Origin: Vicinamibacterales bacterium
Lineage (GTDB): Bacteria; Acidobacteriota; Vicinamibacteria; Vicinamibacterales; UBA8438
Direction: 5' to 3'
Assembly (NCBI GenBank): GCA_965215105.1
Contig: OZ244051.1
Span: 5,073,003-5,137,002, forward strand
DNA length: 64,000 nucleotides
A program made the translations under genes and the position numbers. Numbering within the stretch: the first letter of the stretch is position 1; every line of letters starts with the position of its first letter. Positions 1-64,000 of the stretch are shown here, piece by piece. Under the pieces are notes generated by a model. It searched no databases. It saw only the letters and a list, made by a program, of their open reading frames with translations, and had not been told where the DNA came from.

Positions 1-1035
1 CCGTACGCCGCGCAGGGGCTCTCGGATCGGGACGCGCGCATCTACGGCATGATCACGAACATCGACGACAACGTCGGCCGCCTGATCGCGCATCTGGACG
101 CTCACGATCTGGCCCGCGACACCCTCGTCGTCTTCATGACCGACAACGGGCCGACGACGCGCCTGTACCACGCCGGCCTGCGGGCGCAGAAGGGCAGCGT
201 CTACGAGAACGGCATCCGCGTGCCCTTCGTGGTCCGCTGGCCCGCGCGGCTCGCCCCGGCCGCCGTGGACACCGTGGGCGCGCACATCGACCTCACGCCG
301 ACCCTGCTCGCCGCGGCGGGGGTCTCCCCGCCGCCCGGCCTCGCCTTCGACGGGCTGAGCCTGCTGCCGTTGTGGGAGGGGCGCGCCGCCGCATGGCCCG
401 AGAGGAGCTACGTCGTGCAGTCGCATCGCGGCAACGCGCCGACGCGGTACCGCGCCTTCGCGGTCATCGGCCCGCGCTACAAGCTGGTGCAGGCGATGAG
501 CTTCGGCCAGCCCGCCCCGCCCGACGCGCGGTTCGAGCTCTACGACCTGCTGGAAGACCCCGGCGAGACGGCCGACCTCGCCGCCGGGCGCCCGGACGTC
601 GTCGAGCGGTTGACCGCCGCCTACGACCGCTGGTTCGAGGACGTGTCGGCGACGCGCGGCTACCATCCCGTGCGGTTCGCGATCGGCAGCGACCGCCAGC
701 CGCACGTCACCCTCACCCGCCAGGACTGGCGCATGGTGTCGACCCCCGACGGCTGGGGCCGGGACCAGCCGGTGCTCGGCGTGTGGGAGGTCGACTCGCG
801 CTCGGCCGGGCCGTACGACGTCACCGTCACCTTCGCGACACCGGCCGCGGCCGACGGCGCCGCCCGCATCGCGTTCCGCGGGTTCGAGCGCTCGATGCCG
901 GTCGTCGCGGGCGCCGGGCAGGTCCGGTTCGAGGACGTCCGGCTGGAGACCGGTCCGGGGACGTTCGAGGCCAGCCTCACGACGGCCGGCGAGGAGCCGC
1001 GCGGCGCCTGGCATGTCGATGTCGCACGCCGGTAG
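1..1035 (+). CDS. Arylsulfatase / sulfatase-like hydrolase, 5'-truncated by the window edge
   Basis: The frame is open from base 1. Sulfatase C-terminal motifs: '[12 protein letters not shown]', '[12 protein letters not shown]', '[18 protein letters not shown]', '[16 protein letters not shown]'. Confidence 0.9.
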
Positions 1036-1082
1036 GGATGCACCCGCCAGCGCGCACGGCCGATAACGCGACCGAGCAACCC

Positions 1083-1853
1083 ATGGCCAGCGGAACCGCC
1101 GGAGTGAAACGGGCGCGCTCTCGAGGAGGTCCCGGCCGTCGGCGCCGGTCGTGGGGGGCGCGTCTGCGCAGGCTCTGCCTCCTGCTCGGTCTCCTCGGCC
1201 TCGGCGCCCCGGTGCTCGCCGTGGTGATCCTGCGATGGGTGCCGCCGCCGACCACCGCGTTCATGGTGCGGAGCGCCCAAGCGCGCGCGGACGCGCCGGG
1301 ACGGCCCGCGGCCGGCTACCGCTGGACGGCCTGGGACGACATCGCCCCCTACGCGGCCCTCGCCGTGATCGCCTCCGAGGACCAGCGCTTCCCCCGCCAC
1401 CACGGCTTCGACGTCGACGCCATCCGCCTCGCCCTCGAGGAGGCCCGGCAGGGCGAGCGCCTTCGCGGCGCCAGCACCATCTCGCAGCAGACGGTCAAGA
1501 ACCTCTTCCTGTGGCCCGGCCGCAGCTTCGTCCGCAAGGGGCTCGAGGCCTGGCTCACCGTGCTCGTCGAGCTCTGCTGGAGCAAGCAGCGCATCCTCGA
1601 GGTCTACCTGAACGTCGCCGAGTTCGGCGACGGCCTCTTCGGCATCACCGCCGCGAGCGAGCGCTTCTTCGGCAAGCGCCCCGCCGACCTCGGCCCCGAC
1701 GAGGCGGCGCGCCTCGCCGCCGTCCTCCCCAACCCCGTCTGGCTGCGCGCCGACGATCCGTCCCCCTACGTCCGCGCCCGCGAGTCGTGGATCCGCGAGC
1801 AGATGGACGCCCTCGGCGGCGTTGCGCTCGTCGAGTCGCTCGATGCCCGGTGA
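1083..1853 (+). CDS. mtgA: Monofunctional biosynthetic peptidoglycan transglycosylase
   Basis: GT51 motifs '[14 protein letters not shown]', '[17 protein letters not shown]', 'RKGLEA', '[13 protein letters not shown]', plus an N-terminal TM. Start is ATG 1083 or 1038. Confidence 0.92.
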
Positions 1854-1891
1854 CAGCCGGGTTCTTGACGAGGGGGTGCCTGGGCAATCGG

Positions 1892-2485
1892 TCAGCAGTT
1901 GTCCTCGTCGGCGCGCAGGCGCTGCAGTGCGGCGCGGCCCCGCGGCGACAGCTCGTAGCCGACCGGCAGGCTGACGGTGAGCCCGAGGTTCTTGAGCTTG
2001 CGGACCTGCGGCTTCAGCCAGTCCTTCTCGCAACCCAGCCGCCGGGCGAGCGTCCGGGCGGCGACCCCGGGGCTGGCCTCGATCTCGGCCAGCACGCGCA
2101 GCGTCCACGGACCTGGCGGCGACCTCGCGTCGAGCCGCGTCAGCCGGCGCAGGAGATCGTCGGCGTCCGCTTCCGAGAGCTCGTCCTGCCGCCGGAGCGC
2201 GATGCGCGGATCGGCGCCAGCGAACTCCACAGAGATGCGATAGAGCTGCCCTGCGCGCGAGCCGAGATCCTCCAGCAGCGCGGCTCGTGAGGCGTAGCCT
2301 GCGGACATCGCGTCGGCATCGGAGACGCCCGATTCCTCCACCGCGGCGACCTCGATGATGCGGAGCACGCCGAGGGCGGTGCGCAGGCTGCCGCCGGTGC
2401 GGACCGTCGGCCTTCGCCAACGGCGGAACACCAGGGAGACCTCTCCCCGCACGATGCGCTCGAGCGCGGCGGTCCGCAGCAGCAC
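1892..2485 (-). CDS. ASCH/PUA-like domain protein with C-terminal winged-helix
   Basis: N-terminal 'LERIVRGEVSLVFRRWRRPTVRTGG' is ASCH-like. C-terminal 'ARTLARRLG...KPQVRKLKNLGLTVSLPVGYELSPRG' is wHTH-like. Confidence 0.7.
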   Translation of the reverse strand: MLLRTAALERIVRGEVSLVFRRWRRPTVRTGGSLRTALGVLRIIEVAAVEESGVSDADAMSAGYASRAALLEDLGSRAGQLYRISVEFAGADPRIALRRQDELSEADADDLLRRLTRLDARSPPGPWTLRVLAEIEASPGVAARTLARRLGCEKDWLKPQVRKLKNLGLTVSLPVGYELSPRGRAALQRLRADEDNC

Positions 2486-2520
2486 GGCGTGTCCTCGGTT
2501 CTTCGGTCGTCGACGCTCCC

Positions 2521-2664
2521 CGGTCCGGGCGGCGACGACGACCCCGGTTCTGAGCGCGTCAACGCTCCTCGGTCAAGCGCGGTGACGATGGCCTCCGCTC
2601 TGAGCGCATCAACGCGCTTCGGTCAGCGCGGCGACGATGGCCCCGGCCCTGAGTGCGTCCGGCG
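2521..2664. repeat. Three degenerate ~50-bp tandem units; the third is the 3' end of the DUF4236 gene
   Basis: Units of the form cggtc..gcggYgacgaYgRcc...Yctgag(c/t)gc(g/a)tc begin at about 2521, 2570 and 2620. Confidence 0.75.
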
Positions 2665-3895
2665 TCGTCAGGCAGGTGGGCGTGGCCACGTTGTCGCGGG
2701 TCAGGATCAGCAGTTGGCGATCGTGGTCCACCTCGACGTCCAGGATCTTGCCGATCGGGAACGAGGTCACCCCCTGGTGGACCAGCGCCACCCGCCGGCT
2801 CGTCACGAGGAGCGTGCCCTCCTTGTCGATTACGTAGCCGCGCACCTTGTAGCGCTGCCCGCCCCGCGTGAACGACCGCAGCAGGCGGCGCTTCAGCAGC
2901 CGCCCCTCGCCCTCCAGGTGGCACACTTCGCGGCTCGAGAGCCTCACGGTCGCGTCGACCAGCGGGAGGTCGCCGTCGCGAATGGCCCGAAGCTCCCGGA
3001 GCCGTTCGAGGAGCGCCAGCTCGTCGGCGAGCTCCTCGTCCGTCAGCTCGAAGGCGGCCCGCACCCGGTCGAGCGCCTGCTCCTCCGCCTCGGTGAGGTC
3101 GTGGTCGCTCACCGCCTCGACGTGGGCCCGCGAGTACGCGTCGAGCCGCGCCCGGTGGCGGAACGCGGGGTCGATGCCTACGAGGCCGTCCACCTCGGCG
3201 AGCCGCACCAGCGCCTGCGGATCGCTCGCGCCGTTCGCGGTCGCATCCTCCAGCAAGCCCAGGTATGCCCGCTGCTCGAAGTAGCGAGCGTCGGCGGGCG
3301 TGAGCGCCGGGTCTCGGCGCGCCGCGTCGATGGCGGATCTCTCGTCGTCCGTTATCGCATCGCCGGCCGCAACGCGCGCATCGAGCAGACGGCCGTACGC
3401 GTCGCCGGCCGCCCGCCGCTTCCCGCGCCTGGCGCCGAGGGCGACCAGGCCCGCGAAGACCAGGGCCGCGACCACCGCGGGGAAGGGCGACGGCAGGAGC
3501 AGGCCGGCCGCGACGGCGCCCAGGGCGAGCCACCCGTAGGTCGGCGGCGCGCTCCGGACGGGTTCGGCGATGGCCTCGGGCGCCTGCTCGCGCTGCGGGA
3601 GCGCGCCGTAGGTCACGCCGGTGTCCTCGGTCAGCTCGACGGGGCCGAGCGCGGCGGGACCCGTAGCGGGTGCGCGTCCGCCGTCCGCGCGTTCGACCCC
3701 TGCGCGTCCGGCTCCTCCGCCTCCGAGCGACTTCCGGTAGTAGAGGCCGCCGCGCCCGCCGTGCACGTACGCGCGGCCCCGGGACGACACGCCGAGACGA
3801 GCGCCGGTCACGCCGAACGACGCGCCGAAGCCGCTCTTCGAGAGATTGAACCGGACGGGCCCGGCGCGAAAGGACTTCCTGAGATAGAAACCCAC
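2609..3895 (-). CDS. DUF4236-domain membrane protein with helical (TerB-like) region and PH-like C-terminus
   Basis: N-terminus 'MGFYLRKSFRAGPVRFNLSKSGFGASFGVTGAR' is typical of DUF4236. It is followed by two TM segments, 'DHDLTEAEEQALDRV' and 'EGTLLVTSRRVALV'. Confidence 0.75.
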   Translation of the reverse strand: MGFYLRKSFRAGPVRFNLSKSGFGASFGVTGARLGVSSRGRAYVHGGRGGLYYRKSLGGGGAGRAGVERADGGRAPATGPAALGPVELTEDTGVTYGALPQREQAPEAIAEPVRSAPPTYGWLALGAVAAGLLLPSPFPAVVAALVFAGLVALGARRGKRRAAGDAYGRLLDARVAAGDAITDDERSAIDAARRDPALTPADARYFEQRAYLGLLEDATANGASDPQALVRLAEVDGLVGIDPAFRHRARLDAYSRAHVEAVSDHDLTEAEEQALDRVRAAFELTDEELADELALLERLRELRAIRDGDLPLVDATVRLSSREVCHLEGEGRLLKRRLLRSFTRGGQRYKVRGYVIDKEGTLLVTSRRVALVHQGVTSFPIGKILDVEVDHDRQLLILTRDNVATPTCLTTPDALRAGAIVAALTEAR

Positions 3896-3910
3896 CTGCT
3901 GCGCAGACTC

Positions 3911-4429
3911 CTACAGGAGCTTCTCCAGATAGCACACGTCGCGGAACCGGCCCTTCAGCCGCACATGCCGCCTGGCCACGCCGATCTTCTCGAAGCCGAG
4001 ACGGCCGTAGAACCGGAGCGCCCGCTCGTTGTCGGCCAGGACCTGTATGGCTATCTTCCCGTAGCCCTTGCCCTGGGCGAAATCGAAACAAGTCTCGGCG
4101 AGCAGCCGTCCGATCCTGCGTCGGCGAAAGCTCCGCTCTATCCACGTTCCGAGCGTCGCGACATGCCGCATCGAGTCGGTGTAGCGGGCCGAGGCATCCG
4201 GCTCGATGCTCTGGATGCCGGCGATGCGGCCGTCCACCTCGGCCACGAACAGCGCGCTGCGATCGCAGAGCCCCTCGATGAAGGCACGCTCCTCGGCTTC
4301 CGTGAAGGGGGTCGTCAGCGCGGTGTGCTCCCCTTCCAGGATGACCGAGTTGAGCACGGACGCGACCGCCGCTGCGTCGTCCGGCACCGCCTTCCTGACG
4401 ACGGGGTCCGTCCGTGAGCGCGGGGTCAT
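3911..4429 (-). CDS. GNAT family N-acetyltransferase
   Basis: Motifs 'RRRRIGRLL' (motif A-like), 'VLADNERALRFYGRLGFEKIG', 'FRDVCYLEKLL'. Start ATG 4429 chosen inside a longer ORF. Confidence 0.88.
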   Translation of the reverse strand: MTPRSRTDPVVRKAVPDDAAAVASVLNSVILEGEHTALTTPFTEAEERAFIEGLCDRSALFVAEVDGRIAGIQSIEPDASARYTDSMRHVATLGTWIERSFRRRRIGRLLAETCFDFAQGKGYGKIAIQVLADNERALRFYGRLGFEKIGVARRHVRLKGRFRDVCYLEKLL

Positions 4430-4461
4430 CGAGCGCCGGCCAATCTCGGGGGCCCTGCGAT

Positions 4462-4896
4462 TCAGGAGGCCCGGCCCGGCCAGCCCGTCACGCTCCAGAG
4501 CACGACCGCGGCGGCGGCGACGTGCTGCACCATCAGGATGACCACGGCGGCGACGGTGGCGCCCGGAAACGCCGCGGCGCCGCCGTCGGTGAGCATCAGG
4601 AGGTCGGGGACGAGCGACACCAGCAGCGCGACCATCACGATGCGCTGGAACAGGGGGACGGGCCGGGCGGACAGCTTCTGGACCGCGACCGCGACCCCCA
4701 GCCCGGCGGCGACGCCGACGACGGTCAGGAACACCGTCGGCCCCGCCGTCGCCAGGGGCTCGAACTCGGCCGGCACGTCGAAGGCCGCGAGCCCCGCCGC
4801 CCGCACGACGAGATTGGCCGCCACCGCCCCGAGGATCGTTCGCAGCCACACCGCCCAGGCCCGAGATCCCGCCGCCGCCAGTCGGTTCGCAGCCAT
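4462..4896 (-). CDS. Four-TM membrane protein (DUF6069-like)
   Basis: Four hydrophobic helices; 'VALLVSLVPD' and 'LMVQHVAAAAVV'. Confidence 0.6.
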   Translation of the reverse strand: MAANRLAAAGSRAWAVWLRTILGAVAANLVVRAAGLAAFDVPAEFEPLATAGPTVFLTVVGVAAGLGVAVAVQKLSARPVPLFQRIVMVALLVSLVPDLLMLTDGGAAAFPGATVAAVVILMVQHVAAAAVVLWSVTGWPGRAS

Positions 4897-5460
4897 TCAA
4901 CGCACCTCCTCGAAGGACTCGACCAGCAGGCGCCCGGACCCGTCCGGCGGGGCGTCCCAGCGTCCGGTCATTCTCAACCGGCGGTCGCTCGGCTCGGTCG
5001 CCAGGGCCGCGGCACCGTCCGCCGGAGCGAGCGGGAGGGCGAAGTCGGGGGACAGCGACAGGGCAAGACCGCCGCTCACGCGTGCAAGATGCCCGACAGC
5101 GGTGACGGCGATGCCGTCGGGCATGAAGCCGGCGCTGCGGACCGTGTCGCGTACGGCGGCGAGGTCCAGGCGATGGCCGGGCTCGACGGTGACGACGATG
5201 CGTCCGTCGGCCGGTCGGACCTCGACGCCGGCGACGTGATCCAGGCGGTTCAACCGGCGTTCCAGTCCCAGGGCGCACGAGGGGCACGACAGCTCGGCCT
5301 CGACGGTGACCGTCACCATGCCCGGCTCGTCGGGTGACTGCGGGGCGGCGTCGGCGCTCGTCGATGGCAGACCGAGCAGCAGCGCGGCCAGTGCGAACGG
5401 CAACGTCGAGGATGAGGTCGATCCGACGAGTCGAGGCCGGTTGCGCATCGCCGATTCCAT
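4897..5460 (-). CDS. Secreted heavy-metal-associated (HMA) domain protein
   Basis: GGAGG RBS before ATG 5460, a signal peptide ending ADA/AAP, and the HMA motif 'ELSCPSCALGLERRL' followed by 'VRDTVRSAGF'. Confidence 0.8.
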   Translation of the reverse strand: MESAMRNRPRLVGSTSSSTLPFALAALLLGLPSTSADAAPQSPDEPGMVTVTVEAELSCPSCALGLERRLNRLDHVAGVEVRPADGRIVVTVEPGHRLDLAAVRDTVRSAGFMPDGIAVTAVGHLARVSGGLALSLSPDFALPLAPADGAAALATEPSDRRLRMTGRWDAPPDGSGRLLVESFEEVR

Positions 5461-5661
5461 CCGTCTGCCTCCTGGGTGGGGTGCCGGGTTTCCGTGCCGC
5501 TCCGGCAATGATACAGGCCGGCGGGGACGGGGCGAGGCCCCGCTACGCCGATTGGAGGCTCGGCCCGTGCGGACACGGCGGTCGGCGCGGCCAACGGCGG
5601 GCGGTGTTACACGGGATTTACCCGCGGCGCACGCCATCCGCGGTACCCTCTGGGCATCGTC

Positions 5662-7227
5662 ATGCCGTCATCGGATCGGTGGCCTCCGCGGGTCACTCCA
5701 TTCCGCGTCACGAACGTCCCGTGTAGCTGTTCGGCGGCAAGGGCAATCGCTTGGGGGGCGATGCTCGCTGCCGCGGCGCTGGTCCCCTTTTCGGGCGGAC
5801 GGGCGGAGGCGGCGGGATCCGTGCCGGGCGCGCGCGGGGGAGCGGAGCGGGCCGGGCAATCCGAACCCGCAGCCGGTTGCGCCCCTGCCCTTGCCCTGGG
5901 CGATGTGGGCATCGCCGCGGGGGGGCAGTTCCGCCTGATGGGCAACCGGTCGAACTTCGGCTTCCACGACCGGACGGCCGACCCCGATCAGGCCCCGAAC
6001 ACCATCGGCAACCAGCGGTTCCGCACCTGGGTCAACGTCCACGACCGCGCCTCTTGCCGCTACGGGGGCTATGCGCAGATCGAGATCGGGCACCTGGACC
6101 TGGGGAGCGGCCTCGAGTTCCCCAAGACGTTCGGGCCGGGCGGCGATCAGGTCGGGGTGGAGATGCGGCGCGGGTTCCTCTGGTTCCGACCGGCCGAGGG
6201 GGCGCTGGTCCGGGCCGGCGTGCTGCCCTGGGAGGACCGCTTCGGCGAGCGGCCGACGTTCGCCGATCCGCTGTGGGGGATCAACCGGGCCGCGACCGGC
6301 CGGGCCCCGCTCGCGAACTCGGACTGGGAGTTCAGCGTGTCGGGCGTCACCCTGGAGGCCACCGCGGGCGACGCGTGGCACTACGCGCTGGGCGCCCTCC
6401 TCCTCGACCGGGACGCGCGGCCGGGGGGCGGGCAGGACGGGTCGTGGCTGCTGACGGTCGATCTGGACCGGGAGATCGGCTCGTCGCTGTGGGGGGCGAG
6501 CGTCTACTACCTGCGCGACGACGCCGGCTATTCCTACGGGGAGTTCGGCGGCCCGGCGGCGGCGAGCGGGGCGGCGGTCGAGCGCAGCCGCGACCTCTGG
6601 GTCGGCGGGCGGGGCCACGTGGAGCACGCGGGCGGGTCGACCGGGGTCTTCCTCATCCTGAACTCGGGCGAGATTCCCGCCTTCGGCTGGTCGCACACCG
6701 GCTGGTCGGCCAAGGTCGCCACGACCCTTCCGGCCGGCCGCGGCGCGGTCCACCTGCAGGGGTTCTACGCGACCGGCGACGACGGCGGCGACCCGAACCG
6801 CTCGGGCGAGTTCCGGACCATCGCCCAGAGCGTGCGCGACGACCTCGGGGGGCAGGCGTACTGGAGCCTCGTCGGGCTGACGTCGCCGCGGGGGCCGTCC
6901 GACGTGAACGATCTCGGCATCGGGCTCCAGAACGGCGGTCTCGGCCTCCGGACGCTGCAGGCGGGCTACGAGCACCCCCTGGCCGACCGGTGGACGGCGT
7001 ATCTCGCGGCCGGGTGGCTGCGATCCGACGCCCCGCGCCCCACGAACGGGTCGACCGCCATCGGCACCGAGTTGCTGGTGGAGGCACGGTGGGCGATGGG
7101 CGCGATGATGGCCCTCGAGCTCGGCGCCTCGGTGCTGCTCGCCGGCGACTTCTTCAAGCCGGATGCCGCCGCTCTCGCGCCCGCGGCGCTCCACCAGGTC
7201 TACAGCCGGTGGCAGCTCGAGTTTTGA
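5662..7227 (+). CDS. Outer-membrane beta-barrel / porin-like protein
   Basis: Signal peptide, amphipathic strands, 'LQGFYATGDD', 'IGTELLVEARW', and a C-terminal BAM-type motif 'RWQLEF'. Start uncertain (5662 or 5761). Confidence 0.7.
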   Translation: MPSSDRWPPRVTPFRVTNVPCSCSAARAIAWGAMLAAAALVPFSGGRAEAAGSVPGARGGAERAGQSEPAAGCAPALALGDVGIAAGGQFRLMGNRSNFGFHDRTADPDQAPNTIGNQRFRTWVNVHDRASCRYGGYAQIEIGHLDLGSGLEFPKTFGPGGDQVGVEMRRGFLWFRPAEGALVRAGVLPWEDRFGERPTFADPLWGINRAATGRAPLANSDWEFSVSGVTLEATAGDAWHYALGALLLDRDARPGGGQDGSWLLTVDLDREIGSSLWGASVYYLRDDAGYSYGEFGGPAAASGAAVERSRDLWVGGRGHVEHAGGSTGVFLILNSGEIPAFGWSHTGWSAKVATTLPAGRGAVHLQGFYATGDDGGDPNRSGEFRTIAQSVRDDLGGQAYWSLVGLTSPRGPSDVNDLGIGLQNGGLGLRTLQAGYEHPLADRWTAYLAAGWLRSDAPRPTNGSTAIGTELLVEARWAMGAMMALELGASVLLAGDFFKPDAAALAPAALHQVYSRWQLEF

Positions 7228-7479
7228 CGCGCCCGTCGGCCGGCCGCGCGTCCCGTCCGGCGGCCGGTGGGGAGCCGGCGCCCTTGCGGCGGCGGGCGGC
7301 TCGACCCGCGCGTCGATGGGGCCGGCGACCGCGCGTGTCGGCGACGGCGCAAGAATGGAACGCACGCGAACCCGCGGCCGCCCCTCGCGTGCGGCCCGCG
7401 CCGAGGCGACGAGCAGCAGGGCGACCCGCGCGCATTGCAGTGCGCGTTCGATGCGTGGGCGTTGGGCCTTGTCCGAACC

Positions 7480-7633
7480 TGGCCCGCCAATCATCGCCTG
7501 CGGCTCCCCGGACGCCGAGCCGGCCCGACCGGGGGGCGGCGCTTTCTCGCCCGCCCATCGTCGCCCCCGGCTCTGCCGGGCGCCCGACCAACCCTCCAGG
7601 AAGTCCGTGCCGGTCTACGGCGCAGACTCCTGG
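7480..7633 (-). repeat. REP-like dispersed repeat (degenerate, partly duplicated copy)
   Basis: 'gcccgccaatcatcgcctgcggctcc' and 'ccaaccctccaggaagtccgtgccggtctacggcgcagactcctgg' match the copies at 17025 and 55269. Confidence 0.75.
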
Positions 7634-7935
7634 CCGGAGGCGGCGCGGTTCCACGACGCAGGCGCCCGGCCGCCGGGCGCCCTGAGCCGGTCCCGGGGCG
7701 GTTCGCGCACTCCCCTCTGGAAGGGAGACGAGGGCGCCATGACGGAGTTGCCGCGAGCAAGCGGGTCCCGACCGGCGGAACGAACAGGGGTAACGCGATG
7801 GTGGTCATCGACGCGGTTTCCAAGGAAGCAGGAGGGGCAGCCGCCGCGGAGCCCTGCCGCGGACGGCTGACTCTGATATTATTAAAGGCTGCGTTTTCGC
7901 CCGCGCCGCGAAAACGGGGGCGCACGATCGTACGC

Positions 7936-8949
7936 ATGCATCAATCACCCGATCCAGGCGGCCAGCGGCCCGGTCCCGCGTCGCCGACAAGGCAGGGCCC
8001 ATCGTCGCGGGCTGCGAGGCGCGGCCCCGCGAAGCCGAAGCGCGCCGCCCCCGCCATTCCCATTCTCCTCGCCGCGGCGATGCTCGCGTCGTCGGGGTGC
8101 TCGCTGCGGACGATGGCCGTCAACGCCGTCGTGCCGGTGCTGGCCGACCCCGCGGTGTACCTGTCCGAAGAGGATCCCGAGCTGGTCCGCGAGTCGCTGC
8201 CGTTCCTGCTCAAGACCCTGGAGTCGATCATCCTCGCCGAGCCCGAGCAGGACGAGGCCCTGGTCTCCGCCTGCTCCGGGTTCACCCTCCTGGGAAACGC
8301 CTTCCTGCAGGTCGACGCCGACATCGCGAGTTGGGACGGCGAGTACGACCGCGAGATCGAGCTGCGCGACCGCACGTGGAGGCTCTACGTGCGCGCCCGC
8401 GACTATTGCCTGCGCAGCCTCGAGCTGCGGTACGAGGGCGTCGGAGACGACCTGCGCGAGGACCCCGCGGCGGCCCTGGCCGTCACCGGGGCCGAGGACG
8501 TCGAGGTGCTGTTCTACCTGAGCGCGGCGTGGGGGCTGGCGATATCGAACGCCCTCGACCAGCCGGACCTCATCGCGGATCTGCCGGCGGTGCGGGCGCT
8601 CCTCGAGCGGGCCCTCGAGCTCGACGAGGACTACGGGCAGGGCTCGATTCACGCCGCCCTCATCACCGTCGAATCGCTGCCGGCGCAGCTCGGCGGCTCG
8701 CCCGAGCGGGCCCGCGAGCACTTCGAGCGGGCGGTCGAGCTGTCGGACGGCCTCGACGCCGGGCCCTACGTGACCCTCGCGCTCGGCGTCTCGGTGCCCG
8801 AGGAGGACCGGGCCGAGTTCGAGGACCTGCTGAATCAGGCCCTGGCCATCGATCCGGACGAGGACACGAGCCGGCGCCTGCTCAACGTCGTGAACCAGAA
8901 GCGGGCGCGGCTGCTTCTCGACCGCGTCGACGACCTGTTTTTTGAATGA
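7936..8949 (+). CDS. TRAP transporter TatT component (TPR-like lipoprotein)
   Basis: Lipobox 'ASSGC', 'EEDPELVRESLPFLLKTLE', 'LGGSPERAREHFERAVELSDG', 'F..LL.QALAIDPD'; directly upstream of dctP. Start uncertain. Confidence 0.85.
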   Translation: MHQSPDPGGQRPGPASPTRQGPSSRAARRGPAKPKRAAPAIPILLAAAMLASSGCSLRTMAVNAVVPVLADPAVYLSEEDPELVRESLPFLLKTLESIILAEPEQDEALVSACSGFTLLGNAFLQVDADIASWDGEYDREIELRDRTWRLYVRARDYCLRSLELRYEGVGDDLREDPAAALAVTGAEDVEVLFYLSAAWGLAISNALDQPDLIADLPAVRALLERALELDEDYGQGSIHAALITVESLPAQLGGSPERAREHFERAVELSDGLDAGPYVTLALGVSVPEEDRAEFEDLLNQALAIDPDEDTSRRLLNVVNQKRARLLLDRVDDLFFE

Positions 8950-9043
8950 GGGTCCGAGCCGTGGAACGGCGCGGACTTCCGCAGGATTGGCAAGGCGGAC
9001 GGCGCCGCAAGCAGCGCTGTCCGGGCGAGAGGAGAACCGTTCG

Positions 9044-10045
9044 ATGAAACCGCGATCCCTGGTCGTCACCGTGGTCCTGGCGGCGCTGCTGGCGGCGCCG
9101 GCGATGCTGCTGGCCCAGCGCGCGACCCGCATCCAGCTCGGGTCGATCCTGCCCGCCAACTCCATCTGGGACCGGTCCCTGAAGGAGATGGCGGTCGAGT
9201 GGCGCGACGAGACCGACGGCCGGGTGCAGCTCCGCGTGCAGAGCGGGGCGTTCCGCGACGAGGCGGCGCTGGCCCGCCGCCTGCGGCGGGGCCGCCCCCA
9301 GGCCGCCGTCTTCGGGCTGCCCGGAGACATCCACGAGGCGTTCAGCGTCCTGAACATCCCGTTCTTCTTCGAGTCGGACGAAGAGGTGATGCACGTGGTC
9401 GGGGCGCTGACCCCGACCTTCGAGCGCATTCTCGCCGACGAGGGGATGGTCCTGCTGAACTGGGGCCACGCGGGCTGGGCGCACTTCTTCACCGAGAGCC
9501 GGGTGGAGAACCTCGACGACCTGCGGCGGACGAAGGTGTTCACGGCGGCCGGCGACGACCGGATGCTGCAATGGTACAAGGAGAACGGGTTCGATCCCCA
9601 GCCGCTGGCCGTCACCGACGTGCTGCTCGGCCTGAACACCGGCCTCATCAACGCCCACCCGAGCCCGCCCTACGTGGCCCTGCTGTTCCAGTGGTTCGAC
9701 CAGACCCCGTTCATGCTCGACGTGCCCCTCGCCCCGGTGCTGGGGATCACGGTGATGGCGGAGCGCACCTGGAACCGCATCGACCCCGGGGACCAGCAGG
9801 TGCTGCTGGCGTCGGCGAAGCGGCTCGAGGAGCAGTTGCTGCTCGACGTGGCCGCGCAGGAGCGCGAGTCCATCGAGGAGATGAAGCGGCGCGGCCTCAA
9901 CGTCGTCGAGATCGACGACGTCGGGAAGGCGGCGTTCCGGGCCGTCGCGGCCGAGATGACCGCGTCGTGGCGGGGCGACCTGATTCCCGCCGACGTCTAC
10001 GACCTGGCGGTCGAGGCGCGGGACAGCTTCCGGGCTCGCCGCTGA
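9044..10045 (+). CDS. dctP: TRAP substrate-binding protein DctP (TatP-like)
   Basis: GAGGAG RBS, signal peptide, 'LGSILPANSIW', 'LNIPFFFES', 'LGLNTGLINA'. Confidence 0.88.
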   Translation: MKPRSLVVTVVLAALLAAPAMLLAQRATRIQLGSILPANSIWDRSLKEMAVEWRDETDGRVQLRVQSGAFRDEAALARRLRRGRPQAAVFGLPGDIHEAFSVLNIPFFFESDEEVMHVVGALTPTFERILADEGMVLLNWGHAGWAHFFTESRVENLDDLRRTKVFTAAGDDRMLQWYKENGFDPQPLAVTDVLLGLNTGLINAHPSPPYVALLFQWFDQTPFMLDVPLAPVLGITVMAERTWNRIDPGDQQVLLASAKRLEEQLLLDVAAQERESIEEMKRRGLNVVEIDDVGKAAFRAVAAEMTASWRGDLIPADVYDLAVEARDSFRARR

Positions 10046-10067
10046 CGGCGTCCCGCCGCGATTCGTC

Positions 10068-11903
10068 ATGAGTGACAGCGCCCCCGCCGCCTCGCTCCCG
10101 GCCCCGGTGGTCCGGGTCCTCGGCGGGGCCGAGCAGGCCGTCGCCAACCTCGCGCTGGCCGCGATGGTGGTGCTGCCGCTGGCCGAGATCGTGGTCCGGC
10201 CGCTGGTGGCCGGCGGCATCCCCGGGTCCATCCAGTTCGTCCAGCACTTCACCCTCTGGGTCGGCTTTCTCGGGGCCGCCCTCGCCGCCCGCGACGGCAA
10301 GCTCATCGCCCTCGCGACCGCGACCTTCATCCCCGAGGGGCGGACCCGCGACGCCACCCGGGTCTTCGCGGCCGGCGTCGGCGCCGCGGTGTCGATGATC
10401 CTCGCGGCCGGGGCCTGGGACCTGACGATGCTGGACCGCGAGGACGGCACCGTCATCGCGGCCGGGGTGCCGGTGTGGGTTGCGCAGCTCGTCCTGCCCG
10501 TCTCGTTCACGGCCATTGCGGCGCGGCTCGCGTGGCGGGCGTCGCCGGCGTGGGCGGGCCGGGCGGCGGCGGGGCTCGGCATCGTCGTCGGGCTCTGGCT
10601 CGGCCTGTCCGGGGGGTTCCTCGCCGAGGTGCCGCGCTGGCCCCTCATCTCGCTGGTGCTCGCCGCGGCGGTGCTCGGGGCGCCGATCTTCACGGTGCTG
10701 GGCGGGGCCGCGGTGCTGCTCTACCTGGGGGACGGGGACCTGCCGGTGCTCGTCACCATCGAGACCTACTCCCTCGCCGTGCAGCCGCACCTGCCGGCGA
10801 TTCCCCTGTTCACCCTGGCCGGGTTCATCCTCGCCGCGGGGAAGGCCTCCGAACGGCTGCTCCGGGTGTTCCGGGCCGGGGTGGGGTGGATTCCCGGCGG
10901 CACCGCCATCGTCTGCGTGCTGCTCTGCGCATTCTTCACGGTGTTCACCGGGGGCTCCGGGGTCACCATCCTCGCCCTCGGCGGCCTGCTCTTCCCGGCC
11001 CTCCTCAAGGACGGCTACCGGGACCGGTTCTCGCTGGGCCTCCTCACCGCGTCGGGGTCGCTGGGCCTGCTCTTCCCGCCGGCGATGCCGCTCATCCTGT
11101 ACGCCATCGTCGCGCAGGTCGCGCCCGACGACCTGTTCGTCGCGGGCATCCTGCCCGGGCTGCTCCTGGTCGGGTTGACCGCGGCCTGGGGCATGCGCGA
11201 GGGCATGGTCACCGGGGCGGGACGGCGCGACTTCGGGTGGCCCGAGCTGCGGGCCGCACTGTGGAGCGCGAAGTGGGAGCTGTCCATCCCCTTCGTGGTC
11301 CTCGGCGTGCTCTTCAGCGGCTACGCGACCCTCGTCGAGACCGCCGCCTTCACCGCGCTCTACGCCGCCGTCGTGCAGGGGCTCGTCCACCGGGACTTCC
11401 CGCTCGGGCGCGGGCTCTACACCGCGTTCAGCGAGTGCGTGGTGCTGGTGGGCGGGGTGCTGATCATCCTCGGGGTCGCGGTCGGCTTCACCGCCTACCT
11501 GAACGACGCCGAGGTGCCGTACCTGCTCGTGGAATGGGCCGACGAGCACATCGGCTCGCGGCTCGTCTTCCTGCTCGCCCTGAACGTGTTCCTGCTGCTG
11601 GTCGGATGCCTGATGGACATCTTCTCGGCCATCTTCGTGGTGGTGCCGCTGGTGGTGCCGGTGGCCGAGCAGTTCGACGTCGACTTGCTGCACCTCGGCA
11701 TCATCTTCATCGCGAACCTGGAGCTCGGGTTCCTCACGCCGCCGGTGGGGCTGAACCTGTTCCTCGCCTCGTACCGGTTCGACCGCCCCCTGCTCGAGGT
11801 CTACCGCGCCTCGCTGCCGCTGCTGCTCATCCTGGGGGTGGGGGTGCTCATCATCACCTACGTGCCGTGGCTGACCCTGGGGCTCGTCGAATGGCTGCGG
11901 TAG
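10068..11903 (+). CDS. dctM: Fused TRAP small/large permease DctQM
   Basis: 'AIPLFTLAGFIL', 'SGSLGLLFPPAMPLILYA', 'ELGFLTPPVGLNLF'; N-terminal DctQ-like segment. Confidence 0.9.
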   Translation: MSDSAPAASLPAPVVRVLGGAEQAVANLALAAMVVLPLAEIVVRPLVAGGIPGSIQFVQHFTLWVGFLGAALAARDGKLIALATATFIPEGRTRDATRVFAAGVGAAVSMILAAGAWDLTMLDREDGTVIAAGVPVWVAQLVLPVSFTAIAARLAWRASPAWAGRAAAGLGIVVGLWLGLSGGFLAEVPRWPLISLVLAAAVLGAPIFTVLGGAAVLLYLGDGDLPVLVTIETYSLAVQPHLPAIPLFTLAGFILAAGKASERLLRVFRAGVGWIPGGTAIVCVLLCAFFTVFTGGSGVTILALGGLLFPALLKDGYRDRFSLGLLTASGSLGLLFPPAMPLILYAIVAQVAPDDLFVAGILPGLLLVGLTAAWGMREGMVTGAGRRDFGWPELRAALWSAKWELSIPFVVLGVLFSGYATLVETAAFTALYAAVVQGLVHRDFPLGRGLYTAFSECVVLVGGVLIILGVAVGFTAYLNDAEVPYLLVEWADEHIGSRLVFLLALNVFLLLVGCLMDIFSAIFVVVPLVVPVAEQFDVDLLHLGIIFIANLELGFLTPPVGLNLFLASYRFDRPLLEVYRASLPLLLILGVGVLIITYVPWLTLGLVEWLR

Positions 11904-12072
11904 GAGCTTGCGCCGTGGAACGGTGCGGACTCCTGGAGGGCCGTTTGGGCGCCCAGCGGAGCCGCCAGGCGCCGATTGGCGCACCAGGCGCCTGCGTGGT
12001 GGGGCGGTGCGGACTCCTGGAGGGTCGGTTGGACGCCCAGCGGAGCCGCCAAGCGCCGATTGGCGCGCCAAG
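11900..12072 (+). repeat. Two tandem copies of the REP-like repeat; the first begins GTAG and supplies the dctM stop codon
   Basis: 'gtaggagcttgcgccgtggaacggtgcggactcctggagggccgtttgggcgcccagcggagccgccaggcgccgattggcgc' is followed by a second near-copy; it is the reverse complement of the 55269 element. Confidence 0.85.
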
Positions 12073-12249
12073 GGGCCGTAGCGGAACCGTGCGTTGCGCC
12101 GGCCGAGCGCGGTGCGGCGCCGGCCACGGCTCCAAGGACCCGGGACCCGCGCGCCGGGCCTTCGTTTCCCGTCGAATCGACCCTGCGGGAGCCCGCCGCG
12201 TCTTGCGGTCCAGGCTGCGGGCGCACTCCGCCAATCCCGGCAGGACGCC

Positions 12250-13386
12250 GTGAACGACCCGGTCCTGGCGCTGCTGCGCGACCTGGTGGCGATCGACTCC
12301 GTCAACCCCGTGCTGGCGCCCGGCGGCACCGGCGAGGAGGCCATCGCAGGGCACGTGGCCACGGTGATGCGGCGGGCCGGGCTCGACGTGGCGGTGACCG
12401 AGGCCGCGCCCGGCCGGCCCAACGTGGTCGGGGTGGTGGAGGGCCGTTCGCCGGGGCGCACGCTGATGCTCTGCGGGCACCTCGACACCGTCGGGGTCGA
12501 GGGGATGCGCGATCCGTTCACGCCGGTCGTGCGCGACGGACGCCTCTACGGCCGCGGCGCGCAGGACATGAAGAGCGGCGTAGCGGCGATGATCGACGCG
12601 GCGGCCCGCCTCGCCCTCCGCGGCGGGTTGGCGGCCGGCCGGCTGGTAATCGCGGCAGTCGCCGACGAGGAGCACGCCAGCCTGGGGGCCGACGCCCTCG
12701 TGCGCGACCACGCCGCCGACGGCGCGGTAGTCACCGAGCCGACGGACCTGCACATGGCGACGTGCCACAAGGGGTTCGAGTGGGTCGAGGTCGAGACCCG
12801 CGGCCGCGCCGCCCACGGGAGTCGCCCCGCCGACGGACGGGACGCGATTCTTCGCATGGGCCGGGTCCTCGCCCGGCTCGAGGCGGTCGACGCGCGGCTC
12901 GCCGCGGGGCCGTCGCACCCTCTGCTGGGGCCGGCATCGCTCCACGCCTCGACCATCGCGGGGGGGCGCGAGCTCAGCGTGTATCCCGACCGGTGCCGCC
13001 TGTCGTTCGAGCGCCGGACCCTGCTGGGAGAGCCGGCGGACGCGGGCCTCGCCGAGGCCCGGGGCATCCTCGACGTGCTGGCGCGGGAGGACCCCGAGTT
13101 CGAGGGCTCGGCCCGGCCCATCTTCACGCGTCCGCCGCACGAGCTACCCGTCGAACACCCGCTGTGCCGCGCGTTGGCCCGTGCGCTGCGTCGGCGGGGC
13201 GAGGCCGCCGACCCGACCGGCATGTCGTTCTGGACCGATGCGGCGATCCTGACCCGGGCCGGAACCCCGGCGGTGCTGTTCGGGCCCCGCGGCGCCGGCC
13301 TGCACAGCCGCGAGGAGCACGTCGAGATCGACTCGGTGCTCACCTGCCGCGATGTCCTGATCGACCTCGCGCGGGACTTCTGCTGA
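12250..13386 (+). CDS. ArgE/DapE family M20 deacylase
   Basis: 'LCGHLDTVG', 'LYGRGAQDMKSG', 'ADEEHAS', 'VVTEPT', 'GRAAHGS', 'LHSREEHV'. GTG start at 12250. Confidence 0.9.
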   Translation: MNDPVLALLRDLVAIDSVNPVLAPGGTGEEAIAGHVATVMRRAGLDVAVTEAAPGRPNVVGVVEGRSPGRTLMLCGHLDTVGVEGMRDPFTPVVRDGRLYGRGAQDMKSGVAAMIDAAARLALRGGLAAGRLVIAAVADEEHASLGADALVRDHAADGAVVTEPTDLHMATCHKGFEWVEVETRGRAAHGSRPADGRDAILRMGRVLARLEAVDARLAAGPSHPLLGPASLHASTIAGGRELSVYPDRCRLSFERRTLLGEPADAGLAEARGILDVLAREDPEFEGSARPIFTRPPHELPVEHPLCRALARALRRRGEAADPTGMSFWTDAAILTRAGTPAVLFGPRGAGLHSREEHVEIDSVLTCRDVLIDLARDFC

Positions 13387-13687
13387 CCGCATTGGCGGGA
13401 TTCCGCGCGCCGACCCTTCGGGCCGACCCCCTCCGCGGCGCGGCCGGCGACGGACGGCCCGCGATGCCCGCGGCGTCGCCGGCCCCTCCACATCGCCGCG
13501 GCAGCGCCGCCGGCCCGCCGAGGGAGCGCGGCGCCAGTGGCGTTCCGTCACCGCGCCACCGCCGGCGGGAAGGGATGTACGACAGGACGTGCGCCGCCGT
13601 CGAGCACGGCGCCCCGAAGGGCCGGCCTGACGAGCGCCGCGGCGGGCAGGTCGCGAGATTCGTCGCGCACCCGGCGGTACGGTCGAC

Positions 13688-13716
13688 TTGACAGCGTGGG
13701 ACGGTCCATCCAAGGT
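13688..13716 (+). promoter_or_regulatory. Putative sigma70 promoter, likely leaderless
   Basis: TTGACA (13688-13693), 17 bp, then CAAGGT (13711-13716); ATG 5 nt downstream and no SD sequence. The -10 is weak. Confidence 0.5.
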
Positions 13717-13721
13717 AGGTC

Positions 13722-15272
13722 ATGATGAGGCGCAAACTGCCCATCGGCATCCAGACCTTCCGCGAGATCAGGGAGGACGGCTGCTACTACGTGGACAAGA
13801 CCGCATGGGCGCGGCGGCTGGTCGACGAAGGCAAGCACTACTTTCTATCGCGCCCGCGTCGGTTCGGGAAGAGCCTGTTCCTGGACACGCTGAAGGAGCT
13901 GTTCGAGGGCAACGAGGCGCTGTTCCGAGGGCTGGCGGTGCACGACGAGTGGGACTGGTCGGTTCGCCGGCCGGTGGTGCGGCTCGACTTCGGCAGCGGG
14001 TACTTCCAGGACCCGGATTACCTGCGTGAAGACGTGGCGGCGCAGCTCGCCGCCGTCGAACGGCGGGAGGGAACGCCTTCGGAGAACGCCAGCGCCCCGG
14101 TGCGGCTTCGCCGCCTGCTGGAAGAGCTGCATCGGCGTACCGGGCATCGGGTCGCGGTCCTCGTGGACGAGTACGACAAGCCGATCCTCGACACGTTGAA
14201 GACGCCCGAGCTGGCCGAGGCCGCCCGCGACTACCTCCGGGGGCTGTACTCGGTCACCAAGACCGCCGACGCCCACATCGCGTTCAGTTTCCTGACCGGG
14301 GTGAGCAAGTTCTCGAAGGTCAGCCTGTTCTCGGGCCTCAACAACCTGATCGACATCACCCTCGACCCCGGGTACTCTGCCGTCTGCGGCTACACCGACG
14401 GCGACCTCGACGCCGTGTTCGAGCCGGAGCTGAACGGGCTCGACCGGGACCTGATCCGCACGTGGTACAACGGCTACAACTGGCTCGGCACGGATCGGCT
14501 CTACAACCCCTTCGACATCCTCCAACTGTTCCGCAGCCGCCGGTTTCGGCCGTACTGGTACGAGACCGGCACGCCCACCTTCCTGATCGAGACGCTGGTG
14601 CGGCGGCGCGTGGACATTCCGTCGCTGGACGGCCTGCGGAGCGGCGACGCGCTGCTGTCGAAGTTCGACGTGCGCGACATGGCGCCGGAGGCGCTGCTGT
14701 TCCAGAGCGGCTACCTGACGATTCGGGGTGAGGAGACCGGTCCCATGGGGGCGCCGGTGTACCGGCTCGGCTATCCGAACCACGAGGTGCGCTGGAGCCT
14801 GAACGAGAGCCTGCTGGCCGCGCTGACGCCGCCCGACTCCGCACACCGGCGCCCGGACCCGCGGGTGGCGGAGCGGCTGCGGGCCGGCGACTTGGCGGGA
14901 GTCGAGGCGCTGGTGCGGGGCCTGTTCGCGGGCATCCCCTACGAGTGGCACACGCGGAACGAGATCGCGGGCTACGAGGGCTACTACGCCAGCGTGTTCT
15001 ACGCGTGGCTGGCCGCGCAGGGGCTGGACGTGGCGGCGGAGGAGAGCAGCGGCGCGGGGCGCACCGACCTCGCGGTGCGTTGCGACGGAAGCGTGTACCT
15101 GTTCGAGTTCAAGGTAGCGGAGCGGCCGGCGGCCGGCTCGGCCCTGGCGCAGTTGCGGGCGAAGGGCTACGCCGACAAGTACCGCGGGCAGGCGGGCGCG
15201 GTGCACCTGATCGGCGTGGAGTTCAGCCGGCGGGAGCGCAACGTCGTGAGGTTCGAGAGCGCGCGCGCGTGA
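13722..15272 (+). CDS. AAA-ATPase-like protein with C-terminal PD-(D/E)XK nuclease domain
   Basis: 'LPIGIQTFREIRE..YYVDKT', Walker A 'SRPRRFGKS', Walker B 'LVDEYDKP', nuclease 'GRTDL...YLFEFK', 'ALAQLRAKGYADKY'. Confidence 0.9.
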   Translation: MMRRKLPIGIQTFREIREDGCYYVDKTAWARRLVDEGKHYFLSRPRRFGKSLFLDTLKELFEGNEALFRGLAVHDEWDWSVRRPVVRLDFGSGYFQDPDYLREDVAAQLAAVERREGTPSENASAPVRLRRLLEELHRRTGHRVAVLVDEYDKPILDTLKTPELAEAARDYLRGLYSVTKTADAHIAFSFLTGVSKFSKVSLFSGLNNLIDITLDPGYSAVCGYTDGDLDAVFEPELNGLDRDLIRTWYNGYNWLGTDRLYNPFDILQLFRSRRFRPYWYETGTPTFLIETLVRRRVDIPSLDGLRSGDALLSKFDVRDMAPEALLFQSGYLTIRGEETGPMGAPVYRLGYPNHEVRWSLNESLLAALTPPDSAHRRPDPRVAERLRAGDLAGVEALVRGLFAGIPYEWHTRNEIAGYEGYYASVFYAWLAAQGLDVAAEESSGAGRTDLAVRCDGSVYLFEFKVAERPAAGSALAQLRAKGYADKYRGQAGAVHLIGVEFSRRERNVVRFESARA

Positions 15273-15619
15273 CGAGGCCCCGACGCATCGGCGTTCCTCC
15301 GTTTGTCGGCGGCCGGCCCCGGGTTCTCCGACATCCTCGGCGCCGGCCTTCAGCACCCCTGCCACCTCTGCGGCGTTTCCCACAGTGGGGAGAGGCACGA
15401 ACCCGGGGCACTGAGCGCCGAGACGGCGCCCGAGGTGCCGCCCCGTCCTTCGTGTTCATGCTCCCTTGTGAAGGAGAGAATCCCTTCTTGCAGCCCTCGC
15501 ATGGTTGGTCGGATCGAACACATCAGTCGTGACCAGATTCTCATTCGGCGCACCGATGTCCGTGATTGTCCGTTTCTGCCGGAGGCGCCATTTCGCGCCT
15601 TCGAGAGAGCAATGAAGGA

Positions 15620-16750
15620 TCAGTGCGTCAGCCGCGAGCCGCCGCGGTCGTGCAGCAGGTGGTCGAGGGTGCGTGCGTAGTAGCGGAGGATGTGGCGGTT
15701 GCGGACGCGGTAACGGTCGCCGTCAACGGCGATGACGCCCCGGGTGACGAGGGGCTCGGTGGCCTGGTCGACGGCGTCGCGGCCGCATTCCACGGCGAGG
15801 TTGGCCGGCACGTGGCGGAGGGCGTCGAGGAGCTGGTCGATGCGGTCCTCGAGGTCGCGCCGCCGCGTGGACGGCCGCAGGGCGGCGGCCACGAGGGCGG
15901 TCGGCAGCACCTTGTAGAGCCGGCCGATGGCCTCGTGGGTGCGGCGGGTCAGGCCCACGAGGTCCTGGCGCGACTCGGGGGCGACGGTGGCGAGCGGGAT
16001 GGGCTGCCCGAAGGTGACGAACGCGCGCGTCCGGTAGCCCACCGCGAAGTTCACCATCTCGGCCACTTCCGTCGTGAAGAGCCGCTGGCGCCGCTTGACC
16101 CGCTGGCGGGCCAGCGTCTGGTCCTCGAGCACGAGGTCGTAGGCGATGCCGACGGGCACGATCACCACGTCGGGGCGCCGGGCCTGCAGGACCGCCTGCA
16201 GCAGCCCCGTCTTCAGGGTCTTGAACTCGCCGCTGTAGCTGCGCCCGCCCTCCGGGTAGAGGAACAGGTCGTGCCGGTGCACGAGCTCCGCCACGTATGC
16301 CCGCAGCGTGGCGAGGTAGGCGGGGTCGCGGGAGTTCCGGCGAATCGGGACGGCGCCGGTCACGTAGCGGTTCAGCAGCCCCATGGCCCCGTTGAACAGG
16401 TTGATGCCGGCGGTGATGACGGGGGGCCGGATGCCGTGGTCGTCGAGCACGACGAGCTCGACGAGGTAGTCCATGTGGCTCTTGTGGTTCGAGGCGTAGA
16501 CGATGCGGTGCGATCGGGCGGCGGCCTGGGCCCGCTCGACGTGCTCGGCGTGCGGCTGTATCTTGCGCAGGATCGGGTACAGGGGGTGCTTCAGGGCGCG
16601 ATACATCTGGTACCGCTGGGTCGTCCTGAGCTCCTTGAGGTAGGCGGCAATCCGCTCCTGCGCCTCGTGGGGACTCAGCCTGGTGCCACCGCGGAGATAC
16701 CGCGCCACCTCCTCCCGGGACAGCACGGCCTGGGTAATCTCGTCGTCCAC
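15620..16750 (-). CDS. Glycerol-3-phosphate / lysophospholipid acyltransferase (PlsB/PlsC superfamily)
   Basis: 'SNHKSHMDY' (HX4D), 'AGINL', 'YPEGGRSYSG', 'IVPVGIAYD'. GTG start chosen because of an upstream TATAGT. Confidence 0.88.
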   Translation of the reverse strand: MDDEITQAVLSREEVARYLRGGTRLSPHEAQERIAAYLKELRTTQRYQMYRALKHPLYPILRKIQPHAEHVERAQAAARSHRIVYASNHKSHMDYLVELVVLDDHGIRPPVITAGINLFNGAMGLLNRYVTGAVPIRRNSRDPAYLATLRAYVAELVHRHDLFLYPEGGRSYSGEFKTLKTGLLQAVLQARRPDVVIVPVGIAYDLVLEDQTLARQRVKRRQRLFTTEVAEMVNFAVGYRTRAFVTFGQPIPLATVAPESRQDLVGLTRRTHEAIGRLYKVLPTALVAAALRPSTRRRDLEDRIDQLLDALRHVPANLAVECGRDAVDQATEPLVTRGVIAVDGDRYRVRNRHILRYYARTLDHLLHDRGGSRLTH

Positions 16751-17024
16751 TGTGGAAACTATACCACCGGCCGGGCGGCAGGACGGGTGGGTCGAAGGCG
16801 GTCGGGCGCCTGCCCTGCCGGAGGCCCGCGTCACCCGACCCAGCGCCGCGACCGCTGGCCGGGCCGCGTCGGAGGCGGACTTGGGAAGGGCGGAGACGGC
16901 GGCAATCGACGCCGCGGAGGACCGTTTCCGCCCGCGGCCTCGCGCCGCCGGCGTCTCGTGCCGGCGAGACTCCCAAACGCGAGCGGAGGGATCGCCCCCG
17001 CGCCCGCAGGTCGCGTGGTCGCCC

Positions 17025-17108
17025 GGCCCGCCATCGTCGCCTCGGCTCCGCTTGGCGCCCAAGCAACCCTGCCGGGAGTCTGCACCGTTCTACGGCGCAG
17101 ATTCCTAG
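17025..17108 (-). repeat. REP-like repeat overlapping the TAG stop of the upstream Pro-rich gene
   Basis: Hairpin ggagtctgcaccgt-tct-acggcgcagattcc plus the conserved 50-bp flank shared with 55269. Confidence 0.85.
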
Positions 17109-18370
17109 CGCGGCGCCATGACGAATGCCGGGCGCGACAGGCGCACCGTCAGCCTCGAGCCCGCCGGCAGCACCGCCGGGTCCGCTTCTCCGTTCAGGGC
17201 GGCGGCGGTGCCCCCCGCGGCGCCGATCGAGCCCCCGATGGCGGCGCCGCGCTCACCTCCGAAGATCGCGCCGAGAATGGAGCCGGCGACGGCCGCGCCG
17301 CCGATCTTGGCGACGCTGTCGCCGCCCGGTGACTTGCCCTCGCGGTAGATGGTCTCGGTGGAGAGCCTGACCTCGGCGCCGTCGTCCATCAGCAGGGTGT
17401 GGAACCGCACCCCGAGCCGGGACGCCGAGCGGAGCCGCCCGCCGGTCTCGACGAGGACCACCGAGCCCCGCATGCGCGCCCCCGAGGGGACCGCCACCTG
17501 GTCGCCGACCTGCACGTCCCGGATGACGCGGGCCTCGACGGTGTCCTCGAGCCTGGCGTTCTGGGTGGAGACGGCGGAGTCGAGCTGAATCCCGATCACC
17601 GAGTCGGCGGCGACCTCCAGCTCGTCGAACGACGGCCACGGATCGGCGGCGACGACGGGATCGGCGCTCCGGGGGGCGAGGAGGCTGGTGCCGGCCAGCG
17701 GCGGGCGCCGCGGCTCGACCCGCGGCGGGGCGGCGGGCTCCAGGTCCCGTCCCGGGCCCGTCGCAGGGGCCGACCCGTCGGCCCGCACCCATCCCTCGAC
17801 GACGGGGAGGTCGCCGGTCGGACCGGGCGGCGGGTCACCCGCAACGCCGGCGCGGTCGCCGGCACCGCGATTCGGCTCCGGCGTCGCGTTCCTTGCCGGT
17901 TCGGGTCGCGGTGCCGGTTCGGGTTCCGGCGCCGGTGCGGGCTCCGCGCGCGTCGCCGGCGGGGCCGTCGGGTGCGACCGGGGGCGTGGATCGGGGGCGG
18001 TCGGCCTGGCGGCGGGCGCCCGGCTGGCCGTCGAGGCGGCCGCGGCGGCGGGCCGCGGGGCCGGAGGCGCGGGCCGGGGGGCGGGGGAGATCGACGCGCG
18101 GCGGGGCGCGCGCCGCGGTTCCTCGGGCGGCGCGGCGGCCGCCGGCTCGACCGCGGCCGGATCGACCTCGACCATCGTCTCGGCCGCGGCGTTCCCGGCC
18201 GGCGGCGTCTCCGCGACGGGAGGCGGCTCGGCGAGAGCGACCGCGGGTTCGGTGGCCGTGGACGTGGGAGCGAGCCCGATGGCATGCCGCACGGCGAGGT
18301 AGGAACCGACACCGGCCGCCGCGACGGCGGCGATGGCGATGCCGGCGACCGCGACTATCGGTTTCGTCAT
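17105..18370 (-). CDS. Membrane-anchored Pro/Ala-rich protein with C-terminal TrbI/VirB10-like beta domain and glycine zipper
   Basis: N-terminal TM, PEP-rich linker, 'VAVPSGARMRGSVV', 'IGGAAVAGSILGAIFGGERGAAIGGSIGAAGGTA', 'LPAGSRLTVRLSRP'. Confidence 0.7.
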   Translation of the reverse strand: MTKPIVAVAGIAIAAVAAAGVGSYLAVRHAIGLAPTSTATEPAVALAEPPPVAETPPAGNAAAETMVEVDPAAVEPAAAAPPEEPRRAPRRASISPAPRPAPPAPRPAAAAASTASRAPAARPTAPDPRPRSHPTAPPATRAEPAPAPEPEPAPRPEPARNATPEPNRGAGDRAGVAGDPPPGPTGDLPVVEGWVRADGSAPATGPGRDLEPAAPPRVEPRRPPLAGTSLLAPRSADPVVAADPWPSFDELEVAADSVIGIQLDSAVSTQNARLEDTVEARVIRDVQVGDQVAVPSGARMRGSVVLVETGGRLRSASRLGVRFHTLLMDDGAEVRLSTETIYREGKSPGGDSVAKIGGAAVAGSILGAIFGGERGAAIGGSIGAAGGTAAALNGEADPAVLPAGSRLTVRLSRPAFVMAPR

Positions 18371-18566
18371 CGAGGTACGTCCTTTCTCCACTCTACGCGC
18401 ATGATAAAGCAATTGTCGTGCCCGTTCGCACGGAATCGCCGCCTTCCGGCGGCGCCCGCGGTTCCCTGCCCACTGTATCGGGCGGGCGGGCCGTTTCCCT
18501 GCGTGGGAACGTCATCGGTGGGTGACAGTCGGCGGCGGCAAGGGGACAGTGTGGGAGACTGGAAGC

Positions 18567-19688
18567 ATGTCCGCGGATGAGCGACCGGACGTCATCGTGA
18601 TCGGGGCCGGCATCATCGGCTGCGCCGTCGCCTGCGAGCTCGGCCGGCGCGGGGCGTCGGTGCGGGTGCTCGAGAGCCGGGACGTCGGGGGCGGGGCGAC
18701 GCAGGCGTCGGCCGGCATCCTGGCCCCCTACACCGAGGCGGATCGTCCGGGTCCCCTCCGCACCTTGTGCGCGGAGAGCCTCGGGCTGTGGGACGACTTC
18801 GTGGGCCGCGCCGTCACCGACAGCGGCCGGGACGTGCTCTACGAGCGGACCGGGACCCTCGAGGTGGTCACCGACGAGGCCTCGTTGCGCCGGCTGGAGC
18901 AGACGCGGGCCGCGCTCGACGCGGCGGGGGTCGAATGCCGCCTGCTGACGGCGCGCGCGGCCCGGGCGGAGGAACCCTCCCTGGGGTCGGCGGTGGCCGG
19001 GGCCCTGCTGGTTCCGTCCCACGGTCTTGTCGGGGTCGCGACGCTGATGGAGGCGCTCCGGGAGGGCGGGGCGGCCCGGCACGGCGTTTCGTTCCTGACC
19101 GACCGGCCCGCGCGCCGCGTGCAGGCGGGCTCGGATGGCGCGATGGTCGTCGAGACGGCGGCAGGGACGTTGACCGGCGACGCGGTCGTGCTTGCGGCGG
19201 GAAGCTGGTCGGCCGGCGCCTCCGGCGACGGGGCGCTGCCGGTGCGGCCGGTGCGTGGCCAACTGCTGCAGCTTGCTTGGTCCGGGCGCCCGCCGGCCCG
19301 GGTCGTCTGGGCCCCGAGCTGCTACGTGGTGCCCTGGCCCGACGGGTCGATGCTGGTGGGGGCGACGGTCGAGGACGTGGGGTTCGACGAGCGCGCCACG
19401 GTCGCGGGGGTGGCGGGCCTGATCGAGGCGGTCTCCAGCGTGCTGCCCGCGGCCCGCGACGCCGGGTTCGAGGCGGCCCGCGTCGGCCTGCGCCCCGGGA
19501 CTCCCGACGACCTGCCGGTGGTGGGGCGCTCGGCGGCGGCGCCCGGGCTCGTGTACGCGACCGGCCACTACCGGAACGGGGTGCTGCTGGCCCCCTTGAC
19601 CGCCCGCCTGGTGGCCGACCTGGTGCTCGACGGTCGGGAAGACCCGCTGCTCGCGTCCGTCTCCCCGGCCCGCTTCGAGGTGGCCTGA
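18567..19688 (+). CDS. thiO: Glycine oxidase (FAD-dependent)
   Basis: 'VIGAGIIG', 'ATQASAGIL', 'RPVRGQ', 'GLRPGTPDDLPVVG', 'ATGHYRNGVLLAP'. Confidence 0.85.
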   Translation: MSADERPDVIVIGAGIIGCAVACELGRRGASVRVLESRDVGGGATQASAGILAPYTEADRPGPLRTLCAESLGLWDDFVGRAVTDSGRDVLYERTGTLEVVTDEASLRRLEQTRAALDAAGVECRLLTARAARAEEPSLGSAVAGALLVPSHGLVGVATLMEALREGGAARHGVSFLTDRPARRVQAGSDGAMVVETAAGTLTGDAVVLAAGSWSAGASGDGALPVRPVRGQLLQLAWSGRPPARVVWAPSCYVVPWPDGSMLVGATVEDVGFDERATVAGVAGLIEAVSSVLPAARDAGFEAARVGLRPGTPDDLPVVGRSAAAPGLVYATGHYRNGVLLAPLTARLVADLVLDGREDPLLASVSPARFEVA

Positions 19689-19785
19689 CGGGCACCGCGG
19701 GACCGCGCCCGCCGCGGGCGCTGCTCGCGGCCGGCCCGCTTCGAGGTGGCCTGACGGGCACCGCGGGACCGCGCCCGCCGCGGGC
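19665..19785 (+). repeat. Exact 55-bp direct repeat duplicating the thiO 3' end and downstream sequence
   Basis: ccggcccgcttcgaggtggcctgacgggcaccgcgggaccgcgcccgccgcgggc at 19665-19719 and 19731-19785. Confidence 0.9.
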
Positions 19786-19910
19786 ACTTTCGGACCGCAC
19801 GGGAGAAGTGATAATCTCTCGGCGGCGCAGGCACAGGATGCGTCGGAGCACCTCGCGGTGGGCGCGGCCCGCCGGGGCGGGGCGACCTATTCGTTTCGGA
19901 GCGAGACAGG

Positions 19911-20714
19911 ATGGAACAGGTTCACTTTGCAACCCCGGTCCGCCGGTGGGCGGAGACTCGACGGCTCGACGCCTGGCTGACGCAGCCGCTCGGCGTCTTC
20001 CTGGCTTTTTCCGCGTTCATCGTGTACGCCACGTGGGCGGCGTTCCAGGGCGACCACTACCACTTCGGGCCGTATCTGTCGCCGTTCTATTCGCCCGAGA
20101 TCTTCGGAGACTCGCCGCACAGTCTCCTGGGGCCGAGGCCGGGCTGGTGGCCGAATCCGGTGCCCTTCTCGCCCGCGTTCCTGATTCTGTGGGCGCCGGT
20201 CGGCTTCCGGCTGACCTGCTACTACTATCGCGGCGCCTACTACAAGGCGTTCTGGCACGACCCGCCGTCGTGCAGCGTGGGCGAGCCGCGATCGAGCTAC
20301 TGGGGCGAGAACTCGTTCCCGCTGATCGTGCAGAACCTGCACCGCTACTTTCTGATCTTCGCGCTCGCGCTCCTGGTGTTCCTCAGCCTCGACGTCTGGA
20401 ACGCGCTGTGGTTCGAGGACCCGGCGACAGGCGCCGTCTCGTTCGGCATCGGGGTCGGGACGCTCGTCCTCGCGACCAACGTCGTCCTGCTCGGCGGCTA
20501 CACGCTGGGATGCCACTCGCTGCGCCATCTCGTCGGGGGCCGGTGCGACCGGATCGCGGGGCTGCCGATACGCCGTCCCACCTACGACTGCGTGAGCTGC
20601 CTGAACAGCCGGCACATGCTCTTCGCCTGGATGAGCCTGGTCTGGGTCGGCTTCTCCGACATCTACGTGCGGCTCTGCGCGATGGGCATCGTGACGGATC
20701 TCCGACTTCTGTAG
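19911..20714 (+). CDS. Succinate dehydrogenase membrane anchor, mycobacterial Sdh1 (Rv0249c-like) type
   Basis: 'PYLSPFYSP', 'FRLTCYYYRGAYYKAFW', 'QNLHRYF', 'YTLGCHSLRH', 'HMLFAWMSL'; upstream of sdhA/sdhB. Confidence 0.88.
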   Translation: MEQVHFATPVRRWAETRRLDAWLTQPLGVFLAFSAFIVYATWAAFQGDHYHFGPYLSPFYSPEIFGDSPHSLLGPRPGWWPNPVPFSPAFLILWAPVGFRLTCYYYRGAYYKAFWHDPPSCSVGEPRSSYWGENSFPLIVQNLHRYFLIFALALLVFLSLDVWNALWFEDPATGAVSFGIGVGTLVLATNVVLLGGYTLGCHSLRHLVGGRCDRIAGLPIRRPTYDCVSCLNSRHMLFAWMSLVWVGFSDIYVRLCAMGIVTDLRLL

Positions 20715-20917
20715 GAGCCTGCGCCCGGGAACGGCGCGGGGGCCTGTCGGATCGGGTTGGGCCGGGCAGCGCGCGGCAATCGCCGCTGCCCGGGCGAAGG
20801 GCGCGACCGCCGCCCGGGTTCGTTCCTCCCGAGGGGGCGGTCGACAACGGGGCGGCGGGCGATGGACGAGGGCTGCTCGTGGCGCGCTGCCGGGTAGCCC
20901 CAGATGAAGATGGCCGA

Positions 20918-22738
20918 ATGGACAACGAATACCAATCCTTCGAACACGACGTGCTGGTAATCGGGGCCGGGGGCGCGGGCCTGCGGGCCGCGATCGAGGC
21001 GTCTGCGGCCGGGGTCTCCGTCGGGCTGATCTGCAAGTCGCTCCTCGGCAAGGCGCACACGGTCATGGCCGAGGGGGGCATGGCCGCGTCCCTCGCCAAC
21101 GTGGACGACCGCGACGACTGGACGGTGCACTTCGCCGACACCATGCGCGGCGGCCAGTACCTGAACAGTTGGCGCATGGCCGAGCTGCACGCCAGGGAGG
21201 CGCCGGCACGGGCGCGCGAGCTCGAGGCCTGGGGGGCGGTGTTCGACCGCACGAAGGACGGGCGCATCCTGCAGCGCAACTTCGGGGGGCACAAGTACCC
21301 GCGGCTCGCCCACGTCGGCGACCGGACCGGGCTCGAGATGATCCGGACCCTGCAGGACCACGGCGTCCACCAGGGCATCGACGTGCACATGGAGTGCACC
21401 GTCGTCGAGCTGCTGAAGGACGGCGACCGCGTCGTCGGGGCGTTCGGCTACGACCGCGAGCGCGGCCGCTTCCAGTTGTTCAAGGCCCGCGCGGTGGTGC
21501 TCGCCACCGGCGGCATCGGGCGCGCCTACAAGGTGACGAGCAACAGTTGGGAGTACACCGGCGACGGGCACGCCCTCGCGTACCGGGTCGGGGCCGAGCT
21601 GATGGACATGGAGTTCGTGCAGTTCCATCCCACCGGCATGGTGTGGCCGCCGAGCGTCCGCGGCATCCTCGTCACCGAGGGGGTGCGCGGCGAGGGCGGG
21701 GTGTTGCGCAACAGCGACGGCAAGCGGTTCATGTTCGAGGACATTCCCGAGCTGTACCGGAGCTCGACCGCCACCGACGAGGAAGAGGGGTGGCGCTACA
21801 CCCAGGGCGACAAGAAGGCGAACCGCCCCCCCGAGCTGCTGACCCGCGACCACGTCGCGCGCTGCATCGTGCGCGAGGTCAAGGAGGGCCGGGGCAGCCC
21901 CCACGGCGGCGTCTTCCTCGACATCGCGTGGATCAAGAAGCGGCTGCCGAACGGGGCCGAGCACATCCGCAAGAAGCTGCCGAGCATGTACCACCAGTTC
22001 AAGCAGCTCGCGGGCATCGACATCACCGAGGAGCCGATGGAGGTCGGCCCCACCACCCACTACGTGATGGGCGGGGTGCGCGTCGACCCCGACAGCCAGA
22101 TGTCGACGGTGCCCGGCCTGTTCGCGGCCGGCGAGTGCGCGGCGGGGCTGCACGGCGCGAACCGGCTCGGCGGCAACTCGCTCTCCGACCTCCTCGTCTT
22201 CGGCCAGCGCGCGGGCAAGTACGCGGCCGAGTTTGCGAAGGAGCAGGCCGCGGCGAAGCCCGCGCAGTACCAGATGGAGGCGGTGGCGCGCGAGGCCCTC
22301 GCGCCGTTCGAGCGCGGGGGCGACGACGCCGAGGGGCCGTACCAGGTGCAGTACGACCTGCAGGACATGATGCAGTCGCAGGTCGGCATCGTGCGCACCG
22401 AGGAGGACATGCAGAAGGCCATCGACGCCTTCGAGGGGCTGCGCGCGCGCGCCGACCGGGTCGGCGTGCAGGGCAACCGCGAGTACAACGCGGGGTGGCA
22501 CACCGCTCTCGACCTGCGGAACCTGCTGATGGTGGCGGAGGCGGTCGCGCGGTCGGCGATCCTGCGCAAGGAGAGCCGCGGCGCCCACTTCCGCGAAGAC
22601 TACCTGGACAAGGACCCCGGGCAGGGCCGGGTGAACACCGTCATCCGGCGCGGCGAGGAAGGCGAGATGCAGGTGACGCAGGAGACGATTCCCGAGATCC
22701 GGGCCGACCTGCAGCAGATCATCGAAGACAACAAGTGA
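20918..22738 (+). CDS. sdhA: Succinate dehydrogenase/fumarate reductase flavoprotein subunit
   Basis: 'IGAGGAGLRAA', 'AHTVMAEGG', 'EFVQFHPTG', 'TEGVRGEGG', 'HYVMGG', 'HGANRLGGNSL', 'ESRGAHFR'. Confidence 0.95.
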   Translation: MDNEYQSFEHDVLVIGAGGAGLRAAIEASAAGVSVGLICKSLLGKAHTVMAEGGMAASLANVDDRDDWTVHFADTMRGGQYLNSWRMAELHAREAPARARELEAWGAVFDRTKDGRILQRNFGGHKYPRLAHVGDRTGLEMIRTLQDHGVHQGIDVHMECTVVELLKDGDRVVGAFGYDRERGRFQLFKARAVVLATGGIGRAYKVTSNSWEYTGDGHALAYRVGAELMDMEFVQFHPTGMVWPPSVRGILVTEGVRGEGGVLRNSDGKRFMFEDIPELYRSSTATDEEEGWRYTQGDKKANRPPELLTRDHVARCIVREVKEGRGSPHGGVFLDIAWIKKRLPNGAEHIRKKLPSMYHQFKQLAGIDITEEPMEVGPTTHYVMGGVRVDPDSQMSTVPGLFAAGECAAGLHGANRLGGNSLSDLLVFGQRAGKYAAEFAKEQAAAKPAQYQMEAVAREALAPFERGGDDAEGPYQVQYDLQDMMQSQVGIVRTEEDMQKAIDAFEGLRARADRVGVQGNREYNAGWHTALDLRNLLMVAEAVARSAILRKESRGAHFREDYLDKDPGQGRVNTVIRRGEEGEMQVTQETIPEIRADLQQIIEDNK

Positions 22739-22846
22739 CGGCGCGGCGCGGGCGTTCCCGTGCGTGTCGAGCGGAGACCGAGGCCGGTGGCGACGCCGGC
22801 GGGCGCGCCCGGGCGTTTACAGGGCGCGCACAGCGGAGAGAGCGTG

Positions 22847-23587
22847 ATGAGCAGCGCGACATTCCGGATCTGGCGGGGGACCTCCGAGGACGGCGAGTTC
22901 CGGGACTACACCACCGAGGTGTCCGAGGGCATGGTCGTCCTCGACGCGGTGCACCAGATCCAGGCCGAGCAGGCCAACGACCTCGCGGTGCGCTGGAACT
23001 GCAAGGCCGGCAAGTGCGGGTCGTGCTCGGCCGAGGTCAACGGCAGCCCCAAGCTGATGTGCATGACCCGGCTCAACTCCCTGCCCCTCGATCAGCCGGT
23101 GACCATCGAGCCGATGCAGGCGTTCCCCACCGTCCGCGACCTCGTCACCGACGTGTCGTGGAACTACGAGGTCAAGAAGGCCATCAAGCCGTTCGCCCCG
23201 CGCGAGCCGGACGCGGCGGACGGCACGTGGCGCATGGAGCAGTACGACGTCGAGCGGGTGCAGGAGTTCCGCAAGTGCATCGAGTGCTTCCTGTGCCAGG
23301 ACGTCTGCCACGTGCTGCGCGACCACCGCCTCCACGGCGAGTTCATCGGGCCCCGCTTCTTCGTCTACTCGGCCGCCCTCGAGATGCACCCCCTCGACAC
23401 CGCCGACCGCACCACGGAGCTCGCCGACGACCACGGCGTCGGCTACTGCAACATCACCAAGTGCTGCACCAAGGTCTGCCCCGAGGAGATCACCATCACC
23501 GACAACGCGATCATCCCTCTGAAGGAGCGCGTCGTCGACAAGATGTACGACCCGATCACGAAGCTGCTCCGGATGTTCAGGTCGTGA
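22847..23587 (+). CDS. sdhB: Succinate dehydrogenase/fumarate reductase iron-sulfur subunit
   Basis: 'NCKAGKCGSCS...LMC', 'CIECFLCQDVC', 'CNITKCCTKVCP'. Confidence 0.95.
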   Translation: MSSATFRIWRGTSEDGEFRDYTTEVSEGMVVLDAVHQIQAEQANDLAVRWNCKAGKCGSCSAEVNGSPKLMCMTRLNSLPLDQPVTIEPMQAFPTVRDLVTDVSWNYEVKKAIKPFAPREPDAADGTWRMEQYDVERVQEFRKCIECFLCQDVCHVLRDHRLHGEFIGPRFFVYSAALEMHPLDTADRTTELADDHGVGYCNITKCCTKVCPEEITITDNAIIPLKERVVDKMYDPITKLLRMFRS

Positions 23588-23695
23588 CCGCCCGCCCGCC
23601 CGCGGCCGGCCGCGCACAGCGGGTGGCGACGAGTTGGGCTTCGACCTAGACATTTCGGCACCGCAACGCGCTCATCGAAGGGACCGGGTGTAGGG

Positions 23696-23963
23696 ATGAG
23701 GACACCGCGCGCAAGTGAGATCGTTGTGGAGCTGACACAAGATCAGATCGATTATCTGCGCCGGCCGTTGCGGGGGCAGCGGTTATCAGGCGTTGCTCGG
23801 TCGGCTGCGGGACAATCTGTCCGGCAACCGCCTCACGCTGACGCGGACCGACTGCGAGAAATTGGTCCGATATGCCGCGGACTACGGTGAGGGTGGGTTC
23901 CAGACACGCTTGCGGCCAATTGTTCCAATTGTTCAGTTGGCCGAGTCGTTCATCAGCGACTGA
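23696..23963 (+). pseudogene. Frameshifted small (~88 aa) helical protein upstream of the DNA methyltransferase
   Basis: The frame from ATG 23696 (...YLRRPLRG) continues in the +1 frame after about 23780 as 'GYQALLGRLRDNLSGNRLTLTRTDCEKLVRYAADYGEGGFQTRLRP...SD*'. A 9-bp duplication ccaattgtt lies at 23916-23933. Confidence 0.6.
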
Positions 23964-23975
23964 CGGACCCGACGT

Positions 23976-24869
23976 ATGGACACGGGGGCATTCCGCAGCG
24001 CGTCGCACGGGGTGGAGACCCTGATCCACCGCCGTGATTGCGTCGAGGGAATGCGGGCGTTGCTCGAACCGGAGTCCGTCGACGTCGTCGTGACGTCACC
24101 CCCGTACAACCTGGGCATCACCTACGGGTCCTATGACGATACGGCGCCGCGGGCGGAGTATCTGGACTGGATCGCGGTCTGGGGCGAGGTCGTCGAGCGG
24201 GTGTTGAGTCGCGGCGGCTCGCTCTTCCTGAACGTCGCGGGCAAACCTTCGGAGCCCTGGGGCCCTTTCGAGGTGCTGGAACGCCTGCGGGGCCGCTTCG
24301 TTCTGCAGAACACCATCCACTGGATCAAGTCGATAGCCATCGACGCCGATCGGGTCGGCGCGGCGAGCGGCCTGACCCGCAACGTCGCCGTCGGGCACTA
24401 CAAGCCGATCAACAGCAAGCGGTACGTGAACGACTGCCACGAGTACATCTTTCACCTGACGAAGGCCGGTGACGTGGAGCTGGATCGACGCGCAATCGGC
24501 GTCGAGTACCAGGACAAGTCGAACGTCGCCAGATGGGAGGCCGCGAAAGGAGACGTGCGGTGCCGCGGCAATACTTGGTTCGTGCCGTACCGGACCATTC
24601 AGAGTCGGGACCGGGAGCGGCCGCACCCGGCGACGTTCCCGGTCCGGATACCGATGATGTGTATCCGTCTGCATGGAACCGGACGGGTGAGGCGCGTCCT
24701 GGATCCGTTCCTGGGCCTGGGACACAGTGCGCTGGCGTGTATGGCGCTGGGACTCGACTTCGTGGGTTTCGAGGTCGACGCCGGTTACTTCTCCGAGGCG
24801 CGGCGCCTGATCGAGGCGTTCGATCCGACGGTGGACGGCGGCGACTCGAGTCAGTTGGCGCTGTTCTGA
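23976..24869 (+). CDS. Site-specific DNA methyltransferase, beta class (N4-C or N6-A)
   Basis: Catalytic motif IV 'VTSPPYN' precedes 'HPATFP' and SAM-binding motif I 'VLDPFLGLGHS'. Confidence 0.92.
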   Translation: MDTGAFRSASHGVETLIHRRDCVEGMRALLEPESVDVVVTSPPYNLGITYGSYDDTAPRAEYLDWIAVWGEVVERVLSRGGSLFLNVAGKPSEPWGPFEVLERLRGRFVLQNTIHWIKSIAIDADRVGAASGLTRNVAVGHYKPINSKRYVNDCHEYIFHLTKAGDVELDRRAIGVEYQDKSNVARWEAAKGDVRCRGNTWFVPYRTIQSRDRERPHPATFPVRIPMMCIRLHGTGRVRRVLDPFLGLGHSALACMALGLDFVGFEVDAGYFSEARRLIEAFDPTVDGGDSSQLALF

Positions 24870-25004
24870 TTGGTCAGGGCGCCGCTCTGGCCGCCCGGCA
24901 TGGATGCTGGCGTGCAGATTTCGGAGCGGGGCGAGGCTTGGGCCCGGCCCAGGGGAGAGAGCCGACGGTGGCGCAGGGGCTTGGGGGCGCCAAGGGGCGG
25001 CCCG

Positions 25005-26402
25005 TCAGAACCGGACCGTCAGGCTCTCCACCACCCGGGGCAGCGCTTCCACCAGATAGAGGGGTAGCGACAGCAGGCGGTAGCGGATCCGTCCGGACCT
25101 CTGCCCGTGGCGTACGTCGGCCTCCACGGTATGCAGCGTCGGCGCGCCCGCATCGAAACGGACCGCGAACCGCGCCTGCTTTGCCGCCGCGAACTGGTGC
25201 AACGATTTCAGGGCCCCGGTGCGTCCGGCCTTCACCTCGATCGGGACGATGTTACCGCCGAACTCGCACACGTAGTCGACCTCGGCATTGCTGGATCGGC
25301 CCTCGCGCAGCCAGTAGGTCAGTTCGCGGTTCGGCCGGCCGGCGAGGAGAAACTGCAGGTGCTGGCCGATGAACTGCTCGGCGCCGGCGCCGGCGTTGAC
25401 CAGTTGGGTCGCGGTCTGGCCGGCGATGGAATGCCACCCGAGTCCGCAGACGGCGTTCATCAACCCGACGTCCACGAAGATCAGCTTGAAGACGTTCTCC
25501 TTGAGATCGGCCTGCAACGGAAGGCCGGAGCACTGGCTGTGAGTCACTCTGGCGATGACGCGCGCCATGGAAAGCAGGTCGATGTCGCGGCGGATCGTGA
25601 CGCTCTGGTCGTCGGGCGAGACGTTGCTGTACTTGACCTTGCGTCCGGCATGACGCGCGGCGAAATTGAACACCCGGAGCATGCGGGTGAGGTCGCGGCG
25701 CGCCGCGTACTTCGGGAAGTCGTCGCGCCAGGTGTCGATGATGCTGGCGTGCACCGCGCTGACGCGGCGGAGACTCCCGGAATCGGCGTACGCCTTGACC
25801 GCCTCGGGCATGCCGCCGATGAAGTGGTACAGGCGGAGCAGCTCCAGCAGGCGCCGGTGAATGGGCGCGGATAGAGTCGGCGTGGCGCCGGCCGGCCATT
25901 CGAACGTCTCGATCTCGCCCGCGAGACGGCCCTGGCCGACGGCTCGCAGGAACTCGGTGAACGTCATCGGGCCCAGGTCGAGGTATTCGATGCGTCCGAC
26001 CGGCATCGGGAACCTGCGGTCCGACAGCATGAACTCCATCAGCGAACCGGCGGCTACGACCGGCAGCTCGGGCCTCTCTTCGAGGAAGTACCGGAGCGCG
26101 GTGAAGGCGGCGGGAACGGCCTGTATCTCGTCCAGGAACAGGATCGTCGATTCGGACACATAACGGTTGGAGATGGCCTCGATCACGTCGAGGATGCCCC
26201 CCGGATCGTTGCCGGCGAACGTATCGGCGAGATCCGGATGGCGTTCGAGGTTGACGGCCAGCAGATCGCGGTCGGCCTGCGCTTCGCAGAACAGCCGGAC
26301 CAGCGTGGACTTGCCCACCTGCCGCGCGCCGCGCAGGACCAGCGGCTTGCGTCCGGGCCGATGCAGCCACTCCTGGACGTCCTGCAGTCGATGACGATGC
26401 AT
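25005..26402 (-). CDS. AAA+ ATPase with DUF4143 / PD-(D/E)XK-like C-terminus
   Basis: Walker A 'GARQVGKS', Walker B 'LFLDEIQ', 'GGMPEAV', 'KLIFVDVGL', 'AEVDYV...PIEVKAG'. Confidence 0.9.
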   Translation of the reverse strand: MHRHRLQDVQEWLHRPGRKPLVLRGARQVGKSTLVRLFCEAQADRDLLAVNLERHPDLADTFAGNDPGGILDVIEAISNRYVSESTILFLDEIQAVPAAFTALRYFLEERPELPVVAAGSLMEFMLSDRRFPMPVGRIEYLDLGPMTFTEFLRAVGQGRLAGEIETFEWPAGATPTLSAPIHRRLLELLRLYHFIGGMPEAVKAYADSGSLRRVSAVHASIIDTWRDDFPKYAARRDLTRMLRVFNFAARHAGRKVKYSNVSPDDQSVTIRRDIDLLSMARVIARVTHSQCSGLPLQADLKENVFKLIFVDVGLMNAVCGLGWHSIAGQTATQLVNAGAGAEQFIGQHLQFLLAGRPNRELTYWLREGRSSNAEVDYVCEFGGNIVPIEVKAGRTGALKSLHQFAAAKQARFAVRFDAGAPTLHTVEADVRHGQRSGRIRYRLLSLPLYLVEALPRVVESLTVRF

Positions 26403-26839
26403 GAGTGACGAGTATTCACTTTTATACCGGTAAAATCAACCTGTGATTATGTTTTTCAGGGTATGTTTAGGCTGCGGACGAGGTTCCAGGCGGCGAGCAC
26501 CGCGGCAACCTGCTGAGCCAGACGGTCGTTTTCGCCGGAGCGGGGCGGCGGCGTCCGGGGTCGAGGTCGTGCCCCGTCTCTTGCTGCGGCGCGGTATCTC
26601 GCCGCAGCCGGGGTAGCCGGGGTGGCGGCCGGTATCGCTCTCGCCCTGCAGGCCCTTGTCGTCCCCGGCCTGCGTGCCGGCGTGCTGAGTCTCGGTGTCT
26701 GGCGCGCAAAGCGGCGTCAGGCGCCGGCGTGGGCCGGACCGGCCGCGCGCCGGCCCCGATCGGCGGGAACGACGCCGACTCTCGCCCTCCAACGGCATCG
26801 TCGCGGTCCGCCTCCCTGTAGTACAGTCCGTGGTCAGCC

Positions 26840-27982
26840 ATGAAGCTCTTCACGCTCCGTGCGGATCACTACCGCAGTCTCCGCGATCAGGACATCGATC
26901 TGGACGACTTCAATCTGTTCATCGGCGCCAATGCGTCGGGGAAGAGCACCATACTCGACGCACTGCGGTTCCTGAGCGAGGCGGTGCGGGCGCGTGACTT
27001 TCGCGAACCCGTATGGGCGCGCGGGGGGTTGCTCCACCTGGCCTGGAAGGGGGAAGACGCGCAGCGGATCGGGTTGACCGTAGGGCTGAGGGACGGGAGG
27101 AAGAACCACGACCGGAGATTCGAATGGAGGCTCCGCCTCACGAGGAACGGATACGAGTTTCGGGTCGAGGAGCACGTGGAGGAGACGCGTCCCGGTTCGC
27201 CGCCGGTCACGTTGCTCGACGCCGCCGGCGGTGAGGGTTGGTGGTGGTCGGGCGAACAGGGGCGAGTCGAGCTGAAACAGGCGCCGACGGCGTGCGCTCT
27301 GTCGGCGGCGGCGGCCGACGCGTCCTTTCCGGCCCGCGACGTGGCGGAGTTCGTCGGCCGGTGGGGGTTCTTCGATCCCGGTCCGTTTCTCCTGCGCCGG
27401 GACTGGACCGGGCTGGATTCCAGCCGGCTGGACCACTACGGCCGTAACCTGGGCGCGACACTGCACGCGCTCGGTCAATCGTCGCCGGAGACACTGGAAC
27501 GCATCGTGAAAGCGACGCGGGCAATCGTGGGCCTGCCCACTCAGGTGGAGCTTCGGGAGTCGGAGGATCGCTTCTACTTCGTGCAGACGGAGCCGGGGCT
27601 GCAATACCCCGTGCACCAGATGGGCGTGTCCAGCGGTACGCTGCGCACGCTGGCGCTGATGACGGCGCTGCACGCCGAGCCGGGAGAGAGTCTGATCGGC
27701 ATCGAGGAACCCGAGAACTACGTCCATCCGACGGCGTTGTCCGCCTTTCTGGAGTGTCTGCGCGGCGTACAGGGCCGCATACAGTTCATGGTGACGACCC
27801 ACTCGCCGCTGCTGCTCGACTTCGTGGATGCACCGGAGGCGGTGCGGGTCGTCCGGCGGGACGCCGGGGCCGGGACGACCGTCGTGAAGCAGGAGGATCC
27901 GGACGGCGTGCGCAAAGCGCTGAAGGAGTCCGGGTTCGGCCTCGGGGAGTTCTACGAGACGAAGGGCTTCGGTGCGGAATGA
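26840..27982 (+). CDS. ABC-type (AAA_21/AAA_15-like) ATPase
   Basis: 'IGANASGKSTILDAL', signature 'VSSGTLRTL', 'IEEPENYVHP', H-loop 'TTHSP'. Confidence 0.9.
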   Translation: MKLFTLRADHYRSLRDQDIDLDDFNLFIGANASGKSTILDALRFLSEAVRARDFREPVWARGGLLHLAWKGEDAQRIGLTVGLRDGRKNHDRRFEWRLRLTRNGYEFRVEEHVEETRPGSPPVTLLDAAGGEGWWWSGEQGRVELKQAPTACALSAAAADASFPARDVAEFVGRWGFFDPGPFLLRRDWTGLDSSRLDHYGRNLGATLHALGQSSPETLERIVKATRAIVGLPTQVELRESEDRFYFVQTEPGLQYPVHQMGVSSGTLRTLALMTALHAEPGESLIGIEEPENYVHPTALSAFLECLRGVQGRIQFMVTTHSPLLLDFVDAPEAVRVVRRDAGAGTTVVKQEDPDGVRKALKESGFGLGEFYETKGFGAE

Positions 27983-28569
27983 CGCGGGCCAAACACGTCG
28001 TCATCGTCGCGTCGGGAGAAACGGAGAGGCGCGCGTTGCCCCACTTGTTGCGGCACCTGCAGGATCGTGACGTCATCGTGGACGAGGTGCGCGTTCCGCC
28101 GCGAAACCGGGCGCTCGACGGGCCGATGGCGGAGAAGCTCGTCAAGGCGGCGTGGTACGAGAAGCCGAGCGCGCCGCCGCACAAGTTCGTCGTCGTCCTG
28201 GACCTTGACGGACAAGATGCCGACGCGATACTGGAGCCGGTTCGGAACGCGCTGCGCCCACGGTTGGATGAGGTGCGGGCCGACCTCCTGTGCGCGTACG
28301 CACAGCAGCATCTCGAAGCGTGGTACTTCGCGGACGCGGAGAATCTCAGGCGGTACCTGGGGCGGGCGCCGGGGGGTGTCGACACCTCGAGACCGGACGA
28401 CATTCGGAACCCGAAGCTGCATCTCAAGCACATGCTCGGAGAGCGCGTCTATACCGCTCGGGTTTCCGAGGAGATTGCGGCGGGGCTGGATGCAAGCACG
28501 ATAGCCCGCCGAAGTCCGAGCTTCAAGGGGCTGGTCGATGCGGTGACGAACGGCGCATCGAGTCGTTGA
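27979..28569 (+). CDS. DUF4276-like (TOPRIM-related) protein, translationally coupled to the ATPase
   Basis: ATGA overlap with the ATPase stop; 'VASGETE', 'VVVLDLDG', 'HLEAWYFAD', 'NPKLHL', 'RSPSF'. Confidence 0.75.
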   Translation: MTRAKHVVIVASGETERRALPHLLRHLQDRDVIVDEVRVPPRNRALDGPMAEKLVKAAWYEKPSAPPHKFVVVLDLDGQDADAILEPVRNALRPRLDEVRADLLCAYAQQHLEAWYFADAENLRRYLGRAPGGVDTSRPDDIRNPKLHLKHMLGERVYTARVSEEIAAGLDASTIARRSPSFKGLVDAVTNGASSR

Positions 28570-28811
28570 CAGACGGATAGAGTGATTCCAGGCGGGGCGC
28601 CACGGGCTGTCGAGCGGCTTTCGGCGAGCTTGCTACCATGCTGCTCGGATTCGCCGAGGGCCGCGCGATGGTGGTTCTTGGCTGGTGCGGTCGGTGTGCT
28701 GCCGCGATACACCCGCAACCCCGACAGATCACGATCGTGGTGTCGGCGCGCCGGCCGGCCTGTCGCACGTCGGCGAGGAACGAGGAATCGGTTTCCGGCG
28801 GGCGGGCGGGT

Positions 28812-29129
28812 GGGACCCGCTGGCGCAGTTGCAGGAAACGCAGACGATGCTGGAAGAGAACATGCGGGAATGGACCCGCGAGTGGCTCGAGCAGGGGCGC
28901 GCCCAGGGCATCGAGCAGGGGCGCGCCGAGGGCATCGAGCAAGAGCGCGCGCTGCTTTGCCGTCTGGCTGCCCGCAAGTTCGACCGGCGCCGCCGAGGGG
29001 CTGGCCGCCGCGTTGGCCGGGGTCACCGACGCGGACCGCCTCGCTCGGACCGGCGACTGGATTATCGAGTGCGTGACGGCGTCGGACCTGCTGGCCCGCG
29101 TCCGCGGTGACGGCCGGTCGGGCGGCTGA
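28812..29129 (+). pseudogene. C-terminal remnant of an Rpn-family (YhgA-like) nuclease, frameshifted
   Basis: 'MLEENMREWTREWLEQGRAQGIEQGRAEGIEQERALLCRLAARKFD' shifts near 28985 into 'AEGLAAALAGVTDADRLARTGDWIIEC...LLARV'. No N-terminal nuclease domain is present upstream. Confidence 0.75.
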
Positions 29130-29190
29130 CGGTGCGGGCGGCGCGGACCCGGTCCTCAGGCGTGGCGGCCGTGCGCCCGCGGGAGCGAGG

Positions 29191-29230
29191 ATTCCTGCAA
29201 TCTGGGAATCGATTCCCAGATTGCAGGAAT
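29191..29230. repeat. Perfect 40-bp palindrome with no spacer
   Basis: ATTCCTGCAATCTGGGAATC followed immediately by its reverse complement GATTCCCAGATTGCAGGAAT. Confidence 0.95.
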
Positions 29231-29406
29231 GCGACCGCGCGTCTGCGGGGTGAAGCACCGCTCGCGGTCGCCGCTGGCCGTCCGGGCGTTGGTCTGCCTT
29301 CCGAGGCCAGGGCCGCCGGGTGGTGGTCGCATGGCTCACCTGCACCTGAAAAACGCCCAGACTGCAAGCACGACGTATTGAGGGCGACCGGGGACTGCGA
29401 TTCCTC

Positions 29407-30885
29407 TCACGATGTGGCTCGGAGCGGGAGTTCCTGCGCGGGCGTGGGGCTGGGATCGAGGCGGCTCACCGCGACGCAGACGGCGACGTTGACGAGCAGC
29501 GCGACCACCCCCGCGTGGACGTTCCACGGCTCGGGATGTCCGGCCGCGAGGAGGCCGCCGTATACGAGAGTTCCGGTGATCATGCCGGCCAGGGTGGCCC
29601 GGGTGGTGAGCCGGTCCCAGCTCACGCCGAGGATGAAGAGGGGGGCGACCTGGGCGAGGATCTCCATCTTGAGCTCGGTGAGGCCCCACAGGGTGATGCG
29701 CGGGTCGAGGGCGATGGCGACGAGGCCGGCCACGAGCACCCACGACACGAGCTTGCCGGCCCGCGTGAGGCGCGCCTCGTCGGCCCCGCGCAGCACCGTC
29801 GTGCCCAGCACGTCCTTGGCGAGCATCGACGACAGGCTCAGCAGCACCGAGTCGGCCGTCGACATGATGGCGCTGACCACCGCGACGATGACGATCAGGC
29901 TGAGCATGTAGAGCAGCGGCGAGCTCGATCCCCACTCGGTGACGAGGAGCGGCAGCACCTGGTCGCCCGCGACGGGTCCGGCCGCGGCCAGCCGCTCGAT
30001 GGCGAGGACGCCCACGAGGAAGACGGGCCCGGTGGTGACCATCGGCAGGAACACCATGATGCCGAACGAGCGGCGCAGGGCGGCGCTGTCGCGCGCGGCG
30101 TAGATGCGCTGTACGGCCTGCGGATAGACGGCGCCCGAGAAGCCGATGAGGGCGAGGGTGCTGAACCAGTTGCGGCAGACGTCCCAGCCGGGGACCGCGA
30201 CCTTCTCGGGGGCCTCGACCGCGAGCCACGCCGTCACGTCGGCCACGTGCGACGGGCCCGGCACCGCCGCGAGCAGCAGCCCCGTCAGGCCCGTCACCAG
30301 CATCAGCCCCTGCACGAGGTCGGTCCACGCGACCGCCCGCATGCCGCCGACGGTCTCGTAGACGAGCACCACGAGGGTCAGCAGCACGACCCCCGCCCAG
30401 TAGGGCACGGCGCCCCCGGAGAGGCCGGCGGTGATGTGGCCCATCGCCATGAGCTGCGCGAGCAGGTAGTTGGAGATGGCGGCGATGAGGAGCAGGTTGG
30501 CGAGGAGGGTGAGGGCGGGCGAGCGGAAGCGGTGGGCGAGCCAGTCGCCGGGGGTGACGAAGCGGTGCCGCCGGGCCAGCCGGTGGAGCCGCGGCGCGTA
30601 GAGCAGGTAGGCGACGATGATCGCCATCATGAACCCGACGCTCATCACCCACGAGAAGCCGAGGCGGTACGCCTCGCCGGGATAGCCGATGAGGGTGTTG
30701 CCGCTGTACTGGGTCGCGTAGAGGGTCAGCAGCAGCACCGGGCCGGTGAGCTGCCGGCCCGCGAGGTAGAAGTCGGCTAGCGACTCGCCGGTGCGATGGC
30801 GGCGCGCGGCGTAGCCGACCCCGAGAATGGCGGTCAGGTAGAGCCCGACGGCCACGACCGCGCCGCCGCCCAGGGAGTCGGTCAT
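29407..30885 (-). CDS. Sodium:solute symporter (SSS family, PanF-like)
   Basis: 'DFYLAGRQL', '[14 protein letters not shown]', '[14 protein letters not shown]', 'SAIMSTADS'; about 13 TMs. Confidence 0.9.
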
Positions 30886-31118
30886 TCCTCGGGCCAGAGG
30901 CGGTGCACCACGAAGGCGGTGAAGACGGCGACTGCCGCCGTGGCCGAGAGCGAGATGACCACCCAGTGGGGCAGCCCGAGCCAGATGCGCAGCGGCGCGT
31001 CGGCCGGCAGGTACCAGGGGACCGATGCGCCGAAGAGCGCGAGGTAGACGGGCCAGATCCAGACGGGGAAGCCACTCCGCGGTTCGTCGGCCGTGGCGCG
31101 ACGCGGAACAGGGACCAT
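30882..31118 (-). CDS. Small two-TM accessory protein of the SSS transporter (DUF997/DUF3311-like)
   Basis: 'VPWYLP...[12 protein letters not shown]'; ATGA overlap with the symporter start. Confidence 0.75.
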
Positions 31119-31226
31119 CGCCCGATCATCTGCGTCCGGCCGGGAGATATCAACCCTTCGCCCAGGGGTCGGCGGTGTGGTGATATGGTGTCGCCTTCGA
31201 CCGATCTCTCGCAGGAGGAGTGCTCC

Positions 31227-33890
31227 ATGTCCGTGACGCGACTCGGTACGTTGCGCGCCGTCGTCTTCTCGCTGGCGGCAGCTCTCGCGGTTCCCGGCGT
31301 GACGGCGGTGCAGGATCAGCCGCCGGAGCCGCCGCCGGAAGAAGAAGAGCAGGAGGAATCGGCGGAGGATGCCGAGGAGGAGTCGGAGTCCGAAGGCGAG
31401 CGTCCGCGGCGGGGGCGCGGTCGCGACGACGGCATCGAGCCCTACGACGAGGTGATCACCGACGAGGCGGAGACCGACGAGGGCGTGTTTCTCGTGCACC
31501 AGCTCGACGACAAGGTGTTCTACGAGATCCCGGTCGACGAGCTGGGCCGCGAGTTCCTCTGGGTCAGCCAGATCGAGCGCACCAGCGAGGGCGTGGGCTA
31601 CGGCGGGCAGGCGCTGGGGAGCCGGGTCGTCAAGTGGGAGCGCCGCGGCGACCGGGTGCTGCTGAAGAGCGTGTCCTACGCCATCGTCGCCGACGAGTCG
31701 CGGCCCATCGCGCGGGCGGTCGAGGCTGCCATCAACGACACCATCCTGCGCGCGTTCGACATCGAGGCGCTGTCCGAGGCAGGGGCGCCGGTGATCGACG
31801 TCACCGCGCTCTTCAACACCGAGGTGCCCGAGTTCAGCGCGCGGTCGCGGCTGCAGGCGCGCGGGTTCGCGCGCGACCGGTCGTTCGTCGAGTCGGTGGT
31901 GTCGTACCCGCGCAACATCGAGGTGCGCGCCACCCATACCTACACGGCGCCGCCCGCGTCCACGTCGGGCAACCGGCCGAGGGTGGTGTTCCGCCGCGGC
32001 ATGCGGCCGGGCAGCGCCACGGTGGTGCTGCACTACAGCATGGTCAGGCTGCCCGACGAGCCGATGATGCCGCGGCTCTTCGACGAGCGGGTCGGCTACT
32101 TCTCGGTGCGGCAGATCGACTACGGCCGCGACGAGCACCGCTCGCCGCGCCGGCGCTACATCACGCGCTGGCGGCTCGAGAAGCGGCAGCCGGACCAGGC
32201 GCTGTCCGATCCGGTCACGCCGATCACGTTCTGGATCGACCCGGCGACGCCCGCCAAGTGGGTGCCCTACATGAAGCAGGGTGTCGAGGCGTGGCGGCCG
32301 GCGTTCGAGGAGGCGGGGTTCAGCAACGCGATCGTCGCGCGCGAGGCGCCGTCGGCCGAGGAGGACCCCGACTGGAGCGCCGAGGACGCCCGCTACTCGG
32401 TCATCCGCTGGCTGCCGTCGACGGTCGAGAACGCCTCCGGCCCCCACGTGAACGACCCGCGCACGGGGGAGATCCTGGAGGCGGACATCCAGTTCCACCA
32501 CAACGTCATGAACCTGCTGCGCGACTGGTACTTCGTGCAGGTGGGGCCGCTCGACCCGCGCGCGCGCACGCTGCCCCTGCCCGACGACCTGATGGGCGAT
32601 CTGCTCGCCTACGTGGTGGCCCACGAGGTGGGCCACACCCTCGGCTTCCAGCACAACATGAAGGCGAGCTCGCTCTACCCGCACGAGCGGGTGCGCGACC
32701 CCGAGTGGGTGCGCACGATGAGCCACACGCCGACCCTGATGGACTACGCGCGCTTCAACTACGTCGCGCAGCCCGAGGACGGCATCGCCCCCGAGGACCT
32801 GATTCCCAAGATCGGCCCCTACGACAAGTGGGCCACCCGCTGGGGCTACGCGCCCATCGCGGGGGCGGAGACCCCCGACGACGAGCGGGCGACCCTCGAC
32901 GCGTGGGCGCGCGAGCAGGACGAGACGGTGTGGCTCCGCTTCTCGACCCCCGACGCGCGCGGCGCCGACCCCGGCCAGTTGACGGAGGCGGTGGGCGACG
33001 CCGACGCGGTGGCGTCGACGGCGCTGGGGCTGAAGAACCTCGAGCGCGTCGCCGCGATGCTGCTCGACGCGACCGCCGCGCCGGGCGAGCCCTACGACGA
33101 CCTCGACGAGCTGTACGCGCGGCTCGTCGGGCAGTGGACCCTCGAGATGAACCACGTCGCCGCGGTGGTGGGCGGGGTCTCGTCGCACCAGAAGCATCAC
33201 GGGCAGGAGGGGGTGCGGTTCTCGACCCTGCCGCGGGACGTGCAGGCGAAGGCGGTGGCGTTCCTGAACGACCACGCGTTCATGCCGCCGACGTTCCTGA
33301 CCGACCCCGAGATCCTGCGCCGCATCGAGCCGGTGGGGGTGCTCGACCGGATCCGGATAAGCCAGACCCGGGTGCTCGGCACCCTGCTGTCGGCGGCCCG
33401 GTTGGCCCGGCTCGTCGAGCAGGAGGTGATCGACGGCGACGCCGCCTATCCCGCCACCGAGTTCCTGGCCGACGTGCGCGGCGGCGTCTGGAGCGAGCTG
33501 GACGAGCCGGAGGTCGGCGTCGACGCCTATCGCCGGAACATCCAGCGGGCGTACCTCGACCTGGTCGAGGGGCGGCTCGGGGGCCCGTCGCAGGCCAACG
33601 GCGACGCGGGGCCGTTCCTGCGCGGCGAGCTGCGCGCGCTCGACGCCTCGGCCCTCCTCGCCCTGGACCGGACGTCGGACCGCGCGACCCGGCTCCACCT
33701 GGAGGACGTGCGGCATCGGATCGCGCGGACGCTGGATCCCTCGGCCGGCTCGGCCGCGGCTGTGCGCGGCAGGCCGGCGTTCGCGGATGGTGCGTTCCAG
33801 CTCGTCGACACCGACTTCGACCCGTGGGGCTCGCCGGCCGGCGACTTCGAGCGGTGCTGGCCTGACTATGCGATTCGCCTCGCTCCGTGA
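31227..33890 (+). CDS. Secreted zinc-dependent metalloprotease (DUF5117/DUF5118/EcxA-like metzincin)
   Basis: AGGAGG RBS, signal peptide, '[12 protein letters not shown]', Met-turn 'LMDY', '[12 protein letters not shown]'. Confidence 0.9.
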
Positions 33891-34093
33891 GACCGGGAGC
33901 CCGCGAAGAGACCCGCACTACCCCGAGGCCCGCGAGGGCACCGGCGGCCCGAAGACCGCCGGTGCCTGACGAGGCCCGGCGAGGGGGCCCAACGGCCCCC
34001 GCCGACCCCCCCTTGCGCCGACGCCCCGACCGATCCCGCCGCGACCTGCGCCTCGCTTCCGCGCCGCAGACTCCCGGCCCCGGAGAACCCGTC

Positions 34094-34825
34094 ATGGAAT
34101 GGCTGTTCAACCCCGAGATCTGGATCGCCCTGGTCACCCTCACCGTCCTCGAGGTCGTCCTCGGCGTCGACAACGTCATCTTCATCTCGATCCTGTCCGA
34201 CAAGCTGCCGCACCACCAGCAGAAGCTGGCGCGGCGGGTCGGCCTGGGGCTGGCCATGCTCTCCCGCATCGTCCTGCTGATGTCGCTGAGCTGGATCATC
34301 GGGTTGACCGAGCCGCTGTTCGCGGTGTTCGGCCGCGAGGTGTCCGGCCGCGACCTGACCCTGCTCGGGGGCGGCCTGTTCCTGCTCGCGAAGTCGACCT
34401 ACGAGATTCACGAGAGCCTGGAGGGGGACGAGGGGCACCGATCGCGGAAGACGGCGACGTTCGCCGGGGTCATCATGCAGATCCTGGTCCTCGACGTCGT
34501 CTTCTCGCTCGACTCGGTGATCACCGCGGTGGGCATGGTGGACCAACTCGGGGTGATGGTGGCGGCCATCATGATCGCGGTCGTCATCATGCTGATCTCG
34601 GCCGAGGCGATCAGCGCGTTCGTCAACGAGCGGCCGACGGTGAAGATCCTGGCGCTGAGCTTCCTGCTGCTGGTGGGGTTCTCGCTGGTGGCGGAGGGGT
34701 TCCACCAGGAGATTCCGAAAGGCTATCTCTACTTCGCGATGGCGTTCTCGGTCTTCGTCGAGCTGATCAACCAGCGCATCCGCCACGTGACGCCGGTGCA
34801 CCTGAAGAAGCCGATCACGTCGTGA
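34094..34825 (+). CDS. TerC family membrane protein
   Basis: 'LEVVLGVDNVIFISI', 'GGLFLLAKSTYEI', 'DVVFSLDSVITAVG', 'IPKGYLYFAMAFS'. Confidence 0.92.
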   Translation: MEWLFNPEIWIALVTLTVLEVVLGVDNVIFISILSDKLPHHQQKLARRVGLGLAMLSRIVLLMSLSWIIGLTEPLFAVFGREVSGRDLTLLGGGLFLLAKSTYEIHESLEGDEGHRSRKTATFAGVIMQILVLDVVFSLDSVITAVGMVDQLGVMVAAIMIAVVIMLISAEAISAFVNERPTVKILALSFLLLVGFSLVAEGFHQEIPKGYLYFAMAFSVFVELINQRIRHVTPVHLKKPITS

Positions 34826-35618
34826 GCCACCACGCGGCGGCGCCGACCGCGAGCCCGACGATGGTGTCGGCGGCGTAGTGGTAGCGCCCCACCACGGTCG
34901 AGAGGGCGACGGCGCCGGCCGCCGCGTGGAGAGGCAGGACCAGGGCGGGCATCAGCTCGCCGGCGGCGAGGGCGGCGGCGATGGCGGTGGCGGCGTGGCC
35001 GCTCGGAAAGGTGTTGACCTGCACCGACGCGCGCTCGAGCACGGCGCGGTTGAGCCGCCGCAGGGCGAGCCCGCGCTGGTCCATCGAACTCGGCGGCTCG
35101 ATGGACCGCGGCGGCCGGGTCTGAATCCACGGCAGCAGGCCGTAGCACGCGAACGCGGCGAGGAGGACCGGCGTCCAGTAGGCGTCCGCCTCTCCCCGCA
35201 GCCCGGCCCCGTGGATCAGGGCGAAGGCGGCGGGGACGAACGGGTACGCGCCCAGGTACGCCAGCTCCAGCAGCTCGAGGACCGGGGCCGGTGTCCGCCC
35301 AACCACCGCGTCCATCCGCAACGCCCCGAGCAGGCGCCCGTCGAGCCGCAGCAGCCGGTCCTCGACCGCCGCCATGGGCCGCCGGAAGAAGAGCCCGCTC
35401 ATCCAGTAGCCCTGCAGCAGGTAGATGCAGGGCACCCAGTCGCGCGCGATCCGCATCGGAAGCTGCAGCCGGAGCTGGGAGAGCACGATCACCAGCCCGA
35501 TGCAGGCCAGCCCCACCGCCAGCACCCGGTTGCGGCGGGTCCCCGACAGCGGCTGGACGCGGGCGAGGACAATGAGATAGGCGAAGAAGCCGCAGACGAT
35601 CCACTCGCTGGCGCGCAC
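34815..35618 (-). CDS. PAP2 family membrane phosphatase/phosphotransferase
   Basis: 'TRPPR', 'NTFPSGH', 'GRYHYAAD'. GTG start at 35618 lies 6 nt after a -10-like CACGAT. Confidence 0.85.
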   Translation of the reverse strand: MRASEWIVCGFFAYLIVLARVQPLSGTRRNRVLAVGLACIGLVIVLSQLRLQLPMRIARDWVPCIYLLQGYWMSGLFFRRPMAAVEDRLLRLDGRLLGALRMDAVVGRTPAPVLELLELAYLGAYPFVPAAFALIHGAGLRGEADAYWTPVLLAAFACYGLLPWIQTRPPRSIEPPSSMDQRGLALRRLNRAVLERASVQVNTFPSGHAATAIAAALAAGELMPALVLPLHAAAGAVALSTVVGRYHYAADTIVGLAVGAAAWWLTT

Positions 35619-35622
35619 GGAT

Positions 35623-35657
35623 CCATCGTGGCAGTCCGGTGCGGGATATGCAAGCCG
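35623..35657 (-). repeat. 35-bp exact direct repeat, copy 1; a promoter-like sequence for the PAP2 gene
   Basis: CCATCGTGGCAGTCCGGTGCGGGATATGCAAGCCG; the minus strand reads TTGCAT-17bp-CACGAT. Confidence 0.9.
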
Positions 35658-35791
35658 TAGCGGCCGCGCAGCCTTGCGGCCGCGTTGGGAGTGGTACTCG
35701 GACGCGGTCCGGTGGGACGGCGCCCTTGTCTTGCACTTCGACAAGATTCCGTGCTAGCGTTGGTTCCTGTCGAAGTGAAAGGAGTGGAGGG

Positions 35792-36322
35792 ATGAAGAAG
35801 AGGGGAGCGACTTGCTGCCTGGCGGCGGTTGTGCTGACGGCGTCCACGGGGTGCGCCACGCTCGTCAACCCGTCCACGCAGCCGGTCACCATCGTGTCCG
35901 ACCCACCGGCGGCCGAGGTCCTGCTGGGGGCGGAGGCGGCGGGCCGGACGCCCACCGACGTCCGGTTGGACCGCGGTGACGGTGAAGCCGCGCTCCGGCT
36001 CCAGAAGGATGGTTATGCGCCGCAGGTGGTCCGGCCGCGACGGTCCCTCAGCCCCTGGCTGATCGGCAACATCGTGGTGCCGGCGCTGCTCAGCTCTACG
36101 CTCGACACGTTCGCCGGGTTGGCCGGATTGGGTTTCGCCTTCGACCTGTTCGTGTCCGGCGACGGGTTCGAGTATCCGGACACGGTGCGCACCCGGCTCA
36201 CGCCGTGGTCCGCACCGCCCGCACGCGACCGTTCCGAGCTCGACCCGCGGTTCGTTCCCGACCTCCGCTTGCGCGATACGGAGCGCGTGCGTCCCGAATC
36301 GCCCGTGTTTTCCGACGATTGA
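35792..36322 (+). CDS. PEGA-like domain lipoprotein
   Basis: GGAGG RBS, lipobox 'STGC', 'VTIVSDPPAAEV..GRTP..V.L...LQKDGY', 'WLIGNI'. Confidence 0.75.
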   Translation: MKKRGATCCLAAVVLTASTGCATLVNPSTQPVTIVSDPPAAEVLLGAEAAGRTPTDVRLDRGDGEAALRLQKDGYAPQVVRPRRSLSPWLIGNIVVPALLSSTLDTFAGLAGLGFAFDLFVSGDGFEYPDTVRTRLTPWSAPPARDRSELDPRFVPDLRLRDTERVRPESPVFSDD

Positions 36323-36333
36323 GAGGCGGGCCG

Positions 36334-36666
36334 ATGACAGCCGACCGTCTCGACCTGCCGCAGGGCACGCTGGAGCTGCTGATTCTCAAGACGCTGGCCC
36401 CGTGGCCGCGCCACGGCTGGGGGATCTCCGAGCGCATTCGACAGGTGTCGCGCGAGGCGCTGGAGATCCGTCAGGGATCGCTCTATCCGGCGTTGCACCG
36501 CCTGGAGCGGCGAGGCTGGATAGCCGCCTCGTGGGGGACGTCCGAGCACAACCGGCGCGCGAAGTACTACCGGTTGACGCCCAAGGGCCGCCGGCAGCTC
36601 GAGTCCGACGTCGAGGCGTGGCGCGCCCTCACGGCGGCGGTGGGCCACGTTCTCGACGCCCGGTAG
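36334..36666 (+). CDS. PadR family transcriptional regulator (acidobacterial type)
   Basis: 'LPQGTLELLILKTL', 'QGSLYPALHRLE', 'SEHNRRAKYYRLT'. Confidence 0.92.
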   Translation: MTADRLDLPQGTLELLILKTLAPWPRHGWGISERIRQVSREALEIRQGSLYPALHRLERRGWIAASWGTSEHNRRAKYYRLTPKGRRQLESDVEAWRALTAAVGHVLDAR

Positions 36667-36669
36667 CGC

Positions 36670-39395
36670 GTGGCTCCGATGCTGGACGATCTGCGCTTCC
36701 GTCTGCGCACCCTGTTCCGGCGGAACGACGTCGAGGACGACCTGGAAGACGAGATGCGCTTCCATCTCGAACGCGCCGCCGAGCAGCACCTGGCCCGCGG
36801 CCTGTCGCCACGGGAAGCGTACCGGCAGGCGCAACTCGCGTTCGGCCGGATCGACTTCGTCAAGGAGGACTGCCGCCGGAGCTGGGGAATCCATCAGCTC
36901 GATGGCCTTCGCCAGGACGGCACGTTCGCGCTGCGGCTGATTCGGAAGCACCCGGCGTTGTCGGCCATCTCGGCCATCTCGCTCGCCATCGGGATCGGCC
37001 TCAACACCGCCCTCTTCGCGCTGCTGGACGCCACGCTGCTGCGGCGGCTGCCGGTCGATCGACCGGAGCAGCTCGTCGACGTCTACACCAGCGAGATCGA
37101 TGGCTTCGCCTGGTACGGCAGCTCGTATCCGGACTATCTGGACCTGCGCCGCGGCGTGCGGGCGCTCAGCGGACTGGTGGGCTACGTGCCCGCGATGGGG
37201 GCGGTGCGAACCGGGGATCGGTCACGGGCGCTGCCCGTCGAGGCGGTGACGGGCAACTACTTTCAGGCGCTCGGCGTCCCGGCGGCTCACGGCCGGGTGT
37301 TGTTGCCGGACGACGACCGTCCCGGCGCGGCGCCGGTCGTGGTCGTCTCGTCGGCGTTCTGGTCCGCTGCTTTCGACCGCGACCCCGGCGCCATGGGACG
37401 GTCTCTCCGCATCGGCGGGCGACGGTACACCATCGTCGGTGTGGCGCCGGAGGGCTTCGCCGGCATGACCGCGCCGATCCTGACACCGGCATTCTGGACG
37501 CCGATGGCCTGGATCGACGACGTCCAGCCGGCGGTGTTGCACACCGGATCGTCCGCCTCGGACGTCTCCATACTCGAGAATCGCGGACGGCGCTGGATGC
37601 TGTTGAAGGGACGACTTCGCGAAGGCGAAACCGCGGCCACCGCCGCCGCCGATCTGAACCGCGTGATGCAGGCGTTGGCAGCGGAGTACCCCGATTCGAA
37701 CGAAGGATTCCGCGCGACGTTGATCCCGACCCGCGACGTGGCGACCCACCCCTTCTTCGAAGATCGCCTGCGCGCGGGGGCGGCCAGTCTGTTCGTGCTG
37801 ATGGGGCTGGTGCTGCTGATCGCCTGTGCGAACGTTGCGGGGCTCCTGCTCGCGCGCGCCGCCGCGCGGCGGCGGGAGATCGGTCTGCGTCTCGCAATCG
37901 GGGCCGGGCGGGGACGGCTGCTGCGTCAACTGCTCGTCGAGAGCATCGTGCTGGCGCTGCTCGGGGCAGCGGGCGGTGTCGCGCTCGCCTGGGGGCTTCT
38001 CCAGGGTCTCGGCGCCGTTCGCGTGCCCCTGCTCCTTCCCATCGCGCTCGACCTTTCGTTGAACGGCCGCGTGCTGGGCATGTCGGCAGCCCTGGCGACA
38101 GGGGCCGGCATCGCGGCCGGCCTGCTGCCGGCGTGGATCGGCACGCGGACGAGCTTGCCGGGCGAGCTGGCGGGGAGCGAACCTGCATGGTCGATCCGCG
38201 GACGCCGTTGGAACCTGGGCCAGGCGCTGGTAGCACTCCAGATCGCCGTCAGCGTCGTGCTGCTCGTCATGGCCGGCCTGCTGGCGCGGAATCTGCGGGC
38301 GTTCAGCCGCATCGAACCCGGTTTTCCGGCGCCGACCATCGCCTCGGTCACCGTCGCCCTGGAACTGATCGGTTACGACGAAGACGAGGCCGCGCAGTTC
38401 TTCGAGCGGGCACGGGAGCGGGTGCGGGCCCTGCCGGGCGTACAGGCGGTCGCCCGTACGAGCCGCGCGCCGCTCGCCATCAACTTCAACCAGGACCCCA
38501 TCGGCCCGGCCGATGGGCAGGCGGCGAATGCGGGAGCCCTTGCTGTCGAGACGGTGACCGTCGGCGAGAGGTACTTCGACGCGCTCGGCGTGCCGATCCT
38601 CGAAGGACGGCGGTTCGACGACGCTGTCGATACGCCCCGGGCGCCGCGGGTGGCGTCAACCAGGCGCTCGCCCGTCGGCTGTGGCCAGGTGTGAGCGCCG
38701 TCGGTCGGCGCCTTCGACCGGGAGGCGCGGACAGCACCCGGCCGGCGGTGGAGGTCGTCGGCGTCGTCCGTGACTACAAGATCCGGTTTCTCCAGGAGCC
38801 GCCCACGCCGTACGTCCACTACGCGGCGTCGCAGCGTCCCGCCGATGTGGTGACCGCGGCGGTGCTGCTTGCGCGCACGGAGGGCGACCCCGCCACGCTG
38901 GGCGCGGCGATGCAGCGGGAGCTGCGCGGACTCGATCCCGAAGTCGTGTTCTATGAAGGTTCGACCCTGCGCGACCACGTAGCGTCGCAGTTGCTGCCCG
39001 CGCGCCTCCTCGCGGCCATTCTCGGCGCGGCGGGCCTGGTCGCCGTCTGGCTTGCCGCCGTCGGCCTGTACGGCGTCATCGCCTACGCGATCGTGCGGCG
39101 AACCCGGGAGATCGGAATCCGCATGGCGCTGGGCGCGACGCGCCGCGATGTGCTCGGGTTCGTCGTCCGCCAGTGCGCCGTCGTCGTGGGTGTCGGTGCC
39201 GTGCTCGGTTCGGTGTCGGCCTTCGTGGCGGCCCGCGCGACGGCCGGCGTGCTGTTCTTCGGCATCGACGCGACGGACGCGCTGGCCTGGGGTGGGGCGA
39301 TCGTCGTGTTGATCGCCGTCGGGGTGGTTGCGCACCTCGCCCCGGCGCTGCGCGCCGTCGGCGTGGCTCCGTCGGTGGCGCTGCGCTTGGAATGA
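36670..39395 (+). pseudogene. ADOP-family (MacB/FtsX-like duplicated) permease with an internal frameshift
   Basis: 'EMRFHLE', 'LAIGIGLNTALF', 'LLIACANVAGLLLAR..RRREIGLRLAIGA'. The frame breaks at about 38655 (gtggcgtcaac, where VAVVNQ is expected) and resumes as 'NQALARRLWPG...RTREIGIRMALGA...ALRLE*'. Confidence 0.85.
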
Positions 39396-39413
39396 GCCGG
39401 TCGAGGAGGGTCC

Positions 39414-39965
39414 ATGAACGGCTTCCGAACGAGTACATCGACTGTGATTCTCGTCTGCATGCTCGCCGCCGCCTGCGGCGACGGCTCGTCGACGGTCGTC
39501 GGCCCGACGCCGACGACGACGGCGCATGTCGGCGGCGCATGGCGCGGGGCCGCCGTCGTCACGAGCGTCGACGGCGGAGGGTGCGTCGGAAACGGGCTGG
39601 CCGCCCAGATCGGCGGCGGCGACGGCAGTCCCCTCGAGGCCGCCATCGACCAGACCGACACGAGGCTTGCGGTTACGATTACGAATGGCGTGAACCAGGA
39701 ACGGTGCGCCTACGAGGGCACGATTTCCGGCGATTCAATCACTGCCTCGATGACGAGTTGCACCCCCCGGGTGCTTGCGATCGGCCCCGCGTGCGCACCC
39801 GCGGGAGACCTCCGCGAGTGGACGAAGGAGACGCTCTCGGTACAGTTCTCCGGAGCGGTCGACGGCGATGTGCTGACCGGGACCGCTTCAGAGACCGCCC
39901 GGGTCATGAGCGGCGACGAATCGCACGAGGTACACCTCGCCATCGAGTTGAGGTTGATGCGCTGA
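39414..39965 (+). CDS. Hypothetical lipoprotein
   Basis: GAGGAG RBS, lipobox 'AAAC', 'GPTP', beta-rich body with four further Cys. Confidence 0.75.
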   Translation: MNGFRTSTSTVILVCMLAAACGDGSSTVVGPTPTTTAHVGGAWRGAAVVTSVDGGGCVGNGLAAQIGGGDGSPLEAAIDQTDTRLAVTITNGVNQERCAYEGTISGDSITASMTSCTPRVLAIGPACAPAGDLREWTKETLSVQFSGAVDGDVLTGTASETARVMSGDESHEVHLAIELRLMR

Positions 39966-40117
39966 GCCGGCCGAGAGCCTGCGGCGGGGGAAGCGCCCCT
40001 CGGTGCTCGACGGGCTCGCGACGCCTGCGGGCGCAGACTCCGGGTGAGGAGAAGCAACGGTGGCCAGTGCGTCCGAGGTCGATGACCGGACGCTGCGCGC
40101 GAGTCCGGCGCATCGGC

Positions 40118-40152
40118 CCATCGTGGCAGTCCGGTGCGGGATATGCAAGCCG
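40118..40152 (-). repeat. 35-bp exact direct repeat, copy 2
   Basis: Identical to 35623-35657. Confidence 0.9.
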
Positions 40153-40219
40153 CGCGCTGACGCGAAACTCCTGTGGCGCAGGCGGCCACGCCCTGGCGAA
40201 CGGGAGGACCGCGGGCGGT

Positions 40220-41524
40220 TCAGACCCCGTCGGCGGCGACGGCGGCCGCCTCGTCGACCGGCGCCGGCGCGGCGGCGGGACGCTCGCGGGCGGCCGCCGG
40301 CTCCGGCAGCCGGCGGAACAGCCGCACGAGCAGGACCAGGGACACCGCGAACAGGGCCGCGCCGACGAGGAACGGCGCTCCCGGCAGGCGGACCGGTGCG
40401 CGGTCCGAGGTGAAGTAGCTGAAGAGCCCCGCCGTGAAAAGGAGCGGCGCGACGATCGCGGTCAGGCTGATGAGCGCCGTCAACGCGCCCTGGATCCTGC
40501 CCTGCTCGGCCGGCGGCACGGCCCCGGCCACGAGCCCCTGGATCGTGGGGTGCGCGACCCCCGCGACCGACCCCAGCACGATGATGACGAGGACGACCCA
40601 GCCCGCCGACGCGAGGCCGTAGCCGAGGAAGGCCAGCATCGAGACGCCGATGCCGAAGAGTATCGCGCGCCGCTCGCCGAGGCGGGCGACGATGGGCCGG
40701 ACCAGCAGTCCCTGCACGAGCGCCGCCATCACCCCGACGAGGGCCAGGGTCAGGCCGTTGGCCTGGGCGTCCCATCCGTAGCGGTACCCGGCGTGCAGCA
40801 CCCAGACGTTCTCGAGGCCCCGCTGGGCCAGCGACGCGAAGATGAACACCACCGCGATTCCCGCCACCAGGGGGTAGGCGCGCAGCCGCCGCAGGCTGCC
40901 GAACGGGTTCATCCGGCTCCACGAGACGGGGCTGCGCTGCCCGGGGGGCAGCGACTCGGGCAGCACGAAGTACCCGTACAGCCAGTTGACGAGGGCCAGC
41001 CCCGCCGCCGCGAAGAACGGCAGGCGCAGGTGGATGCCGCCGAGCAGGCCCCCGAGGGCGGGGCCGAAGATGAAGCCGAGCCCGAAGGCGACCCCGACGA
41101 AGCCGTAGTTGCGGGCCCGCGTCTCGGGGGTCGAGATGTCGGCGATGTACGCGTTGGCGGTGGTGACGCTGGCCCCCATCACGCCGGCGATCGCGCGGCC
41201 CACGAAGAGCCAGCCGATGGATGGCGCGAAGCCCTGCACGAGGTAGTCGACACCGAAACCGAACAGCGAGCCGAGGATGATGGGCCGCCGGCCGAACCGG
41301 TCGGAGAGGGCGCCGAGGACGGGCGCGCACAGGAACTGCATCAGCGCGTAGAGCGCGATGATCACCCCGTAGTAGAGCCCCGCCCGCGAGTCGTCGCCGG
41401 CCGTGAACTCCTTGATGAGCTCGGGGAGGACGGGAATGATGATGCCCAGCCCGAGGATGTCGATGAACAGGGTGACGAGGATGAAGATCATCCCCGCCCG
41501 GCGGGTCCGTCGTCCGAATGCCAT
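40220..41524 (-). CDS. TCR/Tet family MFS transporter
   Basis: 'LFIDILGLGIIIPVLP', motif A 'GALSDRFGRRP', motif C 'GLGFIFGPALGG'. Confidence 0.9.
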   Translation of the reverse strand: MAFGRRTRRAGMIFILVTLFIDILGLGIIIPVLPELIKEFTAGDDSRAGLYYGVIIALYALMQFLCAPVLGALSDRFGRRPIILGSLFGFGVDYLVQGFAPSIGWLFVGRAIAGVMGASVTTANAYIADISTPETRARNYGFVGVAFGLGFIFGPALGGLLGGIHLRLPFFAAAGLALVNWLYGYFVLPESLPPGQRSPVSWSRMNPFGSLRRLRAYPLVAGIAVVFIFASLAQRGLENVWVLHAGYRYGWDAQANGLTLALVGVMAALVQGLLVRPIVARLGERRAILFGIGVSMLAFLGYGLASAGWVVLVIIVLGSVAGVAHPTIQGLVAGAVPPAEQGRIQGALTALISLTAIVAPLLFTAGLFSYFTSDRAPVRLPGAPFLVGAALFAVSLVLLVRLFRRLPEPAAARERPAAAPAPVDEAAAVAADGV

Positions 41525-41638
41525 CTCGTTTCCCGCGCGCCGCGGCGCTCCGATGTCCCGCCGGGGCGGCGAGAGCCGAAAGCTCCAGTATGTCACGGGC
41601 CGCACGGCGGGTTCGGGTCGTTGGGGGTCGTTCGCGGG

Positions 41639-43120
41639 TCAATCGGTCGCGGCCGGGAAGGGAGGGGAAGGCTCGCGCGGCGCGATCGAGATGTTCGCCC
41701 ACCCGTAGAACGCGGCGACCAGGGGGTTGATGAGGTTGAAGAAGCAGAACGGGGCGTAGGTCAGGGTGGCGACCCCGAGGGCGCCGGCCATGTACGCCCC
41801 GCACGTGTTCCACGGGATCAGCACCGACGTGATCGTGCCCGCGTCCTCCAGGGTCCGCGACAGGTTGCACGGGTCGAGGCGGCGCCGCTCGTACTCGGCG
41901 CGGAACATGCGCCCCGGCAGCACGATGGAGATGTACTGGTCCGAAGCGACCACGTTGGTGCCGAATGCGGTGAGCAGGGTCGCCCAGACGAGGCTCCGCG
42001 CGCTCCGGACCGCGCGCAGGATGCGCCGCGCCACCGCCTCGAGCTGGCCGGTCGACTCCATGACCCCCCCGAACATCATGGCCGACAGGATGAGCCATAT
42101 CGTGGACAGCATGCTGCTCATGCCCCCGCGGCTGAGGAGGTCGTCGAGGGCGGGGTTGCCCGAGTCGAGGGTGAAGCCGTCGAAGAGGGCGATCCAGCAG
42201 CCCTTGACGACGGCGAGGGGCCGCGGCAGGTCGGGCTCGGCCACGAACGCCACCACCGTGTCCGGCTGGAAGAGGGCCGCGAAGACCGCCCCGGCCAGCG
42301 CGCCGGCGAGCAGGGCGGGGAACGCGGGGACGCGGCGCACCACCAGCGCCAGCACCAGGGCCACTGGTATCAGCAGGTGAGGGCCGAGCGCGTACTGGCT
42401 CTCGAGCGCCTGCAGCACGACCTGGAGCTCGGCGGTGTCGGCCGGAGCGGGCGCCAGCAGGCCGGCCGCCGTGAACAGGACCAGCGCCGCCGCGATGCTC
42501 GGCCCCGTGGTCCACACCATGTGGCGGATGTGGGTGAACAGGTCGGTGCCGGCGACGGCGGGGGCGAGGTTGGTGGTGTCGGAGAGGGCCGACATCTTGT
42601 CGCCGAAGTAGGCGCCGGAGATGACCGCGCCCGCCGCCAGGCCCAGGTGCAGCCCCTGCGCCGTCGCGATGCCGACGAGCGCGATGCCAATGGTGCCCGC
42701 GGTGGTCCACGAGCTGCCGGTGGCCACCGAGACGAGGGCGCAGATGACGCAGGCGGTGGCGTAGAACACCGTCGGCGACAGCACCAGCAGCCCGTAGTAG
42801 ATCATCGTCGGGACGACCCCGGCGAGAATCCACGTCCCGATGAGGGCGCCGACCACGAGCAGGATGAGGATGGCCCCCATCGACACCGAGATGCTCCGGC
42901 GCATCCCGTCCTCGACCGCCTTCCACGGATGCCCGTTGCGCAGCCCCACGAGCGCCCCCGCGACGGCGGCGAGCATGAGGGCGATCTGGTTCGGCCCGCT
43001 CGACGACCCGTCCCCGAACAGGTAGACCGAGCCGGCGAGCAGCGTGATCAGCAGGCCGAGCGGCCCCAGCGCCTGCAGGGCGGTGGCGGGTCGTATGGTG
43101 TTGGCGGCGGGATCGGCCAT
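41639..43120 (-). CDS. nhaC: NhaC family Na+/H+ antiporter or amino-acid transporter
   Basis: 'TGSSWTTAGTIG', 'SGAYFGDKMSALSDTTNLA', 'LSRTLEDAGT', 'LIPWNTCG'. Confidence 0.9.
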   Translation of the reverse strand: MADPAANTIRPATALQALGPLGLLITLLAGSVYLFGDGSSSGPNQIALMLAAVAGALVGLRNGHPWKAVEDGMRRSISVSMGAILILLVVGALIGTWILAGVVPTMIYYGLLVLSPTVFYATACVICALVSVATGSSWTTAGTIGIALVGIATAQGLHLGLAAGAVISGAYFGDKMSALSDTTNLAPAVAGTDLFTHIRHMVWTTGPSIAAALVLFTAAGLLAPAPADTAELQVVLQALESQYALGPHLLIPVALVLALVVRRVPAFPALLAGALAGAVFAALFQPDTVVAFVAEPDLPRPLAVVKGCWIALFDGFTLDSGNPALDDLLSRGGMSSMLSTIWLILSAMMFGGVMESTGQLEAVARRILRAVRSARSLVWATLLTAFGTNVVASDQYISIVLPGRMFRAEYERRRLDPCNLSRTLEDAGTITSVLIPWNTCGAYMAGALGVATLTYAPFCFFNLINPLVAAFYGWANISIAPREPSPPFPAATD

Positions 43121-43365
43121 GCGCGTCCAGTCGGGCGCTCATGCTAGCACGCCCCGCGTCACCCGGTTCGGAAACGGGGACAGGCGGCTTCCGTCCCGGC
43201 CAGGGCTGCGGAAGCTGTCCCGCTTCCGTCCCTCGAGCGGCACGTACGTCGACGGCGAGAGGCCGGCGGCATCGGGTGAGGAAAGCTCGCCGCGTTGTCC
43301 GAACCGTCTTCGATGATGATTGATAGCGGTAGGCCGGTTCGGATAACATCCGGGTTCCGACCATC

Positions 43366-43992
43366 TTGAGCCGGAGGCGCGACGCAGTGGATCGGACGAC
43401 GCAGCCTGCTCGGACCTTCCTCCCGACGATCGAGGATGCCGTTGCCTGTCCGCTGCTGGAGGGCCGGCACGAAGCCTGGATCCGGTGCTGCACGGCGCGG
43501 TTCCTGCCTCTCGCCCGCCGCCTTACCGGCAACGATGCGGACGCGCACGATGCGCTGCAGGAGAGCTGGATCGATGTCCTGCACGGCGTACAGCAGTATC
43601 GCGGGGACGCGCCGGCCTGCGCGTGGGTCGGCGCGATAGTGCGGAACGAAGCGCGGCGGCAGGCCCGACATCCCCGGAACGTCCCCATCGGCGACGACGG
43701 CGGCGACGAGCTGGCGCCGGGGCCCGCCACGCCGCCCGCAGTCGGTCCGACTCCGGAAGTCGAAGAACACACACGCCAGATGCTCCGCATCCTGCTGGAG
43801 ATCGTCGACCGGCTGCCGCCGACGTACCGGCAGATAGTCCAGCTTCGCGACATCGAGGAACGGTCGCCCGACGAGGTGGCCGCCCGCCTGCACATCTCCC
43901 GCTCGAACGTCTCGTCGCGCCTGCAGCGGGCGCACGAGCTGCTCCGCCGCAGCCTGCTGCAGCGACTCGGCATGGAGGGGCCGGCCCGGTAG
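43366..43992 (+). CDS. ECF (group 4) RNA polymerase sigma factor
   Basis: Region 2 'DAHDALQESW...WVGAIVRNE' and region 4 'LPPTYRQIVQLRDIEERSPDEVAARLHISRSNVSSRLQRA'. Start uncertain (TTG 43366 or GTG 43387). Confidence 0.85.
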   Translation: MSRRRDAVDRTTQPARTFLPTIEDAVACPLLEGRHEAWIRCCTARFLPLARRLTGNDADAHDALQESWIDVLHGVQQYRGDAPACAWVGAIVRNEARRQARHPRNVPIGDDGGDELAPGPATPPAVGPTPEVEEHTRQMLRILLEIVDRLPPTYRQIVQLRDIEERSPDEVAARLHISRSNVSSRLQRAHELLRRSLLQRLGMEGPAR

Positions 43993-44066
43993 CCGACCCT
44001 GCACGTCCGACGGTCCGGCGCGAGCCTTCGGCCCGCGGCGTCCGGTGACCCGAATCCGGCGACTCC

Positions 44067-44130
44067 AAAAAAAAAAGTCGAAAAAAAACGGAAAAAGGAT
44101 GTGACCGATCCGCCCCTCGGACACTCTATA
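44067..44130 (+). promoter_or_regulatory. A-tract UP-like element and putative ECF promoter upstream of the peptide gene
   Basis: A10 (44067-76), A8 (44081-88) and A5 (44092-96), then GTGACC (44101-06) and ACTCTATA (44123-30). Confidence 0.5.
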
Positions 44131-44267
44131 CAAGTACAGGGCGAGGATCCTGTCGAGGCCGCGGGATAGGGCGGCGAGGCGCTGTTCGCGCGTGCGAGAG
44201 AACGTAGGCAAAACCAGGACCGTGGAGCGTTACGGCCGAATTCGGACCTGATTCAAAGGAGGATGTG

Positions 44268-44528
44268 ATGAAGCCACTTCTGATACGCGTCGTGATCTTG
44301 CTCATCTTGCTCGGCGGCTACGGGTCGCTGCAACCGGCGGAGGTTCAGGGAGAGTGGGGCATCACCTGCTACACCTGCGACGTTACTTGGGACGGTTGGG
44401 CTCGGTGCATGGACACCTATACCCTCCGTGAAGGATGGGACTACTGTGTGGCCGTGACCCAAGATCCGAGTGACCCGCAGCAGAGCTTTTGCCTGCTGGG
44501 CTGGTACTGCCCTTGGACGCAGGTCTGA
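44268..44528 (+). CDS. Small secreted Cys/Trp-rich peptide (86 aa; predicted 58-aa mature part with 6 Cys and 6 Trp)
   Basis: Perfect AAGGAGG SD at 44256-62, a Sec-type signal MKPLLIRVVILLILLGGYGSLQPAEVQG, and mature EWGITCYTCDVTWDGWARCMDTYTLREGWDYCVAVTQDPSDPQQSFCLLGWYCPWTQV. Confidence 0.85.
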   Translation: MKPLLIRVVILLILLGGYGSLQPAEVQGEWGITCYTCDVTWDGWARCMDTYTLREGWDYCVAVTQDPSDPQQSFCLLGWYCPWTQV

Positions 44529-44556
44529 CCAACCTGAAATAAACGGGTGATCACCA

Positions 44557-44589
44557 TCTGCCGGGCCGGCGGGAGTCGGCCCCGGCAGA
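44557..44589 (+). terminator. GC-rich stem-loop after the peptide gene (partial terminator or mRNA stabiliser)
   Basis: tctgccgg-gccggc-ggga-gtcggc-c-ccggcaga; no U-tract follows. Confidence 0.55.
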
Positions 44590-44656
44590 CTGTCCCGAAC
44601 TCGCGGGCTTGCAGCGGGGGGCCTTAGCATCTGGCGTCTGTGGGACGAGGAACATC

Positions 44657-45532
44657 ATGACCAAACGAAAGATAATCGTTCGCTCGCTTGACGTCAGCAT
44701 ACTCATCGTGGTTACGGCGGTTCTACTCGCTTGGACAACCGATGAGTGGAAGTCGAAGGAAAGCGCGGCGATGCGGGCGGTTTCCACGGAGTTGCCGGGC
44801 GGAACAGTTCGCCCGGAGTTGATCCGCCGTGGTGCTCGGGTCGTGTTGCCGAACGTTCAATGGCATGACGGCGTTCGGACCATTGTGTTGCTCGCAAGTG
44901 CGACGTGCCCTGCCTGCAATGACGGCATTGCTTTCTACAAGCATTTGGGGGATTATGTCCGAGATCTACCGGAAATGCGCTTCGTGATTGCCGCGGTGGA
45001 TGACATGGAGACAGTGAAGACCTGGGCGGATACGCACGGCGTTCGACATGACGTCGTCGTCGAGATGAGAGACGCGATTTCACACGGATTCACGCTCACT
45101 CCCACGCTGCTGGTGATGGACGATGACGGAGTGGTGACAGACGTCCTTCTGGGTCGCCTGTCGAAGTTTGAGGAATCGATGCTATGGGGCCGTTTGCGGC
45201 GGCCGCGTTCTGTCGCGCCGTTGAGCAACGCGCGCTATCCTGAGGAGATTGGCGGCGCGGAATTCCGAGACCTGGTGTCGAGGAACCGCGAGCGCCTTGT
45301 CGTCATAGATGTGCGCAGTCGCTCCGAGTATCGGCCAAGGCGGATCGGCCAAGGCGCGATCAACATTCCCCTTGACGAACTCGCGATTCGGGGGCCGGTC
45401 GAGTTGCTCGGGCGGTCGATCCCCGATACGGTCGTAGTGGACTGCACCGTGATACATTGGGCGCAGTGTCGCCGAGCGGGACGGATCCTGGAACACATTG
45501 GCGTCGAGAATCCGTCGTTGCTCCTGCCATGA
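44657..45532 (+). CDS. Membrane-anchored thioredoxin-like (CPAC) / rhodanese fusion protein
   Basis: N-terminal TM, 'TIVLLASATCPAC', cis-Pro 'TPTLLV'; rhodanese 'VIDVRSRSEY', 'GAINIPLDEL', 'VVVDCTVIHWAQC'. Confidence 0.8.
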   Translation: MTKRKIIVRSLDVSILIVVTAVLLAWTTDEWKSKESAAMRAVSTELPGGTVRPELIRRGARVVLPNVQWHDGVRTIVLLASATCPACNDGIAFYKHLGDYVRDLPEMRFVIAAVDDMETVKTWADTHGVRHDVVVEMRDAISHGFTLTPTLLVMDDDGVVTDVLLGRLSKFEESMLWGRLRRPRSVAPLSNARYPEEIGGAEFRDLVSRNRERLVVIDVRSRSEYRPRRIGQGAINIPLDELAIRGPVELLGRSIPDTVVVDCTVIHWAQCRRAGRILEHIGVENPSLLLP

Positions 45533-45544
45533 GGTGAGGCGGAG

Positions 45545-47986
45545 ATGGATATTGGCGGAGGCGGGTTGCATCACAGGCGGTCCGTCGGGCGCCGCATGCG
45601 ATCACTGCTTGCAGACGTGCCGTTCGCGCTGCGGCGATTCTGGCGGCGCGGGTCCTTTCCCGGCGTGTTGGTGGCGCTGGGGCTGGGCGTCGGGGCGAAC
45701 GGCGCGACGCTGACGCTGGCCGCGGCGCTGCTGGTGACGGCTCCCGACTACGTTCAGGATCCGCAACGACTCGTGGTGGTGCCGTCGATTAGGTCGTACG
45801 CTGAGTACAAGAGCGTCAGCCGCCGTGCGAAGACAATAGACCTCGCCGCCGTCACGCGGGTCGATCTGAGTCTTGGCGTCGGCCGGGATGCGGACAGGGT
45901 CAGCGTCGAGTGCGTGACGTGGCGGTACTTCGATCTTTTTCCGGTACGTCCGATGTTGGGCCGCGGGTTCGAGAAGTCGGACGAGATTCGGCACGCTGCG
46001 TTGCCGGTCGTGCTGTCTCACGGTTCCTGGGTCCGTCGTTTCGGTGCTGACCCGGAGGCGGTTGGGCGTACCGTCATCCTAGGTGATCGCGGTCACGTCG
46101 TTGTCGGAGTCGCGCCGCGAGGGTTCAAGGGGATCGAGTCGGCCGCGACGGACGCCTGGATTCTTCTCGCGGTTTCGTCGCCCCTGTGCTCGTTCACGGG
46201 AGCGGACCTGCTCGAGGCCGCGGACGCCGCTTGGCTGCGGACGGTTGGACGGGTTCGCGACGGCTTCCCCATCAATGCCGCGGCGGGGGAATTGGCGTTA
46301 CTGGGGTCGGGTACGCGGGGTGACGGGGGAACGTCTGGTGCAGGAGGGAGCGGCCGCAGCCTGGTGGCGGCCTACGGTTCCTGGCGCAGTCGGGTGCTCA
46401 GTGGCGCGGTGGCGCTCTGGCTTGCAGGGGCGGGCGGTCTGATTCTGCTTGGAGCTTGGCTGAACGTGGCGGTCCTACTGTCGATCCAGGCGCTCGACCG
46501 TGCCCACGAGTTCGCTGTGCGGGCGCAGCTCGGGGCGACGCGGCCGCGGATTTTCTTCCAGTTCATGCTGGAGCAGATTGCCGCAACGGGTACGTGCGCC
46601 GTGGCGGCGGCGGGCGTCGGCATCGCAGTCGGGCGACTGGTGGTCGGGCTGCTGCCGGTCGGCAATATGGACGGGTTCATGCAAGCCGGGTTCTTCCGGC
46701 TCGTCGGTGCGCTGACGCTTTTGGCGGGCGTGTCGAGCGGATTGGGGCCAGCGGTCTGGGTCTCGCGCATGGCGGCGATATCGCGTCCGCATGGCGGCGG
46801 GCTCGCGGAGCCGTCGGGAGCGGGACTTCGTAGCGGACTCGTGACCGCGCAGTTCGCGCTGGCGCTGGTGCTCGTGGTAGGGACCGGTCTCTTCGTCGGC
46901 ACGGTAAGGCACCTTGGCCGGACGCCGGGCATCGACGCAGACCGCGTCGTCGTCGCGACCGTCGATCTGGCCAGGGTCGGCTACGACGCCGAGCAGGTCC
47001 GGGATGTCTTCGAGACGTTTCTCCGGCGCCTTGATCGGGTGCCCCAGGTCGCTTCCACCGGCGTCAGCTTGGCGCCGCTCCTCGGATCCGGCGCTTTGAC
47101 CCGCGCGTTTCCGCTGCGAACCGCGCGTGGCGTCGCCCCGGCGAGGGTTCCGTTGTTCAATGCGGTGTCGCAGGACTACTTCCATACCGTCGGCACCAGG
47201 ATCCTGCGCGGCCGCGCGTTCGTGGACGGCGATACCGGCGGGCCGCCGGTGATGGTGATGAACGCCGGCCTCGCGGAGCAGTTGTGGGGCGTGTCGGACG
47301 CACTTGGCCGGTGCGTCGTCGTCGGTGGAATGTCGTGCGTCGAGATAGTCGGCATCAGCGAGGATCGACGGCACGTGTCTGTGACCGGGGTGCACGACGA
47401 GTTGTTCGTTCCATTGAACCAGGCGTCGCTGTACATCGACGGCGCGGCGCCCCGGACACTGGTGGTGCGTGCCCGCGGTGCCGGGCGCGCGGCCGTCGGC
47501 CCGGTCGCCACGGCGCTGCGCGGCTCCGATGCGGATCTGCCGTTCATAGATGTCCGGTTGCTGGCGGATCTTGTCGACGATCAGACGCGATCGTGGCGAC
47601 TTGGGGCCACCGTCTTCAGCCTGCTGGGCAGCTTCGCCCTCCTGCTCGCCGCCATCGGGAGCTTCGCCGCTCTATCCTTGTCGGTGCGTTCGCGCACCCG
47701 GGAGCTCGGCGTTCGGATGGCGCTCGGCGCGCGTCGCCGCGACATTTTCGCGGCAGTGATGCGCCGCGGGATGGGGGTCGTGATCGCGGGACTCGTCATT
47801 GGTGTCGCCGTCTCCGCCGCGACCTATCGTCTGATGGACAGTCTGCTCGTCGGCGTCACGGCGGCCGATCCCGCGTCCTTCGGAATCGCTTGTCTGGTGG
47901 TCTTCGGCGGGGGTGTGGCCGCTACGGTGGCGCCGGCGGTCAGAGCGGCGCGCCTGGATGCTGCAGGAGTGTGTACCGATGTCTGA
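45545..47986 (+). CDS. MacB/FtsX-like duplicated ABC permease (ADOP-like), no adjacent ATPase
   Basis: 'LGLGVGANGA', 'EFAVRAQLGA', 'LVTAQFALALVLVVGTGLF', 'RTRELGVRMALGA', 'PAVRAARLD'. Start 45545 or 45596. Confidence 0.88.
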   Translation: MDIGGGGLHHRRSVGRRMRSLLADVPFALRRFWRRGSFPGVLVALGLGVGANGATLTLAAALLVTAPDYVQDPQRLVVVPSIRSYAEYKSVSRRAKTIDLAAVTRVDLSLGVGRDADRVSVECVTWRYFDLFPVRPMLGRGFEKSDEIRHAALPVVLSHGSWVRRFGADPEAVGRTVILGDRGHVVVGVAPRGFKGIESAATDAWILLAVSSPLCSFTGADLLEAADAAWLRTVGRVRDGFPINAAAGELALLGSGTRGDGGTSGAGGSGRSLVAAYGSWRSRVLSGAVALWLAGAGGLILLGAWLNVAVLLSIQALDRAHEFAVRAQLGATRPRIFFQFMLEQIAATGTCAVAAAGVGIAVGRLVVGLLPVGNMDGFMQAGFFRLVGALTLLAGVSSGLGPAVWVSRMAAISRPHGGGLAEPSGAGLRSGLVTAQFALALVLVVGTGLFVGTVRHLGRTPGIDADRVVVATVDLARVGYDAEQVRDVFETFLRRLDRVPQVASTGVSLAPLLGSGALTRAFPLRTARGVAPARVPLFNAVSQDYFHTVGTRILRGRAFVDGDTGGPPVMVMNAGLAEQLWGVSDALGRCVVVGGMSCVEIVGISEDRRHVSVTGVHDELFVPLNQASLYIDGAAPRTLVVRARGAGRAAVGPVATALRGSDADLPFIDVRLLADLVDDQTRSWRLGATVFSLLGSFALLLAAIGSFAALSLSVRSRTRELGVRMALGARRRDIFAAVMRRGMGVVIAGLVIGVAVSAATYRLMDSLLVGVTAADPASFGIACLVVFGGGVAATVAPAVRAARLDAAGVCTDV

Positions 47987-48719
47987 ACGGATGGGCTTTG
48001 GAGGCCTGCTGGTCGTGCTACTGAGCGGCGCATGTGACCGGGCTGCGATCAGCCCGGGTGAGAACTCGCTTCCGGTGGACACCACCCATCAGGCTGCGAT
48101 CGAGAGTCTCGCCGCCCGGAAACCGTTTCCAGGCTACCCTGCCCGGTCTCTGGAGAACGGCGCCGCGGGTGTCGCCGTGGCTTCGATCCTGATCGGTTCC
48201 GACGGTCGGATGGAACGGGTCGAAGTACTCGAGGCGCCGGATGCGGACATCGCCGAAGCCGTGCGGAACGCCCTCGGGCGTTGGGTGTTGCCGCAGCGCC
48301 TCTTCGAGGGCAACCCTCGCGGCCCGTTCAAGGTCGCGTCCACGATGGTGTTCTATTTTCTCATCGAGGCCGGGGAAGGTCGCGTCGTGAGCGGGCCGAT
48401 TCTGGCGGCGGAACGCGTCGCCGACCACTCCGCGGCTGGTGAGCTCCGCCGCATCGACGAAGCGGAGTTCAAGGCGTTGCTGGAGACGGGTGACGTAGTC
48501 GTCGTCGATCCGCGCGAACGCGAGCTCTATGCGCGCGGTCACCGGGAGGGCGCGATCAACGTCCCGGTCGAGGAACTGGACTCGCGGGCGGCCGTGGAGC
48601 TTTCGGCGGCCCGGGTCGTCGTCGTCGACTGCTACCGCAGTTCGGGATCGATGTGCGATGTGGCGGGGCGGATACTGCGGCTCGTCGGGTCGGACGTCGC
48701 GGTCTTCGTTCACGACTGA
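47979..48719 (+). CDS. Probable lipoprotein: TonB C-terminal domain fused to rhodanese
   Basis: AGGAG RBS, 'LLSGAC' lipobox-like; TonB-C 'PGYPARSLENGAAGVAVASILIGSDGRMERVEVL...AVRNALGRW'; rhodanese 'VVDPRERELYARGHREGAINVP', 'VVDCYRSSGSMC'. Confidence 0.8.
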   Translation: MSERMGFGGLLVVLLSGACDRAAISPGENSLPVDTTHQAAIESLAARKPFPGYPARSLENGAAGVAVASILIGSDGRMERVEVLEAPDADIAEAVRNALGRWVLPQRLFEGNPRGPFKVASTMVFYFLIEAGEGRVVSGPILAAERVADHSAAGELRRIDEAEFKALLETGDVVVVDPRERELYARGHREGAINVPVEELDSRAAVELSAARVVVVDCYRSSGSMCDVAGRILRLVGSDVAVFVHD

Positions 48720-48953
48720 GCGGTCGACGGACGTGGCCGGGCGAGCGGCGGCGCCGCCCGACCTGCTCCGCGTCGCCGCACCACCAGGACGCGCAGGGCG
48801 CGTTGCCCCCCCGGCGGACTGGCAGGATTCCCGCTTCCCGGTCTGGCGTCACGTGCCCCGGCTGGGCGCGGGCGGCCATGGGAATCGCGGGATGCAGCCG
48901 GTTGATGCAGGCGGGGTCGGTGCGGCGCGGGGCTTCTCCTTCGGCGCGCCGGG

Positions 48954-51782
48954 TCAGGCTCGGGCGCCTTGCAGCCCGCCGGCGTCCCCGCCGGTCTCGG
49001 TGCGGCGCGGGGTCTCGCCGCCGGCCTGCGTGGTTCGGGGCGCCGGTGGCGCCGCGGTATCGACGGGCGGCGCCGCCCGTGCGCCGAGCGGCGCTGCCGC
49101 CCGCGCGGGCGGCGCCGGGGCCGGGACGGAGCCGGTTTCCTGCGCGGGCGCGCCCGGCTGCCGGCCCTCGTCCGCCGTCGGCGCGTCCGGCAGCGGCAGC
49201 AGGTCCAGCGTGGCCGCGGTGTCCGCGACGGCGGCGTCGACGGCCGCGACGGCGCGCGCCGACTGCCGCAGGGTGCGCGCGGCCCAGGCCGCCAGCAGCC
49301 CGGCGGCGCCGGCGATCCACGGCCAGTACGGGGCCGGGCCGGCGGCGGCGCCGGCGATCGCTCCCCCGGCGAGGCACGCGCCCAGGAGCCACAGCTTGGG
49401 GGTGGGCCGCAGCCGCCGGGCGACGCGGACGAGGCAGCGTCCCCCGCGATGCTCCTCGACGAGCACCCGCAGGTGCAGCCGCGCCCACCGGTTCAGGCCG
49501 ACGCTGATGTCGCGGTCCGCCTGCCAGCCGTCGTCTATCTCGACCGCCCGCACCCCGCGCGTCCGCTCGAGCCGGGCCGTCAGGTGACTGAGCAGCGCTT
49601 CTCCCGCGATCCAGGTCTCGCTCCAGTAGCGCCGGGGCGGGGTGCGGCGCGACGCGCCGGCCCACAGGTCCCGCACCGCGCCGGCCGGCGCCGCCGGGGC
49701 GCGTCGTCCGTTCGCCGGAGCGCGAACGACCTCGGGCGGGGACATCGCGCCTCGCAGTCGGCCCCACGCCCGGGCGAGGGGCTGGACGAAGTACAGCGAC
49801 GCGATGCGCGACCGGTAGAGGATGCGGCTCAGGCGGCGCGGGCGGCGGACCAGCGGCGGCAGGCGCTCGATGTCGGTGACGAGCGCGTAGCGGACGCAGC
49901 GGGCGACGGTGGTGCCGAGGGCGCCCGCGCCCACCGCCAGCAGCGCGAGGGCCAACCCGATCTGGTTCGTCGCCAGGGTCGCCCCGCCGAGCCCGATCAG
50001 GGCGGCGGCGGCGACCTGCCAGCGGGCCGAGTGAGGCATGAAGGCGAACGGATAGGTGTCGATGGTGTAGACCGACGGGAACGGCGCGGCGCCCCACGTG
50101 CCGCTGTTGACGCGGGCCCGGGTCAGCGAGCGGTGGAAGGGCAGGGGGCCGTAGATGCGCCCGCGCCAGCCGATGTGCAGCCCCTGGAACTGGTCGGGGT
50201 GGTGCGGCTTGAGCCACGACTCGCCCTCGCCGTAGCCGACCTGCTGGCGCCAGTAGGCGCGCAGCGACGCGCGGTGGCGGTGCCAGACGAGGGCGGACGG
50301 CGCGAACCCGACCTTCCAGCCGCGCGCCTGGAGGCGCCAGCAGATGTCGACGTCGTCGCCGGCGCGCAGGTAGATGGGGTTGAACCCGCCGACGGCGAGC
50401 AGGGCGTCGCGGCGGAACGCCATGTTGCAGCCGGGCACGTGCTCGGCGACGCGGTCGTCGAGCATGACCTGGGTGGGGCTGCCGGGCGCGCGCGCGATGC
50501 ACTGGGCCATCGGGGGGTCGTCGGCGGGGACGAGGTTGGGGCCGCCCGCGCCGACGACGTCCGAGGTCAGGAACGGCCGGACGAGGTGCGTGAGCCAGTC
50601 GGGGTCGACGCGCACGTCGCCGTCGGTATAGGCGACGATCTCGCCGGCGGCGTGCTCGAGCCCGACGTTGCGGGCCGCGCTCAGCCCGCCGTTGGGGATG
50701 TCGAGCACGGTGGCCGACGCGTGGCGGCGGGCGATGGCGCCGGTGTCGTCGCGCGACCCGTCGTTGACGACGATGATCTCGAAGTGGGGATAGCTCAGGT
50801 TCTCGATGGACGTGAGGCACTCGTCGATGGTGGCGGCCTCGTTGTAGGCGCACACCACGACCGAGATCTTCGGCCACGTCCGCCGCTCCGCCTCGGGGAA
50901 CGGCGCGTCCTCGAAAGCGCGAACGACCGCGCCGAGGGCCGGCTTGGGCCTGCGCGCCGTGTCCACGAGGCCGAACGCCCAGTCGTCGACCCGCCGCCCG
51001 CCCCGCCACCACTCGTCGGTCCACGCGAACACCACGGCCCCGCACGCCCCCTCGGAGAACGCGGTTCGGACGTGCATGGCGGCGATGGCGGCCTGGCCGT
51101 CCTCGCCCTCGCGCCGGCTGTCGGCCCCCGCCTCGGCGAGGAGCAGCGGGCGGTGTCCCGCCAGGTGCTGCAGCCGGGCGAGGTAGCGCCGCAGGTCCGC
51201 TTCCTCGTGCAGGTAGACGTTGAACGCGCAGACGTCGAGGAAGGGCAGCGACAGGTACTCGGTCGGCGGATAGTTCACGTAGGTCAGGAGGGCGTGGGGC
51301 GCCGCCGCCTTCACGTCGTGGTAGAGCTCGCGCAGGAAGCGCTCGACGCGGGCCTGCCCGTGCCAGCGGACGACGGGGGCGGGAATCTCGTTGCCGAGCG
51401 CGAAGACGAGGGCGGCGGGGTGGTCGGACAGCTCGCGCACTCGCGCGATGACGTCGCCGCGGACGCGGCGGCAGAGGTCGGGGTCGTCGAGGAACGCGAC
51501 GTGCTGCGGCCAGGGCAGGCCGATCATCATGCGCAGCCCGTGACGCGCGGCTTCGTCGAGCACCCGGGGAGGGGGCACGGTGTAGGTGCGGACGGTATTG
51601 AGGCCCGCTTCCCGCATCCGCGCGAAGTCCGCCGAGACAACGTCGGCCGCGGGAAACTGGTCGCCCGCCGCGTCGGGTGCGAAGGTGCCGTAAGAGACGC
51701 CCTTCACGAGAAACCGATCGCGCCCCAGCGACAGGAACTTGCCGTCGACGGCGGCTCGCGTCTCGGGGACCGGGGTAGTCAT
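48954..51782 (-). CDS. Fusion of a clan GH-A-like TIM barrel and a GT2 glycosyltransferase with C-terminal TMs
   Basis: 'KGVSYGTF', 'NTVRTY', 'GNEIP', 'LAEAG'; GT2 'SVVVCAYNE', 'VNDGSRD', 'YTDGD', 'GDDVD', 'QQVGYG'. Start set at the most downstream repeated Met; the frame is open to 52037. Confidence 0.88.
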   Translation of the reverse strand: MTTPVPETRAAVDGKFLSLGRDRFLVKGVSYGTFAPDAAGDQFPAADVVSADFARMREAGLNTVRTYTVPPPRVLDEAARHGLRMMIGLPWPQHVAFLDDPDLCRRVRGDVIARVRELSDHPAALVFALGNEIPAPVVRWHGQARVERFLRELYHDVKAAAPHALLTYVNYPPTEYLSLPFLDVCAFNVYLHEEADLRRYLARLQHLAGHRPLLLAEAGADSRREGEDGQAAIAAMHVRTAFSEGACGAVVFAWTDEWWRGGRRVDDWAFGLVDTARRPKPALGAVVRAFEDAPFPEAERRTWPKISVVVCAYNEAATIDECLTSIENLSYPHFEIIVVNDGSRDDTGAIARRHASATVLDIPNGGLSAARNVGLEHAAGEIVAYTDGDVRVDPDWLTHLVRPFLTSDVVGAGGPNLVPADDPPMAQCIARAPGSPTQVMLDDRVAEHVPGCNMAFRRDALLAVGGFNPIYLRAGDDVDICWRLQARGWKVGFAPSALVWHRHRASLRAYWRQQVGYGEGESWLKPHHPDQFQGLHIGWRGRIYGPLPFHRSLTRARVNSGTWGAAPFPSVYTIDTYPFAFMPHSARWQVAAAALIGLGGATLATNQIGLALALLAVGAGALGTTVARCVRYALVTDIERLPPLVRRPRRLSRILYRSRIASLYFVQPLARAWGRLRGAMSPPEVVRAPANGRRAPAAPAGAVRDLWAGASRRTPPRRYWSETWIAGEALLSHLTARLERTRGVRAVEIDDGWQADRDISVGLNRWARLHLRVLVEEHRGGRCLVRVARRLRPTPKLWLLGACLAGGAIAGAAAGPAPYWPWIAGAAGLLAAWAARTLRQSARAVAAVDAAVADTAATLDLLPLPDAPTADEGRQPGAPAQETGSVPAPAPPARAAAPLGARAAPPVDTAAPPAPRTTQAGGETPRRTETGGDAGGLQGARA

Positions 51783-51965
51783 TGGGGAGAATACGGACGT
51801 GGCGCCGGTCCCCTCGCGCCCGAGCGACAGGGACCTGCCGTCGACGGCGGCTCGCGTCCCGGGGACCGCGGTAGTCATCAAGGGCAGTACGGGCGTGGCG
51901 CCGGTCCCTTCGTGCCCGAGCGACAGGAACTCGCCGTCGACGGCGGCTCGCGTCGTGGGGACCGC
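51721..51965 (-). repeat. 96-bp tandem repeat (~2.5 copies) duplicating the 5' end of the GH-GT2 gene
   Basis: 'TRAAVDG(E/R/K)(F/S)LSLG' occurs three times; Met codons at 51878 and 51782 are 96 bp apart. Confidence 0.88.
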
Positions 51966-52046
51966 GTCGTCCTTGCGGACGACGCGGGGGCGCCGGGTCC
52001 CCGCCGGCCGGGGCGCGCCGGCGCCCCGCGGCGTCACGCGCGTCCT

Positions 52047-53684
52047 CTACTCGTCCTCGCGGATGGTCGGGTACTCGATCCCGAGCTGCTCCAGGTAGGT
52101 GTCGTAGCGCGACGGGTCGTAGTAGTACTGCTCGAGCTGCGGCTTGAACGTCTGCATGATCTCGGCGTTCAGCCAGATCGCGGGCTCGTCCTCGGGCCGC
52201 AGGAACGAGGTGTACTCGGTGTCCGCCTTCTGGACGCTCTCGAAGTAGTCGCGCGCGTCCTCCGCCAGCGACGGGGTCAGGAGGATGTCGAGCAGGGTCC
52301 GGGCGAAGACCTTGGCGCCGGCGGTGGCCCCCTTGTGCGCGATGGGGGTGGCCATGGCGATGGACTTGTTCCAGTTGTGGTTCGGTCCGCCGGGGATGTT
52401 CGACGGGAAGCGGAGCACCACCGTCGGCACCACCCACGAGATGTCGCCGATGTCGTCCGACCCGCCGCCCCGCCGCTGCGAGTCGGGGATGTCCTCGCGG
52501 CCCCGCAGCTCGCGGCCGAGCTCGGTCGGGAGCCCGCGCTCCTCGACCCCGAGTTCCTTCTGCAGCGCCCGGGCCAGCCGCTGGTCCTTGTCGCTCCACT
52601 CGGGCATGCCGACCTCGAGCATGTTGGCGTGCATCGCCTCGGCCAGCGGCCGGTTCATGTGCTGCGGCCAGGCGGCGCCGAGAACGCGCGACTCGACGGT
52701 GGTGGCGGTCATGAGGGCGGCGCCGTCCGCCATCTGGTCGCCGATCTCCCACATGCGCATGATGCTGGGATAGTCGGTCTCGCGGAAGAAGTACCAGACG
52801 GCGGCGGTCGGGGGCACGACGTTGGGCTGGTCGCCGCCGTCGGTGATGACGTAGTGCGAGCGCTGCTGGATGCGGAGATGCTCGCGGCGGAAGTTCCAGC
52901 CGATGTTCATCAGCTCGACCGCGTCGAGGGCGCTGCGCCCGTCCCAGGGCGAGCCGGCGCCGTGGGCGCTCTCGCCCTCGAACAGGTACTCGACCGACAC
53001 CATGCCGTTGCCCCCGCTCTCGCCCCAGCTCGTGGTCATGTCGCTGCTGACGTGCGAGTAGAGGACGATGTCGACGTCGTCGAACAGGCCCGCCCGGACG
53101 TAGTAGGCCTTGGCCCCGAGCTGCTCCTCCGCGATGCCCGGCCAGATGACGAGGGTGCCGGGCAGGTCCTCGCGCTGCATGATCTTCTGGACCGCGAGGG
53201 CCGCGGTGATGTTGAGGGCCTGGCCCGAGTTGTGCCCCTCGCCGTGGCCGGGGGCGCCGGGGACGAGGGGCTCGCGCCACGCGACCCCGGGCTTCTGCGA
53301 CGACTGGGGAATGCCGTCGACGTCGGTGCCCAGGGCGATGACCGGGGAGCCCGAGCCCCAGGTGGCCCACCACGCGCTCGGAATGCCCGCCACGCCCTGC
53401 TCCACCGCGAACCCGTGGTCCTCGAGGATGCCGGTGACGTAGCGCTGCGTCTCGAACTCCTGGAAGCCCAGCTCGCCGAAGCTGAAGAGCATGTCGACCA
53501 GTTGCTGCGTGAAGTCGCGGCGGCTGTCGACGTCGACGACGACCTCGGCCTTCAGCTCGGCGAGCCGCGAGGACTCCTGCCGCGCCGCGGCCGCGGTGGT
53601 CGGCGGCTCGGGCTGCGGGAGGGAGAGCAGGACGAGGGCGCCGGTCGCGGCGGCGGTGGCCCAGGTGAAGGGTGCAAGGCGCAT
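52047..53684 (-). CDS. Secreted M20 amidohydrolase (AbgB-like)
   Basis: Signal peptide, 'ELGFQEFET', 'GHGEGHNSG', 'AEEQLG', 'GRSALDAVELMN', 'GGSDDIGDISW'. Confidence 0.88.
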   Translation of the reverse strand: MRLAPFTWATAAATGALVLLSLPQPEPPTTAAAARQESSRLAELKAEVVVDVDSRRDFTQQLVDMLFSFGELGFQEFETQRYVTGILEDHGFAVEQGVAGIPSAWWATWGSGSPVIALGTDVDGIPQSSQKPGVAWREPLVPGAPGHGEGHNSGQALNITAALAVQKIMQREDLPGTLVIWPGIAEEQLGAKAYYVRAGLFDDVDIVLYSHVSSDMTTSWGESGGNGMVSVEYLFEGESAHGAGSPWDGRSALDAVELMNIGWNFRREHLRIQQRSHYVITDGGDQPNVVPPTAAVWYFFRETDYPSIMRMWEIGDQMADGAALMTATTVESRVLGAAWPQHMNRPLAEAMHANMLEVGMPEWSDKDQRLARALQKELGVEERGLPTELGRELRGREDIPDSQRRGGGSDDIGDISWVVPTVVLRFPSNIPGGPNHNWNKSIAMATPIAHKGATAGAKVFARTLLDILLTPSLAEDARDYFESVQKADTEYTSFLRPEDEPAIWLNAEIMQTFKPQLEQYYYDPSRYDTYLEQLGIEYPTIREDE

Positions 53685-53991
53685 GGCGGTCTCCCGAGGT
53701 GGAGTTTCCGGTTTCGACGAGACGGATCGCGCTCGCATCGACGGAGCGTCGAATCTGTAATCCTATGGTATTTCGCCCGCTTCCGCACCAGGGATCCGCG
53801 CTGGAAGTCCTTCTCGACCGCGGGGCGCCTGGGGGCTTCCACGGGATTCCGGTCGCTCGTCGTCCGGGAGCTTCGGCCGGAGCGGAGCGCGACGCGGCGA
53901 CGCGAATCGAGGTGGTCGGCAGCGCCGACTCCGCCCGCCGGTGAGAGAATGGAGCGAGAAGGGAGCGGCCTCGCGCCGCGCGGGAACCGCC

Positions 53992-55254
53992 ATGCGCTAC
54001 GCCGTCACCACGTTCGGTTGCCGCGTCAACCAGGCCGATTCGCTGCAACTGGAGCTGCAGCTCCGCGCCCGCGGGGCCGTCCCGGCGCCTGTCGCCGAGG
54101 CCGACGTCGTGGTCGTCAACAGTTGCTCGGTGACGGCGGCGGCGGACCAGGGCGTCCGGCAGGCGTTGCGGCGGGCGGCGCGGGAGAACCCCGGCGCGCG
54201 GCTGGTCGCCACCGGCTGCTACGCGACCCGCGCCGGCGACGAGATCGCGGCCCTGCCGGGGGCGCCCGAGGTGGTGCCGAACGGCGACAAGGACACCCTC
54301 GTCGACCGGTTGCTGCCCGGCGCCGCGACCACCGCCGAGCGCTTCGGGGACGGCGCGGGGCCGTGCGGCGCCCTCGTGTCGCCCTCGAGCATCGGCCGGG
54401 TGGCGTTCATGCTCCGCGTGCAGACCGGCTGCGACGAGGCGTGCTCCTACTGCATCATCCCCACGACGCGCGGGCGCCGGCGCAGCCTCGAGCCCCGGCG
54501 CGTGCTCGCCGCCCTCGACCACGCGGCGGCGAGCGGGTTCCACGAGGTGGTGCTGAACGGGGTCCATCTCGGCTCGTACGGGCGCGACCTCGACCCGCCG
54601 TCCAGCCTCACCGCCCTGCTGCGGGCCGTCGACGGCCATCCGTCCGACGTGACCTGCCGCATCAGCTCGCTCGAGCCTATGGACTGTCCCCCCGAGCTGG
54701 TGGACCTGGTGGCCGCGAGCGGCCGGTTCGCGCCGCACTTCCACCTGCCGCTGCAGCACGCCAGCGACCGGATGCTGCGGCGCATGCGGCGTCCATACAC
54801 CCTCGACCTGTATCGGCGGGTCGTCGACCGGGTGCGCGAGCGGATGCCCCACGCGGGCATCGGCGCCGACCTCATCGCGGGGTTCCCCGGCGAGGGGGAG
54901 GAGGACGCGCGCCGCACTCTCGACTACGTGGCGTCGAGCCCCCTCACCTACCTGCACGTCTTCCCCTGGTCGCCTCGCGAGGGCACCGAGGCGTGCGGGA
55001 TGCCCGACCGGGTGCCGGGACCGGTGGTGCGGGAACGGGCGCGCGCCCTCCGCGACGCCGGCGCCGATCTCGCGCGCCGCTTCCGCCGGAGTCAGGTCGG
55101 CGCGGTGCGGCCCGGGCTGACCCTCGATGGCGGGGCGGTTGTCGCCACCGACAACTATCTCAAGGTCCCGGTGCCCCCCGTCGGCACCGCCAACCGGCGG
55201 GTGCGGGTGCGAATCACCGGGGCCGATCCCTTGGCCGGCGTGCTGGTGTCCTGA
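53992..55254 (+). CDS. mtaB: tRNA t6A37 methylthiotransferase (radical SAM, MiaB/RimO/MtaB family)
   Basis: 'TFGCRVNQADS', 'NSCSVT', 'ATGCYA', 'QTGCDEACSYCIIP', 'GVHLGSYG', 'ISSLEP', 'LHVFPWSPREGT'. Confidence 0.88.
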   Translation: MRYAVTTFGCRVNQADSLQLELQLRARGAVPAPVAEADVVVVNSCSVTAAADQGVRQALRRAARENPGARLVATGCYATRAGDEIAALPGAPEVVPNGDKDTLVDRLLPGAATTAERFGDGAGPCGALVSPSSIGRVAFMLRVQTGCDEACSYCIIPTTRGRRRSLEPRRVLAALDHAAASGFHEVVLNGVHLGSYGRDLDPPSSLTALLRAVDGHPSDVTCRISSLEPMDCPPELVDLVAASGRFAPHFHLPLQHASDRMLRRMRRPYTLDLYRRVVDRVRERMPHAGIGADLIAGFPGEGEEDARRTLDYVASSPLTYLHVFPWSPREGTEACGMPDRVPGPVVRERARALRDAGADLARRFRRSQVGAVRPGLTLDGGAVVATDNYLKVPVPPVGTANRRVRVRITGADPLAGVLVS

Positions 55255-55268
55255 CGCCAGGGTCCGTA

Positions 55269-55357
55269 CTAGCCCGCCAATCGTCGCCTGCGGCTCCGCT
55301 TGGCGCCCAACCAACCCTGCCAGGAGTCTGCACCGTTCTTACGGCGCAGACTCCTGG
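55269..55357 (-). repeat. Best-preserved copy of the ~88-bp REP-like repeat
   Basis: ctagcccgccaatcgtcgcctgcggctccgcttggcgcccaaccaaccctgccaggagtctgcaccgttcttacggcgcagactcctgg; terminal hairpin at 55323-55354. Confidence 0.88.
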
Positions 55358-55484
55358 CACGTTCCTTTCATGGACGTGGATGAATACCCCTGCTTGCGGG
55401 GCAGGGTGGCGGCCGGAGCGGGTGCGTGTGCCGGTTCGGCTGTGCAATACTGGCGGGTACCCGCCGTGAAGGGATGGTGACGCA

Positions 55485-55754
55485 GTGAGCGCCGAGTTCA
55501 TCACGCTCGTCCTGGGCATTCTGACGCTGGCCGGGGGGCAGATCGCCACCGCGCTGGTCCTCGTCGGCCGAATGGATCGGCAGGCGGACCAGACGAATCA
55601 GCGTTTCGACGGTGTCAACCAGCGTTTCGACGACGTCAACAGGCGTTTCGACGACATGGGCCGCGATTTCGCCGATCTGCGCGAGCGGATGGCGCGGCTG
55701 GAGGGCGTCATGGAGGGCTTCGTGGCCGGCCGCCGTGACCGTGGCGTCGCCTGA
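55485..55754 (+). CDS. Small TM + coiled-coil protein with heptad (21-bp) repeats
   Basis: N-terminal hydrophobic helix, 'NQRFDGV-NQRFDDV-NRRFDDM', 'LRERMARLEG'. Confidence 0.75.
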   Translation: MSAEFITLVLGILTLAGGQIATALVLVGRMDRQADQTNQRFDGVNQRFDDVNRRFDDMGRDFADLRERMARLEGVMEGFVAGRRDRGVA

Positions 55755-55810
55755 CTCCGGTTCCCGGCGCCGCCCGTCATGAAATCCACCGAATCCGCCG
55801 GGGGCACATC

Positions 55811-57793
55811 ATGAGACTGTCGACGTTGTCCGTCGTCTGCCTGGCTGCGGGGCTCCTGGCCGCCGCTTCCGTCCCCGCATCGGCGCAGTACGGCGCCACC
55901 GGCGGCGAATGGCGCGCCTACGGCGGCGACCAGGGAGGCACCAAGTACTCGCCGCTGGACCAGATAGACGCGGCGAACTTCGAGGACCTGCGCATCGCGT
56001 GGCGCTGGCCGTCGGCCGACGCCGCGCTCGACCTCGAGGCGCTGCGCGAGCGGCTCGGACAGTTCTCGATCCGGGGGTTCCAGGCGACGCCGCTGATGAT
56101 CGGCGGCACCCTGTACCTGTCGACGGCGATGTACCAGGTGGCGGCCCTCGACGCCGGCACCGGCGAGACCCGCTGGGTGTACGACCCGCAGGTGTACCTG
56201 GAGGGTCGGCCGACGCACGGCTACGGCTCGCGGGGCATCGCGTACTGGGCCGACGAGGAGAGCGACGACGAGCGCATCTTCTGGGGCACCAGCGAAGGCT
56301 GGCTGCACGCCGTCGATGCCAGGACGGGGCGGCCGGTGCCCACCTTCGGCTCGGGCGGCCGCGTGGACCTGACCGAGGGCATCCCCCGCGCGGACCGGAG
56401 CGCGGTGAACTACCAGGGCCGCAACCTGCTCCAGGTCAAGTCGCCGCCGGTGGTCCTGCGCGACGTCGTCGTCACCCCGACCATCATCTCCGATTTCGTC
56501 ATCCGTCGGGAGGCGCCGCCGGGCTGGGTCAAGGGCATCGACGCCCGCACCGGCGACACGCGGTGGGTGTTCCGCACCGTGCCGCAGGCGGACGACTTCG
56601 GGGCCGACACCTGGCTGAACGAGTCGTGGCGCTACTCCGGGAACGCCAACATCTGGCCGCCCATGAGCGCCGACGAGGAGACCGGCTACGTCTTCCTGCC
56701 CACCGGCACGCCCACCAGCGACTACTACGGCGGGCACCGGCCGGGCGACAACCTGTTCGCGGAGAGCATCGTCGCCGTCGACATGGAGACGGGCCAGCGC
56801 ATGTGGCACTTCCAGGCGGTGCACCACGGGGTCTGGGACTACGACTTCCCGGCCGCGCCGAGCCTCGTCGACGTCACCGTCGACGGGCGGTCCGTCAAGG
56901 CGCTCGCCCAGGTGAGCAAGCAGGGCTTCACCTACGTCTTCGACCGGGTGACCGGCGACCCCGTGTGGCCCATCGAGGAGCGTCCGGTCGAGACCGACAC
57001 CGACCTGGAGGGCGAGGTGTTGTCGCCGACCCAGCCGTTCCCCACCAGGCCGGCCCCGTTCGAGTACCAGGGGATCGGCATCGACGACCTCGTCGACTTC
57101 ACCCCCGAGATCCGGGCCCTCGCCGTCGAGGCGGTCCGGAACTTCCGGCTCGGGCCGCTGTTCACGCCGCCGATGCTCAGCGTCGAGGGCGGCCTGCAGG
57201 GCACGATTCAGCGGCCCCACATCGCGGGCGGGGCGAGCTGGAGCGGGTCGGCCGTCGACCCCGAGACGGGGCTGCTGTACGTGCCGTCCGAGAACCGCTT
57301 CTCGGTCATCAAGTACTACACGCCCGACCCCGCCGAGGGCGGCAACCTGCGCTACACCCAGGCCGACTTCGACAGCGGCACCCAGCCCGTCATGCCACAG
57401 GGGCTGCCGCTGCTGAAGCCGCCGTACTCGCGCATGACCGCCATCGACCTGAACACCGGCGACCATGCCTGGATGCAGCCCAACGGTGACGGCGACCGGC
57501 TGCGCAACCATCCCCGGCTGCGCGACCTCGACCTGCCGCCGCTCGGCGGCGAGGGCCACGGCGGTCCGCTGCTCACGCCCACCCTGCTGATCAGCGCTCT
57601 GTCCGCCGGCGGGTCCGACGGCGGTCCGCGTCTCGTGGCGCGGGACAAGGCGACGGGCGAGATACTCGCGTCGCTCGACCTGCCGGCCGGGGCCATCGGC
57701 ACGCCGATGACCTACCTGCACGACGGCGCGCAGCACATCGCGCTGACCGTCGGCGGCGAGGTGCCCGAGCTGATTTCGTTGCGCCTGCCCTGA
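55811..57793 (+). CDS. PQQ-dependent dehydrogenase (quinoprotein glucose dehydrogenase-like)
   Basis: Signal peptide, 'KYSPLDQI', 'QATPL', 'DYYGGHRPGDNLF', 'HHGVWDYD', 'TQPFP', 'KPPY', 'TPMTY'. Confidence 0.92.
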   Translation: MRLSTLSVVCLAAGLLAAASVPASAQYGATGGEWRAYGGDQGGTKYSPLDQIDAANFEDLRIAWRWPSADAALDLEALRERLGQFSIRGFQATPLMIGGTLYLSTAMYQVAALDAGTGETRWVYDPQVYLEGRPTHGYGSRGIAYWADEESDDERIFWGTSEGWLHAVDARTGRPVPTFGSGGRVDLTEGIPRADRSAVNYQGRNLLQVKSPPVVLRDVVVTPTIISDFVIRREAPPGWVKGIDARTGDTRWVFRTVPQADDFGADTWLNESWRYSGNANIWPPMSADEETGYVFLPTGTPTSDYYGGHRPGDNLFAESIVAVDMETGQRMWHFQAVHHGVWDYDFPAAPSLVDVTVDGRSVKALAQVSKQGFTYVFDRVTGDPVWPIEERPVETDTDLEGEVLSPTQPFPTRPAPFEYQGIGIDDLVDFTPEIRALAVEAVRNFRLGPLFTPPMLSVEGGLQGTIQRPHIAGGASWSGSAVDPETGLLYVPSENRFSVIKYYTPDPAEGGNLRYTQADFDSGTQPVMPQGLPLLKPPYSRMTAIDLNTGDHAWMQPNGDGDRLRNHPRLRDLDLPPLGGEGHGGPLLTPTLLISALSAGGSDGGPRLVARDKATGEILASLDLPAGAIGTPMTYLHDGAQHIALTVGGEVPELISLRLP

Positions 57794-57971
57794 CGGCGCG
57801 ACCGCGCGCCCGCGCGACCTGCGGTCGCGTTGGGAGTTTCGCTGGCGCGAAACTCCTTCCGGCTCGCCAATCGCCGCCTGGCTCCGCTCGTCCGCCAGGC
57901 GTGCAGGCAACCGGAAGGACCAGACTGAAACACGACCTGCGTCCGCGTGGGTTCACGGCGCGGACTTGCGG

Positions 57972-59054
<1,083 letters not shown>

Positions 59055-59147
59055 GCATCAACAGTACCATGTCGGCGATCCCGCCCGCCGCGGCGGGGCC
59101 GCGCCGGCGCGCCGCGGGGCCTTCGCCGCGGGGCCGCCGCCGCCGGG

Positions 59148-59176
59148 TTGATGCGCAAGGCGGTTCGTGATAGACT
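59148..59176 (+). promoter_or_regulatory. Putative sigma70 promoter of the M16 peptidase-pur operon
   Basis: TTGATG-17bp-TAGACT with an extended -10 TG. Confidence 0.55.
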
Positions 59177-59271
59177 TCCAGCGTCGTAGCCGGCATCTAA
59201 CTATCTCTATCCAATACCACTTACGGCAACGTCAGCCTGCGGGCTCCGACGGCGGACGGACTGTATCACCC

Positions 59272-60531
59272 ATGGTCGTCTCCGAGCAGTTCGACAACGG
59301 ATTGCGCCTCCTCACCGAGCCCATGCCCGGTGCGCGCTCGGTCAGCTTCGGAGTCTGGCTGACCCGCGGATCGCGGCACGAGCGGGCTGGGCACTCGGGC
59401 ATCGCGCATCTCGTCGAGCACACGCTGTTCAAGGGCACCGCGACCCGCTCGGCGCAGGACATCGCGCAGGAGATCGATTCGATCGGCGGGCAGATCGACG
59501 CGTTCACCGCCAAGGAGTACGCGAGCTACTACGTCAAGGTGCTCGACGAGCATCTGCCCCGGGCCGTCGACGTCCTGGCCGACATGCTTCTGCGTCCCGC
59601 CTTCGATCCCGAGGAGGTCGCGCGCGAGAAGAAGGTCGTGCTCGAAGAGATCAAGATGGTCGAGGACACTCCCGACGATCTCGTGCACGAGCTCTTCACC
59701 CAGCGCTTCTGGTCGGGGCATCCCCTGGGCCGGCCGATTCTCGGGGTGCCGGCCACCGTGGGCCCCATCGACAGCGCCACCCTGCGCGACTACTTCACGC
59801 GGGTCTACACCGCGGGGAACCTGGTGATCGCGGCGGCGGGCAACGTCGAGCACGAGGCGGTGCGGGACCTGGTGGCGGAGGCTTTCGCGGAGGTGCCGGC
59901 GAACGGCGAGACGGTGCCGATCGCCCCGCCCACCGCCGTGCCCGGGCTCGACGTGCGAGACAAGGGCATCGAGCAGTGCCACGTCTGCCTGGGGGTGAAG
60001 GGCTATCCCCAGGGGCACGACGACCGGTACGTCTGCTACCTGCTGAACATCGTGCTCGGCGGGTCGATGAGCTCGCGGCTCTTCCAGAACATCCGCGAGC
60101 GGCGGGGGCTCGCCTACGCCGTCAGCAGCGGCCTGGTGTCGTACCAGGACGGGGGGGCGCTCACCATCTACGCCGGCTGCGACGCCGACGCGGTGCGCGA
60201 GGTCATCGGTCTCGCCGTCGGCGAGCTGCGGGACCTCCGGGACAACCTCGTCTCCGAGGACGAGCTGCGGCGCGCCCAGGACCATCTGAAGGGCAGCCTG
60301 GTCCTGAGCCTCGAGAGCTCGTCGAGCCGGATGTCGCACATGGCGCGCCAGCAGATGTACTTCGGCCGGCAGTTCACCCTGGAGGACACGCTGCGGGGGG
60401 TGGAGGCGGTCACCCGGGAGGACGTCCGGCGCGTGGCGCGGGATCTGCTGCCGCCGGGAGCGCTCTCGGCGACGGTGCTCGGGCCCGTGAACGGAATTCA
60501 GCTCGGTGACGATCAGCTTGCCCTGGCGTAG
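59272..60531 (+). CDS. M16 (pitrilysin) family zinc peptidase
   Basis: Inverted zinc motif 'HLVEH', 'FKGT', 'AFTAKE', 'SSRLFQNIRERRGLAY'. Confidence 0.92.
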   Translation: MVVSEQFDNGLRLLTEPMPGARSVSFGVWLTRGSRHERAGHSGIAHLVEHTLFKGTATRSAQDIAQEIDSIGGQIDAFTAKEYASYYVKVLDEHLPRAVDVLADMLLRPAFDPEEVAREKKVVLEEIKMVEDTPDDLVHELFTQRFWSGHPLGRPILGVPATVGPIDSATLRDYFTRVYTAGNLVIAAAGNVEHEAVRDLVAEAFAEVPANGETVPIAPPTAVPGLDVRDKGIEQCHVCLGVKGYPQGHDDRYVCYLLNIVLGGSMSSRLFQNIRERRGLAYAVSSGLVSYQDGGALTIYAGCDADAVREVIGLAVGELRDLRDNLVSEDELRRAQDHLKGSLVLSLESSSSRMSHMARQQMYFGRQFTLEDTLRGVEAVTREDVRRVARDLLPPGALSATVLGPVNGIQLGDDQLALA

Positions 60532-60597
60532 GACCGGGCCGCGGACGCCCGGCGGGTCGGCCGCGCCGCGACGCCCCGCGGTCCGGGCCTTCGCGTG

Positions 60598-61451
60598 ATG
60601 CCTGTCCTGCTGACGGTCCTCGGCAGCGGGAGCGCGGGAAACGCGGCGCTGTTGCAGCACGGCGCGTCGAGGGTGCTCATCGACGTCGGGCTGAGCTGCC
60701 GCGAGACGGCCCGGCGGCTGGACGCGATCGGGGTGGCGCCGGAGAGCGTCTCCGCGGTGGCCATCACCCACGCCCACGGCGACCACACCCGCGGCGCGGC
60801 GCTGTTCTCCCGCCGCTACGAGGTGCCGGTGCACGCAACCGAGGCCACGCGCGCCGTCTGGTCCGGCGCCGACGTCTGGTCCTGGGGTCCGCTCGACTGC
60901 GATGCGCCGGCCGACATCGGCGCTTTTCGCGTCACGCCGTTCGAGGTCTCCCACGACGCCGCCGCCGAGACGGTGGCGTTCCACATCGAGACGCCGGCGG
61001 GGGCCGTCGGCTTCGCGACCGACGTCGGCGAGGCGACCCCCGCCCTCCGCACCCGGTTCCGGTGTTGCCGCCTGCTGGTGATGGAGTCGAACCACGCGAC
61101 GGACCTGCTGCGAGTCGGCCCGTACTCGCCGTCCACCAAGGCGCGCATCGCCGGCGAGCGCGGCCATCTGTCGAACGAGGCGCTCGCGCGGTTCGTCCGC
61201 GAGGACCTCGGGCCCTCGGTCGAGTGCCTGGTGCTCGCCCACCTCAGCCGGGTCAACAACCTGCCGGAGCTCGCCGCGATGACCTGCCGCGAGGCCCTCG
61301 AGGCGTCGGGCCGGTCCGATGTCCGCGTCGTCGTGACCCGCCAGGATCGCGTCACGGAGACGGTGCGCCTCGAGGCCCGGCGCGAGCGCCCCGGCCCCGA
61401 TGCCTACCCGGGGCGTCAGATCGCCCTGCCCTTCCAGGTGACCGCAACGTC

Positions 61452-61455
<4 letters not shown>
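60598..61455 (+). CDS. MBL-fold metallo-hydrolase (YycJ/WalJ-like)
   Basis: 'LGSGSAGN', 'THAHGDH', 'SHDA', 'ESNH', 'GHLSN', 'LAHLSRVNN'. Confidence 0.9.
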
Positions 61456-62794
<1,339 letters not shown>

Positions 62795-62798
<4 letters not shown>

Positions 62799-63037
62799 GA
62801 ACGAGAGTGTTCGTGACCCTGAAGCCCTCGGTCTTCGACCCGCAGGGCCGGACCATCGTCGAGGCGCTCGGGTCCATGGGGTACGGGGCGGTGCGGGACG
62901 TGCGGCAGGGGAAGTACTTCGAGCTGGACGTCGACGCGGAGACGCCGGCGGCGGCGCGCACCCTCGTGACCGAGGTCGCGGACCGGCTGCTCGCCAATCC
63001 GGTGATAGAGAGCTACCGGGTGGAGGTGGACGGTTGA
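62795..63037 (+). CDS. purS: Phosphoribosylformylglycinamidine synthase subunit PurS
   Basis: '[12 protein letters not shown]', 'VRQGKYFEL', '[10 protein letters not shown]'; GTGA overlap with purB. Confidence 0.95.
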
Positions 63038-63738
63038 AGTTCGCCATCATCGAGTTCCCCGGCTCCAACTGCGACCACGACGCCTACCACGCCGCGAAGC
63101 ACGTGCTGGGCCAGCAGGCGGAGTTCGTCTGGCACAAGGACACCGACCTGCGGGGCGCCGACGTGGTGGTGCTCCCGGGGGGGTTCTCGTACGGGGACTA
63201 CCTGCGGACCGGGGCCATCGCCCGCTTCTCGCCGGTGATGGGGCGGGTCCGCGAGTTCGCCGACGCCGGCGGGCCGGTCATCGGCATCTGCAACGGGTTC
63301 CAGGTGCTGCTCGAGGCCGGGTTCCTGGAAGGCGCCCTGCTGCGGAACCGCCGGCTGAAGTTCCTCTGCCGGCACGTGCACGTCCGGGTGGAGCGGACCG
63401 ACACCCCGTTCACCCGCGCGGCGGCGGAGGGGCAGGTGCTGAGGCTGCCGATCGCGCACGGGGAGGGCAGCTACCACGCGGCGCCGGAGACGGTGACCGC
63501 CCTCGAGGCGAACCGGCAGATCGTCTTCCGCTACTGCGACGCCGGGGGTGCGGTGACCGACGCCGGCAACCCCAACGGGTCGCTGCACGCGGTCGCGGGG
63601 GTGTGCAACCGGCGCGGCAACGTCGTCGGCCTCATGCCGCATCCCGAGCGCGCGTGCGAGTCGGCCCTCGGGAGCGAGGACGGCCGGGTGGTGCTCGAGT
63701 CGGCAGTGACGGCGATGGCCGCGACGGGTGCCGCGTGA
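63034..63738 (+). CDS. purQ: Phosphoribosylformylglycinamidine synthase glutaminase subunit
   Basis: 'FPGSNCD', '[11 protein letters not shown]', 'GICNGFQ', 'AHGEG', 'MPHPER'. Confidence 0.96.
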
Positions 63739-64000
63739 TCGAGCAGGCCACCATCGACGCGCACGGGTTGAGCGCGGAGGAGTACCGCCGGCTCGTGGAG
63801 ATCCTCGGGCGCGAGCCGACCCTCACCGAGCTGGGGATCTTCTCGGTGATGTGGTCCGAGCACTGCAGCTACAAGAGCTCGCGCCGGCATCTGCGCCGCC
63901 TCCCGACCGACGGTCCGCGCGTCCTGCAGGGGCCGGGCGAGAACGCGGGCGCCGTCGACGTCGGCGACGGCCTCGCCGCGGTCTTCAAGATCGAGTCTCA
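63735..64000 (+). CDS. purL: Phosphoribosylformylglycinamidine synthase subunit PurL, 3'-truncated by the window edge
   Basis: '[34 protein letters not shown]', '[11 protein letters not shown]', 'FKIESH'. Confidence 0.95.

What the first reader, a model, noticed from the sequence alone, without database searches (positions are those of the whole stretch)
43366..48719. Candidate undescribed ECF-controlled secreted Cys/Trp-rich peptide system with thioredoxin-rhodanese, orphan permease and TonB-C-rhodanese
Seen in the sequence: five co-oriented genes inserted between nhaC and the GH-GT2 gene, most with visibly more A/T-ending codons than the flanks. They are an ECF sigma factor, an 86-aa secreted peptide with a perfect SD, a TM-anchored thioredoxin (CPAC)-rhodanese fusion, a MacB/FtsX-type permease and a TonB-C-rhodanese lipoprotein. 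A stem-loop follows the peptide gene, and the last two genes overlap. Established: precursor, hairpin, maturation enzymes, transporter is the usual layout of RiPP and peptide-export clusters, and ECF-driven secreted Cys peptides occur in metal-stress RiPPs such as bufferins. Here no MNIO/DUF692, radical SAM, YcaO, lanthionine synthetase or C39 peptidase is present. Inference: a periplasmic thiol-chemistry assembly line that folds or sulfur-modifies a disulfide-rich peptide, for metal buffering, signalling or antagonism. I do not recognise this gene set as a described system.
Basis: partly seen in the sequence, partly recalled or inferred. Interest (0 to 1): 0.88.

Follow-up and report, generated by a model that had tools for sequence, protein, structure and literature searches.

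The report
Cysteine-rich secreted peptide with thioredoxin-rhodanese cassette
A small, horizontally acquired gene island encodes a secreted six-cysteine mini-protein next to its own membrane-anchored thioredoxin-rhodanese enzyme, a permease and a TonB-like protein; the same undescribed cassette recurs in distantly related soil-type bacteria, so it is a real system of unknown role.

Summary
Five co-oriented genes with low third-codon-position GC (GC3) lie at 43366-48719: an ECF sigma factor, an 86-aa signal-peptide/6-Cys/6-Trp peptide with a strong ribosome-binding site, a TM-anchored CPAC thioredoxin-rhodanese, an ADOP/MacB-type permease and a TonB_C-rhodanese. A hairpin follows the peptide gene, and the last two genes overlap by 8 nt.

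The island replaced an acetamidase/formamidase gene. It is found in this species and, in decayed form, in 1 of 21 congeners.

The gene set is not a chance neighbourhood. Of 12 loci elsewhere that hold a Trx-rhodanese homologue at 25-32% identity, 11 also carry one to three signal-peptide, CxxC-first, 6-8-Cys small ORFs. That is 18 ORFs where about 0.1 is expected. TonB_C and a cassette-specific ADOP clade recur with them; the ECF sigma does not.

The thioredoxin is TlpA/ResA-like. Both rhodanese domains have an unusual C-X7-C loop, and its cysteines are lost in two divergent cassettes.

Best reading: a dedicated periplasmic system that folds and handles a disulfide-rich secreted mini-protein, probably for antagonism or signalling. 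Function, redox direction and expression are untested. No description was found in print.

The parts
43320..43349 (+). Sigma-70-like promoter match (TTGATA-18-TAACAT) ahead of the sigma gene.
   Evidence: It is a consensus match only: 1 found against 0.5 expected.
43366..43992 (+). ECF-type sigma factor. The ORF opens at TTG 43366. The likelier start is GTG 43387, 9 nt after GGAGG. No anti-sigma gene lies beside it.
   Evidence: Sigma70_r2 E 5.5e-9; r4_2 E 7.4e-14; TIGR02937 75 bits against a cut-off of 42.9.
44067..44096 (+). Three A-tracts (A10, A8, A5), unusual in a roughly 71% GC genome, about 170-200 nt upstream of the peptide gene.
   Evidence: In the contigs of another public run the A10 tract is 2 nt shorter. 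Role unknown.
44199..44224 (+). Weak ECF-like promoter candidate (AGAAC-N17-CGTG), about 45 nt before the peptide start.
   Evidence: Pattern match only. My rough estimate of chance is about 0.2 matches per region. This is a lead, not a finding.
44255..44263 (+). Ribosome-binding site AAAGGAGGA of the peptide gene.
44268..44528 (+). Precursor of an 86-aa secreted mini-protein. It has a signal peptide of about 26 residues. The mature part is about 60 residues with 6 Cys, 6 Trp and net charge -6. Cys framework: C-x2-C-x9-C-x12-C-x14-C-x5-C.
   Evidence: There are 11 homologous sequences with six invariant Cys. The AF2 model has mean pLDDT 72.6 and four beta strands.
44557..44589 (+). G+C-rich stem-loop after the peptide gene, with no T tail. 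Possibly an attenuator or RNA-stability element.
44657..45532 (+). Membrane-anchored periplasmic thioredoxin-fold (CPAC, cis-Pro) fused to a rhodanese-like domain. The rhodanese loop is C-X7-C, with its first Cys at the canonical catalytic position.
45545..47986 (+). Duplicated MacB/FtsX-type permease of the ADOP kind, with no ATPase domain. The likelier start is ATG 45596.
47979..48719 (+). TonB_C domain fused to a rhodanese-like domain (C-X7-C), with a signal or lipoprotein-type N-terminus. It overlaps the permease gene by 8 nt.
48854..48918 (-). 65-bp remnant of the 5' part of an acetamidase/formamidase gene. The island displaced that gene.

Best explanation
This is a horizontally acquired envelope cassette built around a Sec-exported, Cys-rich mini-protein.

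Proposed mechanism. Every step is inferred except where marked:

1. The local ECF sigma factor switches the operon on.
2. The strong ribosome-binding site and the downstream hairpin favour an excess of precursor.
3. The Sec system exports the precursor and signal peptidase I removes the signal peptide.
4. The membrane-anchored TlpA/ResA-like thioredoxin (CPAC), fused to a rhodanese-like C-X7-C domain, acts on the peptide's six cysteines. Most likely it forms and shuffles three disulfides, with the rhodanese cysteines as the oxidising or relay partner.
5. The translationally coupled ADOP permease and TonB_C protein then handle the folded peptide in the periplasm, either expelling it or protecting the producer.

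The likeliest role is antagonism or signalling between bacteria.

Shown here: the gene anatomy, the conservation of the peptide family, the tight genomic linkage of peptide with Trx-rhodanese, and a cassette-specific permease clade.
For: **The peptide is a real gene family.**
- There are 11 other sequences. All share six invariant Cys and the G-[WFY]-A-x-C, GW-x-x-C and C-x5-C motifs.
- The signal-peptide part is more conserved (70% mean pairwise identity) than the mature part (54%, or 49% without Cys).

**Linkage with Trx-rhodanese.**
- A fixed filter was used: signal peptide, at least 6 Cys after it, and a CxxC motif. It finds 5 ORFs in the whole 6.9-Mb genome, one of them this gene.
- The same filter finds 18 such ORFs in the 131.9 kb of 12 other Trx-rhodanese loci, and 11 of the 12 loci have at least one. 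About 0.1 is expected.
- It finds 1 in 13 loci with a rhodanese-less Trx paralogue.
- In the protein database, 6 peptide homologues sit on contigs of exactly the same length as 6 Trx-rhodanese homologues.

**Recurrence of the other parts.**
- TonB_C is present in 7 of the 12 loci.
- ADOP is present in 5 of the 8 loci that have enough flanking sequence.

**The permease travels with the cassette.**
- The island's ADOP scores 120-310 bits against cassette ADOPs of other families.
- It scores only 75 bits against the best of 69 ADOP matches in its own genome.

**Enzyme features.**
- The CxxC motif and the cis-Pro are invariant in 17 aligned Trx-rhodanese proteins.
- Nearest solved folds are ResA, CcmG, StoA and FetE (Foldseek E 1e-7 to 1e-5).

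**Precedents from papers.**
- Review passages read (PMC5985334) describe the route Sec, then DsbA, then MacAB-TolC for enterotoxin STII.
- A review passage read (PMC5403849) says the rhodanese PspE together with DsbC partly replaces DsbA/DsbB.
- Passages read (PMC10783030) say that TlpA-like folds can act as oxidases.

**Pointers to an accessory, antagonism-like role.**
- Distribution is patchy: full-length Trx-rhodanese in about 8 of 401 genomes of the order.
- GC3 is low.
- Tandem peptide paralogues occur, two or three per locus.
- One cassette has a dedicated S26 signal peptidase.
- A sister species retains intact permease and TonB_C genes, with dN/dS 0.29 and 0.34, after losing the peptide and Trx.
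Against: - No expression data exist: no RNA run holds the stretch.
- The redox direction is open. The nearest structural relatives are mostly reductants. The host has both a DsbA/VKOR pathway and a CcdA/DsbD pathway.
- The mature peptides are anionic, with net charge -1 to -6. That is unlike most membrane-active antimicrobial peptides.
- The permease has no ATPase, no adaptor and no outer-membrane duct gene beside it.
- ADOP is missing from 3 of 8 adequately flanked cassettes, so export or immunity by it cannot be universal.
- The peptide fold matched nothing in the PDB (0 hits at E<=0.001).
- Antagonism is inferred from evolutionary pattern only.
Confidence: 0.5

Rival explanations
1. Periplasmic thiol or metal(loid) stress buffer. 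The anionic CxxC-first peptides would bind or scavenge a metal, metalloid or oxidant. The TlpA-like thioredoxin would keep them reduced with electrons from CcdA/DsbD. The rhodanese domains would detoxify or transfer sulfur, and the permease would remove the loaded peptide.
For: - The nearest folds are reducing oxidoreductases such as ResA, CcmG and StoA.
- The host has a DsbD/CcdA-type protein.
- An ECF sigma, typical of envelope-stress regulons, drives this copy.
- The peptides are acidic and Cys-rich.
- Bufferins are recalled as an analogy; nothing on them was read here.
Against: - None of the cassettes examined contains a metal transporter, metal sensor or CcdA gene.
- The regulators differ between cassettes.
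- Patchy, strain-level distribution and tandem, fast-diverging peptide paralogues fit a housekeeping stress buffer poorly.
Confidence: 0.2
2. Sulfur-modifying assembly line. The two rhodanese domains would load sulfane sulfur onto the peptide's cysteines, as persulfide, trisulfide or polysulfide bridges, giving a new kind of modified peptide.
For: - Two rhodanese-like domains have a Cys at the canonical catalytic position.
- The C-X7-C pair is kept in 9 of 10 diverse Trx-rhodanese proteins and in 4 of 4 TonB_C-rhodanese proteins.
Against: - Two cassettes (L028 and L096) have no Cys in the rhodanese domain yet keep the peptide, Trx and TonB_C. L096 also has CxxS in place of CxxC.
- The TonB_C partner has no rhodanese domain in L028, L053, L055 and L096.
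- The active-site loop is longer than in known sulfurtransferases.
- No sulfur-donor genes are linked.
Confidence: 0.12
3. Signal or regulatory ligand. The secreted peptide would be sensed at the envelope by the permease/TonB_C pair, in the way BceAB or FtsEX transmit signals mechanically, and would feed back on gene expression rather than being exported as an effector.
For: - MacB-type permeases can act as sensors and activators rather than transporters (review passages read).
- The permease and TonB_C genes are translationally coupled.
- Both are retained without the peptide in a sister species.
Against: - No kinase or anti-sigma partner is conserved in the cassettes.
- ADOP is absent from several cassettes.
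Confidence: 0.1
4. Chance neighbourhood. The small ORF would be non-coding and the five genes unrelated.
For: The genome is high in GC and produces many spurious ORFs. No family in Pfam or NCBIfam matches the peptide.
Against: - The family has invariant Cys.
- The enrichment next to Trx-rhodanese homologues is about 180-fold.
- Synteny is shared across families of the order and phylum.
Confidence: 0.03

Closest known systems
Secretion route of E. coli heat-stable enterotoxin STII: Sec, then DsbA, then MacAB-TolC (review PMC5985334, passages read)
   Same: - A small Cys-rich protein with a Sec signal peptide.
- Disulfides are made in the periplasm by a thioredoxin-fold enzyme.
- A MacB-architecture permease then acts from the periplasmic side.
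   Different: - Here the oxidoreductase is dedicated, TlpA-like and fused to rhodanese.
- The permease is a duplicated ADOP without an ATPase.
- No MacA-type adaptor or TolC-type duct is linked.
- A TonB_C protein takes part.
PspE (periplasmic rhodanese) plus DsbC partly replacing DsbA/DsbB. Seen only as one review passage (PMC5403849); the original paper by Chng et al. 2012 was not read.
   Same: A rhodanese cysteine and a thioredoxin-fold CxxC protein together make disulfides in the periplasm.
   Different: - Here the two are one membrane-anchored polypeptide.
- The rhodanese loop carries two cysteines (C-X7-C).
- Activity is untested.
TlpA/ResA/CcmG/StoA/FetE membrane-anchored extracytoplasmic thiol-disulfide oxidoreductases
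   Same: - N-terminal anchor.
- Thioredoxin fold without a DsbA-type helical insert.
- CxxC and cis-Pro.
   Different: - A C-terminal rhodanese-like domain is fused.
- The substrate is apparently a co-encoded mini-protein, not cytochromes, copper centres or spore proteins.
- The Pfam Redoxin score is below its cut-off.
Campylobacter fetMP-fetABCDEF (PMC10783030, abstract and passages read)
   Same: ABC-type permease genes are clustered with membrane-associated thioredoxins of the same fold. FetE is among the top structural neighbours.
   Different: - The Fet cluster has an ATPase, an iron permease and no Cys-rich peptide gene.
- It has no rhodanese and no TonB_C.
ADOP family (TIGR03434), duplicated orphan permeases
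   Same: Full-length match to positions 1-796 of 803. Two MacB_PCD and two FtsX modules, with no ATPase.
   Different: - The score of 487.7 is below the curated cut-off of 622.3.
- The protein belongs to a separate clade that travels with the cassette.
Bufferin-type and other Cys-peptide RiPP clusters (recalled; nothing read here)
   Same: Signal-peptide-bearing Cys-rich small proteins, sometimes under ECF control.
   Different: No MNIO/DUF692, DUF2063, radical-SAM, YcaO or lanthionine-synthetase domain was found in the five genes.

Membership tests
ECF sigma factor (sigma-70 group 4) | Regions 2 and 4 only. | tested here: met
   Sigma70_r2, r4_2 and TIGR02937 all score above their cut-offs.
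ECF sigma factor (sigma-70 group 4) | A cognate anti-sigma factor encoded alongside. | tested here: not met
   No such domain is found in the five genes. The Trx-rhodanese has only about 10 cytoplasmic residues.
TlpA/ResA-like thiol-disulfide oxidoreductase | Thioredoxin fold with CxxC and cis-Pro, anchored outside the cytoplasm. | tested here: met
   - C84, C87 and P149 are invariant in 17 sequences.
- The AF2 model has pLDDT 84 and an N-terminal helix at residues 3-39.
- Foldseek: ResA E 5e-7, with TM-score 0.68 normalised by target length.
- The Pfam Redoxin score is only 20.6 against a cut-off of 26.6.
TlpA/ResA-like thiol-disulfide oxidoreductase | Redox direction and electron partner (CcdA/DsbD for reductants). 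| not testable with these tools
   The host has DsbA-like, VKOR and DsbD_TM genes elsewhere and no DsbB. None of them is linked to the cassette.
Rhodanese (PF00581) sulfurtransferase | Rhodanese fold with a Cys at the start of the active-site loop. | tested here: met
   - The TonB_C-linked domain scores 28.6 bits against a cut-off of 22.2.
- The Trx-linked domain scores 19.3 bits, below the cut-off.
- The first Cys aligns with the catalytic Cys of 1yt8.
Rhodanese (PF00581) sulfurtransferase | A short active-site loop of about six residues ending in Arg or Thr. The definition is recalled. | tested here: not met
   The loop is C-X7-C-R in both proteins. The cysteines are absent in L028 and L096.
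MacB-type (type VII) ABC transporter | FtsX four-helix module with a periplasmic core domain. | tested here: met
   MacB_PCD x2 (E 1.4e-22) and FtsX x2 (E 1e-14).
MacB-type (type VII) ABC transporter | A fused or adjacent ATPase, and for efflux pumps an adaptor and an outer-membrane duct. | tested here: not met
   None is found among the five genes or the immediate flanks.
ADOP (TIGR03434) | Score above the curated cut-off. | tested here: not met
   The score is 487.7 against a cut-off of 622.3, although the alignment is full length. About 30 other copies in the genome pass the cut-off.
TonB energy transducer | The C-terminal TonB_C domain. | tested here: met
   PF03544 scores 29.2 against a cut-off of 24.6.
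TonB energy transducer | An N-terminal anchor that couples to ExbBD, followed by a Pro-rich spacer. The definition is recalled. | tested here: not met
   A short signal or lipoprotein-type N-terminus is followed directly by TonB_C and then rhodanese. ExbB/D linkage was not examined.
RiPP or bufferin-type biosynthetic cluster | A dedicated modifying enzyme (MNIO, radical SAM, YcaO, LanM or similar) and a leader-dependent protease or exporter. | tested here: not met
   No such family is found in the five products. The precursor carries a Sec-type signal peptide.
Sec-dependent bacteriocin with immunity | Killing activity and a specific immunity function. | not testable with these tools
   Only indirect evidence exists: patchy distribution, tandem paralogues, and retention of the permease and TonB_C in a sister species.

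The most novel reading that the evidence does not exclude
This may be a previously unrecognised class of Sec-exported, CxxC-first, disulfide-rich mini-proteins. A fused thioredoxin-rhodanese would mature them using rhodanese cysteines as the oxidant or sulfur relay. That would be a DsbA/DsbB-independent folding catalyst, possibly installing persulfide or trisulfide links. An ATPase-less MacB-type permease with a TonB_C partner would then pass the product on, giving a new envelope route for peptide release or self-protection in a poorly studied soil phylum.
Probability: 0.25. Interest if true: 0.85.

Novelty: new variant of a known kind. Interest (0 to 1): 0.66.

Why it matters
- It defines a recurrent, undescribed cassette with several new families of small secreted disulfide-rich proteins. 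The host phylum has very little characterised secreted chemistry or peptide biology.
- It offers a natural fusion in which to test whether rhodanese cysteines can drive or relay periplasmic disulfide formation.
- It gives the first specific genomic context for one clade of ADOP 'orphan' permeases. This genome has 69 ADOP matches and their function is unknown.
- If the peptides are antagonistic or are signals, they are a new scaffold: about 50-60 residues, three or four disulfides, Trp-rich and anionic.

Tried and rejected
**Searches that found no relative of the peptide**
- Pattern scans with the 2-sequence peptide alignment found none in genome contigs or metagenome contigs.
- In 40 relatives only chance-level hits appeared, with E >= 0.06.

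**Weak or empty hits**
- The genome-contig scan with the Trx-rhodanese alignment gave one weak hit, L027, covering 35 residues. It was not followed up.
- No tRNA lies in 43000-49200.
- The only Rfam hit is 'drum' at 43968-44096: 23.4 bits against a gathering score of 43, E 0.38. I treat it as chance.
- The terminator scan found no canonical terminator on the + strand.
- A Foldseek search of the PDB with the peptide model gave 0 matches at E<=0.001.
- The ESM Atlas gave a top score of 0.80, which is a lead only.

**Tests without a usable result**
- Complex prediction of TonB_C-rhodanese (residues 25-246) with the peptide (residues 21-86) returned 'no answer': score 0.01 against a mark of 0.32. 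This is no evidence either way.
- No RNA holder is listed for the stretch.
- The laid contigs of four runs show the same island, near-identical, in a second study. They offer no diverged copy for a selection test.

**Ideas dropped**
- I considered citing SdbA as a direct precedent for a bacteriocin-folding oxidase. The passages read say its effect on bacteriocin production is indirect, through CiaRH, so I dropped it.
- A shared promoter motif between the sigma and peptide upstream regions was sought. There is no shared 8-mer, only loose AAC-N-CGT matches.

The contigs of the 14 ENA/Logan Trx-rhodanese homologues therefore could not be read, and only contig-length coincidences are available for them.
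- Supplementary files of papers were not consulted because they are closed.

Full report
**1. Anatomy**

The window has about 71% GC. On the + strand between nhaC (41639-43120, - strand) and a GH/GT2 gene (48954-52037, - strand) lie five co-oriented genes.

- ECF sigma factor, 43366/43387-43992: Sigma70_r2 and r4_2, TIGR02937.
- 86-aa ORF, 44268-44528: no family.
- Trx-rhodanese, 44657-45532, 291 aa: weak Redoxin and Rhodanese matches, a CPAC motif and an N-terminal helix.
- Permease, 45545/45596-47986: two MacB_PCD and two FtsX modules. It matches TIGR03434 (ADOP) over its full length at 487.7 bits, against a cut-off of 622.3.
- TonB_C-rhodanese, 47979-48719: both domains score above their cut-offs.

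The peptide gene has AAAGGAGGA 5 nt before its ATG. A 14-bp G+C-rich stem without a T tail follows it. The permease gene and the last gene overlap by 8 nt.

GC3 is 0.70-0.86 in the five genes against 0.95-0.97 in the flanking genes. GC dips to about 0.60 over the peptide and Trx genes.

**2. Origin of the island**

All 20 other genus members with an nhaC orthologue were compared, out of 21 searched.

- In 10 of the 20, a 65-bp stretch matching window 48854-48918 at 88-95% identity lies 1.1-1.3 kb from nhaC.
- In G021 that stretch is the 5' part of a 436-aa acetamidase/formamidase gene (FmdA_AmdA, E 1e-75).
- In G010, nhaC directly abuts GH/GT2.

So the island replaced the amidase gene and left a 65-bp stub.

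Only one congener, G011, has related genes at the same site.

- After nhaC comes a 173-bp remnant of the 3' end of the Trx-rhodanese gene. It is 73% identical in DNA, and the protein-level match contains two in-frame TGA stops.
- Intact permease and TonB_C-rhodanese genes follow, at 72% and 71% amino-acid identity.
- The sigma gene, the peptide gene and the 5' part of the Trx gene are gone.

Between the two species dN/dS is 0.29 for the permease and 0.34 for TonB_C-rhodanese, against 0.22 for nhaC. The two retained genes therefore look functional without the peptide.

Contigs of a second, independent study carry the same island nearly letter for letter. One of the few differences is a 2-nt change in the length of the A10 tract upstream of the peptide gene.

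**3. The peptide is a gene family**

- A word-indexed search of 5.8 billion proteins found one homologue at 66% identity.
- A full HMMER search of 1.84 billion cluster representatives, using a 2-sequence profile, found three.
- A profile of eight sequences found nine proteins, including the query.
- With cluster members added, 12 sequences could be aligned.

The alignment shows six invariant Cys, an invariant P-A at the end of the signal peptide, and the motifs G-[WFY]-A-x-C, G-W-x-x-C and C-x5-C.

Mean pairwise identity is 70% in the signal-peptide part and 54% in the mature part, or 49% without Cys. All mature parts are net anionic (-1 to -6), and 10 of the 12 hold 6-9 Trp.

AF2 gives mean pLDDT 72.6, with block means of 72-91 over most of the mature part, and four short strands. 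Foldseek found no PDB match at E<=0.001.

**4. The cassette recurs**

*Protein-database evidence.* The Trx-rhodanese has 14 homologues at 49-67% identity, all from metagenome-type sources. Six of them sit on contigs whose lengths equal those of contigs carrying a peptide homologue: 13401, 4410, 1992, 5265767, 4545 and 72967 bp. This is indirect evidence, because the contigs themselves could not be fetched.

*Loci examined.* More distant members at 25-32% identity came from three sources, giving 12 loci in all:

- a metagenome scan (L028, L029);
- a profile search of 401 genomes of the order, in which 17 genomes hit at E<=1e-8 and about 8 held a full-length match;
- a profile search of 401 genomes of the phylum.

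*Fixed filter.* The filter required:

- an ORF of 55-130 aa;
- a K or R near the N-terminus;
- a hydrophobic stretch of at least 10 residues;
- at least 6 Cys and a CxxC motif after that stretch.

It finds 5 ORFs in the whole 6.9-Mb genome, one of them the peptide. In the 131.9 kb of the 12 loci it finds 18, against about 0.1 expected, and 11 of the 12 loci have at least one. The exception, G201, has an IS-type insertion in the 5' end of its Trx gene and a truncated permease.

Three of the 12 loci come from unpublished genomes (G313, G334, G456). Without them the count is 8 of 9.

*Position and kind of the small ORFs.* They lie directly upstream of the Trx-rhodanese in L028, L029, L052, L053, L056, L057 and L079. 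In L051 and L096 they lie upstream of the TonB_C gene, and in L054 they lie after it. Several loci have two or three tandem paralogues. Two frameworks recur:

- a 6-Cys type that opens with C-x2-C;
- an 8-Cys type that opens with C-x2-C-x2-C and contains a CC pair.

*Contrast with Trx-only paralogues.* Thirteen loci hold a rhodanese-less Trx paralogue. The fixed filter found such an ORF in 1 of them; a looser filter found 3.

*The other components.*

- TonB_C proteins accompany the pair in 7 of the 12 loci, or 5 of 9 without the unpublished genomes.
- ADOP permeases accompany it in 5 of the 8 loci with enough flanking sequence.
- The island's permease scores 120-310 bits against these cassette permeases, but only 75 bits against the best of 69 ADOP matches in its own genome. 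The permease therefore travels with the cassette.
- Regulators vary: an unrelated ECF sigma in G050, a Crp-type protein in G255, and none seen elsewhere.
- One cassette (G299) has a signal peptidase I gene immediately after the Trx-rhodanese gene.

**5. The enzymes**

- In 17 aligned Trx-rhodanese proteins the CxxC motif (CPAC, CSAC, CAAC, CPSC or CTYC) and the cis-Pro are invariant.
- The AF2 model has pLDDT 84. It shows an N-terminal helix, a disordered linker, a thioredoxin fold and a rhodanese fold.
- The nearest solved structures are ResA, CcmG, StoA, FetE and similar TlpA-like proteins (Foldseek E 1e-7 to 1e-5). A sequence profile also hits single-domain rhodaneses including PspE.
- The first rhodanese Cys aligns with the catalytic Cys of a thiosulfate sulfurtransferase. 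However, the loop is C-X7-C-R, longer than in the sulfurtransferases it aligns to.
- The same C-X7-C loop is present in all four TonB_C-rhodanese proteins.
- Two divergent cassettes lack these cysteines. One of them also has CxxS in place of CxxC, yet both keep the peptide, Trx and TonB_C.
- The host also has DsbA-like, VKOR and DsbD/CcdA-type genes elsewhere and no DsbB match. Context therefore does not settle the redox direction.

**6. Interpretation**

Firmly shown: the conserved core is one or more secreted CxxC-first Cys-rich mini-proteins together with a membrane-anchored Trx-rhodanese. TonB_C and a dedicated ADOP clade are frequent partners.

Inferred: the Trx-rhodanese acts on the peptide's cysteines. 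I favour disulfide formation or isomerisation for three reasons.

- The Cys frameworks are invariant, which points to structural disulfides.
- TlpA-like folds can act as oxidases (passages of PMC10783030).
- A rhodanese plus a Trx-fold protein can make disulfides in E. coli (one review passage, PMC5403849).

The permease/TonB_C pair would then act on the folded peptide from the periplasmic side. This follows the analogy of MacB-type mechanotransmission and of STII export (passages of PMC5985334).

An accessory role in antagonism or signalling fits several observations:

- the patchy, island-like distribution;
- the tandem, diverging peptide paralogues;
- a conserved signal part with a variable mature part;
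- survival of the permease and TonB_C genes in a species that lost the peptide.

Against this reading:

- the peptides are anionic;
- there is no linked ATPase, adaptor or outer-membrane duct;
- several cassettes lack the permease;
- there are no expression data.

The rivals are a thiol or metal buffer, sulfur modification, signalling, and chance. They are weighed in their own sections of this report.

**7. Comparison with print**

Four full-text searches found no description of this gene set or of a Trx-rhodanese, TonB_C-rhodanese and ADOP combination:

- 'duplicated orphan permease';
- rhodanese, thioredoxin, periplasmic and cysteine-rich peptide;
- ADOP, Acidobacteria and FtsX;
- disulfide-rich, secreted peptide, thioredoxin, gene cluster and Acidobacteria.

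I did not determine the organism. The many ADOP copies and one weak Atlas lead suggest an Acidobacteriota-like phylum, which is inference only.

Noticed in passing
Own genome outside the window: G000:C1 about 3319486-3325183 (L095:3487-9183, - strand): A second, related locus with GC3 of 0.68-0.71, lower than its surroundings. In order it holds:

- a 76-aa signal-peptide ORF with 8 Cys;
- a TM-anchored Trx-only paralogue (Redoxin 24 bits);
- a 305-aa signal-peptide protein ending in ..LRYGF, which is outer-membrane-barrel-like by eye but has no Pfam hit;
- an ADOP permease.
   Followed up: partly
Window 48854-48918: A 65-bp remnant of an acetamidase/formamidase (FmdA_AmdA) gene. The gene is intact at this site in at least 10 of 20 congeners, so the stub marks the island's insertion or replacement scar.
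   Followed up: yes
Window 44067-44096: Three A-tracts (A10, A8, A5) in a roughly 71% GC genome, upstream of the peptide gene. In the contigs of another public run the A10 tract is 2 nt shorter. This may be promoter spacing or curvature, phase variation, or a homopolymer sequencing error.
   Followed up: no
Window about 36907-39392 (+): Another ADOP-family permease just upstream of the MFS gene. It matches the model in two adjacent pieces (positions 1-562 and 564-803). It is either frameshifted or split.
   Followed up: no
Window 7479-7634, 11902-12068, 17023-17115 and 55269-55361, plus loci L060, L066, L067 and L068 next to nhaC: A dispersed repeat of about 90-170 bp at 72-90% identity. Copies lie in the window and, often in tandem, in the nhaC-proximal intergenic region of several congeners. 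It looks like a REP or MITE element.
   Followed up: no
L095:9374-10093 (+), beside the second locus in the own genome: A gene matching the Druantia protein DruA (PF14236, E 4e-49) lies divergently next to the second Cys-peptide/Trx locus.
   Followed up: no
L057:2587-3237 (-), genome G299: A signal peptidase I (Peptidase_S26, E 5e-26) is encoded immediately after the Trx-rhodanese gene. That cassette has three tandem Cys-rich peptide genes. This hints at dedicated processing.
   Followed up: partly
L050:6692-7974 (+), genome G201: Two overlapping transposase-like ORFs sit in the 5' end of the Trx-rhodanese gene, and a repeated element of about 35 residues in translation flanks it several times. 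This cassette is decayed.
   Followed up: partly
Whole genome G000: There are 69 matches to the ADOP model, about 30 of them above the curated cut-off. This is a very large paralogous family whose function is unknown.
   Followed up: partly

Follow-up and report, generated by a model that had tools for sequence, protein, structure and literature searches.

The window, which is the whole stretch of 64,000 nucleotides analysed here, contains a short gene whose product is very likely a genuine exported, Cys-rich peptide. The gene belongs to a cassette, which lies on an accessory island of low GC content and is decaying in relatives, and it is followed by a gene for a membrane-anchored fusion of a thioredoxin fold and a rhodanese-like domain (TrxRhd). 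Small Cys-rich open reading frames (ORFs) recur beside this fusion in other genomes. The cassette is rare and was previously undescribed. Taking all observations together, we lean towards the view that the peptide is a disulfide mini-protein that is exported through Sec, is folded by a dedicated oxidoreductase and is probably bacteriocin- or signal-like. If this is true, the peptides would form a class of secreted, disulfide-rich products that is both new and simple to recognise, in a phylum, Acidobacteriota, whose secreted small proteins are, to our knowledge, almost unstudied. The cassette peptides are small enough to be synthesised and folded, and the question is therefore directly testable.

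The peptide gene and its product

The gene comprises the following features.

44268-44528, + strand: peptide ORF, 86 codons and TGA
44257-44262, + strand: ribosome-binding site AGGAGG, read in the sequence, 5 nt 5' of the ATG at 44268
44268..44351, + strand: signal-like leader of 28 codons, with a short basic N-terminal end, a 12-residue hydrophobic core and the conserved LQPAEV(E/Q)G
44352..44528, + strand: predicted mature 58-aa acidic, Trp-rich six-Cys peptide and stop codon, from sequence and alignment

GC content at the three codon positions is 0.56/0.48/0.76 in the peptide ORF and 0.75/0.53/0.56 in the overlapping antisense ORF. The ribosome-binding site, the ORF and this codon-position GC together support a real gene. 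The initial annotation had warned that gene callers could miss it; the exact peptide is in fact already present in the predicted-protein collection (P0001, on 3 contigs). The locus is also present, with no change in the peptide gene, on contigs from two runs (X5 and X6) of a different study, and coverage in X7 and X9 consists of parts of the neighbouring sigma factor gene and other short stretches only. No RNA run carrying the peptide locus was listed.

The leader, as read from the sequence and the alignment, has basic residues at K2 and R7, a hydrophobic core from V8 to G19 that is too short for a membrane anchor, and V-Q-G ahead of E29. By the -3/-1 rule, cleavage would occur after this V-x-G, at residue 28, between AEVQG and EWG. 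In seven other cassette peptides (see later in the text), a small-x-small motif lies 2-7 residues ahead of the first Cys. There is no lipobox Cys, the first Cys being residue 34, 15 residues past the hydrophobic core, which does not fit a bacterial lipoprotein.

If the mature part is numbered from cleavage after residue 28, it has 58 residues with Cys at positions 6, 9, 19, 32, 47 and 53, and the spacing C-x2-C-x9-C-x12-C-x14-C-x5-C first proposed for this ORF was recovered exactly. The three GW motifs lie at positions 15, 28 and 50 (DGW, EGW and LGW). A composition count agreed with the six Trp reported earlier and gave four Tyr instead of three. Acidic residues number 8 and basic ones 2, for a net charge of -6, in line with the acidity noted initially, and this acidity is common to all 10 cassette peptides of the fixed-criteria scan described below. 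The mature part contains no His and a single CxxC. The peptide may bind Cu or Zn, as the initial annotation offered as an alternative; Pfam and NCBIfam annotation of the island genes revealed no metal gene.

Homologues and predicted structure

Only three homologues (P0002, P0003 and P0004; E 5.7e-29 to 3.5e-12) were found among 1.84 billion representative proteins (1.84e9). The search gave them identities of 68, 54 and 46% to the peptide, and P0002 sits on a contig of 13.4 kb. Identities in the alignment of the family are 44-67%, and all four members keep every one of the six Cys as well as the motif PAEV.G, so that homologues keeping the predicted Cys spacing do exist. In this alignment conservation is higher in the leader, above all in LQPAEV(E/Q)G, than at the start of the core. 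Searches of Pfam (E up to 0.01) and NCBIfam returned no family for the peptide, a single-protein search of 100 relatives gave only noise (every match with E > 0.05), and JGI metagenome contigs held no homologue. A profile of the family (A2) run over 103 genomes of the taxonomic family gave two matches with E about 1e-3, both in other frames of larger genes; a 15-residue, leader-only match in GTDB genome contigs was likewise discarded.

AlphaFold2 modelled the precursor with pLDDT 61 and the mature part with pLDDT 50, and neither model, both of low confidence and showing a β-hairpin followed by a short helix, yields a fold or a disulfide map. A structural comparison by VIA-align against 48,161 chains found no match (best Z 2.9), the best hit of a PDB profile search was at chance level (1ks0, fibronectin type II, E = 1), and in the ESM Atlas, with a best score of 0.80, recognition stayed below the mark. 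The compact three-disulfide mini-protein suggested at the outset thus draws indirect support from the invariant six Cys, the downstream extracytoplasmic Trx-fold CxxC protein and the recurrence with other 6-/8-Cys peptides, whereas the models are too weak to add a fold. In the literature, taken as sources other than subscription journals and bioRxiv supplements, we found no paper on the peptide family, a Trx-rhodanese fusion or a link between ADOP permeases and peptides.

The accessory island and its genes

The island and its other features are as follows.

43154..48853, no strand: accessory island with the cassette; boundaries approximate, from flank homology, GC and GC3
43366..43992, + strand: ECF-type sigma-70 factor, start codon uncertain; Pfam Sigma70_r2 and Sigma70_r4_2, NCBIfam TIGR02937 at 75.1 bits (cut-off 42.9)
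44067..44088, + strand: A-rich tract with runs of 10 and 8 A, read in the sequence, 5' of the conserved element
44100..44132, + strand: conserved non-coding element TGTGACCGATC-N6-TCGGACACTCTATACA, with 29 of 33 bases identical 5' of the peptide gene of G142
44557..44589, + strand: GC-rich stem-loop of about 13 pairs, no U-tract, 28 nt past the peptide stop codon
44657..45532, + strand: TrxRhd, membrane-anchored thioredoxin-fold and rhodanese-like fusion; Pfam Redoxin 20.8 and Rhodanese 19.4 bits, both below cut-off
45545..47986, + strand: ADOP-family duplicated FtsX/MacB-type permease; Pfam MacB_PCD and FtsX, TIGR03434 at 487.7 bits (cut-off 622.3, not reached)
47979..48719, + strand: protein with a TonB_C domain and a rhodanese-like domain (C-x7-C), TonB_C-Rhd; Pfam TonB_C 29.2 and Rhodanese 28.6 bits, both over cut-off

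Homology of the left flank stops at about 43153 in 21 other genomes of the genus, one of which (G011) additionally keeps the right part. In three genomes (G021, G004 and G015) the next gene past the left flank is an acetamidase-like ORF, and a remnant of 56-65 nt corresponds to window positions 48854-48918. GC content falls to 58-61% at 44000-45400 against 70-77% in the flanks, and GC3 is 0.70-0.86 in the island genes against 0.96-0.97 in their core neighbours. No tRNA was found at the island edge. Three genomes (G011, G136 and G141) have lost the peptide together with the Trx part and retain a C-terminal rhodanese piece, the ADOP permease and TonB_C-Rhd.

The conserved element upstream of the peptide gene reads as an imperfect palindrome (GTGaCCGA-N8-TCGGaCAC), and one further copy is present in the genome (C1:1965839). 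The peptide gene that follows the shared element in G142 looks unrelated in sequence to that of the window. We propose the element as a candidate promoter or operator of the peptide gene, and the A-rich tract, an A-run also lying 5' of the element in G142, may be its UP-element; in X5 and X6 the tract lacks 2 nt. A sigma-70 scan gave one promoter-like site (43320-43349), ahead of the sigma gene, and none ahead of the peptide. Likewise, no ECF-type GGAAC-N-CGT promoter was present 5' of the peptide, the sole match being a loose GAAAC..CGTC 5' of the sigma gene. For the stem-loop downstream, the best 50-nt window folds at -30 to -32 kcal/mol, a value equalled by 7.5% of random segments of the window; a comparable hairpin lies 3' of the peptide gene in five of seven loci tested, where its folding surpasses that of 92% or more of random segments. 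An Rfam search over 43900-44700 returned only a 'drum' match of 23.4 bits, below the gathering score of 43, which was rejected.

The sigma factor has a counterpart of 60.7% identity at the equivalent position in G142, and no adjoining anti-sigma gene was recognised in either genome. TrxRhd begins with a basic end and a hydrophobic helix that, as read from the sequence, forms a transmembrane anchor, and its motifs C84-x2-C87, P149-T150 (cis-Pro) and C263-x7-C271-R272 are invariant in five of five aligned orthologues. Further TrxRhd proteins (P0017-P0025) share 58-67% identity with it. The start of TonB_C-Rhd overlaps the stop of the ADOP gene, ATG 47979 being the chosen start. Judging by their N-termini, all cassette parts are extracytoplasmic. 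These genomes contain numerous ADOP paralogues, many of the matches being partial, and in our literature search the family name turned up in only two papers, neither of which deals with function. Pfam and NCBIfam annotation of the island recognised no ATPase, adaptor, outer-membrane duct or obvious immunity gene. Elsewhere, the genome holds a VKOR-type disulfide generator.

Recurrence of the cassette in other genomes

TrxRhd fusions recur in the class and the phylum, usually accompanied by genes for an ADOP permease and a TonB_C(-rhodanese) protein, and nearly always have beside them a small same-strand ORF for a signal peptide and an acidic 6-/8-Cys peptide starting with CxxC. We examined 11 loci of other genomes matching both domains of the fusion. 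At seven of them (G401, G330, G332, G491, G433, G085 and G142) an ORF with a signal peptide and a Cys-rich part lies on the same strand beside TrxRhd or TonB_C-Rhd. G085 has two such ORFs in tandem and, 5' of TrxRhd, also encodes a protein of 217 aa whose tail is rich in Cys, and the ORF of G142 is frameshifted, intact versions being P0009 and P0011. Among the other loci, an IS-like transposase lies directly 5' of the fusion in G031, the sequence of G134 stops 242 nt upstream, and G666 has no peptide ORF within 1.5 kb. The locus G795:C12 (L053), which matches positions 7-179 and has internal stop codons, was left out of the peptide-ORF scan.

A scan with fixed criteria (50-120 aa, a signal-like start, at least six Cys past residue 25 and one CxxC) returned 10 ORFs in 146 kb of cassette loci, all of them acidic; two, both in G332, are 4-5 kb from TrxRhd and not adjacent to it. 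The same scan over the whole 6.9-Mb genome gave 22 ORFs, and only the window peptide has an acidic mature part, the net charge of the other 21 ranging from +2 to +21. Ten control loci with a match to the Trx part only, nine of them thioredoxin-only paralogue loci, contained no convincing peptide ORF; matches in L055 and L056 were rejected for want of a proper signal start.

The cassette peptides share the framework C-x2-C ... C ... C ... C-x5-7-C, and G-(W/F/H)-x-x-C is frequent among them. Comparison by hhalign of profile A2 with the G332 peptide gave a probability of 3%, and homology between subfamilies is not demonstrable; the 'superfamily' rests on Cys pattern and gene context, sequence searches being unable to connect its members. 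We propose to define the cassette by a signal-like start, an acidic core of at least six Cys (CxxC first, C-x5-7-C last) and a same-strand neighbour of the type TM-Trx(CxxC)-rhodanese(C-x7-C-R), a combination present here and in seven other genomes. Regulatory neighbours vary: an ECF sigma gene adjoins the cassette in G085, a Crp-family gene takes its place in G401, and neither G332 nor G330 has a sigma gene there. The peptide is likely to be a functional partner of TrxRhd; a complex prediction of the peptide with TrxRhd residues 45-291 scored 0.02. If this partnership is true, it provides a mining rule, namely to anchor on the conserved TrxRhd and read the adjoining small ORF, which would recover peptides missed by sequence search.

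Proposed role of the cassette and alternative explanations

In the model that we favour, a Sec-type signal peptide would carry the precursor over the inner membrane and be cut near the junction of AEVQG and E. The 58-residue product would then be oxidised to three disulfides in the periplasm by the TrxRhd encoded next to it, whose second Cys pair (C-x7-C-R) probably re-oxidises, or relays to, the CxxC. The cassette would be mobile, with the peptide as its variable half and the enzyme as its constant half, accompanied by the ADOP permease and the TonB_C-rhodanese protein, and would be switched on by the adjoining ECF sigma factor. Once folded, the peptide would finally leave the cell and function outside it either as a signal or as an antagonist similar to a bacteriocin, and the MacB-type permease may serve export and/or self-protection; in that case one ADOP permease might have the peptide as its substrate.

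The antagonistic or signalling role is the most tentative part of this model, and we consider it somewhat doubtful. Most pore-forming bacteriocins are not anionic; the anionic character of the peptide and the absence from the island of an immunity gene, an ATPase, an adaptor and a duct count against the bacteriocin reading. ADOP and TonB_C-Rhd persist without the peptide, so both may serve another purpose, and with a VKOR-type generator in the genome a private oxidase is not strictly needed. The Trx fold of TrxRhd could equally be a reductase or an isomerase. A bolder and unlikely version would assign the peptides to a bacteriocin or signal system of Gram-negative bacteria that has so far gone unrecognised, with the peptides as its hypervariable 'warheads'. 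They would form a superfamily of Sec-exported acidic 6-/8-Cys mini-proteins, so different in each lineage that sequence no longer reveals their kinship, with one conserved private folding machine (Trx fused to a rhodanese-like C-x7-C-R relay, plus the TonB_C-linked rhodanese), handled by ADOP, with the peptide-less ADOP/TonB_C-Rhd relatives as immunity-only 'cheaters'. If true, it would for the first time open the huge ADOP family, so far an orphan, to functional study.

Several other explanations can account for parts of the data. The peptide could be the periplasmic part of a thiol/sulfur relay, a Cys-rich carrier or buffer of sulfane sulfur, reactive metal(loid) or oxidant to or from the rhodanese-like domains and the Trx fold, with the permease disposing of the product. 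The cassette indeed has two rhodanese-like domains, each bearing a conserved Cys pair, the N-termini place all parts outside the cytoplasm, ECF control fits an envelope-stress response, and sulfane sulfur transfer is the normal task of rhodaneses in the extracts of three papers (PMC2593051, PMC10215317, PMC10925157). However, a carrier that docks on conserved enzymes is expected to be conserved itself, and the peptides cannot be linked by sequence whereas the TrxRhd enzymes of different loci align at 28-31%. The island is moreover dispensable and has been lost repeatedly, and the mostly hydrophobic C-x7-C-R loop of TrxRhd looks unlike the six-residue loop usual in rhodanese sulfurtransferases; we regard this explanation as improbable.

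That the gene lies directly 3' of a sigma gene lacking a recognisable anti-sigma gene, here and in G142, that an ECF sigma gene also adjoins in G085 and that the peptide has a CxxC could point to a ligand or sensor of the sigma factor, a redox- or metal-sensitive extracytoplasmic module replacing the missing anti-sigma factor. The roughly 7 residues ahead of the hydrophobic core, however, leave no domain in the cytoplasm that could bind a sigma factor, the zinc anti-sigma motif HxxxCxxC is absent, and most cassettes have no adjoining sigma gene (Crp-family in G401, none in G332 and G330), which makes such a function very unlikely. Slightly harder still to credit is a precursor of a heavily modified natural product (e.g. 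with Cys-Trp or thioether cross-links) in which the leader would be recognised by a maturase: the Trp- and Cys-rich composition and a leader that outdoes the first part of the core in conservation would suit it, but the leader resembles an ordinary Sec signal and genes for radical-SAM, YcaO, lanthipeptide, ATP-grasp, P450 or peptidase proteins are absent from the island and from the other cassettes examined. A chance ORF in a foreign low-GC stretch would explain the lack of family matches in Pfam and NCBIfam, of a confident fold (AlphaFold2 pLDDT 61 and 50) and of a listed RNA run, and is extremely improbable given the strong ribosome-binding site, the coding-type GC3, the retention of all six Cys by homologues at 44-67% identity and the recurrent genomic context.

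Comparison with known systems

Several known classes were compared with the peptide. A double-glycine-leader bacteriocin is contradicted by the position of the GG (residues 16-17), which lies within the hydrophobic core and is GT in P0003 and GI in P0004, and by the neighbours (Sigma70, Redoxin/Rhodanese, MacB_PCD/FtsX and TonB_C/Rhodanese only), among which there is no C39-peptidase ABC exporter. For RiPP classes that need a dedicated maturase (radical SAM, YcaO, LanM/LanBC, ATP-grasp), neither the five genes of the island nor five further cassettes include such an enzyme. Zinc-binding anti-sigma factors have a cytoplasmic N-terminal domain with HxxxCxxC; here no His precedes the CxxC and about 7 residues lie on the cytoplasmic side. 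Cis-defensins carry the Cys motif CxxxC ... GxC ... CxC, and the window peptide has neither CxxxC nor CxC. As for their arrangement of a helix stapled to a sheet by disulfides, the models are of low confidence (pLDDT 61 and 50) and the best structural match has Z 2.9; no defensin was among the structure or sequence matches. Bacterial members of that CS-αβ group, such as xanthusin-1, are described in an extract of PMC11561630 as having a signal peptide, six Cys and, in some, acidic N-terminal tails, one being from Acidobacteria. Fibronectin type II domains are also small, aromatic-rich and disulfide-bonded, with a DG..WC-like stretch, but have four Cys at other spacing, and the chance-level match (E = 1) makes them a lead only.

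Closer parallels concern gene organisation and route. The operon of the glycocin sublancin of Bacillus subtilis, sunA-sunT-bdbA-sunS-bdbB, includes dedicated thiol-disulfide oxidoreductases needed for the peptide disulfides, and ECF sigma factors take part in its regulation, according to PMC4336743. As in the cassette, the gene order opens with a small precursor containing Cys, behind which come a hairpin (between sunA and sunT), an ABC-type transporter and dedicated oxidoreductases (PMC4336743). The sublancin leader is of the double-glycine type and is cut by a peptidase-ABC exporter, and the system also has an S-glycosyltransferase and an immunity gene of its own, whereas the window cassette combines a Sec-like signal with a Trx-rhodanese fusion and an ATPase-less ADOP permease, and the island has no peptidase domain or glycosyltransferase. 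No sequence similarity was found between the window peptide and the sublancin system.

The export mechanism proposed here, with a cleaved Sec signal, periplasmic disulfides and expulsion by a MacB-type (FtsX-fold) protein, resembles that of the heat-stable E. coli enterotoxin STII, which according to PMC5985334 is exported by Sec, receives its disulfides in the periplasm from DsbA and leaves through the MacB-type pump MacAB-TolC. STII, however, relies on the housekeeping DsbA and a full MacA-MacB-TolC with ATPase, whereas our cassette has a private oxidoreductase and no ATPase, adaptor or duct gene in the island, and the two show no sequence relation.

For TrxRhd itself, a functional precedent comes from the periplasmic rhodanese PspE, which together with DsbC can replace DsbA/DsbB (PMC5403849, citing Chng et al. 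2012). In both cases a periplasmic rhodanese-fold Cys protein and a Trx-fold protein would make disulfides. PspE stands alone as a protein and carries just one Cys, whereas in TrxRhd the two parts are fused, membrane-anchored and equipped with the invariant C-x7-C-R. If our reading is true, the fusion would be a self-contained periplasmic disulfide module, in which the artificial rescue by PspE and DsbC has become a natural design.

The peptide gene and its product

The six-Cys precursor gene proposed in the initial annotation is confirmed: an ORF of 86 codons occupies 44268-44528 (+), within an accessory island (∼43154-48853) organized as follows.

Features of the island
43366-43992, ECF sigma factor gene
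Sigma-to-peptide-gene spacer, 275 nt, containing a conserved element and two runs of A
44257-44262 (+), ribosome site AGGAGG, five bases 5' of the peptide-gene ATG
44268-44528 (+), peptide gene
3' of the peptide gene, GC-rich stem-loop of 13 pairs
44657-45532, TrxRhd, a membrane-anchored thioredoxin-fold/rhodanese-like fusion of 291 residues with a basic N-end and one hydrophobic helix
45545-47986, ADOP-family duplicated FtsX/MacB-type permease
Start overlapping the ADOP stop, TonB_C-Rhd, a TonB_C and rhodanese-like protein

The GC content of the peptide gene by codon position (0.56/0.48/0.76) follows the order of a real gene, that of an overlapping antisense ORF being 0.75/0.53/0.56, and an identical gene is present on contigs from two runs of another study. 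The suggestion that gene callers could miss it does not hold, since the exact protein is already present in a predicted-protein collection. If the leader is cleaved after residue 28, the predicted product has 58 residues, with Cys at mature positions 6, 9, 19, 32, 47 and 53, exactly in the spacing first described (C-x2-C-x9-C-x12-C-x14-C-x5-C). The six Trp, the three GW motifs (DGW, EGW and LGW) and the acidic character (eight acidic versus two basic residues) were also found, and Tyr residues number four rather than three.

No Pfam or NCBIfam model matches the peptide. Run exhaustively against 1.84 billion representative proteins, phmmer returned six proteins at E up to 1e-3, three of which, of 82-86 residues, are true relatives: P0002 (E 5.7e-29), P0003 (3.0e-18) and P0004 (3.5e-12). 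The remaining three are long repetitive proteins matching over short stretches and were rejected. The four aligned sequences show no variation at any of the six Cys, at G43, A45, G56-W57, G78 or W83, or in the P-A-E-V-x-G motif of the leader. Searches of 100 related genomes, of GTDB species genomes and of JGI metagenome contigs, and a profile run over 103 genomes of the family, gave no real relative. The peptide family is thus real but very rare.

The AlphaFold2 models of the precursor (pLDDT 61) and of the mature part (pLDDT 50), unreliable at these values, both place a beta-hairpin across the CxxC...C region followed by a short helix. A full structure search of 48,161 chains gave nothing above Z 2.9, and the best match of a PDB profile search was a fibronectin type II domain (E = 1). 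The compact three-disulfide mini-protein first suggested is plausible; the other suggestion, Cu/Zn binding, is a putative property. Among known classes, cis-defensins were rejected because the peptide lacks their defining Cys motif, and double-glycine bacteriocins, bacterial lipoproteins and ZAS anti-sigma factors because it lacks the features that define membership.

Origin and decay of the island

A Na+/H+ antiporter gene forms the left flank, and homology to it ends at ∼43153 in each of the genus's 21 other genomes, of which G011 alone carries the right-hand portion of the island. The gene after the antiporter in G021, G004 and G015 is acetamidase/formamidase-like and intact, at the place where the window keeps a remnant of its 5' end of 56-65 nt (48854-48918), which marks the right edge. 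This gene order and the remnant indicate that ∼5.7 kb replaced most of the acetamidase-like gene. The GC content over the peptide and TrxRhd genes is 58-61%, versus 70-77% outside, and GC3 is 0.70-0.86 for island genes versus 0.96-0.97 for core neighbours. Just beyond the edge, a large family-2 glycosyltransferase (48954-52037, -), whose best NCBIfam match is the mycofactocin glycosyltransferase MftF (176 bits versus a cut-off of 280), lies outside the island and is probably unrelated.

G011, G136 and G141 lack the peptide gene as well as the thioredoxin part, and still carry a C-terminal rhodanese piece, ADOP (74-77% identity) and TonB_C-Rhd; G011 additionally lacks the sigma gene. G142 has a damaged peptide and a damaged thioredoxin part. 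This pattern indicates that the peptide and the thioredoxin fold are lost together and that the permease outlives them.

A recurrent pairing with TrxRhd

The thioredoxin fold of TrxRhd, with TCPAC and a TPT cis-Pro loop, precedes the rhodanese-like domain. The fusion occurs in 15 of 401 genomes of the class (E up to 1e-8), and also beyond the class within the phylum; its usual 3' neighbours are ADOP and then a TonB_C(-rhodanese) gene. C-x2-C, the cis-Pro and C-x7-C-R are invariant in all five aligned orthologues. Adjoining these genes are small same-strand ORFs that open like a signal peptide and continue into an acidic core, rich in Cys and starting with CxxC.

Cys-rich ORFs at TrxRhd loci of other genomes
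G401, 6 Cys
G332, 6 Cys, C-x2-C-x7-C-x12-C-x8-C-x5-C, with GFWDC
G491 (another class, 52% GC), 6 Cys, C-x2-C-x9-C-x10-C-x9-C-x5-C, with GWSTC
G330, 8 Cys
G433, 8 Cys, located 3' of TonB_C-Rhd
G085, two tandem ORFs of 8 Cys each, 5' of a TonB_C-Rhd gene
G085, locus L046 12088-12741 (-), 5' of TrxRhd, 217 residues with an N-terminal hydrophobic helix
G142, 4 Cys, a frameshifted version of the intact six-Cys P0009 and P0011

P0010 and P0012, near relatives of the G332 and G433 peptides, keep every Cys. The C-terminal tail of the 217-residue G085 protein has 13 Cys in ∼60 residues; next to its gene lies one for an ECF sigma factor, transcribed divergently. In G332, two more signal-peptide ORFs, with 8 and 12 Cys (L049 11173-11439 and 1877-2143, both -), lie a few kb from the cassette, near a Cupin_8 gene and a condensation-domain gene.

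No peptide ORF was found at TrxRhd in G031, with an IS-like transposase directly upstream, in G134, where the contig ends 242 nt upstream, or within 1.5 kb of TrxRhd in G666. In G031, two overlapping IS3-type-transposase-like ORFs, identified by eye, occupy the expected peptide-gene site (L042 5560-6842, +). A broken partial TrxRhd match, G795:C12, yielded no candidate.

The pairing was compared with chance using fixed criteria (50-120 aa, a signal-like start, at least 6 Cys after residue 25 and one CxxC). Across the whole 6.9-Mb genome, 22 ORFs were retained, the single acidic one being the peptide gene; in the other 21 the 'mature' part is basic (net +2 to +21), as off-frame ORFs should be where GC content is high. 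When TrxRhd loci of other genomes, 146 kb in all, were scanned, they gave 10 ORFs, two of them non-adjacent, 4-5 kb from TrxRhd in G332, for 0.5 predicted by the genome rate, and all 10 are acidic. Loci of thioredoxin-only paralogues gave no convincing peptide ORF. One such paralogue of the N-terminal half of TrxRhd lies in the same genome outside the window (G000:C1:3324338-3324826, -), with no Cys-rich peptide ORF within 1.5 kb. Between peptide subfamilies, hhalign gave a probability of 3%, so that homology is not demonstrable by sequence; they resemble one another in framework (C-x2-C ... C ... G-aromatic-x-x-C ... C-x5-7-C), charge, signal and neighbouring gene.

A model for the cassette

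From its leader, the precursor would be exported by Sec and then cleaved near VQG|E; in the other cassette peptides, a small-x-small motif precedes the first Cys by 2-7 residues. TrxRhd may then make or shuffle the three disulfides, as suggested by linkage, co-loss and the invariant redox motifs. Its C-x7-C-R pair could act as a relay or re-oxidant, for which the periplasmic rhodanese PspE, described as working with DsbC (PMC5403849), is a precedent. Release of the peptide, with an extracellular role, would be the final step and is the least supported of the five. It is favoured by the extreme divergence of the peptides versus the conserved machine, by the mobility and repeated loss of the island, by the survival of the permease alone, as orphan immunity genes do, and by the precedent of STII, a peptide that is oxidised in the periplasm and leaves via a MacB-type machine (PMC5985334). 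Against it stand the anionic charge, the large number of ADOP paralogues, an island in which no gene for an ATPase, adaptor or duct is present, and the presence of a housekeeping VKOR; no DsbB was found in the genome.

The island also holds no peptidase or maturase gene, and a maturase-dependent RiPP was rejected on the latter ground. In its working, the cassette is most like the STII route and the bacteriocin operons that have a dedicated oxidoreductase. It shares the order precursor-hairpin-machinery with the sublancin operon (PMC4336743), but differs from these systems in its Sec leader, thioredoxin-rhodanese fusion, TonB_C-rhodanese partner and orphan permease. Literature searches covering open-access papers and preprints gave no description of the peptide family, the TrxRhd fusion or an ADOP-peptide link. 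The finding opens onto a rare, coherent cassette of putative function, apparently undescribed in the literature covered.

Regulation

G142 has a sigma factor at the same position, 60.7% identical to that of the window, and both sigma-peptide spacers contain an A-run. Although the two peptides cannot be aligned, the spacers share a 33-nt element (window 44100-44132; G142 copy at L050 6978, -; 29/33 identical), an imperfect palindrome ending in TCTATACA, with the consensus TGTGACCGATC-N6-TCG(G/A)(A/G)CACTCTATA. We infer that it is a promoter or operator of the peptide gene. One more copy in the genome, outside the window (G000:C1:1965839), lies 5' of a short ORF (24 codons) whose ribosome site, AAGGAGG, is strong; the surrounding stretch looks low in GC and possibly mobile. 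A strong stem-loop follows the peptide gene at five of the seven loci tested (0 to 7.5% of random segments fold equally well), the weaker cases being G330 (16%) and the first G085 peptide (46%).

An N-terminal stretch containing conserved Cys (..WIRCCTARFLPLARR..; window 43366-43560) is common to the sigma factor and its relative in G142, and no anti-sigma gene adjoins either of them; direct redox control of the sigma factor is therefore a possibility. Contigs of runs X5 and X6 have 2 nt fewer in the 10-A run at 44067-44076, so that copies of the locus identical in all else differ in the length of this homopolymer.
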